This document shows, one piece after another, positions 1 to 47,544 of a stretch of 47,544 nucleotides of DNA. A program made the position numbers and the translations under genes. The DNA comes from Eubacteriales bacterium (GTDB taxonomy: Bacteria; Bacillota; Clostridia; Oscillospirales; CAG-272), in NCBI GenBank assembly GCA_045534875.1, contig JAZSKO010000049.1:1-47544 (forward strand). The letters are read 5' to 3'. Every line of letters begins with the position of its first letter. Position 1 is the stretch's first letter. The notes beneath the pieces were generated by a model, which had not been told where the DNA came from, searched no databases, and was given only the letters and a program-made list of their open reading frames with translations.

Positions 1-84
1 TGAACAAGTCCGTTAAAAACGGACAATAGACAAAAGCCCCCTTGATGTGGTAGAATAAAGATACCATATCAAGGGGGTAATTGT

Positions 85-372
85 ATGCCAAGGAAATATC
101 AACACACAAAAGAACTATTGCCACAAATCAAAAAGATGTTAGACCAAGGAATGACACATAAGCAAATAGAAGAAAAACTTGGTTTAACAGGAAAACGACC
201 TGTGCACGAACTATTGAAGAGAGAACGCAAAAAAGAAGCAACTACACGTCTACCAAAAGCACGTATAAGAAAACCAGCAAAAACGTTACAAGAATACAAA
301 TACGAAAATAAACGATTGAAGATGGAAAATGAATTATTGCGGGATTTTCTCTCGCTCACAGAAAGGAAGTGA
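85..372 (+). CDS. IS3-family transposase OrfA (HTH / leucine-zipper-like)
   Basis: 95 aa, basic. HTH-like MTHKQIEEKLGL and a C-terminal heptad-like LKMENELLRDFL. Its stop overlaps the OrfB GTG (GTGA at 369-372). RBS GGGGGT lies upstream of ATG 85. Confidence 0.85.
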   Translation: MPRKYQHTKELLPQIKKMLDQGMTHKQIEEKLGLTGKRPVHELLKRERKKEATTRLPKARIRKPAKTLQEYKYENKRLKMENELLRDFLSLTERK

Positions 373-1223
373 GGACAAGCGTAAAATATATGGTGATCTA
401 TCGGCATAAGGATAAATATTCAATCAGTGAAATGTGCCGGTTCTTTGAAGTATCGAGAAGTGGCTACTATGACTATGTCAAAAGGATGGATGTTCCCGCA
501 TGGGATCTTCCTCTGGCAGAGAAGATACGAGAGTGTCAGGAACACAGCCACAGCACCTACGGTTATCGTAGAGTGCAAATATGGCTTGAAAGGAAAGGAA
601 TACATAAGAATCCTAAAACCGTTCTCCGTGTTATGCAGAAATATAATCTGTTATCAGAGGTTAGAAGAAAGAAGTACCATAACTACACAACTGGCATATA
701 TGTATATCCGAATCGTTTAGCAAGGGATTTTCATGCAGAGCGCCCTAATCAGAAGTGGGTAACGGATATTTCTTACATCAAGACAGGACAGGGCTTCTTG
801 TATCTATCGGTCATTCGTGACCTCTATGACAACAGTATCGTTGCATACAAGACGGGCACTGAACAGAACATTAATCTCGTGCTTTCTACAATCAGAGCAG
901 CCAAAAGAAAGGAAAAGGTCACCGCAGAGCTGCAACTCCACAGTGACCAAGGCTTTCAGTACACCTCGCAAGCGTATTATAGCCTAACAAAATCATACCA
1001 CATTACGCCGTCAATGTCAAGTAGGGGAAATCCTTATGACAATGCTATGGCTGAAAATTTCTTTTCCATTCTCAAAACTGAATGTATTTACCGTGCGAAA
1101 ATCCGCACCTATGAGGAGGCGCGCCTCCTCATAGGTGCATACATACACTTCTACAACAATGAACGTATTCAACTCAAAACAAAACTGACACCACTCGAAA
1201 AGCGATGTCAGTTCGTTGCTTAA
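369..1223 (+). CDS. IS3-family transposase OrfB (DDE/rve integrase core)
   Basis: 284 aa with DDE-type motifs WVTDISY, HSDQGFQYTS and NPYDNAMAENFF. It lies in the -1 frame relative to OrfA. Confidence 0.9.
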   Translation: MRTSVKYMVIYRHKDKYSISEMCRFFEVSRSGYYDYVKRMDVPAWDLPLAEKIRECQEHSHSTYGYRRVQIWLERKGIHKNPKTVLRVMQKYNLLSEVRRKKYHNYTTGIYVYPNRLARDFHAERPNQKWVTDISYIKTGQGFLYLSVIRDLYDNSIVAYKTGTEQNINLVLSTIRAAKRKEKVTAELQLHSDQGFQYTSQAYYSLTKSYHITPSMSSRGNPYDNAMAENFFSILKTECIYRAKIRTYEEARLLIGAYIHFYNNERIQLKTKLTPLEKRCQFVA

Positions 1224-1341
1224 TTATTAAATATCCTACCCGCAAGGGGCTTTTTGTACTGTCCGTACAATTTGGGGCAGTTTATTTTACGGGGGGATAT
1301 TTATTGGAATATTCGCTATACGGGTCGAAATTTCCCGTGTT

Positions 1342-2268
1342 TTACGGTTCCGATTGCTCCGGGGAAACAGGGGAATCCTCTGTGGCTTTCAGATTTCGAC
1401 GAAAATCGTTTGGAGTTACTCCGTTGGTCTTGCGAAAGCAGGTGGCAAAATACGTGTAGTTCTGAAATCCACATTCCAAGCTGATCTGGTGAATGCTCTT
1501 ATCGGTGTGCTTCAAAAGAAAGCGCGCCTGCTTCAAGCGGATCTCGTTGAGCTTGGTAATATAGTTCACACCAAATTCACGCATCACAAGGCGAGAGGCC
1601 TGTCGGGAGGAGAGCTGGATCGAATCGGCCAAGTCCTGCAGCTTGATGTTTTCCTTATAGCGCAGACGAAGGAAGCATTCCACGCGATCACGCCAATAGC
1701 CACTGTATTTCGGCTCAATGGCAGGGAAGACCTCGTCGCAGGGAACTTTGGAAAGACGAAGAATGTCGGTCAGCAAAAGGGTACAAAGCGATTGCAGGGA
1801 GCAGAAATATCCACTGCGACTCTCTTTCAATTCCAAAGCAATGTTTTGAAAGGTCTTGGCGAGGGTAAGGTCGGGATCGCGCACGATGCGGATCATGTTG
1901 AAGACCTCGATCAGGCGAGCATAGCTCTTTTTATGCTTGATGCTGGCATGCTCGCTTGGAGGCTTGACCGAAAAACGAAGACGGTAGATGGTAATATCGA
2001 GGGAAAGATCCTCGATGAGCTGATAGTGCCATTCTCCGGGGCGAACGAGGATCAGGTCTCCCGCTCCCAAAGTGAGCCCTTCGCCCTCGACCGTGTATTT
2101 TCCTTTGCCACGCAACACATATTGAAGCTCATAGCAGCCGTGATCGTGCGGATCGGCGAAGCAAAGCGTTCCCGTGGCGTAGATGCGGTCATTCACAAAA
2201 AAGAAAAGGCGCAAGGGACCAATGGAAATTGGAATTTCAAGGGAAGAATACAAATTGGTTTGTTCCAT
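1342..2268 (-). CDS. AraC-family transcriptional regulator (cupin-like sensor + double HTH)
   Basis: 308 aa. C-terminal AraC signature LQDLADSIQLSSRQASRLV...IHQISLECGFQNYTYFATCFRK. RBS AAAGGAG is upstream of the start. It is divergent from the propeller locus. Confidence 0.9.
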   Translation of the reverse strand: MEQTNLYSSLEIPISIGPLRLFFFVNDRIYATGTLCFADPHDHGCYELQYVLRGKGKYTVEGEGLTLGAGDLILVRPGEWHYQLIEDLSLDITIYRLRFSVKPPSEHASIKHKKSYARLIEVFNMIRIVRDPDLTLAKTFQNIALELKESRSGYFCSLQSLCTLLLTDILRLSKVPCDEVFPAIEPKYSGYWRDRVECFLRLRYKENIKLQDLADSIQLSSRQASRLVMREFGVNYITKLNEIRLKQARFLLKHTDKSIHQISLECGFQNYTYFATCFRKTNGVTPNDFRRNLKATEDSPVSPEQSEP

Positions 2269-2332
2269 GCGCAGTGCTCCTTTTGGGGTTTGATATAAGA
2301 AAATGAGAGGATGTTTTCATCCGTACAGTTTT

Positions 2333-2361
2333 ATTATACCCGTTCTTTTTTTAGAATGCAA
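2333..2361 (-). promoter_or_regulatory. sigma-A-type promoter for the AraC-family gene
   Basis: On the minus strand: TTGCAT (2361-2356), 17 nt, TATAAT (2338-2333), ~60 nt upstream of start 2268. Confidence 0.5.
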
Positions 2362-2433
2362 GTGGGTTTCCAAAAATAAAAGTAAATAATAAGACAACTT
2401 TCAACCCAATATGTCTCTTTATTTAATGGTTTC

Positions 2434-2567
2434 TGCGTTTTATCGCCAAAACGCGTTTTTTGAAGGAAGAAAGGGATCAACACCACGATCTCTGCTTTTT
2501 TGGAGGCAACAGAACGGAAATGGATACACGTATTTGAAGATTAATTTTTCAGACAAGTGCGTTTTAT
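2434..2567 (+). promoter_or_regulatory. Direct repeat TGCGTTTTAT x2 (2434-2443, 2558-2567) plus a GCGTTTT-containing palindrome AAAACGCGTTTT (~2448-2459); candidate AraC-type operator sites
   Basis: Exact 10-nt repeat read in the divergent intergenic region. The promoter-proximal copy ends 19 nt before the -35 of the + strand promoter. Confidence 0.3.
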
Positions 2568-2585
2568 AGAGGGCGGAAAACTTTA

Positions 2586-2614
2586 TTTACATTTGATTCT
2601 CAGAATGTTATAAT
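2586..2614 (+). promoter_or_regulatory. sigma-A-type promoter of the propeller locus
   Basis: TTTACA (2586-2591), 17 nt, TATAAT (2609-2614), with an extended -10 TGt. Confidence 0.6.
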
Positions 2615-2698
2615 AAGGTAGTTAGAGGCTTGTGCCGAAAAACAAACAAATAACATTCGTTTTCTTTGTTCAAAATGAACAAAAAAGGAGGGGTTACC

Positions 2699-3790
2699 AT
2701 GAAGCACGGAATTGTTGGAAGGATCACGGAAGGGAATTTCCGCTATCAGGGATGGCCGTCGGTCTGTCGGGATGAAAGGGGCGTTTTATACGCCGTTTGC
2801 TCGGGGCATCGGTTGGCGCACATCTGCCCGTTTGGAAAGAATCTGATGTACGTCAGCTATGATGACGGCGTTACGTGGTCCTGCCCGATCATTGTAAACG
2901 ATACCGTTCTGGATGACCGCGATGCGGGCATTCTGTCCTTGGGAGACGGAAAGATGCTTCTGTCTTGGTTTGATCTTCCAAAGAGTTATTTCTTGGATCA
3001 GGAGGAACGCCTTTGCAATGGCAGGACCTTCCGAGGAGAAAAGGGGCTGTTTCAGGGAATTCTCGATCAATGGAAGAACACGCCGGAGGAGGAATTGCAA
3101 TCCGGCTCGTTCATTCGGTTGTCGGATAACCACGGTCTGACGTGGAGTCCCGCCATTCGTGTACCCGTCACCGCTCCCCATGGGCCGAACCGCATGAAGA
3201 ACGGCGATCTCATCTATTTGGGCAAGTGCATGGATCGGGTATACAGCAACGCCGAGGGCATTGTTCTTTCTTTCAGCCATGACAATGGATTGACGTGGGG
3301 AGAGTGCGTCACACTTCCGTTCCCTGAGAGTGTTTCTCCACACTGGTGTCATGAGCCCCATATTGCGGAGCTGGCAGACGGCACACTGTTGGCGGCCACT
3401 CGCGTGCATGAAAATGGAACGGATCGCGGTGAAAACTTCACGGTTTACCTCTCGCGCTCCAAGGATGGAGGAAAAACATGGAGCGTAGCCGAGCCCACGG
3501 GCTGGTGCGGCTCGCCTCCTCATATCTACGTGCATTCCACAGGGGCGGTGATCATCACCTACGCGCGCAGAATGAATGAGTTTGGAACGCGTGGTCGCGT
3601 CAGCTTTGACAACGGAAAAACGTGGAGTCAGGAGATCATCCTCAGTAGCGGCCCCGATGGCGACCTCGGCTATCCCTGTACCACCGAATGCTCCGATAGT
3701 TCCTTGCTCACCGTTTACTATCAACGAGTTCCCGAGGATCGCGTGGATTCGATCCTGCAAACGACTTGGAATCTCTCGGAAGTGAAGTAA
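2699..3790 (+). CDS. BNR/Asp-box sialidase-superfamily beta-propeller, no signal peptide (cytoplasmic paralog 1)
   Basis: ATG 2699 is preceded by AAAGGAGGGG (2685-2694). The track start at 2666 is a TTG with no RBS. Five Asp-boxes: SYDDGVTW, SDNHGLTW, SHDNGLTW, SKDGGKTW, SFDNGKTW. FRYQGWPS lies near the N-terminus and GYPC near the C-terminus. Confidence 0.8.
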   Translation: MKHGIVGRITEGNFRYQGWPSVCRDERGVLYAVCSGHRLAHICPFGKNLMYVSYDDGVTWSCPIIVNDTVLDDRDAGILSLGDGKMLLSWFDLPKSYFLDQEERLCNGRTFRGEKGLFQGILDQWKNTPEEELQSGSFIRLSDNHGLTWSPAIRVPVTAPHGPNRMKNGDLIYLGKCMDRVYSNAEGIVLSFSHDNGLTWGECVTLPFPESVSPHWCHEPHIAELADGTLLAATRVHENGTDRGENFTVYLSRSKDGGKTWSVAEPTGWCGSPPHIYVHSTGAVIITYARRMNEFGTRGRVSFDNGKTWSQEIILSSGPDGDLGYPCTTECSDSSLLTVYYQRVPEDRVDSILQTTWNLSEVK

Positions 3791-3818
3791 AGAGAACACA
3801 ATGAAAGGAGAAATAAGA

Positions 3819-5102
3819 ATGAAGAAAAACAGAAAGCTGATTTTTCTGACAGCATTGCTTCTCTTGTCCATGCTGCTCTCGGCGTGTAACACACAGGGAG
3901 GCAGTACGGTCGGCACAACGGCTGAGCCGAGCGCCGAAGCCCCAACCACCACACAGCCGATCGAGGATGACTCTCCGAAGGTCGAGCTTCCCGCGGATAA
4001 AACCCTGACGCAGGGCATCGTGGGCGAGATCAAGGGAGGAGAGCGGAAGTATCAGGCATGGCCGTCGGTCTGCTCGGATGAGGATGGCGTTCTCTATGCG
4101 GTGGCCTCGGGCTATCGCGCAGGACACATCTGCCCCTTCGGCAAGGATGTTATGTATATCAGCCGAGACGGAGGACAGACGTGGTCCACCCCCTATCTCA
4201 TCAATGACACCGTGATGGACGACCGCGATTGTGGCATTCTGTATCTTGGCGAGGGCAAGATGCTGATCTCTTGGTTCCATAACGCGCCGGAGTACTATTA
4301 CAACTACTACGAAAAGAACCCCTCGCAACTTACCTCTCAGGTGCAAGCGATCTTGAATCAATGGAAGCAGCTTCCGGCGGAGGAGCAGAGAAACGGCGGA
4401 TCGTATGTGATGCTTTCCGAGGATTACGGCGTGACGTGGCAGGAGCCTGTCCGTGTACCGATCTCCGCGCCGCACGGCCCGACACTGCTCTCCGATGGTC
4501 GACTGCTCTACGCAGGCAATGAGCATTTTGCAACCGACGGTGGCGGATATTTGTCCGGCATCAAGGTCTACGAAAGCTCCGATAACGGCAAAACGTGGAC
4601 GGCATCCGGCTCGATCACCGCGCCGAGAGCAAACACCTTTGAGCCTCACGTCGCCGAGCTAGCGGATGGCTCGATCCTCTGCGCCATTCGCGCACATACG
4701 AATGGAAAGGATAGCGGAAAGGATCTGACGATCTATCTCTCGAAATCCACAAACGGAGGGAAATCCTGGACGGTAGCAAAGGCCACGGGCTGGTGTGGCT
4801 CGCCGCCTCACATTCTGGTGCATTCGTCGGGGGCTGTGATCCTGACCTACGGCTTTCGGGGTGTTGATGGCGATAATGCCTACGGCGTCAGAGCGCGCGT
4901 CAGCTACGATAACGGAAGCACGTGGAGCGATGAGATCATTCTCAGCAACAATTCCCCCTCGGGCGACTGTGGCTATCCTTGCTCCGCCGAGCTGCCCAAT
5001 GGCGCGATCGTAACGGTTTATTATCAAGCGATCGCAAAGGGCGAGCCCTGCTCGATCCTTTACACCCGTTGGTGGCACACCGAGGAGGCAAAGCAGGGAT
5101 GA
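3819..5102 (+). CDS. BNR/Asp-box sialidase-superfamily lipoprotein (paralog 2)
   Basis: ATG 3819 follows AAAGGAG. Lipoprotein signal MKKNRKLIFLTALLLLSMLLSAC. Asp-boxes SRDGGQTW, SEDYGVTW, SSDNGKTW, SYDNGSTW. Collinear with paralog 1 (RKYQAWPSVCSDEDGVLYAV..., GYPC). Confidence 0.8.
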   Translation: MKKNRKLIFLTALLLLSMLLSACNTQGGSTVGTTAEPSAEAPTTTQPIEDDSPKVELPADKTLTQGIVGEIKGGERKYQAWPSVCSDEDGVLYAVASGYRAGHICPFGKDVMYISRDGGQTWSTPYLINDTVMDDRDCGILYLGEGKMLISWFHNAPEYYYNYYEKNPSQLTSQVQAILNQWKQLPAEEQRNGGSYVMLSEDYGVTWQEPVRVPISAPHGPTLLSDGRLLYAGNEHFATDGGGYLSGIKVYESSDNGKTWTASGSITAPRANTFEPHVAELADGSILCAIRAHTNGKDSGKDLTIYLSKSTNGGKSWTVAKATGWCGSPPHILVHSSGAVILTYGFRGVDGDNAYGVRARVSYDNGSTWSDEIILSNNSPSGDCGYPCSAELPNGAIVTVYYQAIAKGEPCSILYTRWWHTEEAKQG

Positions 5103-6532
5103 ACCCACAAAAAATCGTAGTGCTTTTGTTACTCATTGCACAACTGCTCCTGCTTTGTTGCGGAAGCGTTGGGGCAGAGGAGGCAGACAAGCTGGAAAAT
5201 CAATTTGAGCCGCAACAGGTAGCCATCCCGGATGTAAACAATGCGTTTAACGAGACGCTTGCCTTTTCGGCAAACTACACGACCTCAAAGCTGATCGAGG
5301 TACAAAAGGGGGATGTGATTACCTTTGGCCCTGTTTTGGTAACCTCGTCAAATTGGTTTTTAGCTCCCTATCAGGCAAACGGATCAAAGGCTTGCGACGC
5401 CGTTTCCTTCTCCCATTGTACGCGCGTAGGGATGCAATACGATGGAAGGGATCTTACCTATTTCTTATCATGGACAGTTCCCGACAATGTTCGGTATATT
5501 CGAATGGCGGCACCGGCAACACGAACGGGAGAGATCTTGCTTACCGTCAATCAGCCCTATACCCTTGCAGAATACAAGGCTTACATCGCACAGGCAAGGA
5601 CTCCGAAAAATCCCGATAGCGTTCTCAACGGAAAAAAGGCTCTTTTCGTGGGAGATTCGCTGGTTTTCGGCTCGTATGATGCCGCACCGCCCGCAACGGG
5701 ACGCTCATGGTGGGGCAGGATCGCGATCAACACAGGCTTGCAGGCGGTTGGAGCAGGCGTGGGAGGCGCAACGGTGGCGAAATGCGCGGATGCCGCAGGC
5801 TGGATCGCGGATCAGATCACCGATCAAGCCTCGGAGAATTACGATATCGTTGTGATCGAGGGCGGTTGTAACGATGCGCGCCGCTCGCTCCCCATCGGGA
5901 ATATGTTACATACCGAGGAGAAAGCGGAGCTTCTGGAAAACACGAACACCTTTGCAGGAGGATTGCAATGGATCATCCATCAGGCAAAAAAGAATTGGCC
6001 AAACGCCATCCTCTTTTACACCTCCACCATCCATCAGGATGCTCACACAACCGGTAGCATCAAGCAAAGTCAGGACTATTACGATATAGCCGAAGCTCTC
6101 TGCGAGAGATACGGAGTGGTTTACATCGACCTCTATAACAACACGGAATTAAACAGCAAGCTGCAAAGCTCCACCCCCAAGTATCTCCCTGATACGCTTC
6201 ACCCAACCTCAGAGGGCTATGACATCATCGCTCCGTATGTGCAAGCTCCCATCGAGGCCACTCTGCAAGCGCTCCTGCCGCCTTCGGACAAAGAAACGGA
6301 AGACGGCGGAGATGCCACCCCTTCAACGGGAGACACCACCCAAGCTGAGCCGCAGGAAAGCGGAACGGTGGAGGGAAGCTCCCACCCAACGCAGACAAGT
6401 CCGTCAAGCGGATGCGCCTCCACTCTGTCGGGATCCCTCGCGGCGATCCTGATGGTAGCGGCGGCCGTGGCTTGTGTGCAAAAAAAGGGAAGGCGGGCGA
6501 AATGCTCCCGATGCCTTCCACCCAACTCTTGA
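5099..6532 (+). CDS. Secreted SGNH/GDSL-family esterase with an N-terminal beta-sandwich-like domain and a C-terminal GCAS-TM-basic tail
   Basis: ATG 5099 overlaps the upstream stop (ATGA). Signal peptide MNPQKIVVLLLLIAQLLLLCCGSVGA. SGNH blocks FVGDSLVFGS (I), GGCNDA (III) and DTLHPT (V). The Thr/Pro/Ser-rich linker is followed by SSGCASTLSGSLAAILMVAAAVACVQKKGRRAK. Confidence 0.8.
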   Translation: MNPQKIVVLLLLIAQLLLLCCGSVGAEEADKLENQFEPQQVAIPDVNNAFNETLAFSANYTTSKLIEVQKGDVITFGPVLVTSSNWFLAPYQANGSKACDAVSFSHCTRVGMQYDGRDLTYFLSWTVPDNVRYIRMAAPATRTGEILLTVNQPYTLAEYKAYIAQARTPKNPDSVLNGKKALFVGDSLVFGSYDAAPPATGRSWWGRIAINTGLQAVGAGVGGATVAKCADAAGWIADQITDQASENYDIVVIEGGCNDARRSLPIGNMLHTEEKAELLENTNTFAGGLQWIIHQAKKNWPNAILFYTSTIHQDAHTTGSIKQSQDYYDIAEALCERYGVVYIDLYNNTELNSKLQSSTPKYLPDTLHPTSEGYDIIAPYVQAPIEATLQALLPPSDKETEDGGDATPSTGDTTQAEPQESGTVEGSSHPTQTSPSSGCASTLSGSLAAILMVAAAVACVQKKGRRAKCSRCLPPNS

Positions 6533-6583
6533 TTCATCTTATATAAGGTGAAAATAAAAATTTTTTCAAAGGAGACGAACCCC

Positions 6584-9163
6584 ATGAAAAAACTTCTCAG
6601 TTTGTTCCTCACCCTCGCCATGCTGTTTGGGCTGGCGGCAGTGCCGGTGTTCGCAACCGAATCGACCGTGATCGGTTACGCCCCCGCCATTTCCGAAGCA
6701 GCCAAAGCGGCGAACGCCGAAAACGTAGCGGCAGCCACCGAGATCACGGCTACCACTGCGTACGACGCCAGCGTCACCTACTGGAAGATCTCGACAGCCG
6801 AAGGCTTTTTGAGATTTGCTCAGCTGTGTGACGGTACCAACAAGTTTGCAGGTAAGACGGTTTACCTGACGGCAAACATCGACCTGAGCTTTGCAGGTGT
6901 CTTCACCCCCGTGGCTCCCTCCGGCTCGGAGCGCTTCTCCGGAACCTTCGACGGTCAGGGCTACGCGATCGACAACGTTGAGATCGTTTCTTCCGCTTCT
7001 ATGGTAAATGGCTCGATCTTTGGCCTTATTGAAAACGGAACGATCAAGAACCTTGTGGTCGGAAGCGGCGTGCTGGTCCATGCCAAGGATCGTAGCCACG
7101 GCACAAACAACGCGGCTGTCTGCTCGCAGGCAATTGGAACCAGAAACTATTTTACCAACATCTACTCGGCCGCTACCGTGATCGGTGTTTCGAATATGAC
7201 GGCAGGAATCGTTGCATTGGATAACGCCGGTACGGCCAACACCCTCTCGAACGTCACCAACGCAGGAAACGTTTGCGGTAACTACGGCAGAACCGGCGGT
7301 CTCATCGGTCGCGCAAGCTATCCTACCGTGATCGAGAACTGCCGCAACATTGGTAGCGTAACGGGCGGTATCAGAAATGACGCCAGCAACGGTGTTGGCG
7401 GTTTCATCGGCGGAACCAACGGAAATAACAATCAAACCATCACGATCACCAACTGCATCAACAACGGCTCTGTGATCGCTGTTGGGGCTGCTACGGCAGG
7501 CAAGAACATCAAGATGGCAGGATTTGTGGGTACCAAGTCGGGAAGTCCCGGCGAAACGGTTGTCTTTACCAACTGCTACAACTACGGCACCGTGACCCCG
7601 GATGCAAATACCACCGCCTACGGTCTTGCCGACACCACGAACACGGCAAACACCTTTACCAACAGCGAGGACAGAGCAGGTCAGACCGACGCAACCCTCG
7701 CAACTGCCTTCACCTACCTCGACGCAGGCTATCAGGCAGACATCGTAAAGAAGGTTGATCTCACCGGAATTGCGAACATCCTCAACTACTCCGCGTCTGC
7801 AACCGACACCAAGTACATGATCGACACCCCCGCAGGCCTTGTGAAGCTCGCCGAGATCGTCAACGGCGGCGACACCCTCTCGGGCAAGACCATCTACCTC
7901 GGTGCTGACATCAACATGGTCAACGTGACCGACTTCACTCCCATCGGAAACACCGCTGATCTGGTATTCTCGGGTACCTTTGACGGTCAGGGACACGTGA
8001 TCGACAATCTCGTCGTAAAGACCACCGGCGCATACGTTGGTCTGTTCGGCAAGATCAAGAACGCAAGTGTTTGCAATGTTGTGATTGGTGCGAATTCCTC
8101 CTTCTCCGCCACCTCCTCTGTGGCAAACCATAGCTTTGGTAGCATTGCAGGTCTGGCCCATGGCGTCAGCACGATCTACAACGTCTATTCCGCGGCTGCT
8201 GTGATCGAGAACAAGTCCACCGTTGGCTACAACGGCGGTATCCTTGGCTCGAATTACATGGCAGGCACCGGCTCGCACGTGATCGTTCGCAACGCAACCT
8301 ATGCAAATGCAACCGATGGCATTTCCTCCACCCGTCGCGCAGGCGGTATTATGGGATATGTTTACACGAATGAGAATAATTATTGCACCAACGGTGTTTA
8401 CATCTTCAACTGCCACAACACAGGAAAGGTTTCCTGCACCAATGCAACCGGGGACAGCGGCATGAATGCGGCAGGCATTCTGGGTCATGCACAACACGGA
8501 ACGGCTCACATCAGCGGTTGTGTGAACAGCGGCGAGACGAGCGCACCCTACAAAGCATCCATTCTGGCTGTTTCCAACACCAGCAACACCTACACCGCTA
8601 TTTCCAACTGCGTCAGCTACACCGCCGATCCCATCTGCAAGGAGAATGCGATCGGTAAGGTCGCCGCTTCGGGATGCACCGTCTCCGCCGAGACCGCACC
8701 TGTTGCAACTGCGCCTGTTGCAAGCTATCCCGCCGCGATGATCCACGGCTATCAGAAGTCCACTGCAACCTACACCAATAAGGATAAGGAGTGCATCTCG
8801 ATCCGTCTGGTTGGCTCGATCGACTCGGACGCCTACAAGAAGGTCGGCTTCAAGATCACCGTGACCACGGACAACAACACCTACGACTTTGATTATTCCG
8901 ACACCACCGTGTATTCCGCGCTTACCGCCACCACGGATGGAAGCATCGGAACGGTCGCCATCAGCTCGATCCGCGATAGCGCATCCGCTTTCTATGCTGT
9001 TACCATCAAGAACCTGTCCACCTCGCTTGGAACCATTGATGTTAAGGTAACGCCTTATGCTATCGCAATGGATGGAAGCCCCGTGGAAGGCACCGCCGCT
9101 ACCTTCTTGGTGGATTGCAGTGCGGCCGCTTCCTCGGGCAATGTTGCCGTAAACGAGGGTTAG
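6584..9163 (+). CDS. Secreted repetitive beta-helix surface protein 1 (two FxGTFDGQGxxIDN modules with GLUG-like G-G-[LFI]-[IVM]-G repeats); ends at an in-frame TAG
   Basis: ATG 6584 lies 8 nt after AAAGGAGA. Signal peptide MKKLLSLFLTLAMLFGLAAVPVFA. Motifs FSGTFDGQGYAIDNV and FSGTFDGQGHVIDNL. Repeats RTGGLIGRA, GVGGFIGGT, MAGFVGT, RAGGIMGY, AAGILGH. C-terminal beta-sandwich-like domain. Confidence 0.8.
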   Translation: MKKLLSLFLTLAMLFGLAAVPVFATESTVIGYAPAISEAAKAANAENVAAATEITATTAYDASVTYWKISTAEGFLRFAQLCDGTNKFAGKTVYLTANIDLSFAGVFTPVAPSGSERFSGTFDGQGYAIDNVEIVSSASMVNGSIFGLIENGTIKNLVVGSGVLVHAKDRSHGTNNAAVCSQAIGTRNYFTNIYSAATVIGVSNMTAGIVALDNAGTANTLSNVTNAGNVCGNYGRTGGLIGRASYPTVIENCRNIGSVTGGIRNDASNGVGGFIGGTNGNNNQTITITNCINNGSVIAVGAATAGKNIKMAGFVGTKSGSPGETVVFTNCYNYGTVTPDANTTAYGLADTTNTANTFTNSEDRAGQTDATLATAFTYLDAGYQADIVKKVDLTGIANILNYSASATDTKYMIDTPAGLVKLAEIVNGGDTLSGKTIYLGADINMVNVTDFTPIGNTADLVFSGTFDGQGHVIDNLVVKTTGAYVGLFGKIKNASVCNVVIGANSSFSATSSVANHSFGSIAGLAHGVSTIYNVYSAAAVIENKSTVGYNGGILGSNYMAGTGSHVIVRNATYANATDGISSTRRAGGIMGYVYTNENNYCTNGVYIFNCHNTGKVSCTNATGDSGMNAAGILGHAQHGTAHISGCVNSGETSAPYKASILAVSNTSNTYTAISNCVSYTADPICKENAIGKVAASGCTVSAETAPVATAPVASYPAAMIHGYQKSTATYTNKDKECISIRLVGSIDSDAYKKVGFKITVTTDNNTYDFDYSDTTVYSALTATTDGSIGTVAISSIRDSASAFYAVTIKNLSTSLGTIDVKVTPYAIAMDGSPVEGTAATFLVDCSAAASSGNVAVNEG

Positions 9164-9235
9164 ATCGTTGCAGGAGGGGGAACCTCCTACGCAGCTTGGC
9201 CCAGCATTTGTGTAGATGACGATGGCGTCTTCTAC

Positions 9236-10192
9236 ATGGTCGCATCGGGCAACCGTACAGGGCATATGTCCTATGACGGAGAGAATGTTTTATACACCAG
9301 TCGGGACGGAGGAAAGACTTGGAGCGCGCAGTCGGTCATCAACGCGCAAGCGGGGATCGACTTTCGCGATGCAGGCATTCTCTATCTTGGTAACGATCAA
9401 TTTCTTTTGAACTATTTTGTAGCCTATGAATCGGGTGGCACACGTGTCACGGCAAATTCCTACGTTCGGCAGGGAACCCTTTCCAACGGCGTGATCACAT
9501 GGGGCGACGCGATCCAAGTACCGCTTCAATCCCCCCACGGCCCCACACAGCTTTCCAACGGAACGCTGTTCTGGGTGGGTGACGCCTACTACGATCCCTC
9601 CGAGGGCTACGATAAGAACAATGACGGGAAGAACGACTACACCCGTGGCAACGACTATGCTATGAAAAGCACCGACGGCGGAAAGACATGGAGCTTCGTG
9701 GCGCATATGCCCAACATTCCCAATTATGGGGCGCAGGGCTGTGAGTTCCACACCACCCAGCTTTCCTCCGGCAGACTGGTCACCACGATCCGTTTGAGCG
9801 TGAATTCCCAGCTTCAAACCTACGTTTCCACCTCCGACGATCAGGGCGTCACATGGACAACCCCCGTCCTTGTGACCAAGGGCGCACCTGCTCATCTTTT
9901 GGCGCATCCCTCGGGGATTCTCGTTATGACCTACGGCTTCCGCGGCGACACGGCTACGGGCGAAACCAAGTACGGTATTCGCGCACGCCTGTCCTATGAC
10001 GGCGGTGACACGTGGGGGGAGGAGATCCTGCTGGACAGCACAGCCGCCACGGATGATTGCGGCTATCCCTGCTCGGTCGAGGCGAAGGACGGAAGTCTTT
10101 ACACGGTCTACTACAAGACAAACGCATCGAGCTCTGCTCCCGGTATTTGGGGCGTTTCATGGACGCTTCCCACGCAGATGCCCACGGAGTAA
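9236..10192 (+). CDS. BNR/Asp-box sialidase-superfamily propeller (paralog 3); homology extends upstream to the TAG at 9161, so it is probably the C-terminal domain of the 6584 ORF (split gene, pseudogene or read-through)
   Basis: Same frame as 6584..9163. Positions 9164-9235 translate to IVAGGGTSYAAWPSICVDDDGVFY, matching the N-terminal strand of paralogs 1 and 2. There is no in-frame ATG/GTG/TTG before 9236 and no signal peptide. Asp-boxes SRDGGKTW, STDGGKTW, SYDGGDTW; GYPC is present. Confidence 0.6.
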   Translation: MVASGNRTGHMSYDGENVLYTSRDGGKTWSAQSVINAQAGIDFRDAGILYLGNDQFLLNYFVAYESGGTRVTANSYVRQGTLSNGVITWGDAIQVPLQSPHGPTQLSNGTLFWVGDAYYDPSEGYDKNNDGKNDYTRGNDYAMKSTDGGKTWSFVAHMPNIPNYGAQGCEFHTTQLSSGRLVTTIRLSVNSQLQTYVSTSDDQGVTWTTPVLVTKGAPAHLLAHPSGILVMTYGFRGDTATGETKYGIRARLSYDGGDTWGEEILLDSTAATDDCGYPCSVEAKDGSLYTVYYKTNASSSAPGIWGVSWTLPTQMPTE

Positions 10193-10213
10193 TCAATCAA
10201 AAAAGGAGTTTTT

Positions 10214-11662
10214 ATGAAAAAACTATGCAAAAAGGGCATGAGCCTGCTCCTGGCTCTTTTCCTGCTTTGCGGTGCATTTGCTCTCGTTTCCTGTGACGGA
10301 AACAAGGGAAGCACCCAAGGAGGAACAACGCCCAATTCCACCCCATCGGGAGAAGCCTCTCTGATGGATCAACACGCGGCCGCTAAGGATTTTGATGGAC
10401 GTGATTTCAATATCCTGACCGTCAGCAACTATAACGAGCTCCACTACTTCGCAACAGACGATGCAACTGCCACCGGGATCGAGGCCTCCTGCTATGCGAG
10501 GACTCTCTACTTGGAGGAGCGGTACAATGTTGAGTTGAAGGTGATCGAGGTGGAGAAGCCTCACGAGTCGCTGATGGAAATGGCGGGAACCGATACACAG
10601 GCGTATGACCTGATGTTCCCCCATCCGAAGGTCGGAATTGCCTCGTTGGCAACCGCCGGCTATATGGTGGATATGCTCACGCTCAACGAGCTGGACTTCT
10701 CGCAGGATTGGTGGGTCAACGGAATGGTAGAGGGCTATAAGATCAACGGAGGCCTCTACTATACCTCCTCGGATGCCGCCATCGTTTCCCAAGGCCTTGC
10801 GGGCTTGATCTACAACAAGGACCTCTACAATACCTATGGCTTTGAGGAAGACTTGTATCAGGTCGTCTACGATAAGGAATGGACGCAGGAGAAAATGCTG
10901 GAGATCATGGAGGTGATCTCGTCAAGCACCAGCGGTTCCACCGGAACCTATGGCTTTATTCATCACAATTCGCACACCTACGGAATGGCAGTTGGTATGG
11001 GCTATCAGATCCTGAAAAGGGATGCCGATGGCACCATGACCTTCGCGCCTACCAAGGAGAGCACCGTCAAGATCGCGGAGGCGGTCTATGATATCTTCTA
11101 TGAGCACGAGAAAACCGTGTTTGCAGGCTCTGCCGCAACCAACGCCGTTCTCGGCTCCTCGGAGATCTGGCTGTTGTTCTCGGGAGGAAAGGGATTGTTC
11201 ATGAGCTTCGACATTGGACAGACCTACTCTCTCTTGCGTGACCTTCGCTTTGACGTGGGCTATCTGCCGTTCCCGATGCTCGAAAACGAGGTGCAGAAGG
11301 ATTACAAGATGTTCTGCGGATCGGGACTTTACGGGATCCCCACCACGGCCGTGAACGCAGAGGACAGCGCGCTGATCTTCGACGCCTACTCGATTTACAG
11401 CATGGAGCATGTCAAGCCTGCCTTCTTTGAGATCATCATTGGAGGACGGTTGTCCGAGAATCCTGCGGATTTCGAAATGCTGAACTATCTGCATATGAGA
11501 AAGAGCTTTGACCTTGGCTTCACCTTGGATGAGGGCAATATCTTCTATGCCTTGATCCACACGGCGGCCGTGGCGCAAAAGAACCCGCAATCGGTTGGCC
11601 GTCTGCTCACGCAGTATTCCAGCACGGCGCGCAATCTTGAAAAGCTCGCAAACGGTACGTAA
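10214..11662 (+). CDS. Extracellular solute-binding-protein-like lipoprotein (family-1-like), with no cognate permease or ATPase nearby
   Basis: RBS AAAAGGAG. Lipobox LVSC in MKKLCKKGMSLLLALFLLCGAFALVSC, followed by a Gly/Ser/Thr linker. At ~480 aa, its size and mixed alpha/beta composition resemble Clostridial sugar SBPs (DFDGRDFNILT...). The family call rests on gestalt only. Confidence 0.5.
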   Translation: MKKLCKKGMSLLLALFLLCGAFALVSCDGNKGSTQGGTTPNSTPSGEASLMDQHAAAKDFDGRDFNILTVSNYNELHYFATDDATATGIEASCYARTLYLEERYNVELKVIEVEKPHESLMEMAGTDTQAYDLMFPHPKVGIASLATAGYMVDMLTLNELDFSQDWWVNGMVEGYKINGGLYYTSSDAAIVSQGLAGLIYNKDLYNTYGFEEDLYQVVYDKEWTQEKMLEIMEVISSSTSGSTGTYGFIHHNSHTYGMAVGMGYQILKRDADGTMTFAPTKESTVKIAEAVYDIFYEHEKTVFAGSAATNAVLGSSEIWLLFSGGKGLFMSFDIGQTYSLLRDLRFDVGYLPFPMLENEVQKDYKMFCGSGLYGIPTTAVNAEDSALIFDAYSIYSMEHVKPAFFEIIIGGRLSENPADFEMLNYLHMRKSFDLGFTLDEGNIFYALIHTAAVAQKNPQSVGRLLTQYSSTARNLEKLANGT

Positions 11663-11694
11663 TGATGAACACGTATATTTTTAAGGAGAATAAC

Positions 11695-14250
11695 ATGAAA
11701 AAGATTCTTGCTACCATTTTGGCATTGATTCTGGTTCTGTCCACCGCTTCGATCGGCGTATTCGCAGATGACACGGTGATCGGCTATTCCTCCGCGCGTG
11801 TGGATGCCGCAGACCTGAGTCTGGTTGCCGACATTTTGGATTATGACGCAGCGAATCCGGCTGCGGCCTACAAGATCACGCAGGCGGCAGGACTGGTAAA
11901 GCTTGCCGAGATCGTAAACGGTAAGGACGATGTCGCAGGTGTGACGCTGGCGGATGTTACCATCTATCTGGCGGGAGACATCAACATGGGACTCGTCAGC
12001 GCCTACGCCCCCATCGGCGTCGATAAGGCGGCCGCGCACTTCGAGGGAACGTTTGACGGTCAAGGTCACGTGATCGACAATCTCAAGCTCACCTCCACCC
12101 AGCAAAACGCGGGTCTGTTCGGAAGCATTCAGAATGCGACCATCAAGAACCTTGTGATCGGCTCGGGCTGTCGCTTTGTTTCCAACTACTCGGGCGAGGA
12201 CCGCTTTGCGGCCATCGCAGGACAGGTGGACGGCGCTTGCCTGATCGACAACTGCTACAACATGGCAAACGTCGTCGGTAACAAGCTGATCGGCGGCTTT
12301 GCAGGACGTGTGGACAGCAATGGCAATGAGGGCAATGTCCTCACCATCAAGAACTCCACCAATGCAGGCGACATCAGCGGCTTGCGCCGTACGGGCGGCT
12401 TCGTTGGCGTTGGCGGCGCGATCGCTATGGACAATTGCCGTAACACGGGCGACGTGTATACCATGGATTGCACCGACGGCGCAGGTGTGTATAATCCTCA
12501 GCACTGCGCGGGCGGTCTGGTTGGTCTGCTTTGGGGTCAGTCCCTCACCGTGACCAACTGCATCAACAACGGAGCGATCAAGGCGGCAGGAAGTGCCGTT
12601 GGAGGATTGCTTGGTGTTGGTGCATATTCGGTTTCCGGAGGTAGCATTGCATCCTCCATCAACTACGGAAGCATTACCATGGAATTCGACAACCTTGGTA
12701 GCTATGAGGGCCCGATCGTGGGACACGATGCAACCGGAAAGATCAGTGTCGATTCCTCCGCAACCGATCGCACGGGTCAGACCGACGATACGTTGGAGGG
12801 CGACATCGAGACGATCACCCCCAACTTTATCCATACCGAAACCACCGATCCCACGGGCGATCCCAACGCAGGCCCGATCCTCAACCCCTACGATGACGAC
12901 GTAACCGATACGGTCGGAATCGTTGGCTTCTCGTCGCAAAGAGTGGAGAAGGTGGATCTGACCGAGATCCCCGCGCTTTCCACTTGGACGGCCGAGAGCG
13001 AGGAGACCGCATATAAGATCCTCACCGCCGATGAGCTTCAGCTCCTTGCCGACATCGTCAACGATGGAAACTCGATGGAGGGGATCACCATTTATCAGGG
13101 TGCTGAATTGGACATGGTGAACATCATTGGTATGCCTCCCATCGGATGGAACGACGATAAGCCCTTCTCGGGAACCTATGACGGACAGGGCTACATCATC
13201 GACAACTACCAGCCCATGGTAACCAACGATATCATCACCGTCGAGGGAAGTGCCGAGTACGTTCGCTACGGTCTGTTCGGAACGCTTGACGGCGCAACGG
13301 TGAAGAACGTGGTGCTGGGTGAGAACTGTGTCATCGCAAACAATACCAGACGCGGACATATCTGCGCAGGTGGTATCGCGGGCATGGTGATCGGCACGGC
13401 CACCATCGACAACTGCTATGTCATGGCGATCCTCATTACGGGCTTGCAGCACGTTGGCGGTATTGTGGGTAACATTGCAGGCATGAACGATGCCGCGATC
13501 ACCGACCGCGTCATCATCCGTAACTGCACCGTAACCAGCGAGATCGTGGCAGAGTACACGGTGGGCGGTATGGTTGGAACCAAGGGAGCTCCCGGATCGC
13601 TGATCGTGAAGAACTGCCGCACCACGAATGTGGTCGAGAACTCCTTGGCACAGGATGCGAACCGCACCGGTGACAAGGTCGCGGCAGGTGTGGTTGGCGT
13701 GATTTCGGCCGGTATCGTGGCGATCACCAATGTGACCAACACGGCCGAGATCCGATCCAAGACCACGATCGCTGGCGTCTTTGGACACGCGCAGAACACG
13801 GCCGAGGTCGTGTTGAAGGATGTTACTCTCTATGGTTCGATGACCGAGGAGGACGAGACCGTTGTGTATGGTCAGATCTATGCCACGAAGGGCGTTCGCG
13901 CCAGCGTCGTTGGCGAGGATGAGGTTGAATTGAAGTTCGGAGAAGAGGATGAGACCTTGGATCTGGAGGAGATCGTTCTGGGTGGCGGAAGCTCTGGAAA
14001 TGAGCCCGGCGGCACCCCCGACACGCCCGATACCCCCGGTACGCCTGACACCCCCGACGATGGAACGGGTAGCACCGTTACCGATCCTTCTACCACGACC
14101 ACGGATAAACCCAACACGACCACTCCTGCAACCCAAACGCCCGCTGATGGCGGCACGGAGGCAGGATGTGCTTCTGCCGTTGGTGGAATGCTGGTGATCC
14201 TGCTTGCAGGCGGCGCCGCACTCACCGTTTGCAAAAGAAAGCAAGATTGA
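11695..14250 (+). CDS. Secreted repetitive beta-helix surface protein 2 (two FxGT[FY]DGQGxxIDN modules) with a Thr/Pro stalk and a C-terminal GCAS-TM-basic tail
   Basis: ATG 11695 lies 6 nt after AAGGAG. Signal peptide MKKILATILALILVLSTASIGVFA. Motifs FEGTFDGQGHVIDNL and FSGTYDGQGYIIDNY. Repeats IGGFAGRV, RTGGFVGVG, CAGGLVGLL, AVGGLLGVG, HVGGIVGNI, TVGGMVGTK. The tail is TEAGCASAVGGMLVILLAGGAALTVCKRKQD. Confidence 0.8.
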   Translation: MKKILATILALILVLSTASIGVFADDTVIGYSSARVDAADLSLVADILDYDAANPAAAYKITQAAGLVKLAEIVNGKDDVAGVTLADVTIYLAGDINMGLVSAYAPIGVDKAAAHFEGTFDGQGHVIDNLKLTSTQQNAGLFGSIQNATIKNLVIGSGCRFVSNYSGEDRFAAIAGQVDGACLIDNCYNMANVVGNKLIGGFAGRVDSNGNEGNVLTIKNSTNAGDISGLRRTGGFVGVGGAIAMDNCRNTGDVYTMDCTDGAGVYNPQHCAGGLVGLLWGQSLTVTNCINNGAIKAAGSAVGGLLGVGAYSVSGGSIASSINYGSITMEFDNLGSYEGPIVGHDATGKISVDSSATDRTGQTDDTLEGDIETITPNFIHTETTDPTGDPNAGPILNPYDDDVTDTVGIVGFSSQRVEKVDLTEIPALSTWTAESEETAYKILTADELQLLADIVNDGNSMEGITIYQGAELDMVNIIGMPPIGWNDDKPFSGTYDGQGYIIDNYQPMVTNDIITVEGSAEYVRYGLFGTLDGATVKNVVLGENCVIANNTRRGHICAGGIAGMVIGTATIDNCYVMAILITGLQHVGGIVGNIAGMNDAAITDRVIIRNCTVTSEIVAEYTVGGMVGTKGAPGSLIVKNCRTTNVVENSLAQDANRTGDKVAAGVVGVISAGIVAITNVTNTAEIRSKTTIAGVFGHAQNTAEVVLKDVTLYGSMTEEDETVVYGQIYATKGVRASVVGEDEVELKFGEEDETLDLEEIVLGGGSSGNEPGGTPDTPDTPGTPDTPDDGTGSTVTDPSTTTTDKPNTTTPATQTPADGGTEAGCASAVGGMLVILLAGGAALTVCKRKQD
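14011..14061 (+). repeat. 9-nt-period coding microrepeat ([GD]-T-P x5) in the stalk of surface protein 2
   Basis: ggcaccccc gacacgccc gataccccc ggtacgcct gacaccccc encodes GTPDTPDTPGTPDTPD. Confidence 0.7.
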
Positions 14251-14290
14251 GCGGCTTACACCTTATTACGAAGAAAGGAAGAACGCAACA

Positions 14291-14422
14291 ATGAAAAAGA
14301 CATATGTAAGACCTGAGACCGAAATCACTGTGATCTCGTTTGAGGATATTCTCACGACCTCCAAGCTGATCTATGCCGACGACGGCGAGGGCGGATACAT
14401 CGACGGAGTTATCATCCTGTAA
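14291..14422 (+). CDS. Candidate 43-aa small ORF (MKKTYVRPETEITVISFEDILTTSKLIYADDGEGGYIDGVIIL)
   Basis: ATG 14291 lies ~12 nt after AGAAAGGAAG. It sits 40 nt after the stop of surface protein 2 and is followed by a GC-rich hairpin. No family was recognised. Confidence 0.35.
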   Translation: MKKTYVRPETEITVISFEDILTTSKLIYADDGEGGYIDGVIIL

Positions 14423-14436
14423 TATCCACATAAAGA

Positions 14437-14479
14437 CCTCCCATCCCAATGATGGGGTGGGAGGAACCAATCCTTTTTT
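14437..14479 (+). terminator. GC-rich hairpin with a distal T-run (possible terminator or attenuator between the small ORF and the GH36-like gene)
   Basis: CCTCCCATCCC (14437-14447) pairs with GGGGTGGGAGG (14454-14464) with one G-T pair. TTTTTT at 14474-14479 lies 9 nt after the stem, which is suboptimal for an intrinsic terminator. Confidence 0.4.
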
Positions 14480-14514
14480 ATGTATTCGCCATGCTTTGGC
14501 GATTTGGAGAAACC

Positions 14515-16506
14515 ATGCGATTTTCGGTTATACAAAACCAAGAGACTTTGGAGATTTATCACAACGGCATTCCTCTTATGAAGGATATTCGCTTGGAGAT
14601 TGCCACGCAAAGGGAAGGGGCCTGTTCGCTATCTCCCGTTGCGCTTACCTGCGAGGGCGAGAGAGTGGTGGTTTCCTATTGCAAGGAGGACCACGAAAAG
14701 GGGCCTATGGGCAATAACACGGCCTCTGGATTGATCGGGGCGGTTCGGATCACCCGAGCCGAGCTTACCCTGCAAGAGGTGGGAGATGTCCTGCAATGGA
14801 GCATTTCCATGGATACGGTGAAGGAGCATTCCCGAGTGAATTACTTTTTCGCCTCCAACGATGCCATTCGCTTTCACTTCCGAATGGCAAGGGACGTGGA
14901 GGAGAACTACATCACCGATGCCGCCACCAAGCTGTGGTTCCAAACCCCCTCCTTTTCCAGAGATCTGACCGATCTCCCCTCTCAAACACAGGACATTCAC
15001 CTGCGGTCGGGGAAGGAGCATATCCATCTGCTTCCCTTGGTCAGCGATGACCTCCGAACCGAGTTCAAGGGAGATGCGTTGGTGGCCTCGGTCGGATGTG
15101 GAGGCGTTTCCGGCGTCGAAGGGCCGATTCTGACCATAGCGGTTGGAAATGACCCGTACCATGTCATCCGCGAGAATTTCCGCGCGGGAAGGGAAAGCGG
15201 CGTGATCCGTGTCCCTCTGCGCGAGGAAAGGGCCATGCCGTGGGACGTGTTCGGTGGCTTTGGATGGTGTACGTGGGATGCCTTCTATCAGGATGTGACG
15301 GCAGAAAAGATCTATCAAAAGCTGGATGAGCTGCGAGAAAAGGGAATCCGCCCAAGATATTTGTTGATCGATGACGGCTGGTCGGTCACAAAGAATTCCA
15401 AGCTGTGGGAGCTTTGTGAGGATCGGGAAAAATTCCCCGAAGGACTTGCCGCTTGTATCAAGCGGATCAAGGACGAATACGGCGTTCTATACGTTGGTGT
15501 TTGGCAGGCCTTCGACGGTTATTGGTATGGTGTCCATCCCGATAGTCCCGTGGCAAAGGAGCTTGCCGATTGCCTGACGCTTTGTCCCAACGGTCTGTTG
15601 ATCCCGTCCCCCGATGCGGAAAAGAACTTCCAATTTTGGGATCGGTGGCATTCCTATCTTGCCTCTTGCGGTGTGGATTTTGTGAAGGTCGACAACCAAG
15701 CCACCTATTCCTACTACATCGACGAGGTCTGCAAGAACGTGCAAGGCGTTCGCGCGGCGCACGAGGGGCTGGAACGCTCGGTATTCAAGCATTTCAATGG
15801 CAGATTGATCAACTGCATGGGCATGGGGATCTACGATCTCTTAACCCGTCCTCAATCGGCCTTGAATCGGAATTCCAACGATTTTCTGCCCAAGCTCGAT
15901 AACGGCTTTGCCATCCACATCAACACCAACGCCTACAATGCCCCCGTTCACAGTCAGGTCATGTATTGTGACTACGATATGTGGTGGAGTCGACACGAAT
16001 CCGCAAAGGCACAGAGCGTTCTGCGCGCGATCAGCGGCGGACCGATCTATTCCAGCGACCCTCTCGACGCCACCGATCCAACCTATATCCTTCCTCTTTA
16101 TAAGAAGGATGGCTCTCTCCCTCGGTTGGATACGCAGGGAATGCCGACCTACGATTGCTTCTACACCGACTGTGAGAAGGCGGCTCTGCCGCTCAAGCTC
16201 TTCAATCGGAGCGGAGAAAATTTGACGGTGGCGGCCTTTGGTCTGACCGCAGGAGGCGCAAACGGTGCTTTGCGGCTGTCGGACATTCCGGGCGCCGATG
16301 GAGCATACCTTGCTTGTGAATATTTTTCGGGCAGGCAGCAATACATGGATGCCAACACAGTCATCCCCTTGGAGCTGGAAAAATTGGATGTTCAGCTTTG
16401 GAATCTGTATCCTGTACGGGATGGAGTGGCCTATGTGGGCGATCCAACGATCTATATGGGCTGTGCCTCGGATGCCTTCACGAAAACAGAGGTAGAAATC
16501 GAGTGA
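14515..16506 (+). CDS. GH36-clan / raffinose-synthase (Sip1)-like alpha-galactosidase-type enzyme, cytoplasmic
   Basis: ATG 14515 follows GGAGA. Motifs FGWCTWDAFY, YLLIDDGW, FVKVDNQ and INCMGM are typical of the raffinose-synthase/GH36 family. No signal peptide. Confidence 0.7.
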   Translation: MRFSVIQNQETLEIYHNGIPLMKDIRLEIATQREGACSLSPVALTCEGERVVVSYCKEDHEKGPMGNNTASGLIGAVRITRAELTLQEVGDVLQWSISMDTVKEHSRVNYFFASNDAIRFHFRMARDVEENYITDAATKLWFQTPSFSRDLTDLPSQTQDIHLRSGKEHIHLLPLVSDDLRTEFKGDALVASVGCGGVSGVEGPILTIAVGNDPYHVIRENFRAGRESGVIRVPLREERAMPWDVFGGFGWCTWDAFYQDVTAEKIYQKLDELREKGIRPRYLLIDDGWSVTKNSKLWELCEDREKFPEGLAACIKRIKDEYGVLYVGVWQAFDGYWYGVHPDSPVAKELADCLTLCPNGLLIPSPDAEKNFQFWDRWHSYLASCGVDFVKVDNQATYSYYIDEVCKNVQGVRAAHEGLERSVFKHFNGRLINCMGMGIYDLLTRPQSALNRNSNDFLPKLDNGFAIHINTNAYNAPVHSQVMYCDYDMWWSRHESAKAQSVLRAISGGPIYSSDPLDATDPTYILPLYKKDGSLPRLDTQGMPTYDCFYTDCEKAALPLKLFNRSGENLTVAAFGLTAGGANGALRLSDIPGADGAYLACEYFSGRQQYMDANTVIPLELEKLDVQLWNLYPVRDGVAYVGDPTIYMGCASDAFTKTEVEIE

Positions 16507-16536
16507 TAGGATCTACAAGATCTCTTGCACAAAAAA

Positions 16537-16570
16537 GGGCTGTACCGAAAAAGGGTACAGCCCACTTTTT
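16537..16570 (+). terminator. Rho-independent terminator after the GH36-like gene
   Basis: GGGCTGTACC (16537-16546) / GGTACAGCCC (16554-16563) followed by a TTTTT run. Confidence 0.75.
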
Positions 16571-16583
16571 AATAGGAAAGGAA

Positions 16584-16609
16584 ATCCCCACTCCAAACGG
16601 AGTGGGGAT
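16584..16609. terminator. Second hairpin in the convergent gap (serves the minus-strand SBP gene; may act in both directions)
   Basis: ATCCCCACTCC / GGAGTGGGGAT with loop AAAC. T-rich sequence flanks it on both strands. Confidence 0.6.
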
Positions 16610-16625
16610 CTTTGTTTGATTTGGA

Positions 16626-19292
16626 TCAGCCGGAGATCTTATCCCAAGCAATATCAGGGAATGACTTGAAGATGGTTTCCAGCTTCTCGGATTCGGGATC
16701 CGTGTAGTAGAACTCGCGATAGTTCTTGAGCTTGAGCTTGCGGAAGAATCCGGGCATGTAGTAGGTTCCGCTCACCTTCTTGAGGCGGTTGGCAACCAGA
16801 ACGGCGTTCTGATTGAAGATGACGGGGATCACGGGCATATCGGCCATGAGCATCTCCTCGGCCTTGTGCAGGAGGATGGAGCGTTGCTCGGCCCACTTGG
16901 AATCCTTCGTGGTGGGAACAATACCGTTTGCGTCGTAAACCTCCTTGATCGCATCCTTCAAGGTCTGCTGACTTGCGGATGCGGCGGCCGCAGTCATGGT
17001 GTCAATCGCCGAAGTGACCAGAGGAGACATCTCGTCGTTGATCTTGGTAGCGGCGGGCTGGAGCTTTGCAAAGGCTACATCATAGGCGGCAATATATGCC
17101 TGGGTAGCGGCCTCGATCTGCTTCTTACCAACGGCCTTGTCAAGCGCTTCCTCAGCGGCGGTCAAGGGCTCCAGATCGCTCAGAGCCTGCTTCACAGTGG
17201 GGAGCAGGGAAACCGACTTCTTGGAGAGCTCGGCGGCGGCTGCCTGTGCGGCGGCGGTAAGTGTTTCGTCAGCATGCGCGGCAAGAATGTTCTTTTCTGC
17301 GAGCTGAGCGGCAATGTCCAAATTGATCAGAGCCGTGTTCAGATCGTTCAGAGCGGCCTGGAATACCTCGCCGTCCACACGGATCAGATCATACTCACCA
17401 AGCTCGTTTGCCTCCTCGGAGTAAACGGGAGTGGTCAACTCAACCAACTTACCATATGCCTCGGTGGCGGCGAAAACAGCCTCATCCAGCTTACGGAAGG
17501 TGGTGTTTGCCGACTCCACGTAAGGCTTGGTGTTGATGTGCGTTACAAGGTAGGTCTCGGTCTCGGGGATGCCGGTGGTGATGGCTTCGAGGCTTGCGTA
17601 GAAGGGAATGTAGTAGATCGCCTCAATCAGAATATTGTAGGAAACGCTATTATATCCCGTCATGTGCGTGTTGTACTCGTAAACATCCTTCTCGGGGATC
17701 GAGAACATGCTTCCCGAGAATGCGTAAGCATAGTTGGAAAGGAAGGCGTACGCATCGGCGGTGAAGGCGCAGGAGTCAACGGCAAGCACCTCAAAATCGT
17801 TGTCGGCAATGGCTTCCAGATAGAGGTCATCGCAAACATCGGGGGGAACCGAGTCGGTCTGGCTGAAATAGTCGTTATTCTCGATGGCATTCAGGGGCTC
17901 CAAGGTTACGTTGAAGCCAAGATCACACCACGTGGTCTTTACCATCTCGGCGATGGTCATGTGGATCTCGTCATAGGCGGCAACCTGAATCGAGAAGGAG
18001 TACTTGGAGGGCGTGATGCCTGCCTCGCCGAGCATGGTGACGGCGGCATCCTTCTGGGCGTTTGCAACGATCAGGTTGCTTGCCAGCTTCGAGGTACGGA
18101 AATCGCCGGAGGTTCCCTTATCGAAGATTCCGGTAGGCACCAAGCCGGTAGCGACCTCTGCAAAGACCACGGCATTTGCGATGGCGGTACGGTCAAGCGC
18201 GATCGACAATGCCTGACGCACCTTTTCGTTTGCGAACAGGTAAGAGCCGTTGCTTCCGTCATCGATCAGCGCGTTCTGGTTGAGCTGGAGAACGAAGGTG
18301 GAAAGCGCGTTGCTGACCTCGGCCTCCTTCTTGATCCACTCAGCATCAGCGCCCGTGCGGAGAGAGAGCGGAATATTATCAATGTAGAAGACCTTTCCGT
18401 CCTTGTAGTTCTGCAACAGCTCCTCGGGGGTGATATCGCAGTTCACAAGGATACGGTAGGGGGTTACCGACTTATCGATCGCATCGCGCTCGGTATCACG
18501 GTAGTAGTAGGAGTTTCTCTCCAAAACGAAGTAGCCGACCTTCTTGACCTTATTGGTCTTCGAGATAACGGCCTCGCCCTTCTTGTTCGTTCCGTTGTCG
18601 TCATAAGCGGTCTCGCCGGTCTCAACATAGTTGATCTTACCGAGCTTGAAGGGGCCGCTGGTGGCGATGGTGGAGGCCTTCTTTGCCCAGTCCTCGTTTG
18701 CCGAAACGTAACGCTCGCAGAGAGGAGCGGTTGCCACGCTTGTCAGATTGAGGAAGAACTGGTCGTAGTCCACGGGAGCCTCAAAGGTGATGCGAACCAC
18801 CTGATCCTCCACGGCCTCAACGCCGAGGTCATCAATGGAAACGTCGCCCTCCTTGATGGCTCTTGCGTTTTTAATATCGTAGAGCAGGGAAGCAGCATCG
18901 TAGTCATTACGGAAGTCCACCAGACGCTTCCAAGCGAACACAACGTCGTTTGCGGAAACCTTGTCCTTTACGTTCCAGCTGGTCTCCTTCAAGGTGATCT
19001 CAATGTAGTACTCATTGATCTCCGGATTCTCGAAGATCTTGTAGCTGTCCACAAGACCCTTCTTTACCTTGCCGTTTTCGTCCAAGGTAAACAGTGTCTC
19101 ATACAGCATTCCGAGAACATGGATGGTCTCCGAGTTCCGATACGAGTTGGCCGGATCGAAATCGAAGATGTCCTCAGTGAGGTACATGGTGATGTACGCC
19201 CCCAAGTCCTTGTCGTCCTTCTTGGCGCAACCAAAAAGCGAGCCGCAAAGCATGGCAAGACACAGGGTGATGGCTAAAATCCTCTTTGTCAT
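16626..19292 (-). CDS. Oversized family-5 (OppA-like) solute-binding lipoprotein with a ~230-aa Ala-rich helical insertion; orphan (no permease or ATPase)
   Basis: ATG at 19292 lies ~10 nt after GAGGAGGG. Lipobox LFGC in MTKRILAITLCLAMLCGSLFGC. The N-terminal SBP5-like region reads ...DFDPANSYRNSETIHVLGMLYETLFTLDENGKVKKGLV... The SBP5-like C-terminal end reads ...MADMPVIPVIFNQNAVLVANRLKKV. Confidence 0.7.
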   Translation of the reverse strand: MTKRILAITLCLAMLCGSLFGCAKKDDKDLGAYITMYLTEDIFDFDPANSYRNSETIHVLGMLYETLFTLDENGKVKKGLVDSYKIFENPEINEYYIEITLKETSWNVKDKVSANDVVFAWKRLVDFRNDYDAASLLYDIKNARAIKEGDVSIDDLGVEAVEDQVVRITFEAPVDYDQFFLNLTSVATAPLCERYVSANEDWAKKASTIATSGPFKLGKINYVETGETAYDDNGTNKKGEAVISKTNKVKKVGYFVLERNSYYYRDTERDAIDKSVTPYRILVNCDITPEELLQNYKDGKVFYIDNIPLSLRTGADAEWIKKEAEVSNALSTFVLQLNQNALIDDGSNGSYLFANEKVRQALSIALDRTAIANAVVFAEVATGLVPTGIFDKGTSGDFRTSKLASNLIVANAQKDAAVTMLGEAGITPSKYSFSIQVAAYDEIHMTIAEMVKTTWCDLGFNVTLEPLNAIENNDYFSQTDSVPPDVCDDLYLEAIADNDFEVLAVDSCAFTADAYAFLSNYAYAFSGSMFSIPEKDVYEYNTHMTGYNSVSYNILIEAIYYIPFYASLEAITTGIPETETYLVTHINTKPYVESANTTFRKLDEAVFAATEAYGKLVELTTPVYSEEANELGEYDLIRVDGEVFQAALNDLNTALINLDIAAQLAEKNILAAHADETLTAAAQAAAAELSKKSVSLLPTVKQALSDLEPLTAAEEALDKAVGKKQIEAATQAYIAAYDVAFAKLQPAATKINDEMSPLVTSAIDTMTAAAASASQQTLKDAIKEVYDANGIVPTTKDSKWAEQRSILLHKAEEMLMADMPVIPVIFNQNAVLVANRLKKVSGTYYMPGFFRKLKLKNYREFYYTDPESEKLETIFKSFPDIAWDKISG

Positions 19293-19352
19293 AATTTGGG
19301 AAACCCTCCTCAAAAAACGTGATTGGCGCTTAAAACGCCATAGTACTTCTAT

Positions 19353-19381
19353 ATTATACAATATTTTCTATCGGATTTCAA
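19353..19381 (-). promoter_or_regulatory. sigma-A-type promoter for the SBP5-like gene
   Basis: Minus strand: TTGAAA (19381-19376), 17 nt, TATAAT (19358-19353). Confidence 0.5.
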
Positions 19382-19403
19382 TAGGTTCTGCAATTTTTTT
19401 GAT

Positions 19404-19433
19404 GTATATTTTGTTAATAATCTTGTCAAATTA
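19404..19433 (+). promoter_or_regulatory. Forespore (sigma-G/F-type) promoter candidate for gpr
   Basis: GTATA (19404-19408), 18 nt, CAAATTA (19427-19433), compared with the B. subtilis sigma-G consensus GHATR-18-CATXHTA (5/5 and 6/7). It lies 36 nt upstream of ATG 19469. Confidence 0.4.
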
Positions 19434-19468
19434 GCCTTAAACGACTGAAAAAGGAGGATTTTTGGGAT

Positions 19469-20368
19469 ATGCGAAGCGATCTTGCCAAGGAAGCGATCCA
19501 TGATCTGGGGCATTTGCCTGAGGGAGCGACCCTTCACACGCACCGCGTTGGGAGGATCGAGATCCATCGGATGCGCGTGCAGACCGAGGAGGCGGCGACC
19601 TCTCTTGGGAAGGGGATCGGTCATTATGTGTCTTTGGAAAGACCAAAGCTGCACGTTTTGGAGGGGGAGGAACGGGAGATCTTTTCCCGTCTTTTGGCGG
19701 GAGAGCTCAAAGCGATGGCAGAGCGAATGACAAAGCCGAAAGCGAAAAATCCACTCTCTGTTCTGGTTGTTGGGCTTGGAAACGCCGACCTCAGCGCGGA
19801 TTCGCTCGGACCTCGAACGGTTGCTCGCCTGACGCCGACGGGACATATGACAGAGGAGGCTCCTACTCTCCTTCAAGAGCTTGGATGTGCCTCGCTCTTT
19901 CTGTTTTCTCCCGGTGTAACAGGACAGACAGGTATCGAAGGGGCGGTTCTTTTGCAGGCGATCGCGCAAGCAGTGCGACCAGATTTGATCGTGGCGGTGG
20001 ATTCCTTGGTGGCGCGAAGCTGTGAGAGCCTTTCCAATTCGGTGCAGCTTTCGGACACGGGGCTGGTTCCGGGATCGGGCGTCGGAAATCGCCGACAAGC
20101 GCTTTCAAAGGAGACGATAGGCGTCCCCGTGATGTCCTTGGGTGTTCCCACCGCCGTCGAGACGGATACCCTCATTCGCGATGCGGCTGATTCCCTGAAA
20201 GACGCGGAAAAGGAGGACTTTTTGCGGAAAGTACCGCGAAAAAGTCGCTCTTTTCTGGTTTCCCCCGCCGATTGCGATCGAGTTGTCCACCGCCTTTCCG
20301 CTCTGCTTGCACGAGCGATCACATTGGCATTCCTGGGCGATTCTTTTTTGGATGTTTGCATAGAATAG
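19469..20368 (+). CDS. gpr: Germination protease (GPR endopeptidase, peptidase A25)
   Basis: 299 aa. VLVVGLGNADLSADSLGP, PGVTGQTGIE, AVDSLVARS and QLSDTGLVPGSGVGN are characteristic GPR blocks. RBS AAAGGAGG. Confidence 0.85.
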   Translation: MRSDLAKEAIHDLGHLPEGATLHTHRVGRIEIHRMRVQTEEAATSLGKGIGHYVSLERPKLHVLEGEEREIFSRLLAGELKAMAERMTKPKAKNPLSVLVVGLGNADLSADSLGPRTVARLTPTGHMTEEAPTLLQELGCASLFLFSPGVTGQTGIEGAVLLQAIAQAVRPDLIVAVDSLVARSCESLSNSVQLSDTGLVPGSGVGNRRQALSKETIGVPVMSLGVPTAVETDTLIRDAADSLKDAEKEDFLRKVPRKSRSFLVSPADCDRVVHRLSALLARAITLAFLGDSFLDVCIE

Positions 20369-20412
20369 AGGTGCGAAATATGTGTATTCTAACCAAAAAT
20401 AAGGCAACGTAC

Positions 20413-20441
20413 TTGACATTATTTTTCCTTCCTGTTATAAT
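20413..20441 (+). promoter_or_regulatory. Consensus sigma-A promoter of the three-gene BNR lipoprotein array
   Basis: Perfect TTGACA (20413-20418), 17 nt, TATAAT (20436-20441), with extended -10 TGt. It lies 34 nt upstream of ATG 20475. Confidence 0.7.
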
Positions 20442-20474
20442 AATCAAGCATCTACTTTAAAAAAGGAGAGTATC

Positions 20475-22217
20475 ATGAAAATCTTACGTACCGTATGTCT
20501 TCTTTGCGCCTTGCTCCTCTTGTTCACGGCCTGCGCCGGACTTGGAGGAAACGAGCAGGTGACCACCGAAGTGCCTCCCACGACCCCCTCGCCGGAGGAT
20601 ATTCCGCACGCCTTTTCGGACTTCCAGATCGTTCGTCCCGACAAGGCCACCGACAAGGAGATCGACGGAATGATCCGCGTGAAAAACGCGATCAAGGCGT
20701 ACACGGGTAAGAACCCCACCTTGAAGACTGACTTTAAGGAGTCGGATCAGAAGGTCTGCGAAATTTTGATTGGAGAGACGAACCGTCCCGAGACCGGAAT
20801 CGTGGCCGAAACCTTAAAGGCGGCGGATTACGTGGTGCAGACCGTGTATTCCGATAACGGCGTCAAGATCGTGCTTCTCGGTCCGAACGAGAACCTCACC
20901 CTCAGCGCGGTGGATGAATTCATCGAGCTTTTGAACGATGGAAAGGTGATCGACGCCGACGGAAACTATACGGCCGTCAACAGCGCGCACAACTACTACG
21001 ACGAATTTGAAAACTACACCATGAAGGTCAGCGATCCCGTGGTGGTGATGCAGTCCGAGGAGGATGATCAGCACTGGGGACACTACCAATTTCCTTACAT
21101 TTTTTATACAGCAAACGGCTCGATCATGGTAACATGGTCTTACCATGACGATAGCATCTACACCTCGGGAGGGAGCGGAAGCGCTTACTCCACCGACGGA
21201 GGCAAGACATGGAAGATCGGAAACGGCGGAAACCGTGTCTACGATCCCATCAAGACCGGAACAACGAAAGACACCTGCTTTGCGGGCTTTGCCGGCAGAG
21301 GGGGCTACGTTGTCGATATGATCGACGCCGAGCCTGTTGTGGTGAATGGCATGGGAAATGTGGATGTTTACCTCGCAAAGGATCTGAATTGCTACAATTT
21401 CCAGCCGCAGGGAATCTTCTTTAATTCCAAGAGCGGAGGCTCCGCCGCCCGACCGGTCACAGTGAACTGGCCCTATCTGCCTGTGAACGTGAACGTCGAT
21501 CCCGAAACGGGACTCAAAACCTTCGTTTATCCCACCGAAGCCTTCCTTGCGATCAACTCCTACGTTGGCGTGATCTCCACCGACAGCGGCCTGTACTACT
21601 GCACCTACGCGCGCGGGATCGACTCCAAAACGGGAGAGGTCACCAAGTACAGCGGCTATTACAGCACCTACGTCTTCCATTCGGCCGACGGAGGCTACAC
21701 GTGGAACTATATCTCGCAGGTCTCCATGACCGATGAGATCTTTGCAGAAGCCAACATCAACAAAAACTGCGAGGGCTTCTGCGAGCCGACCATCGCGATC
21801 ACGCGCAACGGCACCTTTATGATGCTTTTGCGTACGGGAAGCAACAATCCCTGCTACATCGTTCGCTCCACCGATAACTGCCAGACATGGAGCAAGCCCG
21901 AAAAGTTTGCCGATTGCGGCGTTTATCCTCAGCTTCTCACCTTGGATTGCGGCGTGACGCTGGCCTCCTACGGTCGTCCCAAGCTTTACATCACCTCCTC
22001 CAACGATCCTGACGCGATCAACTGGAAGCGCCACCGTCAAATTCCGCTGACCCTTACCTCCGGCGGATCCCGCGCTTCCTGCTTCTACACCTACCTCTTG
22101 CGCGTGGATGCGACCACCGCCATGCTCGTCTATTCCGACTTCCAGCTTCCCAATGCCGATCGACAGCCGCGAAAGGCGATCCTCGTGCGAACCATCGAGT
22201 TTCTTCCGAGTAAATAG
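20475..22217 (+). CDS. BNR/Asp-box propeller lipoprotein, large type, paralog A
   Basis: RBS AAAGGAGAG. Lipobox FTAC in MKILRTVCLLCALLLLFTAC. N-terminal ~150-aa domain (ILIGETNRPET). Asp-boxes STDGGKTW, SADGGYTW, STDNCQTW. Ends with TAG. Confidence 0.7.
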   Translation: MKILRTVCLLCALLLLFTACAGLGGNEQVTTEVPPTTPSPEDIPHAFSDFQIVRPDKATDKEIDGMIRVKNAIKAYTGKNPTLKTDFKESDQKVCEILIGETNRPETGIVAETLKAADYVVQTVYSDNGVKIVLLGPNENLTLSAVDEFIELLNDGKVIDADGNYTAVNSAHNYYDEFENYTMKVSDPVVVMQSEEDDQHWGHYQFPYIFYTANGSIMVTWSYHDDSIYTSGGSGSAYSTDGGKTWKIGNGGNRVYDPIKTGTTKDTCFAGFAGRGGYVVDMIDAEPVVVNGMGNVDVYLAKDLNCYNFQPQGIFFNSKSGGSAARPVTVNWPYLPVNVNVDPETGLKTFVYPTEAFLAINSYVGVISTDSGLYYCTYARGIDSKTGEVTKYSGYYSTYVFHSADGGYTWNYISQVSMTDEIFAEANINKNCEGFCEPTIAITRNGTFMMLLRTGSNNPCYIVRSTDNCQTWSKPEKFADCGVYPQLLTLDCGVTLASYGRPKLYITSSNDPDAINWKRHRQIPLTLTSGGSRASCFYTYLLRVDATTAMLVYSDFQLPNADRQPRKAILVRTIEFLPSK

Positions 22218-22236
22218 GAAATAAGGAACGGAAACG

Positions 22237-24048
22237 ATGAAAAATCTTTCAATTATCAGCCTTTTCTTAACCCTTGTATTCCTGCTTTCCGCCTGCGCGG
22301 GGCTTGGCGGCTCGACCGCCCAAACCTCGTCGGCGGAGACGAACCCTGTCACAGGTGATCCCGACAACGGGGGAGGGGATGCGCCCACGGGAACGTCGCT
22401 TGATGATCGCCTTTCCGCATTCGCCGTTGTCTGTGAGGCGGATGCCTACGGCGTAGTGGAGGAATCGGTGACCGATCTGCTCGCCGCCCTATCTGCAAAA
22501 ACGGGAAAGACCCACCAAAAGATCAAGGACACCTCGGAGACCGGCGTTCCCTGCGAATTCTTGGTCGGTGACGTCGATCGTCCCGAGACCAAGCTCGTCA
22601 AGGCCTCCTTACAGGCAGGTGACTACGCTGTGCAAACGGTTCTCTCGGACACCACCATCAAGGTGGTTCTCGTCGGCTACAATGATAAGCTCACCCAAGC
22701 TGCCGTTGAGACCTTCCTCGAAAAGCTGGAAAAAGGAGAAGCCATCGAATCCGATGGCAGGTATAAGACCGTGAATTGCTTGAAGAATTACTACGATCCT
22801 TATAAGAGCTTTACCATTGACATCAGCGATCCCACCGTGATCTTTCAGGCGCAGAAGGAGGACACGCACTGGGGACACTACCAGTTTCCGCGTATCTACC
22901 ATACCTCCACGGGCGCGATCTATACAAGCTGGTCCTACCACAACGACAGCATCTATGAGTTCGAGACACCCGGCCGCGCCGAGGCCTCCTATGCCACCTC
23001 TGCGGATGGAGGCAAGACATGGAGTCTCGACACCGCAAACGGCGCGATCGTCTACGATCCGAACAAGGCACTCATGTCCAACGGACGCTATTTCATGGGC
23101 TTTTCCAGTAATAAGTCCTACTATGAGATCGACCGTGAGGTGATCGCCAAGTACACGCCTGCCATTCCGGTTGCGAAGGGCGCGAAGATCTATCTGGCAG
23201 ACGAGGTCGAGGAATATACCTTCAACCTGTCGGGCAGGGAAATGGACCCCGAAACGGGCGCAACCTATTCCTTCCGCGCCACCGTAAACTGGCCCTATAT
23301 GCCGCTTCCGGTCTTTTACAGTCCCAAAACGGGGAACTATACCTACGTTTACCCCACCGAAAATTACTTCACGCTCAGCAATTACACGGGAATCATTGCC
23401 GCCGATGACGGTCTCTATTTCTGTATGTATACCATGGGCGTGGACTCCAAAACGGGAAATGCGGGACGGTACAGCGGACATTACAGCGTGTTCGTCTTCC
23501 ATTCCTCCGATTGCGGGCGCACATGGAACTATAAATCACAGGTCGGCATGACCACCAAGATCTATACCGAGGTAAACGTGAACAACAACTGCGAGGGCTT
23601 TACCGAGCCCACGATCACGGTAATGCCCGACGGATCGTTCGTCATGCTCCTGCGAACGGGGAGCAACCTCCCCTCCTACATCGTTCGCTCCACCGATCAC
23701 TGCCAGACTTGGAGCGAGCCCGTGAAATTCGATGCCTTCGGCGTTTTTCCCCAGCTTCTCACCTTGGATTGCGGCGTGACGCTGGCGGCCTACGGAAGAC
23801 CGAAGCTCCACCTGCGTGCCACATCCGATACCAAAGGCTTGGATTGGGAGGATCCCATCGAGATCCCCTTGCACGAAGACCCTAATAGCACGGATTGGAA
23901 CACGAAATCCTGCTTCTATCCCTTCTTCCTGCGGATCGACGAGACCACCGCCATGATGATTTACAGCGAATTCCTCCTGCCGAACGCAGACGGACAGCCA
24001 CGAAAGGCGATCCTTGTGCGAACCATCAAGATCCTTCCGAGTGATTGA
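22237..24048 (+). CDS. BNR/Asp-box propeller lipoprotein, large type, paralog B
   Basis: Lipobox LSAC in MKNLSIISLFLTLVFLLSAC. Collinear with paralog A. Asp-boxes SADGGKTW, SSDCGRTW, STDHCQTW. Confidence 0.7.
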   Translation: MKNLSIISLFLTLVFLLSACAGLGGSTAQTSSAETNPVTGDPDNGGGDAPTGTSLDDRLSAFAVVCEADAYGVVEESVTDLLAALSAKTGKTHQKIKDTSETGVPCEFLVGDVDRPETKLVKASLQAGDYAVQTVLSDTTIKVVLVGYNDKLTQAAVETFLEKLEKGEAIESDGRYKTVNCLKNYYDPYKSFTIDISDPTVIFQAQKEDTHWGHYQFPRIYHTSTGAIYTSWSYHNDSIYEFETPGRAEASYATSADGGKTWSLDTANGAIVYDPNKALMSNGRYFMGFSSNKSYYEIDREVIAKYTPAIPVAKGAKIYLADEVEEYTFNLSGREMDPETGATYSFRATVNWPYMPLPVFYSPKTGNYTYVYPTENYFTLSNYTGIIAADDGLYFCMYTMGVDSKTGNAGRYSGHYSVFVFHSSDCGRTWNYKSQVGMTTKIYTEVNVNNNCEGFTEPTITVMPDGSFVMLLRTGSNLPSYIVRSTDHCQTWSEPVKFDAFGVFPQLLTLDCGVTLAAYGRPKLHLRATSDTKGLDWEDPIEIPLHEDPNSTDWNTKSCFYPFFLRIDETTAMMIYSEFLLPNADGQPRKAILVRTIKILPSD

Positions 24049-24107
24049 CCCCTGTTGCCCACACCATTCCAATCGAACCCATTAGAACCTCAAAAGGAGA
24101 TTTTATT

Positions 24108-25943
24108 ATGAAAAAGCTTTCCATTGTCAGCCTTCTCTTGGCACTCATCTTCCTGCTTTCCGCTTGCGCGGGGCTGGGAGGCTCCACCGCTCAGACCTCT
24201 GGCGCGGAGACGAACCCTGTCACCAATCCCGTCACCGACCCTGTCACAGGTGATCCCGACAATGGGGAAGGCGATGCCCCCACGGGAACGCCGCTTGATG
24301 ACAGCCTTTCCACCTTCGCCGTTGTCTGCGAGAAGGGCGCGTACGGTAGAGTGGAAACCTCGGTGACCGATCTGCTCGCCGCTCTCTCTGCAAAAACAGG
24401 AAAGACCCACCAAAAGATCGAGGATACCTCGGAGACCGGCGTTCCCTGCGAATTCTTGGTCGGTGACGTCGACCGTCCCGAGACCAAGCTCGTCAAGGCA
24501 TCCTTGCAGGCAGGTGACTACGCTGTGCAGACCGTTCTCTCGGACACCACCATCAAGGTGGTTCTCGTCGGCTACAACGACAAGCTCACCCAGATCGCCG
24601 TCAATGCCTTCCTTGAAATGCTGGAAAACGGCGAGGCTACCGAGGCTGACGGAAGCTACAAGACCGTGAACTGCTTGAAGAACTACTACGATCCCTATAA
24701 GAATTTCACCATTGACATCAGCGATCCCACCGTGGTCTTCCAAGCAAAGAACGAGGACACGCACTGGGGACACTACCAGTTCCCGCGTATCTATTACACC
24801 AACAAGGGCGCGATCTATACAAGCTGGTCCTACCATAACGACAGCATCTATCCGGGCGAGACCCCCGGCAAGGCAGAGGCATCCTACGCTACCTCCACCG
24901 ACGGTGGTAAGACGTGGAATCTCAACACCTCCAACGGCGCGATCGTGTACGATGAAGACAAGGTTCTCATGCCCAACGGCAGATACTTTATGGGCTTTTC
25001 GCACAATAAGGGCTACACCGAAATGGACTTTTCGACCCTCTCCAAGTACACTCCCTTGGTGCCGGCCTCGGCTGACGGAAGTGTTGTGGTCTATCGCGCC
25101 GAGGATGTAAAGGAGTACAAGTTCGCTATTTCGGGCAGAGAAATGGATCCCGAGACGGGCGCGTCCTATTCCTTCCGTGCCACCGTCAACTGGCCGAATA
25201 TGCCTCTGGTCGTTCACAAGAGCCAGACCTCGGGCCTCTATACCTATGTGGCTCCCACAGAACGTTACTTTACGCTGAGTAACTACACGGTGATCGCAGG
25301 CGATGACGGTCTCTATTTCTGCATGTATATTCAAGGCCCCGATGCCAAAACGGGACAGGCGACCCGGTTTAGTGGCTATTACAGCATCTACGTGTTCCAT
25401 TCTCCCGATTGCGGCCGCACATGGAACTACAAGTCTCAGGTGGGCATGACCGCCAGACTCTTTTCCGAAGCAAATGCGAAAGGCGGCTGTGAGGGATTTG
25501 ACGAGCCCACAATGACGATCATGCCCGACGGCTCCTTCGTCATGCTCCTGCGTACGGGAGCCAACAACCCCTCCTACATCGTTCGCTCCACCGATAACTG
25601 CGAGACATGGAGCACTCCTGTGAAGTTCGATTCCTGTGGCGTCTTCCCACAACTTCTCACCTTGGATTGCGGCGTCACGATCGCGGCCTACGGTCGTCCC
25701 GATCTCTATGTGCGCGCCACCTCCGATGTCAAGGGCTTGGATTGGGAGGATCACATTGAGATCCCCCTGAGCGCATCCCCCAATGGATCGGGTTGGGAAT
25801 CCTGCTTCTATCCCTTCCTTTTGGAGATCGACGAGACCACCGCTATGATGATTTACAGCGAATTCTACCTGCCGAATGCAGACGGACAGCCGCGTAAGGC
25901 GATTATCGTGCGAACCATCAAGGTCGTACCAAACGAAGCCTGA
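24108..25943 (+). CDS. BNR/Asp-box propeller lipoprotein, large type, paralog C
   Basis: ATG 24108 follows AAAGGAGA. The track start at 24045 overlaps gene B and has no RBS. Lipobox LSAC in MKKLSIVSLLLALIFLLSAC. Asp-boxes STDGGKTW, SPDCGRTW, STDNCETW. Long DNA tracts are identical to paralog B. Confidence 0.7.
   Translation: MKKLSIVSLLLALIFLLSACAGLGGSTAQTSGAETNPVTNPVTDPVTGDPDNGEGDAPTGTPLDDSLSTFAVVCEKGAYGRVETSVTDLLAALSAKTGKTHQKIEDTSETGVPCEFLVGDVDRPETKLVKASLQAGDYAVQTVLSDTTIKVVLVGYNDKLTQIAVNAFLEMLENGEATEADGSYKTVNCLKNYYDPYKNFTIDISDPTVVFQAKNEDTHWGHYQFPRIYYTNKGAIYTSWSYHNDSIYPGETPGKAEASYATSTDGGKTWNLNTSNGAIVYDEDKVLMPNGRYFMGFSHNKGYTEMDFSTLSKYTPLVPASADGSVVVYRAEDVKEYKFAISGREMDPETGASYSFRATVNWPNMPLVVHKSQTSGLYTYVAPTERYFTLSNYTVIAGDDGLYFCMYIQGPDAKTGQATRFSGYYSIYVFHSPDCGRTWNYKSQVGMTARLFSEANAKGGCEGFDEPTMTIMPDGSFVMLLRTGANNPSYIVRSTDNCETWSTPVKFDSCGVFPQLLTLDCGVTIAAYGRPDLYVRATSDVKGLDWEDHIEIPLSASPNGSGWESCFYPFLLEIDETTAMMIYSEFYLPNADGQPRKAIIVRTIKVVPNEA
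24213..24248 (+). repeat. 12-nt coding tandem repeat x3 (NPVT-NPVT-DPVT) in the lipoprotein linker of paralog C; single copy in paralog B (22342-22353)
   Basis: aaccctgtcacc aatcccgtcacc gaccctgtcaca, read directly from the sequence. Confidence 0.8.
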
Positions 25944-25950
25944 ATAACCG

Positions 25951-25988
25951 CGCCGCCAACGGAAACCCGTTGGCGGCGTTTCCTTTAT
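25951..25988 (+). terminator. Rho-independent terminator after paralog C
   Basis: CGCCGCCAACGG (25951-25962), loop AAAC, CCGTTGGCGGCG (25967-25978), followed by TTTCCTTTAT. Confidence 0.7.
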
Positions 25989-25991
25989 CGC

Positions 25992-26020
25992 GCATATTTG
26001 GTCTTTCTCCTTCATAGGAT
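25992..26020 (+). promoter_or_regulatory. Mother-cell (sigma-E-type) promoter candidate for spoIIP
   Basis: GCATATT (25992-25998), 14 nt, CATAGGAT (26013-26020), compared with the B. subtilis sigma-E consensus ZHATAXX-14-CATACAHT (7/7 and 6/8). Confidence 0.4.
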
Positions 26021-26045
26021 AGAAGAAAAAAGGAGATGAAAGCCT

Positions 26046-27107
26046 ATGAAGACCGAGCAGGGACAGATCATGCCACCCACGCCACCCATCGTCCTGTCCA
26101 AGGGATTGAATCGAAGGGCAGGGCGTTTCTTGGCCCTTTTGGTCACGCTCTCCCTCTTGGTGGCGACCGTGTCGATCCTCTTTCTTTTCATGGACGACGA
26201 AAGCGCAATCGCCCAACGCATCGAGGCGTTTTGGAGAGGGGACAAGAACACAAACACCCAACCCACACCACCAGTCACCGATATGCCCGCCGAGCCTCCG
26301 CCAACCGAGAGCGCGATCCCCGAGGATGCCACGCGCATCGTCTCCAAGGATCTTTCCGCCCTCGCCAACGGGATGGATTTTATCCACAACGAAACGCTCT
26401 ACCGCCCCGACCTGCAAGCCTTGAAGCAGGCTTGGAGGGGCGAGGCGACGATCCCATCCGCGCAGGATGGCCCTCTCGTTCTGATCCTGCACACCCATGC
26501 GTCGGAGGCCTATCTCGATAGCGAGACGGCGTACCTCACGGGCGTGATCGGGGATCAGGTCTATTCGACCGATCCCCAAAGGACCGTGGTGGCGGTCGGG
26601 AAGTCTCTGTGCGACGCGCTCAATAAGCGAGGGATTCCCACGGTGCATTGCCCCTCGCTCCACGGAGAGGAGGGAACGCTCCGAAACGCTTACACCTGCG
26701 CCAAGGGTTGCATCGAGAACTACTTGGAAAAATATCCCACGATCCGCTATGTCATCGACCTGCATCGCGACAGCATTCTGACAACAGACGGAGACTATGT
26801 CCGAACATCCTCCGAGAGCGGACGGGCGCAGGTGATGGCTGTGGTGGGAACGGACGGGAATGGAACGGCTTGCCCACAGTGGCAGAATAATCTCGCCCTC
26901 GCATTGGCATTACGGGAGCGACTGCTTGCCACCGAGACCGCCCTCTGCCGCCCTGTCTCGCTCCGCAATGCTTCCTATAACCAAGAGCTCGCGCCTCATT
27001 CTCTTTTGCTCGAAATCGGATCGGGAGGGAACACGCTCCAACAGGCGTTGGACGTCGTCGATCCGCTGGCCGACGCGCTGACAGAGCTTTTGCGAGAAGG
27101 GGCGTAA
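26046..27107 (+). CDS. spoIIP: Stage II sporulation protein P (engulfment amidase/endopeptidase)
   Basis: N-terminal TM segment. Blocks LVLILHTHASEAY, VIDLHRDS, RNASYNQELAPHSLLLEIG. Confidence 0.85.
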   Translation: MKTEQGQIMPPTPPIVLSKGLNRRAGRFLALLVTLSLLVATVSILFLFMDDESAIAQRIEAFWRGDKNTNTQPTPPVTDMPAEPPPTESAIPEDATRIVSKDLSALANGMDFIHNETLYRPDLQALKQAWRGEATIPSAQDGPLVLILHTHASEAYLDSETAYLTGVIGDQVYSTDPQRTVVAVGKSLCDALNKRGIPTVHCPSLHGEEGTLRNAYTCAKGCIENYLEKYPTIRYVIDLHRDSILTTDGDYVRTSSESGRAQVMAVVGTDGNGTACPQWQNNLALALALRERLLATETALCRPVSLRNASYNQELAPHSLLLEIGSGGNTLQQALDVVDPLADALTELLREGA

Positions 27108-27118
27108 ACGACGAAAAA

Positions 27119-27149
27119 AGAGACTTGACGATTCGTCAAGTCTCTTTTT
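27119..27149. terminator. Bidirectional rho-independent terminator (spoIIP / 113-aa gene)
   Basis: AGAGACTTGAC (27119-27129) / GTCAAGTCTCT (27135-27145), flanked by an A-run upstream and a T-run downstream. Confidence 0.8.
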
Positions 27150-27213
27150 ATATTAGAAGCAGGGCAGGCGCGGCGTTCCCTTTGTCCGCGTCGCACGCCT
27201 CGGTTTGTATGGA

Positions 27214-27555
27214 TCACGCCTTCTTCTGCTTGCGAGGACGGATGCAAAGATACTGCACCAGAAGAAGCGAAGCACTCAAAGCGATCCCTGCGGGAAGGGA
27301 GATGCGACCGATCTCCATCGCGCCAACCGCGCCGATCGTGCCGATCAGAGAAAGGGTGAAGCATGCCACGCGAGCAACACGTCTTGCCGTCTCTCCGGTG
27401 AGGATGCGAAGGATCGCCAAGAGGCGTCCAAGGACGCGATCAAGGCGCATTTGACCGCGCAGAGCAGGCTCTGCGATCTCGGCGTAAAAGGCGTCGTAAA
27501 TTCCTCTCTTGGAATCAAATTTCGAATTTTCAGTATAAGAACGGTTCATATTCAT
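27214..27555 (-). CDS. Small (113-aa) membrane protein, unknown function, divergent from the XRE/S24 repressor
   Basis: Hydrophilic N-terminus, 2-3 hydrophobic segments (LGRLLAILRIL, VACFTLSLIGTIGAVGAMEIG, LPAGIALSASLLLVQYLCI) and a basic C-terminus RPRKQKKA. It has its own promoter and terminator. Confidence 0.6.
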   Translation of the reverse strand: MNMNRSYTENSKFDSKRGIYDAFYAEIAEPALRGQMRLDRVLGRLLAILRILTGETARRVARVACFTLSLIGTIGAVGAMEIGRISLPAGIALSASLLLVQYLCIRPRKQKKA

Positions 27556-27592
27556 ACCTCAAAATATCAAAAATGGAACTGTTTACGCTGTT

Positions 27593-27621
27593 AGTATACC
27601 ACAAGAGAGGGCGTTTGTCAA
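27593..27621 (-). promoter_or_regulatory. sigma-A promoter for the 113-aa membrane protein gene
   Basis: Minus strand: TTGACA (27621-27616), 17 nt, TATACT (27598-27593). Confidence 0.55.
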
Positions 27622-27661
27622 TAGGTTTTTTCCAAAAAAAGAAAAAAATTTTCAAAAAGAC

Positions 27662-27690
27662 TTTACAAACTCCCAAATGTGTGATATAAT
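27662..27690 (+). promoter_or_regulatory. sigma-A promoter for the XRE/S24 repressor gene
   Basis: TTTACA (27662-27667), 17 nt, TATAAT (27685-27690), with extended -10 TGa. A short inverted repeat GATA-N6-TATC overlaps the -10. Confidence 0.6.
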
Positions 27691-27720
27691 ACTATCGTAA
27701 TCGGAAAAAGGAGGTTGCGA

Positions 27721-28533
27721 ATGGAAACCTACATTGATCGAATCAAAAAGAAAAAGAGTGAAAAACGGTTAACGAACGAGCAGCTTGCCGAGCGATCGGG
27801 GATCCCTCTGGGAACGCTGAGCAAGGTTCTGGCAGGCATGAGCGATTCGCCCAAGCTCTCCACGGTGATCGCCATTTGCAACGCCTTGGATTGCTCGGTG
27901 GAGTACATCGCCACCGGCACGCCGGAGAATACGAATAACTATACCCTCACGCAGGAGGAGATCGCCTTCGTGGAGGCTTGGCGCGAGCTCGACCGTTGGG
28001 GAAGGGAGACCACCGAGGCGGTCATGGCAAAGGAGACCGAGCGCGTGCAGGCAAGCCGCGAGGTAGCGGATACAGAGGAAGCCGCGCCCTCCGAAAAGCG
28101 TGCCGCGCGCATTCTGCGCCCGATCTCCACATCGGGACGCTATGCAGGAGAAGCCACCAAGGGCAAGCGCTCTCTGTCGCTCTTTGATCTTCCCGTCTCC
28201 GCAGGAGTGGGCGTCTATTTGGATGAATCCACCGCAGAGACCATCACGGTTCCCGTCATGGAGAAGACCGAGGAGGCCGACTACGCGCTTCGCATCAGCG
28301 GAAACAGCATGGAGCCGAAGTACCACAACGGCGACGTGCTTTTGGTGCAAGCCACCGATACCGTTGAGGTGGGCGAGGCAGGAATCTTTTTCTTGGACGG
28401 AAGCGGATTCTTCAAGATCTTCGCAGGAGATCGCCTGCTTTCCCTCAATCCCGAGTACGGCCCGATCCTGCTCAAGGATTTTGCCGACGTGCAATGCAAG
28501 GGTCGCGTGGTTGGAAAGCTGAGAAGAAAATAA
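27721..28533 (+). CDS. XRE-family HTH repressor fused to an S24 (LexA/CI-type) self-cleaving peptidase domain (HdiR/CI-like)
   Basis: ATG 27721 follows AAAAGGAGG. HTH LTNEQLAERSGIPLGTLSKVLAG. Candidate Ala-Gly cleavage site in PVSAGVGVY. Ser motif GNSMEP and a downstream Lys in GRVVGKL. Confidence 0.8.
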   Translation: METYIDRIKKKKSEKRLTNEQLAERSGIPLGTLSKVLAGMSDSPKLSTVIAICNALDCSVEYIATGTPENTNNYTLTQEEIAFVEAWRELDRWGRETTEAVMAKETERVQASREVADTEEAAPSEKRAARILRPISTSGRYAGEATKGKRSLSLFDLPVSAGVGVYLDESTAETITVPVMEKTEEADYALRISGNSMEPKYHNGDVLLVQATDTVEVGEAGIFFLDGSGFFKIFAGDRLLSLNPEYGPILLKDFADVQCKGRVVGKLRRK

Positions 28534-28544
28534 GGAAAGAAAAA

Positions 28545-28573
28545 AGCCCGTGCTACCAAGGGTAGCACGGGCT
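28545..28573. terminator. Bidirectional terminator (repressor gene / permease gene)
   Basis: AGCCCGTGCTACC (28545-28557), loop AAG, GGTAGCACGGGCT (28561-28573), with A-rich and T-rich flanks. Confidence 0.8.
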
Positions 28574-28582
28574 TTTGCTGTT

Positions 28583-29749
28583 TTATCGAACGAAATGAGC
28601 GAAGATCAGTAACACACCGAGAAACGCGAAGTTATAGGCCGAGAAGCGAGAGATGTAGTAGCCGGTCTTCCCGGGATTGTGCGCGGTGTACTCCCGAAAG
28701 GTGATCAGGCTCGCCAAGGAGGCGATCAGTGTTCCCGCGCCGCCAATGTTCACACCAAGCAACAGACTGCGGTAGTCCGAGGTAAAGTGGGAAAGAAGGA
28801 TCGCGGAGGGGACGTTGCTGATGCATTGGCAGGAGAGCGCGCTGACGGTCAGCGTGTCAAGCTGTAAAAGCGAGGAGAACAGCGAGCGAACCTCGGGGAT
28901 GCGCGCCATGTTTCCGGCAAAAATGAAGAAGCAAACAAAGGTAAGCAGGAGCGGATAATCCACCGAGCGAAGCGCCCGACGGTCGGCAAAGAGCAGAACC
29001 AAGGGGATCAAGACGAGCGCCACCTGATAGGGGATCACGCGGAAGACGCTCACGATGGAAAGCGCGAACAACAACAGATAGAGGATCGTGCGTCCGATCG
29101 GTAAGTGGTCGTCCTCCGGCTCGGTCAGGGAGATGGACGCCTTGGGGAAGAACAGACAGCAGACCGTGATCATCAGGATCGAGAGAAGGAACGAGGGGAG
29201 CATGATCCGAAGGAACTCTCCCGTGGGGATGGAAAAAAAGGAATAAAGGTAGAGATTTTGCGGATTGCCGAACGGCGTCAGCATACCGCCAAGGTTCGCG
29301 GCGATGTTTTGCAGGATAAAGACGTGCGCCATGTAGCGTTGTTGTCCCGTGGAGGAAAGAACGAAGTAGCCGAGCGGCAGGAAGGTGAGAAGCGCCATGT
29401 CGTTGGCGATCAGCATCGAGCCGAGAAAGGTGATGTAGACCAAGGACAAGACCGCCATCCGCAGATTTCCCGTCAGAGAAACGATCTTATGTGCTAAAAC
29501 CGTGAAAAAGCGAATGTTTTTCAAGGCGCAGACCACCGCCAGAACGGTAAAGAGACACGAAAGCGTCTTCCAATCGAAATAGGAGGCGTAGGCGGCGTCG
29601 GGAGGGATGATGCAGGAGGTGATCAGAGCCAAGGAGGCGGCGATCACAAGAACGGCGTTTTTGCCGAGCCACGAAGCCACTTGGTGGAAGATATGAGAGG
29701 GAAACGGGTGTCTTTCATGCAGGGGTGGACGGGCGGCTGTATGATTCAT
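28583..29749 (-). CDS. Polytopic anion/citrate-transporter-like permease (ArsB/NhaD-SLC13 superfamily-like)
   Basis: ATG at 29749 follows AAGGAGG. ~10 predicted TM segments. GNPQNLY-type motif (LTPFGNPQNLYLYSF). The substrate was not inferred. Confidence 0.5.
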   Translation of the reverse strand: MNHTAARPPLHERHPFPSHIFHQVASWLGKNAVLVIAASLALITSCIIPPDAAYASYFDWKTLSCLFTVLAVVCALKNIRFFTVLAHKIVSLTGNLRMAVLSLVYITFLGSMLIANDMALLTFLPLGYFVLSSTGQQRYMAHVFILQNIAANLGGMLTPFGNPQNLYLYSFFSIPTGEFLRIMLPSFLLSILMITVCCLFFPKASISLTEPEDDHLPIGRTILYLLLFALSIVSVFRVIPYQVALVLIPLVLLFADRRALRSVDYPLLLTFVCFFIFAGNMARIPEVRSLFSSLLQLDTLTVSALSCQCISNVPSAILLSHFTSDYRSLLLGVNIGGAGTLIASLASLITFREYTAHNPGKTGYYISRFSAYNFAFLGVLLIFAHFVR

Positions 29750-29880
29750 GGAAGGCCTCCTTTCTGTAAAGCTCGACACGAACCTACCTATTATACAACC
29801 GCGCCACCCAAAAGTCAATAGAAAACCGCAAAAAAAGAGAAAAAGCCGCCTGCTTTGAAAGGGAAGCAGGCGGCAAGGCG

Positions 29881-32800
29881 TTATAGAAAGCGGGATTCGT
29901 CCACGGGGATGGGAATGGCGCGACCGAGCGGCAGAGAGTAGAGATAGATGGCGTCGGGCGCTTTTCCATAGAGCTTTTTCACTGCCAAGGCATAGCAGGC
30001 GAGCTGGTCTCCGTGGGCTTGCGTCATCCGCGTGATCAGCCTTTCCTCGGATGCGCGTTCGGCGTCGGGAATGTGATCGGTTTTGTAGTCTACTAAAAGC
30101 AGACGACCGTCGGCGGTTCGCAAAAGCAGGTCGATCGAGCCCTGCACGAACACACTCTGTCCGTCCAAGATCGGATCTTGCTCGGTGGACGTGGTGAGCG
30201 TGCGGAGAGGAAGGAGAAGCTGGAAGGTCTGCTCGCGGCGGATCTCGGATGCGGAGCGGATCATATCCATGAGATTACTGGTCAAAAGCCGCTCCAAATG
30301 GTCGCGATTGATCATGGAAGCCGTTTCGGGAGAGAGAAATTCCTCTTTGACCAGCCGCGAAAGCTCCTCGTCGATCCCACGGTCGGGAAGGGCGAGAAGA
30401 TCGCAAAACTCCAAGAAGGCGTGGGTCGCGGTTCCAATCTCGGCGGCACTCGGCTGACGCTTGGCCGCCAAAAGACGGTCAAAGCTCGGCGTTGCGCCCT
30501 CCATCAGTTCGATCTGCGCCGAAAGCGCGGCATCCTCCAGGGAATCGTTCAAGCGATCCAACAGATCGGGGCGGAGCTTGGAGGCCGCCGCCTTGGTGGG
30601 GATTCCTTGAAGTGCCTCCAAAGGATAGACAAAAGTGCTTTGACGATCCAAGATCGCTTGGTAGCGGTCGCCGCTTTTTACCGTCTCCGAGGAGGGATCT
30701 CCACTCGCGGGATCGGTTTCCCTTGGCGTGTCCTCGATGGGGGCATCCAACGGGTCGGAAAGCGAAATATGGCGGAAAATGCAAGGAAATTCGCTCGTTT
30801 TTGCGTCTTTTTCCAAAAGAGCCGCCAAGATCCAACGCAAATACGTGCCGCCGTTCAGAATGGAATGACGCGAGCCGCGTCGCAACAGACGGGCAGAATC
30901 CATGGCGGAATCCAGATTGCCGCGCGGCGTTCCTGTTACGTAAAGTCTCTCGCGAGCGCGTGTGAGGGCCACGTACAGCGTGCGGATCGCCTCCTCGGTC
31001 TCCTCCATCTTCTTTTGCTCCTTCACGATCTCATACAGGATCGTGGAGCGGTTTTCGTGAAGAGCGGGATCGTAGAGCTTGGCGGCGCAACCGGAGGGAC
31101 GATGGAACAGGAAGGGCGGGCTTTTTTTGTTGCCTTTCAGATCCGAGCCACAAGCCCCCAGAAAGACGACGGGATATTCCAGACCCTTGGAGGCGTGAAT
31201 GGTCATCACCGTGACCGCCTCCTCGGCCTTTCTGAATCCGCCGCAGGAAAGCTCGTCCCGATCCATCTTTTTCTGAATATGATCCAAAAAGCCGTAAAGA
31301 CCGCACCAAGAGGAGCGTTGATAGATCCGCGCCTGCTCATAAAGCATCCGACAAACCGGCTCGGAGGCATCCTTTGCGAACAGGGGATCGAGATAGAGAC
31401 GCCGCAAAAAGCGATCGGCAGGCTGTGCCGACGCCTCGCGCCGACGCGCCTCCAACCAATCCACAAAGGTCCTCGCTTTTTCCGATAGCGGATGCTCGGA
31501 GGATGCAGTGACGGTCAAGGCGTCGTAGAGCGAATGGCGGTCATCGTCGTTCTCTCGTATAGCGGTCACCTCATCCAAGGAAAAGCCGCCGCGCTCCGAC
31601 AGCAAAAACTCGGAGAGGGGAAGGTCGCGGTGTGGGTTGTCGATCACCCGAAGCAGATTGAGCAGATCGGAAAAGAGAGGGGTGTGCAAAAGCTCGTCAT
31701 CGTCCTTGGAAACGCAGGGGATTCCCCTCTCGGTGAGCGCCTTAAAAAAGGTCTCGCCTTGGGCGGCGGTACGCGCTAAGATCGCAATATGAGAGGGACG
31801 GACCGGGGTTCCGTCATTCAATACCTCGTTTTGGAGCAGACGCGCGATCTCGTTTGCCACCCAGATCGCCTCGCGGTTTGGCTTTTCCTCGGATTCCTCG
31901 GAGGGCGGATCCTTCTTGTTGCGTCGTTTTATCGGATACGGCTGAAACACTACCGTTTGCACCTCCACGGGGGGATGCACGGGCGGCTCGTCGTATTTCT
32001 TGGAGAATTTCAGATCATCCTGTGGTCGATAATCAACCGTTTCCTTACAGGCAGAAAAGAGGAACGAGCAGATGTGGTTGGCAAAGTCGATCACGGGAGA
32101 ATCGCATCGGAAATTCTCGGACATAAACACGCAAACGCCCTTGTCATCGGAAGCCGAGGACTCTGTGTGGAGAGGGAAGGCCTGACGGTAGGAGGAGAAG
32201 ATCGAGGGCTCGCTCCCGCGGAAGCCGTAGATGCTCTGCTTGATGTCTCCCACCATAAACCGCCGATCCTGTCCGATCAGCGAAAAGATGCGGTCTTGGA
32301 TGTAGTCTACGTCCTGATATTCGTCAATGTAGACCTCTTTAAATTGTGCCGAAAGCGCGTCAGCCAAGGGGGAGGGAGAGCCGTCGGGACGGATGAGCAG
32401 ACGGTAGAGCTGCTCGCGCACATCGTCAAATTCCACCAATCCGCGCTTGCATTTTTCCTCCCATGAGCGGCGACGGTACTCGCTGAAAACCTGATAGAGC
32501 GTCTCCAAGAGCGAGGCCGTGGTGAGAAGCTGATGGCGAACCTCCACGGGGCTTGCCGAGAGGACATCTTCTTTCAGTTTTTCCACGTCCTCGATGAGCG
32601 CCTTGCGTACTTCGTGGTAGGTCTCCATGACGGCAGGCTTGTTTTTCATGCGGGGAAAGTCCGACTTTTGGAAGGTAAAGACGATCTTGCGAACCTCGTC
32701 GTAGGATTCGGTCTGCAAGGCTTGCAGGACCGATTGACAAAAGGAGGTCTCGGATTCGCAAAGACCCGAAAAGTAGGCGGCGGCATCGTCATCCATGAGC

Positions 32801-33591
32801 AGATACTCACCAAAGCCTCTCAATTCGGTGTGATAGTAGGTAAACAGATCGGTCAGCCACGCAGTGAGACGGTGACCGGGACGGGAATGCATAAATTCGC
32901 CGTCGGCATACTCGCGGTAATGCGCGGCGGTTTGTTGTAACAGCTCCAAGCCCTCTGGATAGGCCAAAAAGCGCGACGCGATGAGCACAAGCTGTTCATC
33001 CAAGGAGGCGTCCGAGCGGTTGGAGAGCAAATGATCCATCGTTCGGGCAAAGGTGTTTCCGTTCAGGGGAGAGAAGACCGAGGTGGCGTCTTGCGGACGC
33101 TCGTTCTCATAGAAATCGCGGATCACGCTGTCCATGATCTGCAAATTCAGGGGCATGATCTCTCCGGCATCCGCCAAGCGAAAGCCTGCGGGAAGCCCCG
33201 TTTGCTCAAAGCATTGGCGCAGAGCCTGTCCGAAAAAGGAATCAATGGTGGAGATCTGCGCGCCGCCCAACAGAAAGAGTTGCTTTTGCAGATGCGGATC
33301 ATCGGGATTCTTGGCAAGCTCCTTGGAAAGAGCCTTGGAGATCTTTGCTTTGAGGTCGGCGGCGGCCGATCGGGTAAAGGTCACGACCAGAAGGTCGGAG
33401 AGTGATGCCGGATTTTCCTTTGCGGTGAGCGAGCGAATGATGCGCTCGGTGAGCACGCTGGTTTTGCCCGAGCCTGCGGCGGCGGAGACCAGAATGGTTT
33501 TTCCGCGCAGCGTCATGGCGCTTTCCTGCGAATCGGTCCATTTTGTTTTTTTCTCGACCGCAACGGCCTGCTTTGTATCAACTTCCATCAT
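29881..33591 (-). CDS. addA: ATP-dependent helicase/nuclease AddA (UvrD-type helicase + PD-(D/E)XK nuclease)
   Basis: Walker A VSAAAGSGKTS, DEYQD box (YIDEYQDV) and a C-terminal nuclease GSIDLL...DYKTD. ATG 33591 lies ~7 nt after GGGAGGTG; the track GTG at 33600 abuts the RBS. Confidence 0.9.
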   Translation of the reverse strand: MMEVDTKQAVAVEKKTKWTDSQESAMTLRGKTILVSAAAGSGKTSVLTERIIRSLTAKENPASLSDLLVVTFTRSAAADLKAKISKALSKELAKNPDDPHLQKQLFLLGGAQISTIDSFFGQALRQCFEQTGLPAGFRLADAGEIMPLNLQIMDSVIRDFYENERPQDATSVFSPLNGNTFARTMDHLLSNRSDASLDEQLVLIASRFLAYPEGLELLQQTAAHYREYADGEFMHSRPGHRLTAWLTDLFTYYHTELRGFGEYLLMDDDAAAYFSGLCESETSFCQSVLQALQTESYDEVRKIVFTFQKSDFPRMKNKPAVMETYHEVRKALIEDVEKLKEDVLSASPVEVRHQLLTTASLLETLYQVFSEYRRRSWEEKCKRGLVEFDDVREQLYRLLIRPDGSPSPLADALSAQFKEVYIDEYQDVDYIQDRIFSLIGQDRRFMVGDIKQSIYGFRGSEPSIFSSYRQAFPLHTESSASDDKGVCVFMSENFRCDSPVIDFANHICSFLFSACKETVDYRPQDDLKFSKKYDEPPVHPPVEVQTVVFQPYPIKRRNKKDPPSEESEEKPNREAIWVANEIARLLQNEVLNDGTPVRPSHIAILARTAAQGETFFKALTERGIPCVSKDDDELLHTPLFSDLLNLLRVIDNPHRDLPLSEFLLSERGGFSLDEVTAIRENDDDRHSLYDALTVTASSEHPLSEKARTFVDWLEARRREASAQPADRFLRRLYLDPLFAKDASEPVCRMLYEQARIYQRSSWCGLYGFLDHIQKKMDRDELSCGGFRKAEEAVTVMTIHASKGLEYPVVFLGACGSDLKGNKKSPPFLFHRPSGCAAKLYDPALHENRSTILYEIVKEQKKMEETEEAIRTLYVALTRARERLYVTGTPRGNLDSAMDSARLLRRGSRHSILNGGTYLRWILAALLEKDAKTSEFPCIFRHISLSDPLDAPIEDTPRETDPASGDPSSETVKSGDRYQAILDRQSTFVYPLEALQGIPTKAAASKLRPDLLDRLNDSLEDAALSAQIELMEGATPSFDRLLAAKRQPSAAEIGTATHAFLEFCDLLALPDRGIDEELSRLVKEEFLSPETASMINRDHLERLLTSNLMDMIRSASEIRREQTFQLLLPLRTLTTSTEQDPILDGQSVFVQGSIDLLLRTADGRLLLVDYKTDHIPDAERASEERLITRMTQAHGDQLACYALAVKKLYGKAPDAIYLYSLPLGRAIPIPVDESRFL

Positions 33592-33606
33592 GCATATCAC
33601 CTCCCG

Positions 33607-36600
33607 TCAAGCATCTTTTCCGTGGTATGCCACGGCGCAATGATCGCGAACCAAGCAAAAGCGACAAGCGTCCTTGGAGGGGGTTCGGCTTGCCTCTCCG
33701 TCGAGGATGCGCTCGGCAATCGTTTCCACTGTTTTCAGCATTTCTTTTGCCAGATTCTCCAATTCCTCGGAGGAAGCCGACACAAGCCCCTTCATGAACG
33801 GCTTGGCATCGACTCCACCCAGCGCTCCCAGCGCGGCGACATCCTCGTTGAACACCCCCTGACGCCCGATCTCGGTCTTTCCGTCCTCCATGTGCGAATA
33901 GAGAAAGTTCGCGCCGCCGAAGCGGAGGCGTTCGGGATCGGAGGCGACCACGGCAAAGAGATAGAGGATCAACTGAATGTCGGTTCCGTCCATAACCTGA
34001 CGGAAGGAGAAGTCATGCTTTCCTGTCTTGTAGTCTACAACTCGAACATAGATCTCGTCCCCGTTCTCATAAAGATCCACACGGTCGACCAGCCCCGTCA
34101 GGACGGCCTCGTTGCCATTCTGCAAGGGGATGCGAACAGCAGGGAGATCGGTTTCCTTCGTGCCGCCGATGTACTGCTCAAAGTAGGTCGGGCGGAAGGC
34201 CGAGGCTTGGATCTCGTCGAGAATGTGACGAAGCATCAAAAGAGCCAGATCGCGCAAACGCTCAAACAGATGGAGCAGGCGCAGATCCATCTCGGAGGGG
34301 GGAATGGGACACACCCGTCCGAGATAGTCCTCCACGATGCGGTCAGCCAAGGGCTCGATCTCTTGGGGCTCGGGCAGGAGCAAGCCGCGCTCCTCGTCCA
34401 GACAGGCGCGGAGAAAATGCTCAAACACGAAATGCAGGAAGGTCCCCTCGTCCGACGCGCTGACACGGGAATCCTTTTTCTCCCGAAGCCGTAGCTGATA
34501 GGCGGCGTAGTAGGAATAGGGACAAAGCGCGAACTGCTTGACCTTGCTTTGCGAGAGATGCAGAGTGGTTCCCGGGATCTCCGGCTCGGCGTGCTGAACC
34601 GATGCGTCGGAACTGCCTGTTTTCCGAAGACGGAAGGGGAGCGCAAAGGCTTGGGGCTTGATGCCCAACAGAAGGCAGGCACGCGTAAATCCCAAGGAGG
34701 GGGATCGCTGGGAGCCGTCGGGATTTTTGACGGGATAGGAAAGATAGAGACGCGAGGTGGGCTTGGTCATGCCGCGATACACGTAGAAAAGCTCCTCGGA
34801 GAAGCGAATTTCCTTTGTGGAATCGAAGGAGATGGCAAGATCGCCAAGGCTCGAAAGGCTGTCCTTATCGGCCTCGGAGAGAAGACCCTCGTCGCTGATG
34901 GCTCTGGGAAACTCCTCCTCACAAAGTCCCAGCAAAAAGGATGCTTTCACGTTCTCCACGCGCAGGGTGGCGGCAGAGCCGATGGTGACGCAATCGTGAA
35001 GCGTGGGGACAGAGCCGAGGTCGGTGTTGGAAAAATAGAGGGTCAGGATCGAGAGAAATTCCTCAACCGTCAGATCGGTGTCGGGAAGCAGACAGGTCAG
35101 GGTGGTCAGAGACTCAACGAGAAAATCGTAGAGGCGAATCGTCTCTCCTGCCTCTTTTCGTTGTCCCAAGGACAATTCCTCCTTGGCAAGCAGAGAGAGC
35201 TGATGACGCACGTCAAGCAGGGAGAGATAGTCATACACGGCGGCGCAACGGTCTGCCACACGGTGAGACGCGCGAAGCGAGGCGTGAAGGGCAAGGAGAG
35301 GGGTCATCACGATCTTACGAACACGGTTGGCGGCGTCGAGGATCTCGTTTCCGCGATCGCTCTTGCGATCGGTCAAGCCGTCGGGGTTCATGCTCCAAGC
35401 CTCGTCGGTGAAGCGCTTTCCGTTGATGTGCCATGTCTCGCAGTATTCCTCAAACAGGGCAACGTCACGCATATCCGCGCCGCTCAGTCCTGTTTTGACC
35501 AGCGTTAGAATATCCTGCGCCCGATAGCCGCCCGAGACGGCGCGCAGAGCCGACAGGATCAAGCGCGAGAGCGGCTTGGAGGCAAGCTCGGTGCGCTCGG
35601 AATAGAAATAGGGAATGCCGTACCGCTCAAAGGCGGCATCCAGCACGCCTCGGTAGGTCTCGGTGTCACGTACTACGGCAACGATGTCGCCGTACCGCAT
35701 CCCGTTTTGCACCAGCTCCAAGATGTGGAGCGCGCAGGCCTCGGCCTCCTCGTAGAGATTGTCGCAGGAGATGGCCTCCACCACGGCCTTTTCCTCCTTG
35801 GAAAGCCCGTTTTCCTCCCCGTTCGCGGAGGAAAACCGCCAAAGCTCGCGCTCCAAAAGCGACAGAGCCGCAGGACGAAGCGAGGGATCAGCAGTAAGAC
35901 ACCGTTGCGTCACCCGCACGCCTGCCTTGTTGGCGCATTCGATCAAGCGCTTGGCCGTATTGGAAAGGCTCTTGAAGTGCGGAAGGGTGGAGAAGGGGGT
36001 GTCAACGGTCAGGGTGACGGTCACACCGTCGGCCTGTGACAAAAGAGCCGACAGAACGCTGTATTCGGGATAGGTAAAGCTGGTGAAGGAATCGAGATAG
36101 ATATGCCATCCCGCAAAGTGGGAGGGATGCGACGAAAGAAGATGGGAGAGCTTGACCAAGCGATCGGACACGTTCTCTCCAAATCGCTCGGAGCAGCTCA
36201 GACGAAAGTCTGCGTCCACCATGGCAAGGTCACGTAGCTTGCTCGCGAGGGGAGTTTCGGGCGGGAGCGCATTGGCGGCACTCTCCAACTGCTCGGCAAC
36301 GATGCCGTTGTGGCGAAATTCATCCACGGCGGAGAGCATCTCGTTGGTGAGGGTGGGATCGTTTCGCGCGCTTTTTCCGTACTGGGAAAGATGGGGCGCG
36401 AGACGGCGAAGGGTGTCCCACATCAAAACCGCCTCCGCGCCCTTGTCGGCCGCAGGACGGGAGATGCCCCCATAGACGCGAAAGAGCGATTGCGCCAGCC
36501 CCGAAAAGGTGGTGACCTGAAAGAAAAGCCCTGCATTTTCAGGCAAAAAGGCCGTCAGGTCGCGCTCACTGATGTAGGCCTGCTGTTCGGGAACGAGCAA

Positions 36601-36696
36601 AAGGCTCTGTCGCTCGGCAAGTACATCCTGTCGGATGGATTCCATAAGAGTGGCGGTCTTTCCCGAGCCGGTAGGACCGCAGATCAGGTTCAGCAT
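33607..36696 (-). CDS. addB: ATP-dependent helicase/nuclease AddB (Fe-S nuclease subunit)
   Basis: Walker A GPTGSGKT. C-terminal nuclease VVDYKTG and Cys cluster (FALCPYSY... CRFCLVRDHC). Located immediately upstream of addA. Confidence 0.9.
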   Translation of the reverse strand: MLNLICGPTGSGKTATLMESIRQDVLAERQSLLLVPEQQAYISERDLTAFLPENAGLFFQVTTFSGLAQSLFRVYGGISRPAADKGAEAVLMWDTLRRLAPHLSQYGKSARNDPTLTNEMLSAVDEFRHNGIVAEQLESAANALPPETPLASKLRDLAMVDADFRLSCSERFGENVSDRLVKLSHLLSSHPSHFAGWHIYLDSFTSFTYPEYSVLSALLSQADGVTVTLTVDTPFSTLPHFKSLSNTAKRLIECANKAGVRVTQRCLTADPSLRPAALSLLERELWRFSSANGEENGLSKEEKAVVEAISCDNLYEEAEACALHILELVQNGMRYGDIVAVVRDTETYRGVLDAAFERYGIPYFYSERTELASKPLSRLILSALRAVSGGYRAQDILTLVKTGLSGADMRDVALFEEYCETWHINGKRFTDEAWSMNPDGLTDRKSDRGNEILDAANRVRKIVMTPLLALHASLRASHRVADRCAAVYDYLSLLDVRHQLSLLAKEELSLGQRKEAGETIRLYDFLVESLTTLTCLLPDTDLTVEEFLSILTLYFSNTDLGSVPTLHDCVTIGSAATLRVENVKASFLLGLCEEEFPRAISDEGLLSEADKDSLSSLGDLAISFDSTKEIRFSEELFYVYRGMTKPTSRLYLSYPVKNPDGSQRSPSLGFTRACLLLGIKPQAFALPFRLRKTGSSDASVQHAEPEIPGTTLHLSQSKVKQFALCPYSYYAAYQLRLREKKDSRVSASDEGTFLHFVFEHFLRACLDEERGLLLPEPQEIEPLADRIVEDYLGRVCPIPPSEMDLRLLHLFERLRDLALLMLRHILDEIQASAFRPTYFEQYIGGTKETDLPAVRIPLQNGNEAVLTGLVDRVDLYENGDEIYVRVVDYKTGKHDFSFRQVMDGTDIQLILYLFAVVASDPERLRFGGANFLYSHMEDGKTEIGRQGVFNEDVAALGALGGVDAKPFMKGLVSASSEELENLAKEMLKTVETIAERILDGEASRTPSKDACRFCLVRDHCAVAYHGKDA

Positions 36697-36720
36697 GGTG
36701 GCTCCTTTCTCTCTGTCATA

Positions 36721-37533
36721 TTAGAGTTCTTTCAGATCAAGATTGCGCGCGATGGTCTGTCTTCCGCGCCATGCATACGCGCGATGGTAGAAGGTATCCT
36801 CGTCCATGTTATCCAAAATCTCCCGTGTCAGATGCGGAATGGCATCCTCGGAAAAGAAGGGAATGGGCGAGAAGATACTGCCGCGGCGGATGGCGGCGAT
36901 GGTGTGAGGGCAGACCTCTTGGCAGATGTCACAGCCCCAAACGGTGGGATGAGTGAGCAGGATCTGCCGTTCCTCCTCGGAAAGCGCGCCCTTTTGTTGC
37001 GTCAAGGCAGAACGGCAAAGGCTCTCGCCGTGACTCATGGGGCAAAAATCCTTGCATTTTCCGCATTGCTCACAGGATAAGGCGGGATGCGGCAGGGCGG
37101 TGGTCGGTATGCTCGTCATAAGCTCTCCGAGAAAGACGTAAGAGGAATAGTCCTTCGTGATGAGCATATGATTGTCTCCGATCACGCCAAGCCCTGCCAT
37201 CGCGGCGGCCTCGGTCTCGGCGATCGGGGAGTGGTCGGCAAAGCCTGCGAATCGTTCGTTGGGGTAACGCTCCCTCAAAAGCGGGAGCAACTCGTCAAAC
37301 AGAGAGGAAAAGAAGGTGTGATAATCCCGACCTACCGCATAGGACGAGAGGTTGCGGTCGGGCGAAAGACAGGCTTGGGTGAAGTACGGGATCGCCAGCA
37401 TAACGGCCGTTCCCTCGGTGATCCCCACGCGCTCCAAAAGGTAAGGACGCACTACGCGGCAATGCGAAAGAGCGATGGGGGCAAAGCAGGTGATCTGTTT
37501 TTTTTCTAAAAAATCGAATAAAAATGAAAACAT
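36721..37533 (-). CDS. queG: Epoxyqueuosine-reductase (QueG)-like 4Fe-4S protein, short form
   Basis: GRDYH, AGLGVIGDNHMLI, the two ferredoxin motifs CEQCGKCKDFCP and WGCDICQEVCPH. The start at ATG 37533 was chosen because the upstream track extension is AT-rich and non-homologous. Confidence 0.55.
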   Translation of the reverse strand: MFSFLFDFLEKKQITCFAPIALSHCRVVRPYLLERVGITEGTAVMLAIPYFTQACLSPDRNLSSYAVGRDYHTFFSSLFDELLPLLRERYPNERFAGFADHSPIAETEAAAMAGLGVIGDNHMLITKDYSSYVFLGELMTSIPTTALPHPALSCEQCGKCKDFCPMSHGESLCRSALTQQKGALSEEERQILLTHPTVWGCDICQEVCPHTIAAIRRGSIFSPIPFFSEDAIPHLTREILDNMDEDTFYHRAYAWRGRQTIARNLDLKEL

Positions 37534-37723
37534 CTCTTTCCCTTTTCTCAAAAGTGTGGTATAATAAATAGAAACTATCTTTATTATAGCAGAAACGAGA
37601 GCGAAAAACAAGGAAAAAATCCTATTTTCAACTCCTTTTTTGTTCTGCTTCAAGAAACCTTCACATTTGACGGGTATAATAACCCCAGTTACCGTGGAAA
37701 ACGGCAAAACAAGGAGGTTACCT

Positions 37724-39025
37724 ATGAACGAGGATCAAACACGCGGATCGAATCCGTTTGAAGATCAAGCCCACGAACAGGGACAGTATGAGTATCGCTT
37801 TCAGAGTGGATCTCCCAATCAGGGCGGCTTTGAGCCGACGCCCTCGCAAAACGGAAAGGGCTTTTGGCGGTCTTTTCTCACCGTTGCGCTCTGCGTGGCG
37901 CTCTCCTTCTGCGCCGGCGTGGGAGGAACGACGATCGCCTTGGATCGCTATGAGAAGAAGCAGGCAGAGAACAGCATTCACCAAGCGCCCTCGGCAGATT
38001 CGCTCCACGATGATGACCCCGAAGGCCTTTTGACGCGTGACGAAATGGAATATTCACCCTACGGCTCGGCAGGAGAGACGGCCTACGCCATTTCCGAGGT
38101 GGTTCGGATGGTAGAGGATTCGGTGGTGGTGATCCAAGCCTCGGTCGGCTCGGCCTCCAACACCTCGGTCAGCTCAGGGAGCGGTGTGATCATTCACGAG
38201 GACGGTTATATCCTCACCTGTCACCATGTGGTGGACGGCGCGCGCTCGGTAACGGTACAGCTCAGCGACGGTGTTTCCACCTATGCGGCCGCCTTGGTGG
38301 GAAGCGACGAGTCCTCTGACCTGGCGGTTTTGAAGATCCAGCCCGTGGAGGGACAGCCCCTCACCGCCGCCAAGCATGGAAAAAGCAGTTATCTGGTCAA
38401 GGGCGAGGTGGTGGTTGCCATCGGAAATCCGCTCGGCACGCTGGGAGGATCGGTGACGAATGGCATCATCAGCTCCACCGAGCGAACCATCAACACCGAA
38501 AACGGCACCATGACCCTTTTGCAGACCAACGCGGCCATCAACTCCGGAAATTCGGGCGGCGGATTGTTTAACTTAAAGGGAGAGCTTATCGGAATCGTCA
38601 ACGCCAAATATGCTGCCACGGGGGTGGAGGGACTTGCTTTTGCCATCCCGATCGACGCGGCCTACGAGGTGGAATGCGACCTGATCGAGTACGGCTACGT
38701 TCGCGGCATCATCGACCACGGCATTTCCACGGTCGAGATCAACGAGGAGAACCTGTCATATTATTACTATCGCTTCAATATTCGGAAAACGGGGCTTTAC
38801 GTCGTCTCCTCCAAGTATGACGCCAATTTGGAGAATCGCGATCGCATTACCGCAGTGAACGGAAAGACGGTGGAGACCGAGGCCGATTTCGATGCGGCGA
38901 TCCAAGGATGCGCCGTGGGAGACGTGATCGTTGTGGAGTATGAAAAGAGCGGAGGCGGCGTGAAGACCGCCGAGATCACGCTTCGGGAGTATATTCCCGA
39001 CAGCGCGATGGTCGATTTTTCCTGA
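37724..39025 (+). CDS. htrA: HtrA/DegP-family serine protease (S1C) with N-terminal TM segment and C-terminal PDZ
   Basis: ATG 37724 follows AAGGAGG. Catalytic triad blocks LTCHHVV (His), SDLAVLKI (Asp), GNSGGGLFN (Ser). Confidence 0.85.
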   Translation: MNEDQTRGSNPFEDQAHEQGQYEYRFQSGSPNQGGFEPTPSQNGKGFWRSFLTVALCVALSFCAGVGGTTIALDRYEKKQAENSIHQAPSADSLHDDDPEGLLTRDEMEYSPYGSAGETAYAISEVVRMVEDSVVVIQASVGSASNTSVSSGSGVIIHEDGYILTCHHVVDGARSVTVQLSDGVSTYAAALVGSDESSDLAVLKIQPVEGQPLTAAKHGKSSYLVKGEVVVAIGNPLGTLGGSVTNGIISSTERTINTENGTMTLLQTNAAINSGNSGGGLFNLKGELIGIVNAKYAATGVEGLAFAIPIDAAYEVECDLIEYGYVRGIIDHGISTVEINEENLSYYYYRFNIRKTGLYVVSSKYDANLENRDRITAVNGKTVETEADFDAAIQGCAVGDVIVVEYEKSGGGVKTAEITLREYIPDSAMVDFS

Positions 39026-39061
39026 CCAAGCTCAAAAAGAGGAAACGAAAGGACGGAGAAT

Positions 39062-39748
39062 ATGTATCACATTCTGGTTGTGGATGATGAGGCTCGTATC
39101 CGCACGCTGATCCGAAAATACGCGGAATTTGAGGGACATGAGGTCACCGAGGCAGGGGACGGTATGGAAGCGGTCTATCTCTGCCGAGCCAACACCTTTG
39201 ATATCATCATCATGGACATCATGATGCCGGAGCTGGATGGCTTTTCGGCCTGTCGCGAGATAAGAAAGATCACGAACACCCCCATCATCATGCTCTCGGC
39301 AAGAGGCGAGGAATACGATCGCATCAACGGCTTCGAGGTCGGTGTTGATGATTACGTCGTCAAGCCCTTTTCGCCGAAGGAGCTGATGCTTCGCGTGGAG
39401 GCGATCATGAAGCGTGTTTCAGGGGCCGGACGCGCGACCTCTCCCAATGAGGTTGTCGAGCTGGATAACGGAGGTCTGCGCGCCGACATTACGGCAAGAC
39501 TCGTTTATATCGACGGCGAGCGGGTGGAGATGTCTCCCAAGGAGTACGATCTGTTTTTCTATCTGCTCACCAACCGCAACATCGCGCTTTCCAGAGAAAA
39601 ACTGCTCTCAGAGGTGTGGGGCTACGATTTCTTCGGAGATGCCCGTACCCTTGACACCCATATCAAGCTCCTGAGGAAAAGTCTTGGAAGATACGCCGGC
39701 TATATTGTCACCCTTCGCGGTGTCGGCTATCGCTTTGAGGGCGTATGA
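39062..39748 (+). CDS. OmpR-family response regulator
   Basis: Receiver domain (ILVVDDE, DIIIMDIMMPELDG, KPF) plus winged-helix output (LTLRGVGYRF). Confidence 0.9.
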   Translation: MYHILVVDDEARIRTLIRKYAEFEGHEVTEAGDGMEAVYLCRANTFDIIIMDIMMPELDGFSACREIRKITNTPIIMLSARGEEYDRINGFEVGVDDYVVKPFSPKELMLRVEAIMKRVSGAGRATSPNEVVELDNGGLRADITARLVYIDGERVEMSPKEYDLFFYLLTNRNIALSREKLLSEVWGYDFFGDARTLDTHIKLLRKSLGRYAGYIVTLRGVGYRFEGV

Positions 39749-41283
39749 GTCAAAAAACAAAAACGGAACAAAAACGGCTTCGCGGCAGGATCGGTCTTCG
39801 CGCGCATCTGATCGCGCTGATGCTACTACTTTTGACGGTCTTTCTCTTGGTGACGGGGCTCTTTCAGATCCTGCTTTTGGATGTTCTTTACGAAAGCGTG
39901 CGTCGAAACGAATTGGAGAAAACCGCCGACCGCGTGATCGCGGATCTGGGACAGGAGAGCCTGCAAAACACGGTCTATGAATGCGCCATGGAGGGCATGC
40001 TCAGCGTTGCCATCTACCGCATCGAGGGAGATCGGGGCGTTTTGGTTGCCTCGGAGCACGCCACGGGCGAGAGCGGAAAGCAATTTTTCATTGAACATGA
40101 GCAGCTTTCCTATTTCTATGAGAAGGCGCAACAGGAGGAGGGAGCCTACCACACGCAGGTCACCTTCGGAGGACGCGAGGTCGACCGTCCCTTTTTGGCA
40201 AAGCTGTTGTTCTTCTGGAATCAAAGGGGAGAGCAAGCTACCGAAATGCTCAACATGGTCTACGTCCGTCTCCATGAGGATGCGGCGCAGAACCAATATA
40301 TGATGGTCTTTCACGCCTCCATGGCGCCGCTGACCGTCACGGTGTTGACCCTGCAACGCCAGTTTATCTGGATCTTCGGTATTATGCTGGTGCTCACGCT
40401 TTTGTTGGTCGGTCCGATCACACGGCGTCTGACGCGCCCCATCTCGCACATGAACGAAGCGGCCAAGCAGTTGGCAGAGGGAAACTACAACGCCGACTTT
40501 GAAGGCGAATTCGACGGCTACCGCGAGACCCGTGAGCTGGCCGAGGCGCTCAACCACGCGGCAGGGGAGATCGCCAAGAGCGACCGACTGCAAAAGGAGC
40601 TGGTGGCGAACATCTCACACGATCTGCGAACGCCGCTCACCATGATCCGAGGCTACGCCGAGGTCATGCGCGATATTCCCGGAGAGAATACTCCCGAAAA
40701 TTTGCAAGTCCTGATCGACGAGACGGCATATCTGTCGGAGCTGGTGAACGATCTGTTGGATCTTTCCAAGCTGCAAGCCGGTATGCGCTCTCCCGTGATG
40801 GAGTTTTTCGATCTGAGCGCGGCGGTTTTGGAGGTGATGGGACGCTATGAGGTCTTCACCAAAACGCAGGGCTATCAGATCCGCACAGAGATCCATGAGG
40901 CGGCTCCCGTTGTGGCAGACCGAAATATGATCTTGCAGGTGGTGTATAATCTCATCAACAACGCCATCCACTACACGGGCGAGGATCTGAACATCTTTGT
41001 AAAACAGGAGATTCGGGACGGAAAGGTCTATTTTTCGGTCAGCGACACGGGTGAGGGGATCCCGGAGGATCAAATTCCCCAAATTTGGGATCGCTACTAT
41101 AAGGTCGATCGCGTGCATCGCGCCTCGCGGATCGGCACGGGATTGGGTCTTTCCATCGTGAAGGGGATCTTGGAGGTGCATCACGCCGAGTACGGCGTTG
41201 AGAGCAAGATGGGAGAGGGCTCAACCTTCTGGTTCGCGCTCCCGATCTCCGAATTGCCCACCGAGGAAGAAAAAACGATCTGA
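39745..41283 (+). CDS. Sensor histidine kinase (2 TM, HAMP, HisKA, HATPase_c)
   Basis: ATGA overlap with the regulator gene. H-box SHDLRTPLT, N-box NLINNAIHYT, G-boxes DTGEGI and GTGLGLSI. Confidence 0.9.
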   Translation: MSQKTKTEQKRLRGRIGLRAHLIALMLLLLTVFLLVTGLFQILLLDVLYESVRRNELEKTADRVIADLGQESLQNTVYECAMEGMLSVAIYRIEGDRGVLVASEHATGESGKQFFIEHEQLSYFYEKAQQEEGAYHTQVTFGGREVDRPFLAKLLFFWNQRGEQATEMLNMVYVRLHEDAAQNQYMMVFHASMAPLTVTVLTLQRQFIWIFGIMLVLTLLLVGPITRRLTRPISHMNEAAKQLAEGNYNADFEGEFDGYRETRELAEALNHAAGEIAKSDRLQKELVANISHDLRTPLTMIRGYAEVMRDIPGENTPENLQVLIDETAYLSELVNDLLDLSKLQAGMRSPVMEFFDLSAAVLEVMGRYEVFTKTQGYQIRTEIHEAAPVVADRNMILQVVYNLINNAIHYTGEDLNIFVKQEIRDGKVYFSVSDTGEGIPEDQIPQIWDRYYKVDRVHRASRIGTGLGLSIVKGILEVHHAEYGVESKMGEGSTFWFALPISELPTEEEKTI

Positions 41284-41315
41284 CGGAACGAGAGAACACA
41301 AGAAAGGGATCAACC

Positions 41316-42143
41316 ATGACAGCAGAGGTTTTGCAAAGGCTTCGTTGTCCCGTTTGCGGCGCGGAGCTGTGCGAGGACGAAACGAAAAAAAGCTGTGGAT
41401 GCCTCGGAACGAGACGCCATTGCTTCGATTATTCCAAAAGCGGCTACCTCAATCTCGCGAGAGCGCAACAAGCGGGCGGCGGCGACTCCAAGGAGGCGAT
41501 CCGAAACCGCAGTGCCTTTTTGGAGGCGGGCTACTACCAACCCCTCGCCGAGACGGTTCACCGTCTTTTGGGAGAGTGCGGCGTCGGCTCGGTTCTGGAC
41601 ACGGGATGCGGTGAGGGCTACTACACCAATCGCATGGCCGAGGGGAGAGTGACCTTGGGCGCGGATCTTTCGGTTTTCGGTGTCGATCACGCCGCCAAGG
41701 AGGCCAAAAAAGCGGCGAGAGGAGCGGGATTCGTGGTGGCAAGCCTGTTTTCGCTTCCGGTCGCCGACGCGAGCTTTGAGGCCGTGACCAGCCTGTTCGC
41801 GCCCTGCGCCGAGGAGGAATTCACACGCGTTTTAGAGCCGAACGGCGTCCTTCTGTTGGTGGGAGCGGGAGAGCAACACCTGATGGGGCTCAAGCAGGCG
41901 ATCTATCAGGAGACCTATCCAAACGCCGCGCGTCACGATCTTCCCACACAGATGCACCTCTGCCAACGGGAGCGGCTTCGCTACACGGTCACAGTGGAGG
42001 GAAACGAGACGGTGCAAGCCCTCTTTTCCATGACGCCCTACTATTGGAGGACCTCCGAGGGAGACCGTGAAAAGCTGGTCGGGCTGGATCGCCTTCGCAC
42101 CGAGCTGGACTTTGACATTTTTCTTTACAGAAAGGAATCCTGA
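41316..42143 (+). CDS. rlmA: 23S rRNA (guanine-N1)-methyltransferase RlmA-type
   Basis: N-terminal Zn-ribbon LRCPVCGAEL...HCFDYSKSGYLNL, FLEAGYYQPL and the SAM motif VLDTGCGEGYY. Collinear with E. coli RlmA as recalled. Confidence 0.8.
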   Translation: MTAEVLQRLRCPVCGAELCEDETKKSCGCLGTRRHCFDYSKSGYLNLARAQQAGGGDSKEAIRNRSAFLEAGYYQPLAETVHRLLGECGVGSVLDTGCGEGYYTNRMAEGRVTLGADLSVFGVDHAAKEAKKAARGAGFVVASLFSLPVADASFEAVTSLFAPCAEEEFTRVLEPNGVLLLVGAGEQHLMGLKQAIYQETYPNAARHDLPTQMHLCQRERLRYTVTVEGNETVQALFSMTPYYWRTSEGDREKLVGLDRLRTELDFDIFLYRKES

Positions 42144-42147
42144 CTCT

Positions 42148-42885
42148 ATGAAACTATCGGTTTGCATCCCGATGTATAACGAAAGCCGCATCATCGAAGA
42201 AACGGCGAGAACGCTGTCGGAGTATCTGCTTGCGAGCGGCGAGGACTATGAGCTTCTGTTTTGTGATGACGGAAGCACCGACGAAGCGGCAGAGCTTGTC
42301 GAGCGTTTTGCCCTCCCGAACACCCGTGTGATCGGCTACAAGGAAAACCGAGGGAAGGGGTGCGCCGTGCGAACGGCGATGCTAGCGGCCGAGGGGGACA
42401 TTTTGCTGTTCACCGATGCCGATCTTGCCTATGGCACAGAGGTCATCGCGAGCGCGGTCAAGACCTTCCGAGAGAACCCCGAGAGCGAGGTGGTGATCGG
42501 CTCGCGCAATCTGGAGGGGAACGGCTACGAGGGGTACACATGGAGTCGAAAGCTGGCCTCCAAGGCCTATATTCGTCTGCTTTGCCTGATGGGTGGCTTC
42601 CACCTGACCGATTCGCAATGCGGCTGTAAGGCATTCCGAAGGGAAGCAGCGAGAGAGATCTTCCGCCGATGCGAGGTGGATGGCTTTGCCTTCGATTTTG
42701 AGGTGCTGTTGTGGGCAGAGGAGCTGGGATACGCGATCCGCGAGATGCCTGTAAAGATCATCAACCACCGCGATTCGAAGGTTCGCTTGCTCCGCGATTC
42801 CTTGAAGATGCTCAAAGACCTCACGGGCATCCGCTCGCGCGTCAAAAAGAAGGCGAAGAAGGAAAAAAGCGAGAAGACGGCATAA
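42148..42885 (+). CDS. Family-2 glycosyltransferase (dolichyl/polyprenyl-phosphate hexosyltransferase-like)
   Basis: ATG 42148 (MKLSVCIPMYNE). DDGSTD and DAD motifs. Basic C-terminal tail. Confidence 0.8.
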   Translation: MKLSVCIPMYNESRIIEETARTLSEYLLASGEDYELLFCDDGSTDEAAELVERFALPNTRVIGYKENRGKGCAVRTAMLAAEGDILLFTDADLAYGTEVIASAVKTFRENPESEVVIGSRNLEGNGYEGYTWSRKLASKAYIRLLCLMGGFHLTDSQCGCKAFRREAAREIFRRCEVDGFAFDFEVLLWAEELGYAIREMPVKIINHRDSKVRLLRDSLKMLKDLTGIRSRVKKKAKKEKSEKTA

Positions 42886-42895
42886 ATACAGAAAA

Positions 42896-42920
42896 GGAAG
42901 CCCTGCGGGGCTTCCTTTTC
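42896..42920. terminator. Bidirectional terminator
   Basis: GGAAGCCC (42896-42903) / GGGCTTCC (42908-42915) followed by TTTTC. Confidence 0.7.
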
Positions 42921-42937
42921 TTACCTGATGTATTTTC

Positions 42938-43261
42938 TTAATACCTGCTCAACCAAACACAAAGGGCAAGCGTGCCTATATACAAAAAGACTCCGACCAA
43001 AGACGATACAAAACAAAAGATTGCAACTCCTTCGCGTCTAAATAATTTTGCTCCTCGAATGATTCCTGCAATACACGAAGCAAAAGGAATCAAGAGGGGA
43101 AGGCAAAGGACGATATCCACAAAAGAATTTGTACTTATCTTCACCAAGTCAAGACACCAATAAACCACCCCCCCAAAAAAAGCGGCAACAAACAGAGCCG
43201 GCCAGTGTATACCAAGGTTAATCATTCCGTGCCACAATAAGGACCATTTCTTTTTTGTCAT
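42938..43261 (-). CDS. Small (107-aa) membrane protein, unknown function, AT-rich gene
   Basis: RBS AAAGGAGAAGG is upstream of ATG 43261. Three hydrophobic segments. Visibly lower GC than its neighbours. Confidence 0.55.
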   Translation of the reverse strand: MTKKKWSLLWHGMINLGIHWPALFVAAFFGGVVYWCLDLVKISTNSFVDIVLCLPLLIPFASCIAGIIRGAKLFRREGVAIFCFVSSLVGVFLYIGTLALCVWLSRY

Positions 43262-43368
43262 CGTTTCCTTCTCCTTTCCATTATTGTAATTTTATTATAC
43301 CATGAAAACAGAAAAAATGCAACTCATATCATCAAAAAAAGAAAAAAGAAAAAATTTCAAAAAAGGGC

Positions 43369-43397
43369 TTGATTTTTTGATTTAAGTGTGCTATAAT
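43369..43397 (+). promoter_or_regulatory. sigma-A promoter for tRNA-Val
   Basis: TTGATT (43369-43374), 17 nt, TATAAT (43392-43397), with extended -10 TGc. Confidence 0.6.
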
Positions 43398-43434
43398 ATA
43401 TGCGTTGTGAGAAATCACAGCCTGAGCAAACGAT

Positions 43435-43511
43435 GGAGGCATAGCTCAGTTGGTTAGAGTGCATGCTTGACATGCATGAGGTCGTTGGTTCGATTCCAAC
43501 TGTCTCCACCA
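43435..43511 (+). tRNA. tRNA-Val (anticodon GAC), CCA encoded
   Basis: Manual cloverleaf. Acceptor GGAGGCA/TGTCTCC, D arm GCTC/GAGT, anticodon stem CATGC/GCATG with loop TTGACAT, T arm GTTGG-TTCGATT-CCAAC, discriminator A plus CCA. 77 nt. Confidence 0.9.
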
Positions 43512-43513
43512 AA

Positions 43514-43546
43514 AAATCCGAGAACATTGTTCTCGGATTTTTTTAT
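43514..43546 (+). terminator. Rho-independent terminator after the tRNA
   Basis: AAATCCGAGAAC (43514-43525), loop ATT, GTTCTCGGATTT (43529-43540), followed by a T-run. Confidence 0.85.
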
Positions 43547-43613
43547 GCGATCCGCAGGCTTGAAATTCCGCTTTGGGATGGGTTGCGGGCTTTCAGAAAT
43601 ATCCTTTTTTCTA

Positions 43614-43642
43614 TTGACTTTCTCCAAACGCCATGCTATAAT
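43614..43642 (+). promoter_or_regulatory. sigma-A promoter for the beta-propeller glycosidase-like gene
   Basis: TTGACT (43614-43619), 17 nt, TATAAT (43637-43642), with extended -10 TGc. Confidence 0.6.
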
Positions 43643-43685
43643 GAATCCGGTTGAAATCTCAAAAAAATTCCGGAGGGACAGGAAT

Positions 43686-44687
43686 ATGAGCATATCGAAC
43701 AGAATCTCCAAGAAGCAGATGCAGAGCATCTACGAGCAGATCAAAACCCCCTATAAGGTGGGGGACGTGATTCGGGATGAGGAATACCTCACCGATAGTC
43801 CGTCGGTCTTCTTCTACAACGGAAAATGGTATATGTACTTCATTCGCATCCGTAAGTCCATCAAGGATTCGGGATATGAGACGCATCTGGCATCGAGCGA
43901 GGATCTTGTGCATTGGACGTATGAGCGTCCCATCCTGCGCCGCTCGGAGTCGGGCGAGTGGGACAGCAAGCAGGTGGCGGGATATTTGGGCTTTGCCGAC
44001 ACCGAATTCGGTGGAAGCAATCAGCCGCAGGCGGTGAACGGTCGCTATTACGTTTCCTACCTCGGCGGCAACCTCGACGGCTACGAGACCGATCCGCTCC
44101 AAATGGGACTTTCCTACGCCGATTCTCCCATCGGAGAACTGGTCAAGCTCGAAAAGCCGATCCTCACCCCCTTCGACGCCGACGTGCGCGAATTTGAAAG
44201 CAAGACCCTGTTCAAGAGCAATCTGTTCATCGACGAGGAGAAAACCCTCGGCTACCGCTATGTAATGGCCTATAACGCCAAGCCCGCGGATGATCGGGAG
44301 CGCATCTATCTTGCCGTCTCCGAGGACGGAGAAAGCTGGAAGCGCTACGGCGAGGACGCGATCATCAACGAGGTGGGGATCATCCCGAACCTTCGCATTT
44401 CGGGTGACCCACAGATCGTTCGCATCGACGGGCTCTACGTCATGTTCTTCTTCCGCTTTGTGGAAGGGGAGAAGGCCTACAACACCTTCGCCGTCTCGGA
44501 TAACCTCACCGATTGGACGGTTTGGGACGGTAAGCCCCTGATCGAATCCGAGGAGGAGTGGGAGGATCGCTACGCGCACAAGAGCTATGTCGTTAAAACG
44601 AACGGCATCGTCTACCACTACTACTGCGCCGTGAACACCAAGGGTGAGCGCTTCATCGCGCTGGCCACATCCAAGCCTGTCTGCTAA
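43686..44687 (+). CDS. Five-bladed beta-propeller glycoside-hydrolase-like protein (GH43/GH32/GH130-clan gestalt), cytoplasmic
   Basis: ATG 43686 follows GGAGGG. The track start at 43467 would run through the tRNA gene. Repeated blade-like motifs: DSPSVFFYNGKWYMYF, SEDLVHWTY, GRYYVSYLG, SEDGESWKRY, DPQIVRIDGLYVMFF, NGIVYHYYCA. The exact family was not resolved. Confidence 0.45.
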   Translation: MSISNRISKKQMQSIYEQIKTPYKVGDVIRDEEYLTDSPSVFFYNGKWYMYFIRIRKSIKDSGYETHLASSEDLVHWTYERPILRRSESGEWDSKQVAGYLGFADTEFGGSNQPQAVNGRYYVSYLGGNLDGYETDPLQMGLSYADSPIGELVKLEKPILTPFDADVREFESKTLFKSNLFIDEEKTLGYRYVMAYNAKPADDRERIYLAVSEDGESWKRYGEDAIINEVGIIPNLRISGDPQIVRIDGLYVMFFFRFVEGEKAYNTFAVSDNLTDWTVWDGKPLIESEEEWEDRYAHKSYVVKTNGIVYHYYCAVNTKGERFIALATSKPVC

Positions 44688-44694
44688 AAATGAA

Positions 44695-44726
44695 AGCCAT
44701 GTACCACCAAGGTGCATGGCTTTTTT
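44695..44726 (+). terminator. Rho-independent terminator
   Basis: AGCCATGTACC (44695-44705) / GGTGCATGGCT (44711-44721) with one G-T pair, followed by TTTTTT. Confidence 0.7.
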
Positions 44727-44802
44727 GTATCGCTGTCATATTTTCTCCCGCTTTCTCATAGGCTTACACAAAGCCGATGGCTTAGATGGAAAGGAGAAGA
44801 TC

Positions 44803-46005
44803 ATGAAACGTGTTTGTTGGAAACGGATGTGCCTGCTTGCCTTGACGCTGGCTCTGCTCGTCAGCGGATGCAGTCTTTTCGCGTGGGCAGAGGAGGCGGA
44901 GCTGATCTCGGAGATTCCCGTTTCGGATATGGGGATCGAGGACGGCTCGTTGGAGCTGGACTGTCAAAGCGCCATTCTGATGGAGGCGACAACGGGAACT
45001 ATCCTGTACGCGCAAAACGCCCATGAGGCTCTGCCTCCCGCATCGGTGACCAAGGTGATGACGCTTCTGCTCATCATGGAGGCGATCGAATCCGGCGCGA
45101 TCGGATTGGACGATACCGTAACCGTCTCGGCGAACGCGGCGTCGATGGGGGGCTCGCAGGTCTATTTGAAGGAAGGGGAGCAGATGCGCTTGGAGGATCT
45201 GCTCAAAAGCGTGGTGATCGCCTCGGCAAACGACGCGGCGGTCGCTCTGGCAGAATATCTCTGCGGCAGCATGTCGGTTTTCGTTGGAAAAATGAACGAG
45301 AAGGCAAAGCAGCTCGGCATGAACGAAACGGCCTTTGAGAACGCCACGGGCTTGGACGATACTGCCGAGAACCATCTTACCTCGGCGCATGACATCGCCG
45401 TGATGTCGCGTGAGCTGATCCGTCATCCCACCATCCTGCAATACAGCTCGATCTGGATGGATACCATCCGCGACGGGCAGTTCGGACTCACCAACACCAA
45501 CCGTCTCGTTCGCTTCTATAACGGTTGCACGGGTCTGAAAACAGGCTCAACCTCCAAGGCTGGCTTTTGCGTGAGCGCGACGGCAGAGCGAGACGGCTTT
45601 TCCCTGATCTGTGTCATCATGGGCGCGGAGTCGAGAGACACGCGAAACGCCGTGGCGGCCTCTCTTCTCGATTGGGGCTTCGCGGGCTACGGTCTTTACA
45701 CCGCACAGGCAGGAAACACCGAGCCGATCGCGGTGAGCGGCGGTATGCAAAACACCTGTAAGACCGCCTATTCGGCCTTTTCCTGTGTCTTACCGAAGCA
45801 GGAGCTTTCCTCGGTAAAGCCGAGACTGCTGATGCCTGCCGAGGTCGCCGCACCGATCGCGGAGGGAGATGTGCTCGGGCGCGTGGAGTTTTGCGTGGGT
45901 GAGCGCGTGATCGGGCAGGTCAACGTACGGGCGGCAGAGAGCGTTGGAAGGATCCATTTCTTCGAGATCCTTCGGCGAATGGCGGCAGGATTTTCGCTGA
46001 TTTGA
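44803..46005 (+). CDS. D-alanyl-D-alanine carboxypeptidase (PBP5-type, peptidase S11)
   Basis: ATG 44803 follows AAAGGAGA. Signal/lipobox-like LLVSGC. Motifs SVTKVMT (SxxK), SAND (SxN) and KTGST (KTG). C-terminal PBP5_C-like domain. Confidence 0.85.
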   Translation: MKRVCWKRMCLLALTLALLVSGCSLFAWAEEAELISEIPVSDMGIEDGSLELDCQSAILMEATTGTILYAQNAHEALPPASVTKVMTLLLIMEAIESGAIGLDDTVTVSANAASMGGSQVYLKEGEQMRLEDLLKSVVIASANDAAVALAEYLCGSMSVFVGKMNEKAKQLGMNETAFENATGLDDTAENHLTSAHDIAVMSRELIRHPTILQYSSIWMDTIRDGQFGLTNTNRLVRFYNGCTGLKTGSTSKAGFCVSATAERDGFSLICVIMGAESRDTRNAVAASLLDWGFAGYGLYTAQAGNTEPIAVSGGMQNTCKTAYSAFSCVLPKQELSSVKPRLLMPAEVAAPIAEGDVLGRVEFCVGERVIGQVNVRAAESVGRIHFFEILRRMAAGFSLI

Positions 46006-46025
46006 TAAGTACATAACTCAAAAAA

Positions 46026-46059
46026 GCAGACGGGAATGATCGATCCCGTCTGCTTTTTT
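46026..46059 (+). terminator. Rho-independent terminator
   Basis: GCAGACGGGA (46026-46035) / TCCCGTCTGC (46044-46053) followed by TTTTTT. Confidence 0.8.
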
Positions 46060-46110
46060 GGGGATCCTACCCAAAATCGGCAAAAAGTGATGCTTTTTTC
46101 AAAAAAAGTA

Positions 46111-46139
46111 TTGAATTTTTGGAGCAAATGCTGTATAAT
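46111..46139 (+). promoter_or_regulatory. sigma-A promoter for pgi
   Basis: TTGAAT (46111-46116), 17 nt, TATAAT (46134-46139), with extended -10 TGt. It overlaps the first copy of the direct repeat CAAATGCTGTATAA. Confidence 0.6.
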
Positions 46140-46198
46140 AAAACAAATGCTGTATAAAAAAGAGCGAAAGTTTTTCGAAAAAAGGACGGGTGAACAAT

Positions 46199-47464
46199 AT
46201 GTCTATCAAATTGAACGACCATTATCTTTCTTCCTTCATCAGAGCGCACGAATATGAGCAGATCGCTCCGCAGATCCGCCTGGCAGATCAGGTGCTTCGT
46301 ACCAAGAGCGGCGCAGGAAATGCCTTCCTCGGATGGGTGGATCTTCCCACGAAGTATGACCGTGAGGAGTTCGCGCGCATCAAGGTGGCTGCCGAGAAGA
46401 TCCAAAAGAGCTGTGACGCGCTGATCGTTATTGGTATCGGAGGCTCTTATCTTGGCGCGAGAGCTGTGATCGAGTATCTCCGCTCTCCCAACTACAACCT
46501 CATTAAGAAGGACACTCCCGATATCTATTTCGCAGGAAACAGCATCAGCGCCGACGCGCTGAATGAGGTGCTGGCTCTTTGCGAGGGAAAGGATATCTGC
46601 GTGAACGTGATTTCCAAGTCGGGAACCACCACCGAGCCCGCCGTGGCCTTCCGTGTGTTCCGTAGCCTCTTGGAGGAAAAGTACGGTAAGGAGGGCGCAA
46701 GAGAGCGCATCTTCGTGACTACCGATAAGGCAAGAGGAACGCTCAAGCAGTTCTCCACCGAGGCAGGATATGAGACCTTCGTGGTGCCGGATGACGTGGG
46801 AGGTCGTTTCTCGGTTCTCACCGCTGTGGGACTGTTGCCCATCGCCGTGGCAGGCATTGACATTGACGCCTTGATGCAGGGCGCGGAGTCGGCAAGTAAG
46901 GCTTACACCGATCCCGATATCGAGAAGAACGATTGCTATAAGTACGCCGCCATTCGGAACATTCTCTACCGCAAGGGAAAGACCACCGAGATCTTGGCAA
47001 GCTACGAGCCCTTCTCGGCTATGCTCAACGAGTGGTGGAAGCAGCTCTACGGAGAGAGTGAGGGCAAGGACGGAAAGGGCATTTATCCCGCGTCCGTGAT
47101 CTTCTCCACCGATCTGCACTCTCTCGGTCAGTACGTGCAGGATGGCTGCCGCAACCTCTTTGAAACGGTTGTGGACATTGCCGACACCGGCGCTACCTTC
47201 GCTATCCCCACCGATCCCGCCAACATCGACGGTCTCAATTTCCTCTCCGGCATGGAGCTGGATGCCGTGAAAAAGACGGCAATGCAGGGAACGATCCTGG
47301 CGCACGTGGACGGCGGCGTTCCCAACATCGTTTTGGAGCTGGACAAGAGAGATGCCTTCACGCTGGGCGAGCTGCTCTACTTCTTTGAGCTGGCCTGCGC
47401 GATCTCGGGCTATGTTTCCGGCGTCAATCCCTTCGACCAGCCCGGTGTCGAATCCTACAACTAA
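46199..47464 (+). CDS. pgi: Glucose-6-phosphate isomerase; homology continues past the TAA at 47462 and a TAG at 47486 to TAA 47537
   Basis: MSIKLNDHY..., [48 protein letters not shown]. Downstream, in frame: N-MFALLC-*-PGYESPRGELEERLKF. Confidence 0.85.
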
Positions 47465-47544
47465 AATATGTTTGCTCTGCTCTGCTAGCCCGGATATGAG
47501 TCCCCGCGCGGCGAGTTGGAGGAAAGATTGAAGTTTTAAGGAAA

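Follow-up and report, generated by a model that had tools for sequence, protein, structure and literature searches.

A candidate cysteine-containing C-terminal sorting or anchoring domain in proteins of uncultured gut Clostridia

Background

Cysteine-type C-terminal sorting tags have so far been described in Myxococcota, Pseudomonadota, Synergistota, and the archaeal Thermococcales (Haft 2023, doi 10.1101/2023.06.07.544157). In Myxococcus, a signal made up of an invariant-Cys motif, a helix, and a basic cluster is processed by MrtX, whose cut depends on the Cys residues; for these MYXO-CTERM tails, Lgt is the proposed lipidating enzyme (PMC11980579). Synerg-CTERM (TIGR04564), JDVT-CTERM (NF033191), and CGP-CTERM are further Cys-containing tripartite signals, and their handling by CPBP-family proteases has been predicted (Haft 2023, doi 10.1101/2023.06.07.544157). 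Every invariant-Cys tripartite tail described has been linked, experimentally or by comparative genomics, to a processing protease (PMC11980579; doi 10.1101/2023.06.07.544157). The mechanistic template for the whole Cys-tag class is the eukaryotic CAAX/Rce1 system. The tail described here, which was found on two proteins encoded in the window (the whole stretch of 47,544 nucleotides that was analysed), is closest in kind to these cysteine-type tags, which are known so far only from other phyla.

Results and Discussion

Two window proteins with unrelated passengers and a similar tail

The first protein is an SGNH/GDSL esterase encoded on the forward strand, as are all features given below, at 5099..6532 (start as annotated in P0001, which is the identical protein; PF13472, E=1.6e-21). 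It has a predicted Sec signal peptide, MNPQKIVVLLLLIAQLLLLCCGSVGA (5099..5176), a low-complexity stalk of P, S, T, E, and D (6278..6409), and the tail SSGCASTLSGSLAAILMVAAAVACVQKKGRRAKCSRCLPPNS (translation of 6404-6529). The tail consists of the signature motif G-C-A-S (6410..6421), a hydrophobic, putatively transmembrane segment (6416..6481), the basic cluster KKGRRAK (6482..6502), which is cytoplasmic by prediction, and an atypical 9-residue extension, CSRCLPPNS (6503..6529). Neither of the closest esterase homologs, P0002 and P0003, has this extension, which lies beyond the end of the HMM match. The second protein, GLUG-type beta-helix protein 2, is encoded at 11695..14250 (start as annotated in P0033; the ORF is open from 11662) and has a predicted Sec signal peptide, MKKILATILALILVLSTASIGVFA (11695..11766), a G/P/T/D-rich stalk (13981..14163), and the tail EAGCASAVGGMLVILLAGGAALTVCKRKQD followed by the stop codon (14158-14250). 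Here the motif G-C-A-S lies at 14164..14175, the putative transmembrane segment at 14170..14232, and a basic-then-acidic end, KRKQD, at 14233..14247 directly before the stop codon, corresponding to the family consensus KKKED-stop. Both signal peptides were assigned by sequence inspection without a signal-peptide predictor and both stalks by eye.

The passengers are unrelated, one being GDSL/SGNH (PF13472, E=1.6e-21) and the other a GLUG-type beta-helix, and BLAST clustering separates them. A paralog with 32% identity, GLUG beta-helix protein 1 (6548..9163), has no tail and serves as an internal contrast; the tail is likewise missing from its ortholog in a syntenic MAG, P0050. Among the window ORFs, only the esterase and GLUG protein 2 combine, at their C-terminus, a Cys with 15 or more uncharged residues and a K/R tail. 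The first-pass annotation, which was made from sequence alone, had claimed that both proteins end in G-C-A-S, a helix of ~20 residues, and a basic cluster, that both carry an N-terminal signal peptide and a P/T/S/D-rich stalk, and that their passengers are unrelated; the translations agree with the first claim, the second held by eye only, and the third held as well. Its tetrapeptide G-C-A-S held in part, the family-wide motif being G-C-x-S, and the second Cys near the helix end, which it had listed as a common element, held for the two window tails but failed across the family.

The shared tail is not a chance likeness

Two low-complexity hydrophobic C-termini on unrelated proteins could resemble each other by chance, and in favor of this is that the two window tails, compared alone, are only about 30-36% identical. 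An HMM was trained on 139 tails, all from other organisms, and in a scan of 347 window ORF segments it scored the tails of the esterase and GLUG protein 2 at 35.8 bits (E=1e-10) and 27.7 bits (E=3e-8), respectively, against 5.4 bits (E=0.3) for the runner-up. An exhaustive profile search recovered 348 protein clusters at E≤1e-3 with the same domain, which was at the extreme C-terminus in all 150 top matches. The tail is also kept in homologs of both window proteins, namely, in esterase homologs at 31-51% identity and in GLUG protein homologs at 29-60% identity. The independent HMM scores and the 348-cluster search refute the chance reading, which is thus all but excluded. The tail-coding DNAs of the two genes are only ~50% identical and therefore do not derive from a recent duplication.

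The passengers of the tail fall into at least 30 unrelated clusters, among them BspA-type LRR, CBM9, F5/8 type C, Laminin_G_3, metallophosphoesterase, SGNH, and GLUG. Distant GLUG homologs bear T9SS, SLH, dockerin, or genuine NPNTG sortase signals in place of the tail. Across the 185,579 species genomes scanned, true copies were confined to Clostridia gut MAGs, where tail genes occur in several copies per genome and often as tandem arrays.

Anatomy of the tail

The core of the family is [K/E]-K-G-C-x-S-x-[V/I/L]-x-G-G, followed by the helix and KKKED-stop. Among 203 unique tails the Cys is present in 100%, Gly at -1 in 99%, Ser at +2 in 91%, and V, I, or L at +4 in 93%, while +1 is Gly in 57% and K, A, S, Q, F, or R in 43%. 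Ahead of the Gly, K, E, G, or S predominate at -3 and -2; the residues at +9 and +10 are A, V, I, or L, and Pro is not conserved anywhere after the Cys. In the same 203 tails, 25-29 residues follow the Cys and the rest of the helix is variable. The helix has an Ala/Gly-rich centre, is nearly without charged residues, and contains Pro in only a few tails (L008, L013, L068, and L069). The first basic residue, a Lys, is at +20 to +25 from the Cys, and Lys far outnumbers Arg in the basic cluster (594 K versus 93 R). A second Cys close to the helix end is found in 61 of the 203 tails (30%) and is not conserved, and some tails have a doubled GCxGC (L002, L042, and L070). Despite the near-100% Gly-Cys and the fixed spacing, the helices are otherwise only 15-40% identical between tails. 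Gly-Cys was present in 140 of 140 new top matches of the exhaustive profile search. Since the retrieval profile itself contained G-C, part of this enrichment is circular; nonetheless, a tail without Gly-Cys would have scored within the listed range of that search. These data show a conserved, modular, strictly C-terminal domain with many copies per genome, an invariant Gly-Cys, and fixed spacing, and that it is a real family of sorting or anchor domains is very likely.

Comparison with cysteine-type sorting domains

The tail has the tripartite C-terminal design of MYXO-CTERM (TIGR03382 'GC_trans_RRR' / TIGR03901), whose myxosortase MrtX is a CPBP/Rce1-like intramembrane protease. Common to both are an invariant Cys that usually follows Gly, a charge-free transmembrane helix, a basic cluster (cytoplasmic by inference in the Clostridia tails), a disordered linker upstream, secreted passengers that are unrelated and number in the dozens per genome, and a sorting enzyme gene that is not adjacent to the substrate genes; the doubled GCxGC, frequent in MYXO-CTERM, is occasional in the Clostridia tails. 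With its invariant G-C, near charge-free helix, and first basic residue at +20 to +25, the tail meets the design criterion of MYXO-CTERM. It differs in that its hosts belong to another phylum and are monoderm spore-formers without an outer membrane or a T2SS step, in that its end is Lys-rich with acidic residues whereas that of MYXO-CTERM is Arg-rich, and in its conserved Ser (+2), V/I/L (+4), and GG (+6/+7). The MYXO-CTERM HMM (cutoff 15.85 bits) reported 2 of 30 tails, at 8.6 bits and E>2; in another set it matched 1 of 12 tails at E=0.078, with no match to the window tails.

Synerg-CTERM, JDVT-CTERM, and CGP-CTERM are also lineage-restricted and likewise open their C-terminal helix with an invariant Cys and end in a basic tail. 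Synerg-CTERM has a Ser/Gly cluster that ends in the Cys without a spacer, and an invariant Pro within a Leu-rich helix, whereas the Clostridia tail has no conserved Pro; the Synerg-CTERM HMM matched 1 of 12 tails (E=0.0098) and none of 30 in a second set. JDVT-CTERM carries an almost invariant Asp-Pro at a distance of nine residues from the Cys, which is missing from the Clostridia tail, and the JDVT-CTERM HMM gave only single matches (E=0.037 to 3.7). CGP-CTERM is archaeal and has an invariant Gly-Pro right after the Cys, whereas the tail has bacterial hosts; CGP-CTERM was rejected since +1 is Gly in 57% of the tails but +2 is Ser in 91%, Pro not being among the residues reported there. Firmicu-CTERM (TIGR04145), PGF-CTERM, and the bare GlyGly-CTERM model had no matches at E≤10 in 42 tails, PEP-CTERM matched 2 of 30 (E=0.087), and TIGR03867, 'MprA protease, GlyGly-CTERM form', matched 1 of 30 (E=0.0029). 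HMMER filters may conceal matches weaker than about E=0.1 in these scans. None of the NCBIfam or Pfam sorting-domain models attained its cutoff through its signature motif. The tail does fit the sequence part of Haft's generic definition of a tripartite sorting domain: at the very end of otherwise non-homologous proteins, and several times per genome, a short motif is followed by a helix and basic residues. That definition also asks for a dedicated endopeptidase or transpeptidase that co-occurs with the tail.

Comparison with sortase signals

The tail resembles LPXTG/NPXTG signals in its Gram-positive host, its stalk, its helix length, its K-rich tail with an acidic end, and a weak HMM similarity over the helix and tail, and an NPXTG signal can replace it within the GLUG protein family (P0106). 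It differs in having Gly-Cys in place of the pentapeptide and in scores that are below the cutoff or lie outside the motif part of the model. Neither the two window tails nor any of the 203 family tails contains an LPXTG or NPXTG pentapeptide. The sequence SPSSG ahead of the esterase Cys is missing in the closest homologs P0002 and P0003.

Could the tail be a divergent sortase substrate in which K-K-G-C|G replaces the N-P-x-T|G of the NPXTG/LPXTG signals of related Clostridia and leads to peptidoglycan linkage? In favor of this are weak matches of TIGR01167 and of PF00746, each in 13 of 30 tails, and of NF033846 (Rumino_NPXTG) in 17 of 30 (best E-value 0.00032), in which the tail Cys aligns with the Thr of NPXTG and position +1, a Gly in 57% of the tails, with the model Gly; the GLUG homolog P0106 also bears a real NPNTG tail. 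Against it, Rumino_NPXTG reached no more than 17.5 bits (8 tails scanned singly) against a curated cutoff of 23.5, over model positions 5-30, past the NPXT. The sole LPXTG_anchor score above the cutoff (16.6 versus 15.9 bits) aligns only positions 14-33, that is, helix and tail, and the window tails scored 13.6 bits or had no match with the LPXTG models. Moreover, the motif has neither Pro nor Thr, the 43% of tails with K, A, S, Q, F, or R at +1 do not fit a strict P1' Gly, and the surroundings of tail genes yielded no TLxTC sortase. We therefore consider the sortase reading very unlikely.

The first-pass annotation had stated that the tails lack LPXTG and had likened their layout to processed C-terminal sorting domains including MYXO-CTERM; the former held and the latter held for the design but not for HMM scores. 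Its proposal of a candidate non-LPXTG sorting or anchoring signal is supported, the sorting role being inferred. Two outcomes that it had named as refuting were not met: the motif is not restricted to the two window proteins but is carried by their homologs and by 348 cluster representatives, and no described sorting-domain model is matched significantly, the weak LPXTG/NPXTG matches being sub-cutoff and confined to the helix and basic part. Cleavage with lipid attachment at the Cys, which it had raised as a possibility, remains one and is inferred.

Comparison with lipoprotein and CAAX signals

As in the lipobox (L-[ASTVI]-[GAS]-C, Lgt/LspA), the tail has an invariant Cys after a small residue, by inference at the outer membrane face, beside a single helix. 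The topology is mirrored, however, in that the helix of the Clostridia tail comes after the Cys at the C-terminus, and -3 and -2 are mostly K or E and not Leu and a small residue. An N-terminal lipoprotein signal, which has its n- and h-region ahead of the Cys, was rejected, as the tail Cys is C-terminal and the helix comes after it. The N-terminal lipoboxes of the same contigs have Ala at -1 in 14 of 22 and Ser at +2 in 1 of 22; the surroundings of the tail Cys are unlike these and therefore canonical Lgt recognition is not implied. The eukaryotic CAAX box also has a near-C-terminal Cys, lipidated before endoproteolysis by the glutamic intramembrane protease Rce1, but it is a cytosolic C-terminus of four residues whereas the tail has an inferred extracytoplasmic Cys with 25-29 residues of helix and tail after it.

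Search for a processing enzyme

No gene for a sortase, exosortase, rhomboid, or CPBP protein was found in the window, in which Pfam or NCBIfam scans covered 23 ORFs and six other large ORFs were identified only by reading their translations; this agrees with the first-pass annotation for the first three and adds CPBP. The six ORFs that were only read are AddA, AddB, a response regulator, a histidine kinase, glucose-6-phosphate isomerase, and a third BNR lipoprotein (24045-25943). None of the four enzyme types was found in four 20-kb neighbourhoods of tail genes or among the neighbours with at least four transmembrane segments at ~55 tail loci. Tail neighbourhoods amounting to ~600 kb contained no gene for a CPBP protease, the class of the myxosortases MrtX, MrtC, and MrtP, whole genomes being outside the scope. 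The lack of a linked enzyme is weak evidence because housekeeping sorting enzymes are usually not linked to their substrate genes.

Processed tag or plain anchor

The explanation that we favor, by a modest margin when processing is included, is that the tails are an uncatalogued, lineage-restricted C-terminal sorting or anchoring domain of uncultured gut Clostridia. In this model the N-terminal signal peptide would direct the protein into the Sec pathway. The C-terminal helix would halt transfer, with the Lys cluster left in the cytoplasm and Gly-Cys at the outer face of the membrane, and the long disordered stalk would let the passenger span the wall. The helix would then be cut away by a housekeeping intramembrane protease encoded elsewhere, CPBP/Rce1-like in the known systems, leaving the passenger lipid-anchored through its new C-terminus. 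Membrane topology, modification of the Cys, cleavage and removal of the helix, and enzyme class are all inferred and none has been demonstrated. Processing at or near the Cys could as well be absent as present, and a protease of the CPBP class is no more than a possibility, no cognate enzyme having been found. Against this explanation are that no cleavage, lipidation, or cognate enzyme has been demonstrated and that the basic cluster is Lys-rich and not Arg-rich. The diderm Cys-type systems pass their substrates to a T2SS, for which a monoderm has no counterpart, and this also counts against it.

The main alternative, which we find the weaker of the two though not by much, is a plain, unprocessed stop-transfer anchor, a homologous module shuffled within one Clostridial lineage, in which Gly-Cys would serve in helix capping or packing, in reversible S-acylation without cleavage, or in contact with a partner protein. 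In its favor, the vicinity of ~60 tail genes yielded no processing enzyme, and the best database similarities, those to LPXTG-type anchors, are limited to their generic helix and basic stretch. In addition, some esterase homologs end in a plain Cys-less anchor, GLSTGAIIGIAAG...FALYWFV.KKKK, and therefore a simple anchor suffices for the esterase family. Speaking against a plain anchor and for the processed sorting domain, all invariant-Cys tripartite tails described are tied to a processing protease (PMC11980579; Haft 2023), and ~100% Gly-Cys, 91% Ser at +2, and fixed spacing across helices of 15-40% identity would not be expected of a mere anchor.

Two unrelated secreted proteins with a common C-terminal tail

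Translation of the 3' end of the GDSL/SGNH hydrolase gene (5099-6532; PF13472, E=1.6e-21; the esterase) gave SSGCASTLSGSLAAILMVAAAVACVQKKGRRAKCSRCLPPNS for nucleotides 6404-6529, and that of the gene for the second GLUG-type beta-helix protein (11695-14250; GLUG protein 2), which has a weak likeness to the repeat regions of ZmpA/ZmpD metalloproteases, gave EAGCASAVGGMLVILLAGGAALTVCKRKQD followed by the stop codon for nucleotides 14158-14250. The passengers of the two proteins fall into separate clusters by BLAST. By inspection, without a predictor, both proteins start with a typical signal peptide and have a stalk rich in P, T, S, D and E. The first-pass annotation had claimed that these two unrelated secreted proteins share an end made of G-C-A-S, a hydrophobic helix and a basic tail, and this held in the translations, in homologs and by HMM. 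When all six frames of the window were scanned with a regular expression for C-termini with a Cys, 15 or more uncharged residues and a K/R tail, only these two ORFs were found, and an HMM trained solely on 139 tails from outside the window gave them 35.8 and 27.7 bits versus 5.4 for the runner-up among 347 ORF segments of the window. At the DNA level the two tail-coding stretches agree at only about half of their positions, and therefore the two tails do not come from a recent duplication. The esterase tail is atypical because nine residues, CSRCLPPNS, with two further Cys, follow the basic cluster (6503-6529). Similar Cys-containing extensions were seen in P0174, another tailed protein, and in the esterase homolog P0027, whereas the norm in the family is a stop directly after KKK(E/D). 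It is possible that the extension reflects a lost stop codon or is a variant cytoplasmic end.

The tail defines a large family

A 35-position profile built from 30 aligned tails was searched exhaustively against 1.84 billion cluster representatives and found 348 proteins at E<=1e-3. It was by this search that the family was found and not by a word-index homolog search with the tail alignment, which returned only 18 short fragments, the index favouring short proteins. Restriction of the motif to the two window proteins, which had been set beforehand as a refutation, is thus not met. In all 150 listed hits out of the 348 the match finishes at, or a few residues from, the C-terminus, the single apparent exception to strict C-terminal placement being P0174, the end of which is extended. 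Gly-Cys was at the expected position in 140 of 140 new sequences. Among 81 tail-bearing representatives that are 200 residues or longer, 70 start with what looks like a signal peptide. Grouped by BLAST along with the two window proteins, these representatives form 30 clusters, only one of which is GLUG-like; the other passengers include BspA-type LRR, CBM9, F5/8 type C, Laminin_G_3, metallophosphoesterase, He_PIG and LTD domains, and also PT linkers.

The anatomy of the tail was derived from 203 unique tails. Counting from the Cys (100%), position -3 is K in 48%, -2 is K, G or S, -1 is G in 99%, +1 is G in 57%, K in 14% and A in 12%, +2 is S in 91%, and +4 is V, I or L in 93%. Positions +5 to +7 are Gly-rich, +15 to +18 are Ala/Gly-rich, and the first K or R lies at +20 to +25. 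There are 25 to 29 residues downstream of the Cys, K outnumbers R by 594 to 93, and the final residue is acidic in 84% of the tails. One variant, a tandem-array copy in locus L048, has Asn-Cys in place of Gly-Cys, and a few tails (in loci L002, L042 and L070) have a doubled GCxGC. A second Cys near the helix end, which had also been listed as a shared element, is present in both window tails but in only 30% of the family. The tail is a conserved, modular, strictly C-terminal domain in which Gly-Cys is invariant and keeps a fixed spacing to the Lys cluster. From the positive-inside rule we infer that its helix is a stop-transfer helix of N-out/C-in orientation, which would place the Cys at the outer face of the membrane.

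Conservation and exchange of the tail among homologs

The esterase homologs P0002-P0010 and P0027 (31-51% identity) all have a C-terminus of G-C-x-[S/A/G] followed by a helix and then a K/R cluster, while remoter homologs have either a plain anchor without Cys or a different Cys-rich C-terminal module. Similarly, the GLUG homologs P0034-P0054, P0062, P0066 and P0068 (29-60% identity) end in [K/E]KGC[G/A/K]S..GG..KKKED, distant ones carry T9SS, SLH or dockerin domains at the C-terminus, and P0106 has a genuine NPNTG sortase signal there. Since the homologs end variously in the GC tail or in recognised surface-anchoring modules, the tail is an exchangeable C-terminal module that is positionally equivalent to them. 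The other module of the distant SGNH esterase homologs (P0014, P0017, P0022, P0024-P0026 and P0028-P0031), which stands in place of the GC tail, reads ...HVCxxVSGWKAFWNSIxNFFRRLFGQPELCxCGExIxKK; it is Cys-rich and amphipathic with lysines at its end, and it matched nothing among anything compared.

Comparison with known sorting signals

We compared 42 tails with the models of NCBIfam release 20.0 and Pfam, keeping hits at E<=10. Rumino_NPXTG matched 17 of 30 tails weakly and at model positions 5-30 only, the best score among eight tails scanned individually being 17.5 bits against a cutoff of 23.5. LPXTG_anchor matched 13 of 30 tails, but solely over its helix and tail positions; PF00746 also matched 13 of 30 (best E=0.0012). 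Matches to MYXO-CTERM, Synerg-CTERM, JDVT-CTERM and PEP-CTERM were sporadic and below cutoff, the sole weak match of GlyGly-CTERM type was to TIGR03867 (MprA protease, GlyGly-CTERM form; E=0.0029), and Firmicu-CTERM gave no match. A dedicated model would score well above these values and therefore the domain appears to be uncatalogued. A significant score to a described sorting-domain model, the other outcome that would have refuted the proposal, was thus not obtained from these databases, and the proposal of a candidate non-LPXTG sorting or anchoring signal is supported. A minor rival explanation is that the tail is the substrate of a divergent sortase. In the esterase, SPSSG directly before the Cys was considered as a C. 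difficile-type SPXTG sortase motif and was rejected because it is absent from the closest homologs, P0002 and P0003.

The Cys-containing tripartite signals that have been described are MYXO-, JDVT-, Synerg- and CGP-CTERM, which go with CPBP proteases. They are so far from Myxococcota, Pseudomonadota, Synergistota and Thermococcales archaea; none from Firmicutes, and no Clostridial Cys-type C-terminal signal, was found in the literature searched. This class was tied to CPBP proteases in 2023 (doi 10.1101/2023.06.07.544157) with experimental confirmation in 2025 (PMC11980579). The GC tail is built like these signals and yet it does not pass the tests for membership in any of the existing models.

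Search for a sorting enzyme

No CPBP, rhomboid, sortase or exosortase gene was found in the window, in agreement with the earlier statement that no sortase-, exosortase- or rhombosortase-like gene is present. None of these four enzyme types was found among 35 neighbours with at least four transmembrane segments at about 55 tail loci, or in four 20-kb tail neighbourhoods, and a search of tail loci for TLxTC and EExxxR motifs found no sorting enzyme. Housekeeping sorting enzymes are usually unlinked to their substrates. The lack of a candidate near about 60 tail genes is what is usual for such enzymes but it leaves the processing step unsupported. The main rival explanation is that the tail is an unprocessed membrane anchor in which Gly-Cys is kept for another reason. 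YidC/Oxa1 homologs (PF02096) do sit 1-4 kb from the tail gene in four loci (L002, 3009-4307; L027, 5839-7074; L032, 863-2647; L067, 2363-3556), and at 398-595 aa they are apparently unusually long for a Firmicute, though their start codons were not verified. Because these loci are mutually syntenic, with YidC 42-77% identical, they count as one observation, and it is likely that the synteny is coincidental.

Distribution of the tail

A DNA pattern (G-C-x-S, 18-25 codons, KKKED and stop, the last two codons fixed as GAT TGA) was run against 185,579 species genomes; being narrow, it is estimated to sample just a few percent of possible tails. It found 71 stretches, at least 53 of which are true tails on translation. 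Six in-frame matches in other taxa were rejected as chance on account of stop codons or charged residues inside the predicted helix, and the remaining non-Clostridial stretches were rejected as chance for want of an in-frame match. The true tails come exclusively from MAGs that carry the label Clostridia, Eubacteriales, Oscillospiraceae, Ruminococcaceae, Lachnospiraceae, Clostridium, Ruminococcus or Candidatus Scatosoma and that were recovered from the guts of ruminants, other animals and humans. Hits per genome reach four (JAZRIF01) or five (CALAXC01, the maximum, on four contigs). In the 8-kb loci L048, L058, L040, L025 and L065, three to five paralogous genes stand in tandem, each encoding a protein of about 550 aa with a passenger of unidentified family and the tail ...GCGSVVGFGA...SFKKKED at the C-terminus. 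The tail is carried by many proteins per genome and is restricted to a single lineage.

The source of the window is a spore-former, since the window encodes GPR, SpoIIP and AddAB. The window shares synteny with one contig from MAG GCA_965342355.1, where P0035, the ortholog of GLUG protein 2, retains the tail. The region that is home to both tailed proteins (window 1342-16506; 930-14815 in locus L001) is likely to be a glycan-foraging locus. Besides the SGNH esterase and two GLUG proteins it encodes an AraC regulator, three sialidase-like BNR_2 proteins, one of which is a lipoprotein, a raffinose-synthase/GH36-like enzyme, and a lipoprotein without a Pfam match which we take to be a solute-binding protein. 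This locus is syntenic in the same MAG, minus the esterase.

Proposed function

We propose that Sec would export the passenger and that the Gly-Cys/helix/KKKED tag would retain it. By analogy with MYXO-CTERM, in which cleavage by MrtX needs the Cys residues and lipidation has been proposed (PMC11980579), the Cys may be lipidated or otherwise thio-linked and the helix may be clipped by an unlinked, unidentified intramembrane protease. Post-translational processing of the tail is unproven, Cys modification and cleavage being inferred by analogy, and we regard it as about an even possibility. Against these inferred steps, the surroundings of the Cys are unlike the N-terminal lipoboxes of the same contigs. 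The idea of G-C-[GA]-S as a mirrored lipobox is unsupported since in those N-terminal lipoproteins the preferred residue is Ala for position -1 and Gly, Thr or Pro for position +2. More tentative still, and in our judgement falling a little short of probable, is the bolder reading of an undescribed housekeeping sorting pathway in gut Clostridia that serves, in each genome, many enzymes and adhesins of the cell surface, with the Cys modified and the helix clipped. The outcome would be a C-terminally lipid-anchored surface proteome involving neither a sortase nor T2SS. If true, Cys-type C-terminal sorting would be seen for the first time in monoderm, spore-forming bacteria.

C-terminal sorting tags decide which proteins reach bacterial surface display. 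With a distinct Cys-type tag, the Cys class would reach into monoderm Firmicutes. In uncultured Clostridia of the herbivore and human gut, the tag stands on hundreds of proteins such as glycan-degrading enzymes, BspA-like LRR proteins and GLUG beta-helix proteins. For annotators, the tag would supply a model that covers many surface proteins now called "hypothetical" and would mark enzymes as cell-bound versus released. It would also offer a second system, without an outer membrane, in which to ask about Cys modification and the helix-removing protease.

Other features of the loci

In locus L075 (3061-7897, minus strand), an operon of five unannotated proteins and a weak Peptidase_S24/S26 (signal-peptidase-like) gene lies upstream of P0040, a tailed GLUG protein; it may resemble SipW-type secretion or fibre operons. 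In the window, 20475-25943 encodes a tandem set of three paralogous lipoproteins, each about 580-630 aa long; BNR_2 (Pfam) was found in the first two, the third not having been scanned, and the second and third are near-identical in their N-terminal halves. An IS3-family transposase (rve, HTH_21; orfA and orfB) lies at the contig end (85-1223) in a stretch with a lower G+C, 0.435 versus about 0.55. A tRNA-Val (GAC) gene is located at 43435-43511, and since the long ORF listed from 43467 overruns it, the GH43/GH130-like gene probably begins further downstream.

Follow-up and report, generated by a model that had tools for sequence, protein, structure and literature searches.

A conserved in-frame amber codon within an invariant 29-nt element: a candidate read-through cassette in a bacterial chromosomal gene

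Programmed read-through of a stop codon with the help of a structured 3' stimulator is textbook biology in eukaryotic viruses and in some animal genes. On bacterial ribosomes, a near-cognate tRNA at the stop codon of phage Q-beta A1 or at the ETEC CS3 amber codon gives rise to a minor, C-terminally extended product, as we propose below for a chromosomal glycan-utilisation locus; in contrast to that locus, both are phage or plasmid genes, Q-beta uses UGA, and we know of no conserved structured 3' element in either. In bacterial cellular genes such structured read-through is, to our knowledge, essentially undocumented, conserved in-frame stops having been noted statistically and without cis elements.

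In MuLV gag-pol, as at the locus reported here, an in-frame stop (UAG in MuLV) parts a structural from an enzymatic portion, and two accounts (PMC3159437; PMC4178896) describe for MuLV, alphaviruses, tobraviruses and Drosophila hdc/kelch the arrangement that we also find, namely a structured RNA ~8 nt 3' of the stop together with conserved spacer bases. This is the reported distance in many read-through signals, that of MuLV included, and such signals were found through enhanced synonymous-site conservation, a property shared by the element described below (PMC3159437). Unlike the MuLV/alphavirus class, which works on eukaryotic ribosomes with eRF1 and uses longer stems or pseudoknots with covariation, the present locus lies on a bacterial chromosome, with RF1, and carries a short 6+5-bp hairpin free of covariation, the arms of which mimic SD and anti-SD sequences. 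Tobamoviruses (xxA-UAG-CAA-UUA) resemble it in their invariant short UAG context and in a -1 codon whose third base is kept despite an amino-acid change (PMC3159437), although the sequence is another one, the system is eukaryotic and a hairpin is not needed. Within bacteria, Belinky et al. 2021 (PMC7918605) described in-frame TAG codons at orthologous positions with dN/dS < 1 and read them as read-through. Divergence in that set is low (dS 0.003-0.17), TAG and CAG alternate, and no cis element comes with the stop; here divergence approaches saturation, and the stop, for which no reversion is seen, comes with a 29-nt element. Finally, fused GLUG beta-helix/BNR_2 proteins of uncultured Clostridia (P0013, P0004-P0011, P0019) show the same succession of signal peptide, beta-helix, beta-sandwich, linker and propeller, but as uninterrupted ORFs and with different linkers.

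A beta-helix gene and a propeller frame parted by one amber codon

The window, by which we mean the whole 47,544-nt (47.5-kb) stretch analysed (contig JAZSKO010000049.1 of a CAG-272 Eubacteriales bacterium), had previously been read from its letters alone. That sequence-only reading placed a beta-helix protein and a sialidase-like propeller in one frame, separated by a single TAG at 9161-9163 and with no start codon for the propeller before 9236, and all of these points were confirmed: coordinates and translation agree that the ORFs 6548/6584..9163 and 9236..10192 share one frame, and that no stop other than the TAG parts the beta-helix ORF (ATG 6584) from the propeller (9164-10192). All parts of this beta-helix/propeller locus lie on the forward (+) strand. 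TAG also terminates ordinary genes of the window (gpr, 19469-20368, and the gene at 20475-22217), so that the standard code applies, and a search of the junction sequence returned no promoter-like or terminator-like site.

The upstream ORF (6584..9163, 859 aa, product P0001) is preceded by the SD AAAGGAGA and opens with a Sec-type signal peptide (6584-6655, leader MKKLLSLFLTLAMLFGLAAVPVFA), followed by GLUG-like beta-helix repeats, a C-terminal beta-sandwich (8726..9115), and a 15-aa, linker-like Ser/Ala/Gly/Asn tail that is also seen in the ortholog alignment (CSAAASSGNVAVNEG, 9116..9160) and runs into the TAG. Pfam returned nothing beyond a weak GLUG match. The beta-sandwich, which has no Pfam model, matches the fused homologs P0013 (E 5e-10) and P0004 (E 6e-4) in BLASTP; the same comparison did not find it in the TM-anchored paralog P0020. 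The module has 194 matches in the representatives library, in many of which it is C-terminal.

Downstream of the stop, 342 codons and a TAA (9164..10192) encode a complete six-bladed sialidase-fold propeller that is readable only by continuing the upstream frame. Pfam assigns 9164-10189 to BNR_2 (3.6e-14; BNR is matched as well), and the AlphaFold model (pLDDT 92.6), whose first strands comprise residues 9-17 and 23-31, is closest to 5hx0, a structure with no assigned function, and then to GH33 sialidases (TM 0.64-0.78 to 5hx0 and the sialidases). We describe the domain as sialidase-like, with the Asp-box/BNR repeats and six blades of a GH33-type fold and with a putative enzyme role. It is 37-43% identical to stand-alone paralogs and 26-31% to the fused proteins; the two strings quoted in the earlier reading from the stand-alone paralogs upstream are present, and the strand-1 motif is (G/A)-W-P throughout the subfamily. 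The argument that T-S-Y, in place of F-R-Y, marks the loss of the 'RIP arginine' was not supported, as this position varies in stand-alone homologs (R, K, R, A, H, T, R, N) around a consensus FxYxGWPS, and the family-invariant residues R68, D69, E194, R210, R260 and Y301 are all retained in this copy.

The codons at 9164-9235, which translate as IVAGGGTSYAAWPSICVDDDGVFY, contain no in-frame ATG, GTG or TTG, and in the orthologs, too, none of the canonical starts precedes strand 1. The annotated ATG (9236..9238) is not a credible start: it corresponds to residue 25, within beta-strand 2 of the model, lacks an SD (duplex of -2.1 kcal/mol vs -9 to -13 for real genes) and is replaced by CTG in two of the orthologous contigs (L004 and L012). 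Stand-alone homologs have their N-terminus (MKHG-IVG...) exactly where the TAG sits. The export signal that had been reported missing from the propeller is indeed absent; this is not odd in itself, since paralog 1 (ATG 2699), a stand-alone propeller, has none either.

Conservation of the stop codon, the downstream frame and a 29-nt element

For comparison we used the window and ten further contigs from other assemblies, 11 contigs in all, representing four lineages and one mosaic (the window, L001, L002-L005, L006, L007, L008, L009 and L012). The arrangement does not arise by chance: it recurs codon for codon, and an in-frame TAG, never TAA or TGA, occupies the orthologous position in 11/11 contigs, one of which (L007), obtained in a separate run, is a strain nearly identical to the window and of the same lineage. 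The scaffold of L008 has an assembly artefact adjoining the site. The idea of a split fusion had been staked on orthologs not carrying a separate propeller gene with its own RBS, start and signal peptide, and it was not refuted: every ortholog keeps the TAG, without a start.

Between lineages pS is 0.43-0.74, i.e., synonymous sites are near saturation. Despite this divergence the propeller frame is intact in all lineages and evolves under purifying selection (pN 0.15-0.26; dN/dS ~0.1-0.25 over 340 codons), and amino acid identity among orthologs amounts to 65-76% in the downstream frame and 46-64% in the upstream one. The 23 codons that separate the element described next from the annotated ATG likewise evolve as coding sequence. 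The earlier view of a propeller without its own start, with coding sequence extending from the TAG to the annotated ATG, is supported.

The stop is embedded in a 29-nt element, U-UAG-AUCGUUGC-AGGAGG-GGGAA-CCUCCU (9160..9188), that is identical in 11/11 contigs and consists of a U, the UAG, an 8-nt spacer (AUCGUUGC), the arm AGGAGG, the loop GGGAA and the arm CCUCCU; in other words, 25 bases 3' of the TAG are kept along with it in all related bacteria found. The element represents nine consecutive all-identical codons, while the longest such run elsewhere in ~1,200 aligned codons is three (p ~9e-6), and its invariance takes in eight synonymous sites. The third base of the -1 codon is invariant too (GGU, or AGU in L001) though the amino acid differs. 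In the same lineages, the sequence around the true RBS of each neighbouring paralog has drifted freely. The SD-like GGAGG noted before (GGAGGGGG, 9173-9180) is present; the role that had been overlooked is that it constitutes the 5' arm of an invariant hairpin within the element.

Folding and the alifold consensus predict that this G+C-rich hairpin spans 9167..9195, with a lower stem (9167-9171/9191-9195), a bulge (9189-9190), an upper stem (9172-9177/9183-9188) that begins 8 nt past the stop, and a loop (9178-9182). Its MFE amounts to -16.7 kcal/mol (46-nt context) or, with the core alone, -10.9 (z ~-2), and in 4/4 sequences the consensus retains the upper stem plus three pairs of the lower one. 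None of the 29 alifold pairs shows a compensatory change, because nothing varies (the sole change converts one U-A to U-G, and the stem is otherwise constant), and the structure therefore rests on thermodynamics (z ~-2) and invariance. The element has no match in Rfam. The 8-nt distance from the stop to the predicted stem matches the geometry of known read-through stimulators.

Proposed read-through and the competing explanations of the junction

That all relatives identified keep the stop and the 25 bases that follow it points towards deliberate partial read-through and away from gene decay or faulty sequencing. Among the alternatives listed in the sequence-only reading, leaky or programmed amber read-through gives the best fit, and we put the chance that programmed UAG read-through yields a short and a long secreted form at about even. 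In this scheme the beta-helix gene and the propeller would make up a single recoded gene. The majority of ribosomes would stop at UAG 9161-9163 and release the 859-aa secreted beta-helix and beta-sandwich protein, while a minority would read the codon, most simply by means of a near-cognate tRNA (Gln or Tyr), cross a 24-residue flexible linker in frame and continue into the propeller. The long product would be a secreted fusion of ~1,200 aa in which the enzyme domain follows the sole signal peptide that it could use. The level of read-through may be set by the invariant 3' element, in which the context U-UAG-A and the 8-nt spacer lead up to the AGGAGG/CCUCCU hairpin; this hairpin would be located at the mRNA entrance of the ribosome while the UAG occupies the A site.

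We further propose, more tentatively and at somewhat less than even odds, that the element is a dedicated, sequence-specific cassette in which the UAG context and the SD/anti-SD-mimic hairpin engage the ribosome, perhaps through the 16S 3' tail, or a further factor and hold RF1 termination at a set inefficiency, so that binding protein and binding-protein-enzyme fusion are made in a fixed ratio. Several observations weigh against read-through. Basal UAG read-through in bacteria is low. The loop, the spacer and the positions that tolerate wobble are more invariant than a simple road-block hairpin would require, a TAG at the stand-alone N-terminal boundary would also be expected from a two-gene arrangement, and the short product on its own has a normal architecture, the beta-sandwich being often C-terminal elsewhere. 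In an E. coli reporter library, read-through hotspots were not explained by predicted downstream structure, and the favourable +4 base was G, not A (PMC11126739).

The strongest competitor, which we nevertheless consider unlikely, is that ribosomes terminate at the UAG and the same ribosome restarts at the adjacent near-cognate AUC (9164-9166), producing the propeller as a separate cytoplasmic protein whose ratio is low and fixed, with the element tuning the coupling. The UAG directly abuts the AUC, re-initiation does not require an SD and is best at very short distances (PMC2268962), the stop coincides with the N-terminal boundary of the stand-alone homologs (MKHGIVG), and paralog 1 likewise has no signal peptide. 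Yet AUC is non-canonical and belongs to the codons against which IF3 discriminates, no ATG, GTG or TTG follows the UAG for 24 codons, and the SD-like pairing ahead of the AUC is weak and non-conserved (-3.8 to -6.4 vs -9 to -13 kcal/mol for real genes). Footprint geometry suggests, in addition, that bringing the AUC into the P site would mean opening a G+C-rich stem that lies 5-8 nt ahead, in the absence of translocation. Fixation of a non-canonical start in all lineages over saturated divergence would lack a clear reason, and the strict identity of the TAG is left unexplained. Coupling through a hairpin-sequestered SD is a related arrangement: here, too, the stop is followed after 8 nt by a perfect AGGAGG masked by pairing, which a terminating ribosome would open, but no ATG, GTG, TTG or near-cognate codon lies 4-13 nt past the SD in any frame entering the propeller.

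It is improbable that the element is a regulatory site independent of decoding (an operator on the 6-5-6 inverted repeat, or the target of an RNA-binding protein or sRNA), the propeller being expressed by another route. The inverted repeat AGGAGG-N5-CCTCCT is perfect and lies within a cluster for sugar utilisation, close to an AraC-type regulator in L001, and invariant sequence in place of structural covariation suits a sequence-specific binder; against this, such a site would account neither for the inclusion of the stop, the -1 base and the spacer in the invariant block nor for purifying selection on a start-less ORF, and no promoter-like site lies nearby and no Rfam family matches.

Decoding of the UAG by a dedicated tRNA (suppressor tRNA-CUA, pyrrolysine, or a UAG-reading Sec-type system), with the hairpin serving as a SECIS/PYLIS-like insertion element, is in our view quite improbable. 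The proteins known to contain Pyl or Sec belong to the methyltransferases and the redox enzymes. As with SECIS and PYLIS, a hairpin lies immediately 3' of the stop codon proposed to be redefined, its loop and stem are sequence-invariant as expected of a factor-binding element, the strict UAG identity is compatible, and known genomic routes to 'read-through' include the reassignment of UAG to Pyl or Sec (PMC7918605). SECIS function, however, involves UGA, SelB and tRNA-Sec, and Pyl insertion involves pylTS, and the available sequence shows no such component: the search for pylS/pylT/pylBCD and suppressor tRNAs suggested earlier found none in the 47.5-kb window or the loci, where tRNA-Val was the only tRNA and no pyl or sel genes occurred. 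Moreover, neighbouring genes use TAG as a normal stop, and the site falls in a low-complexity interdomain linker, not at a catalytic or active-site position. Two specific candidates fit poorly: a pyrrolysine-type site, given a beta-helix/propeller gene with the UAG in a linker in place of a methylamine methyltransferase-type gene with a functional residue, and bacterial SECIS-directed selenocysteine, given a UAG in place of UGA, no Cys in homologs there, and a location at a domain boundary.

A decaying remnant, in which a nonsense mutation split a fusion gene into a truncated gene and a dead tail, has the in-frame stop, the usual hallmark of a pseudogene, and the existence of fused relatives in its favour, but is very improbable: the recent nonsense mutation or pseudogenisation offered as an alternative in the earlier reading is contradicted by the intact frame and by a downstream dN/dS of 0.1-0.25 over saturated synonymous divergence, with downstream identity at least as high as upstream, all family-invariant residues kept and a confidently predicted fold. 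Translational bypass would share the ingredients of the T4 gene 60 signal, i.e., a stop right after a putative take-off codon, a hairpin and an SD-like sequence, and is less probable still in our estimate. The would-be take-off codon varies (GGU; AGU in L001), the GGU lineages have no matching in-frame landing codon, and selection at the protein level acts on the would-be skipped ..YAAWPSIC.., which makes up strand 1 of the fold. For a review of bypassing, see PMC7026636. A sequencing or assembly artefact, which a MAG contig and the faulty L008 scaffold might bring to mind, can practically be dismissed because the TAG is found in 11 independent contigs from various samples and assemblers, L007 included.

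Possible implications for bacterial recoding

Programmed read-through at this junction would have a clear biological rationale, since an enzyme domain without an export signal would be appended to a secreted carrier. Were AUC re-initiation true instead, the locus would represent an unusual, stably maintained non-canonical start. If the cassette reading is correct, the compact and deeply conserved 29-nt candidate element would be the first structured read-through stimulator described in bacterial cellular genes. Its confirmation would mean that bacterial ribosomes are programmable in this way and would provide genome annotation with a signature by which "split" genes could be rescued, and the element could serve as a small natural part for setting protein-isoform ratios.

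The propeller frame behind the TAG

The ORF that starts at ATG 6584 (859 aa, with the leader MKKLLSLFLTLAMLFGLAAVPVFA) runs in frame with the ORF annotated from ATG 9236, and the two are interrupted by a TAG at 9161–9163, just as the sequence-only reading had described. Pfam assigns 9164–10189 to a BNR_2 propeller and gives just a weak GLUG match for the upstream ORF. The residues flanking the stop are ...NVAVNEG on the 5’ side and IVAGGGTSYAAWPSICVDDDGVFYMVASGNR on the 3’ side, and none of the 24 codons between the TAG and ATG 9236 (ATC GTT GCA through GTC TTC TAC) is an ATG, GTG or TTG.

The annotated start at ATG 9236 is not credible. The AlphaFold model of 9164–10189 is a closed propeller (pLDDT 92.6, pTM 0.92) whose first two strands comprise residues 9–17 (YAAWPSICV) and 23–31 (GVFYMVASG), so that ATG 9236, which encodes residue 25, falls in the middle of strand 2. 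This ATG lacks a Shine-Dalgarno (SD) sequence (16S tail pairing of -2.1 kcal/mol versus -9 to -13 for genuine genes in the window) and is replaced by CTG in two other lineages, where gene callers pick an even later ATG. An out-of-frame TTG at 9168 was rejected as a start, as it opens a mere 15-codon ORF that is not conserved. Stand-alone propellers begin with M-K-H-G-I-V-G-R..., which makes the TAG coincide exactly with the N-terminal edge of the domain.

Among solved structures, the uncharacterised Dfer_1899 (5hx0; hmmsearch 6e-34; Foldseek TM 0.78) comes closest, followed by true GH33 sialidases at 14–19% identity. The proposal that this copy of the propeller has lost the RIP arginine of classical sialidases is not supported, as the residue before the conserved Tyr is variable in stand-alone homologs (R,K,R,A,H,T,R,N). 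The motif of the subfamily is (G/A)-W-P, and the propeller behind the TAG keeps all family-invariant residues.

Orthologous loci and selection on the downstream frame

The orthologous group of the propeller is very small: protein searches returned four clusters above 60% identity before a fall to 43% or less, and two partners at 43–45% identity for the beta-helix. Syntenic loci were obtained by fetching the contigs of these propeller and beta-helix matches. They comprise GCA_965342355.1 (L001), six ENA/Logan assemblies of one lineage (L002–L005, L008 and L009), a JGI metagenome (L006), a Logan assembly of the window’s own lineage with a few SNPs (L007), and a mosaic of L004-like and L006-like lineages (L012). 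A profile search with the four-ortholog propeller alignment found no relatives in genome contigs. Every ortholog locus carries an in-frame TAG at the same alignment column, which rules out an assembly error as its origin, and in none does a canonical start follow 3’ of it. The idea of a split fusion also held up against the orthologs, as in none of them is the propeller a gene of its own that comes with RBS, start and signal peptide.

Two of the contigs have peculiarities of their own. Upstream of the TAG, L012 is 88% identical to L006 and 85% to L004, and downstream it matches L004 at 97% identity and L006 at 79%; recombination or chimeric assembly at the shared identical stretch could account for this mosaic. 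The same contig carries an extra in-frame TGA at about 437–439, where the window has Cys in ..DPICKEN... In L008, positions 5730–5890 contain an N-gap, ~140 nt of unrelated G+C-rich DNA and then a second partial copy of the region around the TAG, in which TCC stands in place of the main copy's TAC; the structure is an artefact of scaffolding beside the TAG site.

Between lineages, amino-acid identity is 46–64% upstream of the TAG and 65–76% downstream, at nucleotide identities of 54–79%. Nei-Gojobori estimates for the downstream frame gave a pS of 0.43–0.74 (dS from 0.6 to above 3, near saturation) and a pN of 0.15–0.26, and the short stretch from the conserved element around the stop to the annotated ATG follows the same pattern as the rest. 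In all lineages, then, the propeller is both translated and functional, first strand included, and the dN/dS of about 0.1–0.25 at near-saturated dS excludes a recent nonsense mutation or a pseudogene.

The invariant element and the proposed decoding of UAG

The stop is part of a longer element, U-UAG-AUCGUUGC-AGGAGG-GGGAA-CCUCCU (window 9160–9188), that is identical in every contig. In the four-lineage codon alignment it appears as a run of nine identical-codon columns, the next longest in about 1,200 columns being three; as identical codons in all four lineages occupy just 23.5% of the amino-acid-invariant degenerate columns, eight such columns in a row have a p of about 9e-6. The codon preceding the stop keeps its third base despite an amino-acid change (GGU Gly, AGU Ser). 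No such invariance holds for the true ribosome-binding regions of the neighbouring paralogs, which drifted freely across these lineages, and a resemblance between the element and the RBS of the stand-alone propeller gene at 2699 (aggaggggttacc-ATG) was therefore dismissed, since that RBS is not conserved in the orthologs. The element is single-copy per locus and absent elsewhere in the window. Its exact 21-mer had no match in genome contigs, JGI metagenome contigs or viral contigs; a codon-degenerate pattern gave two matches in metagenome contigs, both by chance in unrelated contexts.

The RNA is predicted to form a hairpin with a G+C-rich upper stem of 6 bp that starts 8 nt 3’ of the stop, a 5-nt loop and 3–5 further lower pairs (minimum free energy of -10.9 kcal/mol for the core and -16.7 with the lower stem; z about -2 versus shuffles). 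According to RNAalifold, the upper stem and three lower-stem pairs are kept in all four orthologs, and there are no compensatory changes because nothing varies in the stem, the sole change being one U-A to U-G. By inspection there is no downstream UUCCC that could form a pseudoknot with the GGGAA loop, Rfam at permissive E-values returned no relevant match to the element, and the junction shows no promoter-like or terminator-like site. The absolute invariance of the loop, the spacer and the wobble-tolerant stem positions exceeds what a road-block hairpin needs, and suggests a putative sequence-specific partner.

For a selected ORF that lacks a start and follows immediately on a conserved stop, there are two realistic ways to be expressed, UAG read-through or re-initiation. 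We favour read-through, at roughly even odds, because the junction shares the features that define known signals of this kind: a stop that is conserved and always of the same identity (here TAG throughout), conserved flanking bases, among them the third position of the preceding codon even though its amino acid is not kept, and an 8-nt spacer with conserved bases followed by a stable structure. Firth et al. describe such features for MuLV, alphaviruses, tobraviruses, tobamoviruses and Drosophila hdc/kelch, and detected read-through signals by the same synonymous-site approach (PMC3159437). Under read-through, UAG would be decoded in part of the passes and the ribosome would continue in frame into the propeller to yield a fusion product; with the stop in the A site, the stable hairpin would sit at the mRNA entrance. 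Reporter libraries in E. coli call for caution on the role of the hairpin: there, read-through varied with the 5 nt upstream and the +4 base, predicted downstream structure failed to account for the hotspots, and UAG was decoded mainly as Gln or Tyr (PMC11126739).

Judged from genes in the window, TAG is an ordinary stop in the source organism, since gpr (19469–20368; Peptidase_A25, 2e-50) and a BNR gene (20475–22217) both terminate with it; further in-frame stops follow 8 and 47 codons on. A dedicated tRNA or factor system that decodes UAG would be a variant of the read-through route. The window holds no pyl or sel genes and a single tRNA (tRNA-Val), and the ortholog loci hold no tRNAs.

Termination at UAG followed by re-initiation at the adjacent AUC is the less likely of the two routes. 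The SD-like sequence inside the element is strong (-11.7 kcal/mol) and is unusable for canonical initiation, as none of the orthologs has a start or near-cognate codon after it in the frame of the propeller. Re-initiation at very short distances tolerates an absent SD; it uses the initiator tRNA, and at non-canonical codons it is disfavoured by IF3 (PMC2268962). In addition, the G+C-rich stem ahead would have to melt without translocation for the AUC to reach the P site. Bypassing of the stop is ruled out, since the lineages do not share one take-off codon and the "gap" evolves under selection at the protein level.

Earlier work described bacterial genes with conserved in-frame stops and interpreted these as read-through (PMC7918605). 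Those cases show shallow divergence, TAG/CAG flipping and no cis elements, whereas the stop described here combines deeper divergence with a defined element.

Domain architecture in a glycan-utilisation locus

The neighbouring genes encode two more BNR_2 paralogs, a GDSL esterase, a second beta-helix protein, an unknown 482-aa protein and a GH36-like enzyme, and the window also contains SpoIIP, Gpr, AddAB and a two-component system. The locus is a glycan-utilisation cluster on the ordinary chromosome of a spore-forming member of Clostridia. Three tandem paralogs of 580–632 aa at 20475–25943 (+), each with a partial BNR_2 match near its C-terminus, bring the BNR_2 genes of the window to six. 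At the edge of the locus, overlapping ORFs at 85–372 and 369–1223 (+), the second with HTH_21 and rve integrase domains, look like an IS3-type transposase pair; such pairs are usually joined by a -1 frameshift. The interval from the second beta-helix gene to the GH36-like gene contains a 42-aa ORF (MKKxYVxPETEI...DGGYIDG...) without Pfam annotation (window about 14297–14422 (+); L001 15837–15965; L004 11013–11141); conserved in three lineages, this ORF may encode a small peptide. The GDSL, beta-helix, propeller and 482-aa ORFs (4979, 6548, 9236 and 10214) share one reading frame, probably by coincidence, as their counterparts in L001 do not.

Non-fused beta-helix homologs, among them the paralog at 11662–14250, finish with a Pro/Thr-rich linker and a membrane anchor at the C-terminus; the anchor G-C-x-S...hydrophobic...KRK(Q/E)D and the Pro/Thr-rich stalk are common to this paralog and the homologous proteins P0012, P0016, P0018 and P0025. 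The TAG-terminated protein ends differently, in a beta-sandwich of ~125 aa (8726–9115) and a tail of 15 low-complexity residues. This beta-sandwich recurs, placed between the beta-helix and the propeller, in uninterrupted fusions from related uncultured Clostridia (P0013, E 5e-10; P0004, 6e-4) and is absent from P0020. It has no Pfam model and may represent an undescribed accessory domain family. An exhaustive HMMER scan of a representative library of 1.8 billion proteins gave 194 significant matches, and among the matches listed it is in many cases the last domain, at the C-terminus, of proteins of a few hundred residues; the module was accordingly dropped as a mark of a fused ancestor.

The stand-alone propeller at 2699 lacks a signal peptide and that at 3819 is a lipoprotein (LLSAC), and the third copy, behind the TAG, would have to be part of a fusion to get outside the cell. 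A loop specific to this copy (EGYDKNNDGKNDY, window 9602–9640, residues 147–159 of the ORF from 9164) is conserved in all orthologs as EGYDKNxDGxNDY and resembles DxNxDG calcium sites, a weak hint of an extracellular life. As the beta-sandwich occurs inside fusions as well as at the C-terminus of shorter proteins, either product, short or read-through, would have a natural architecture.
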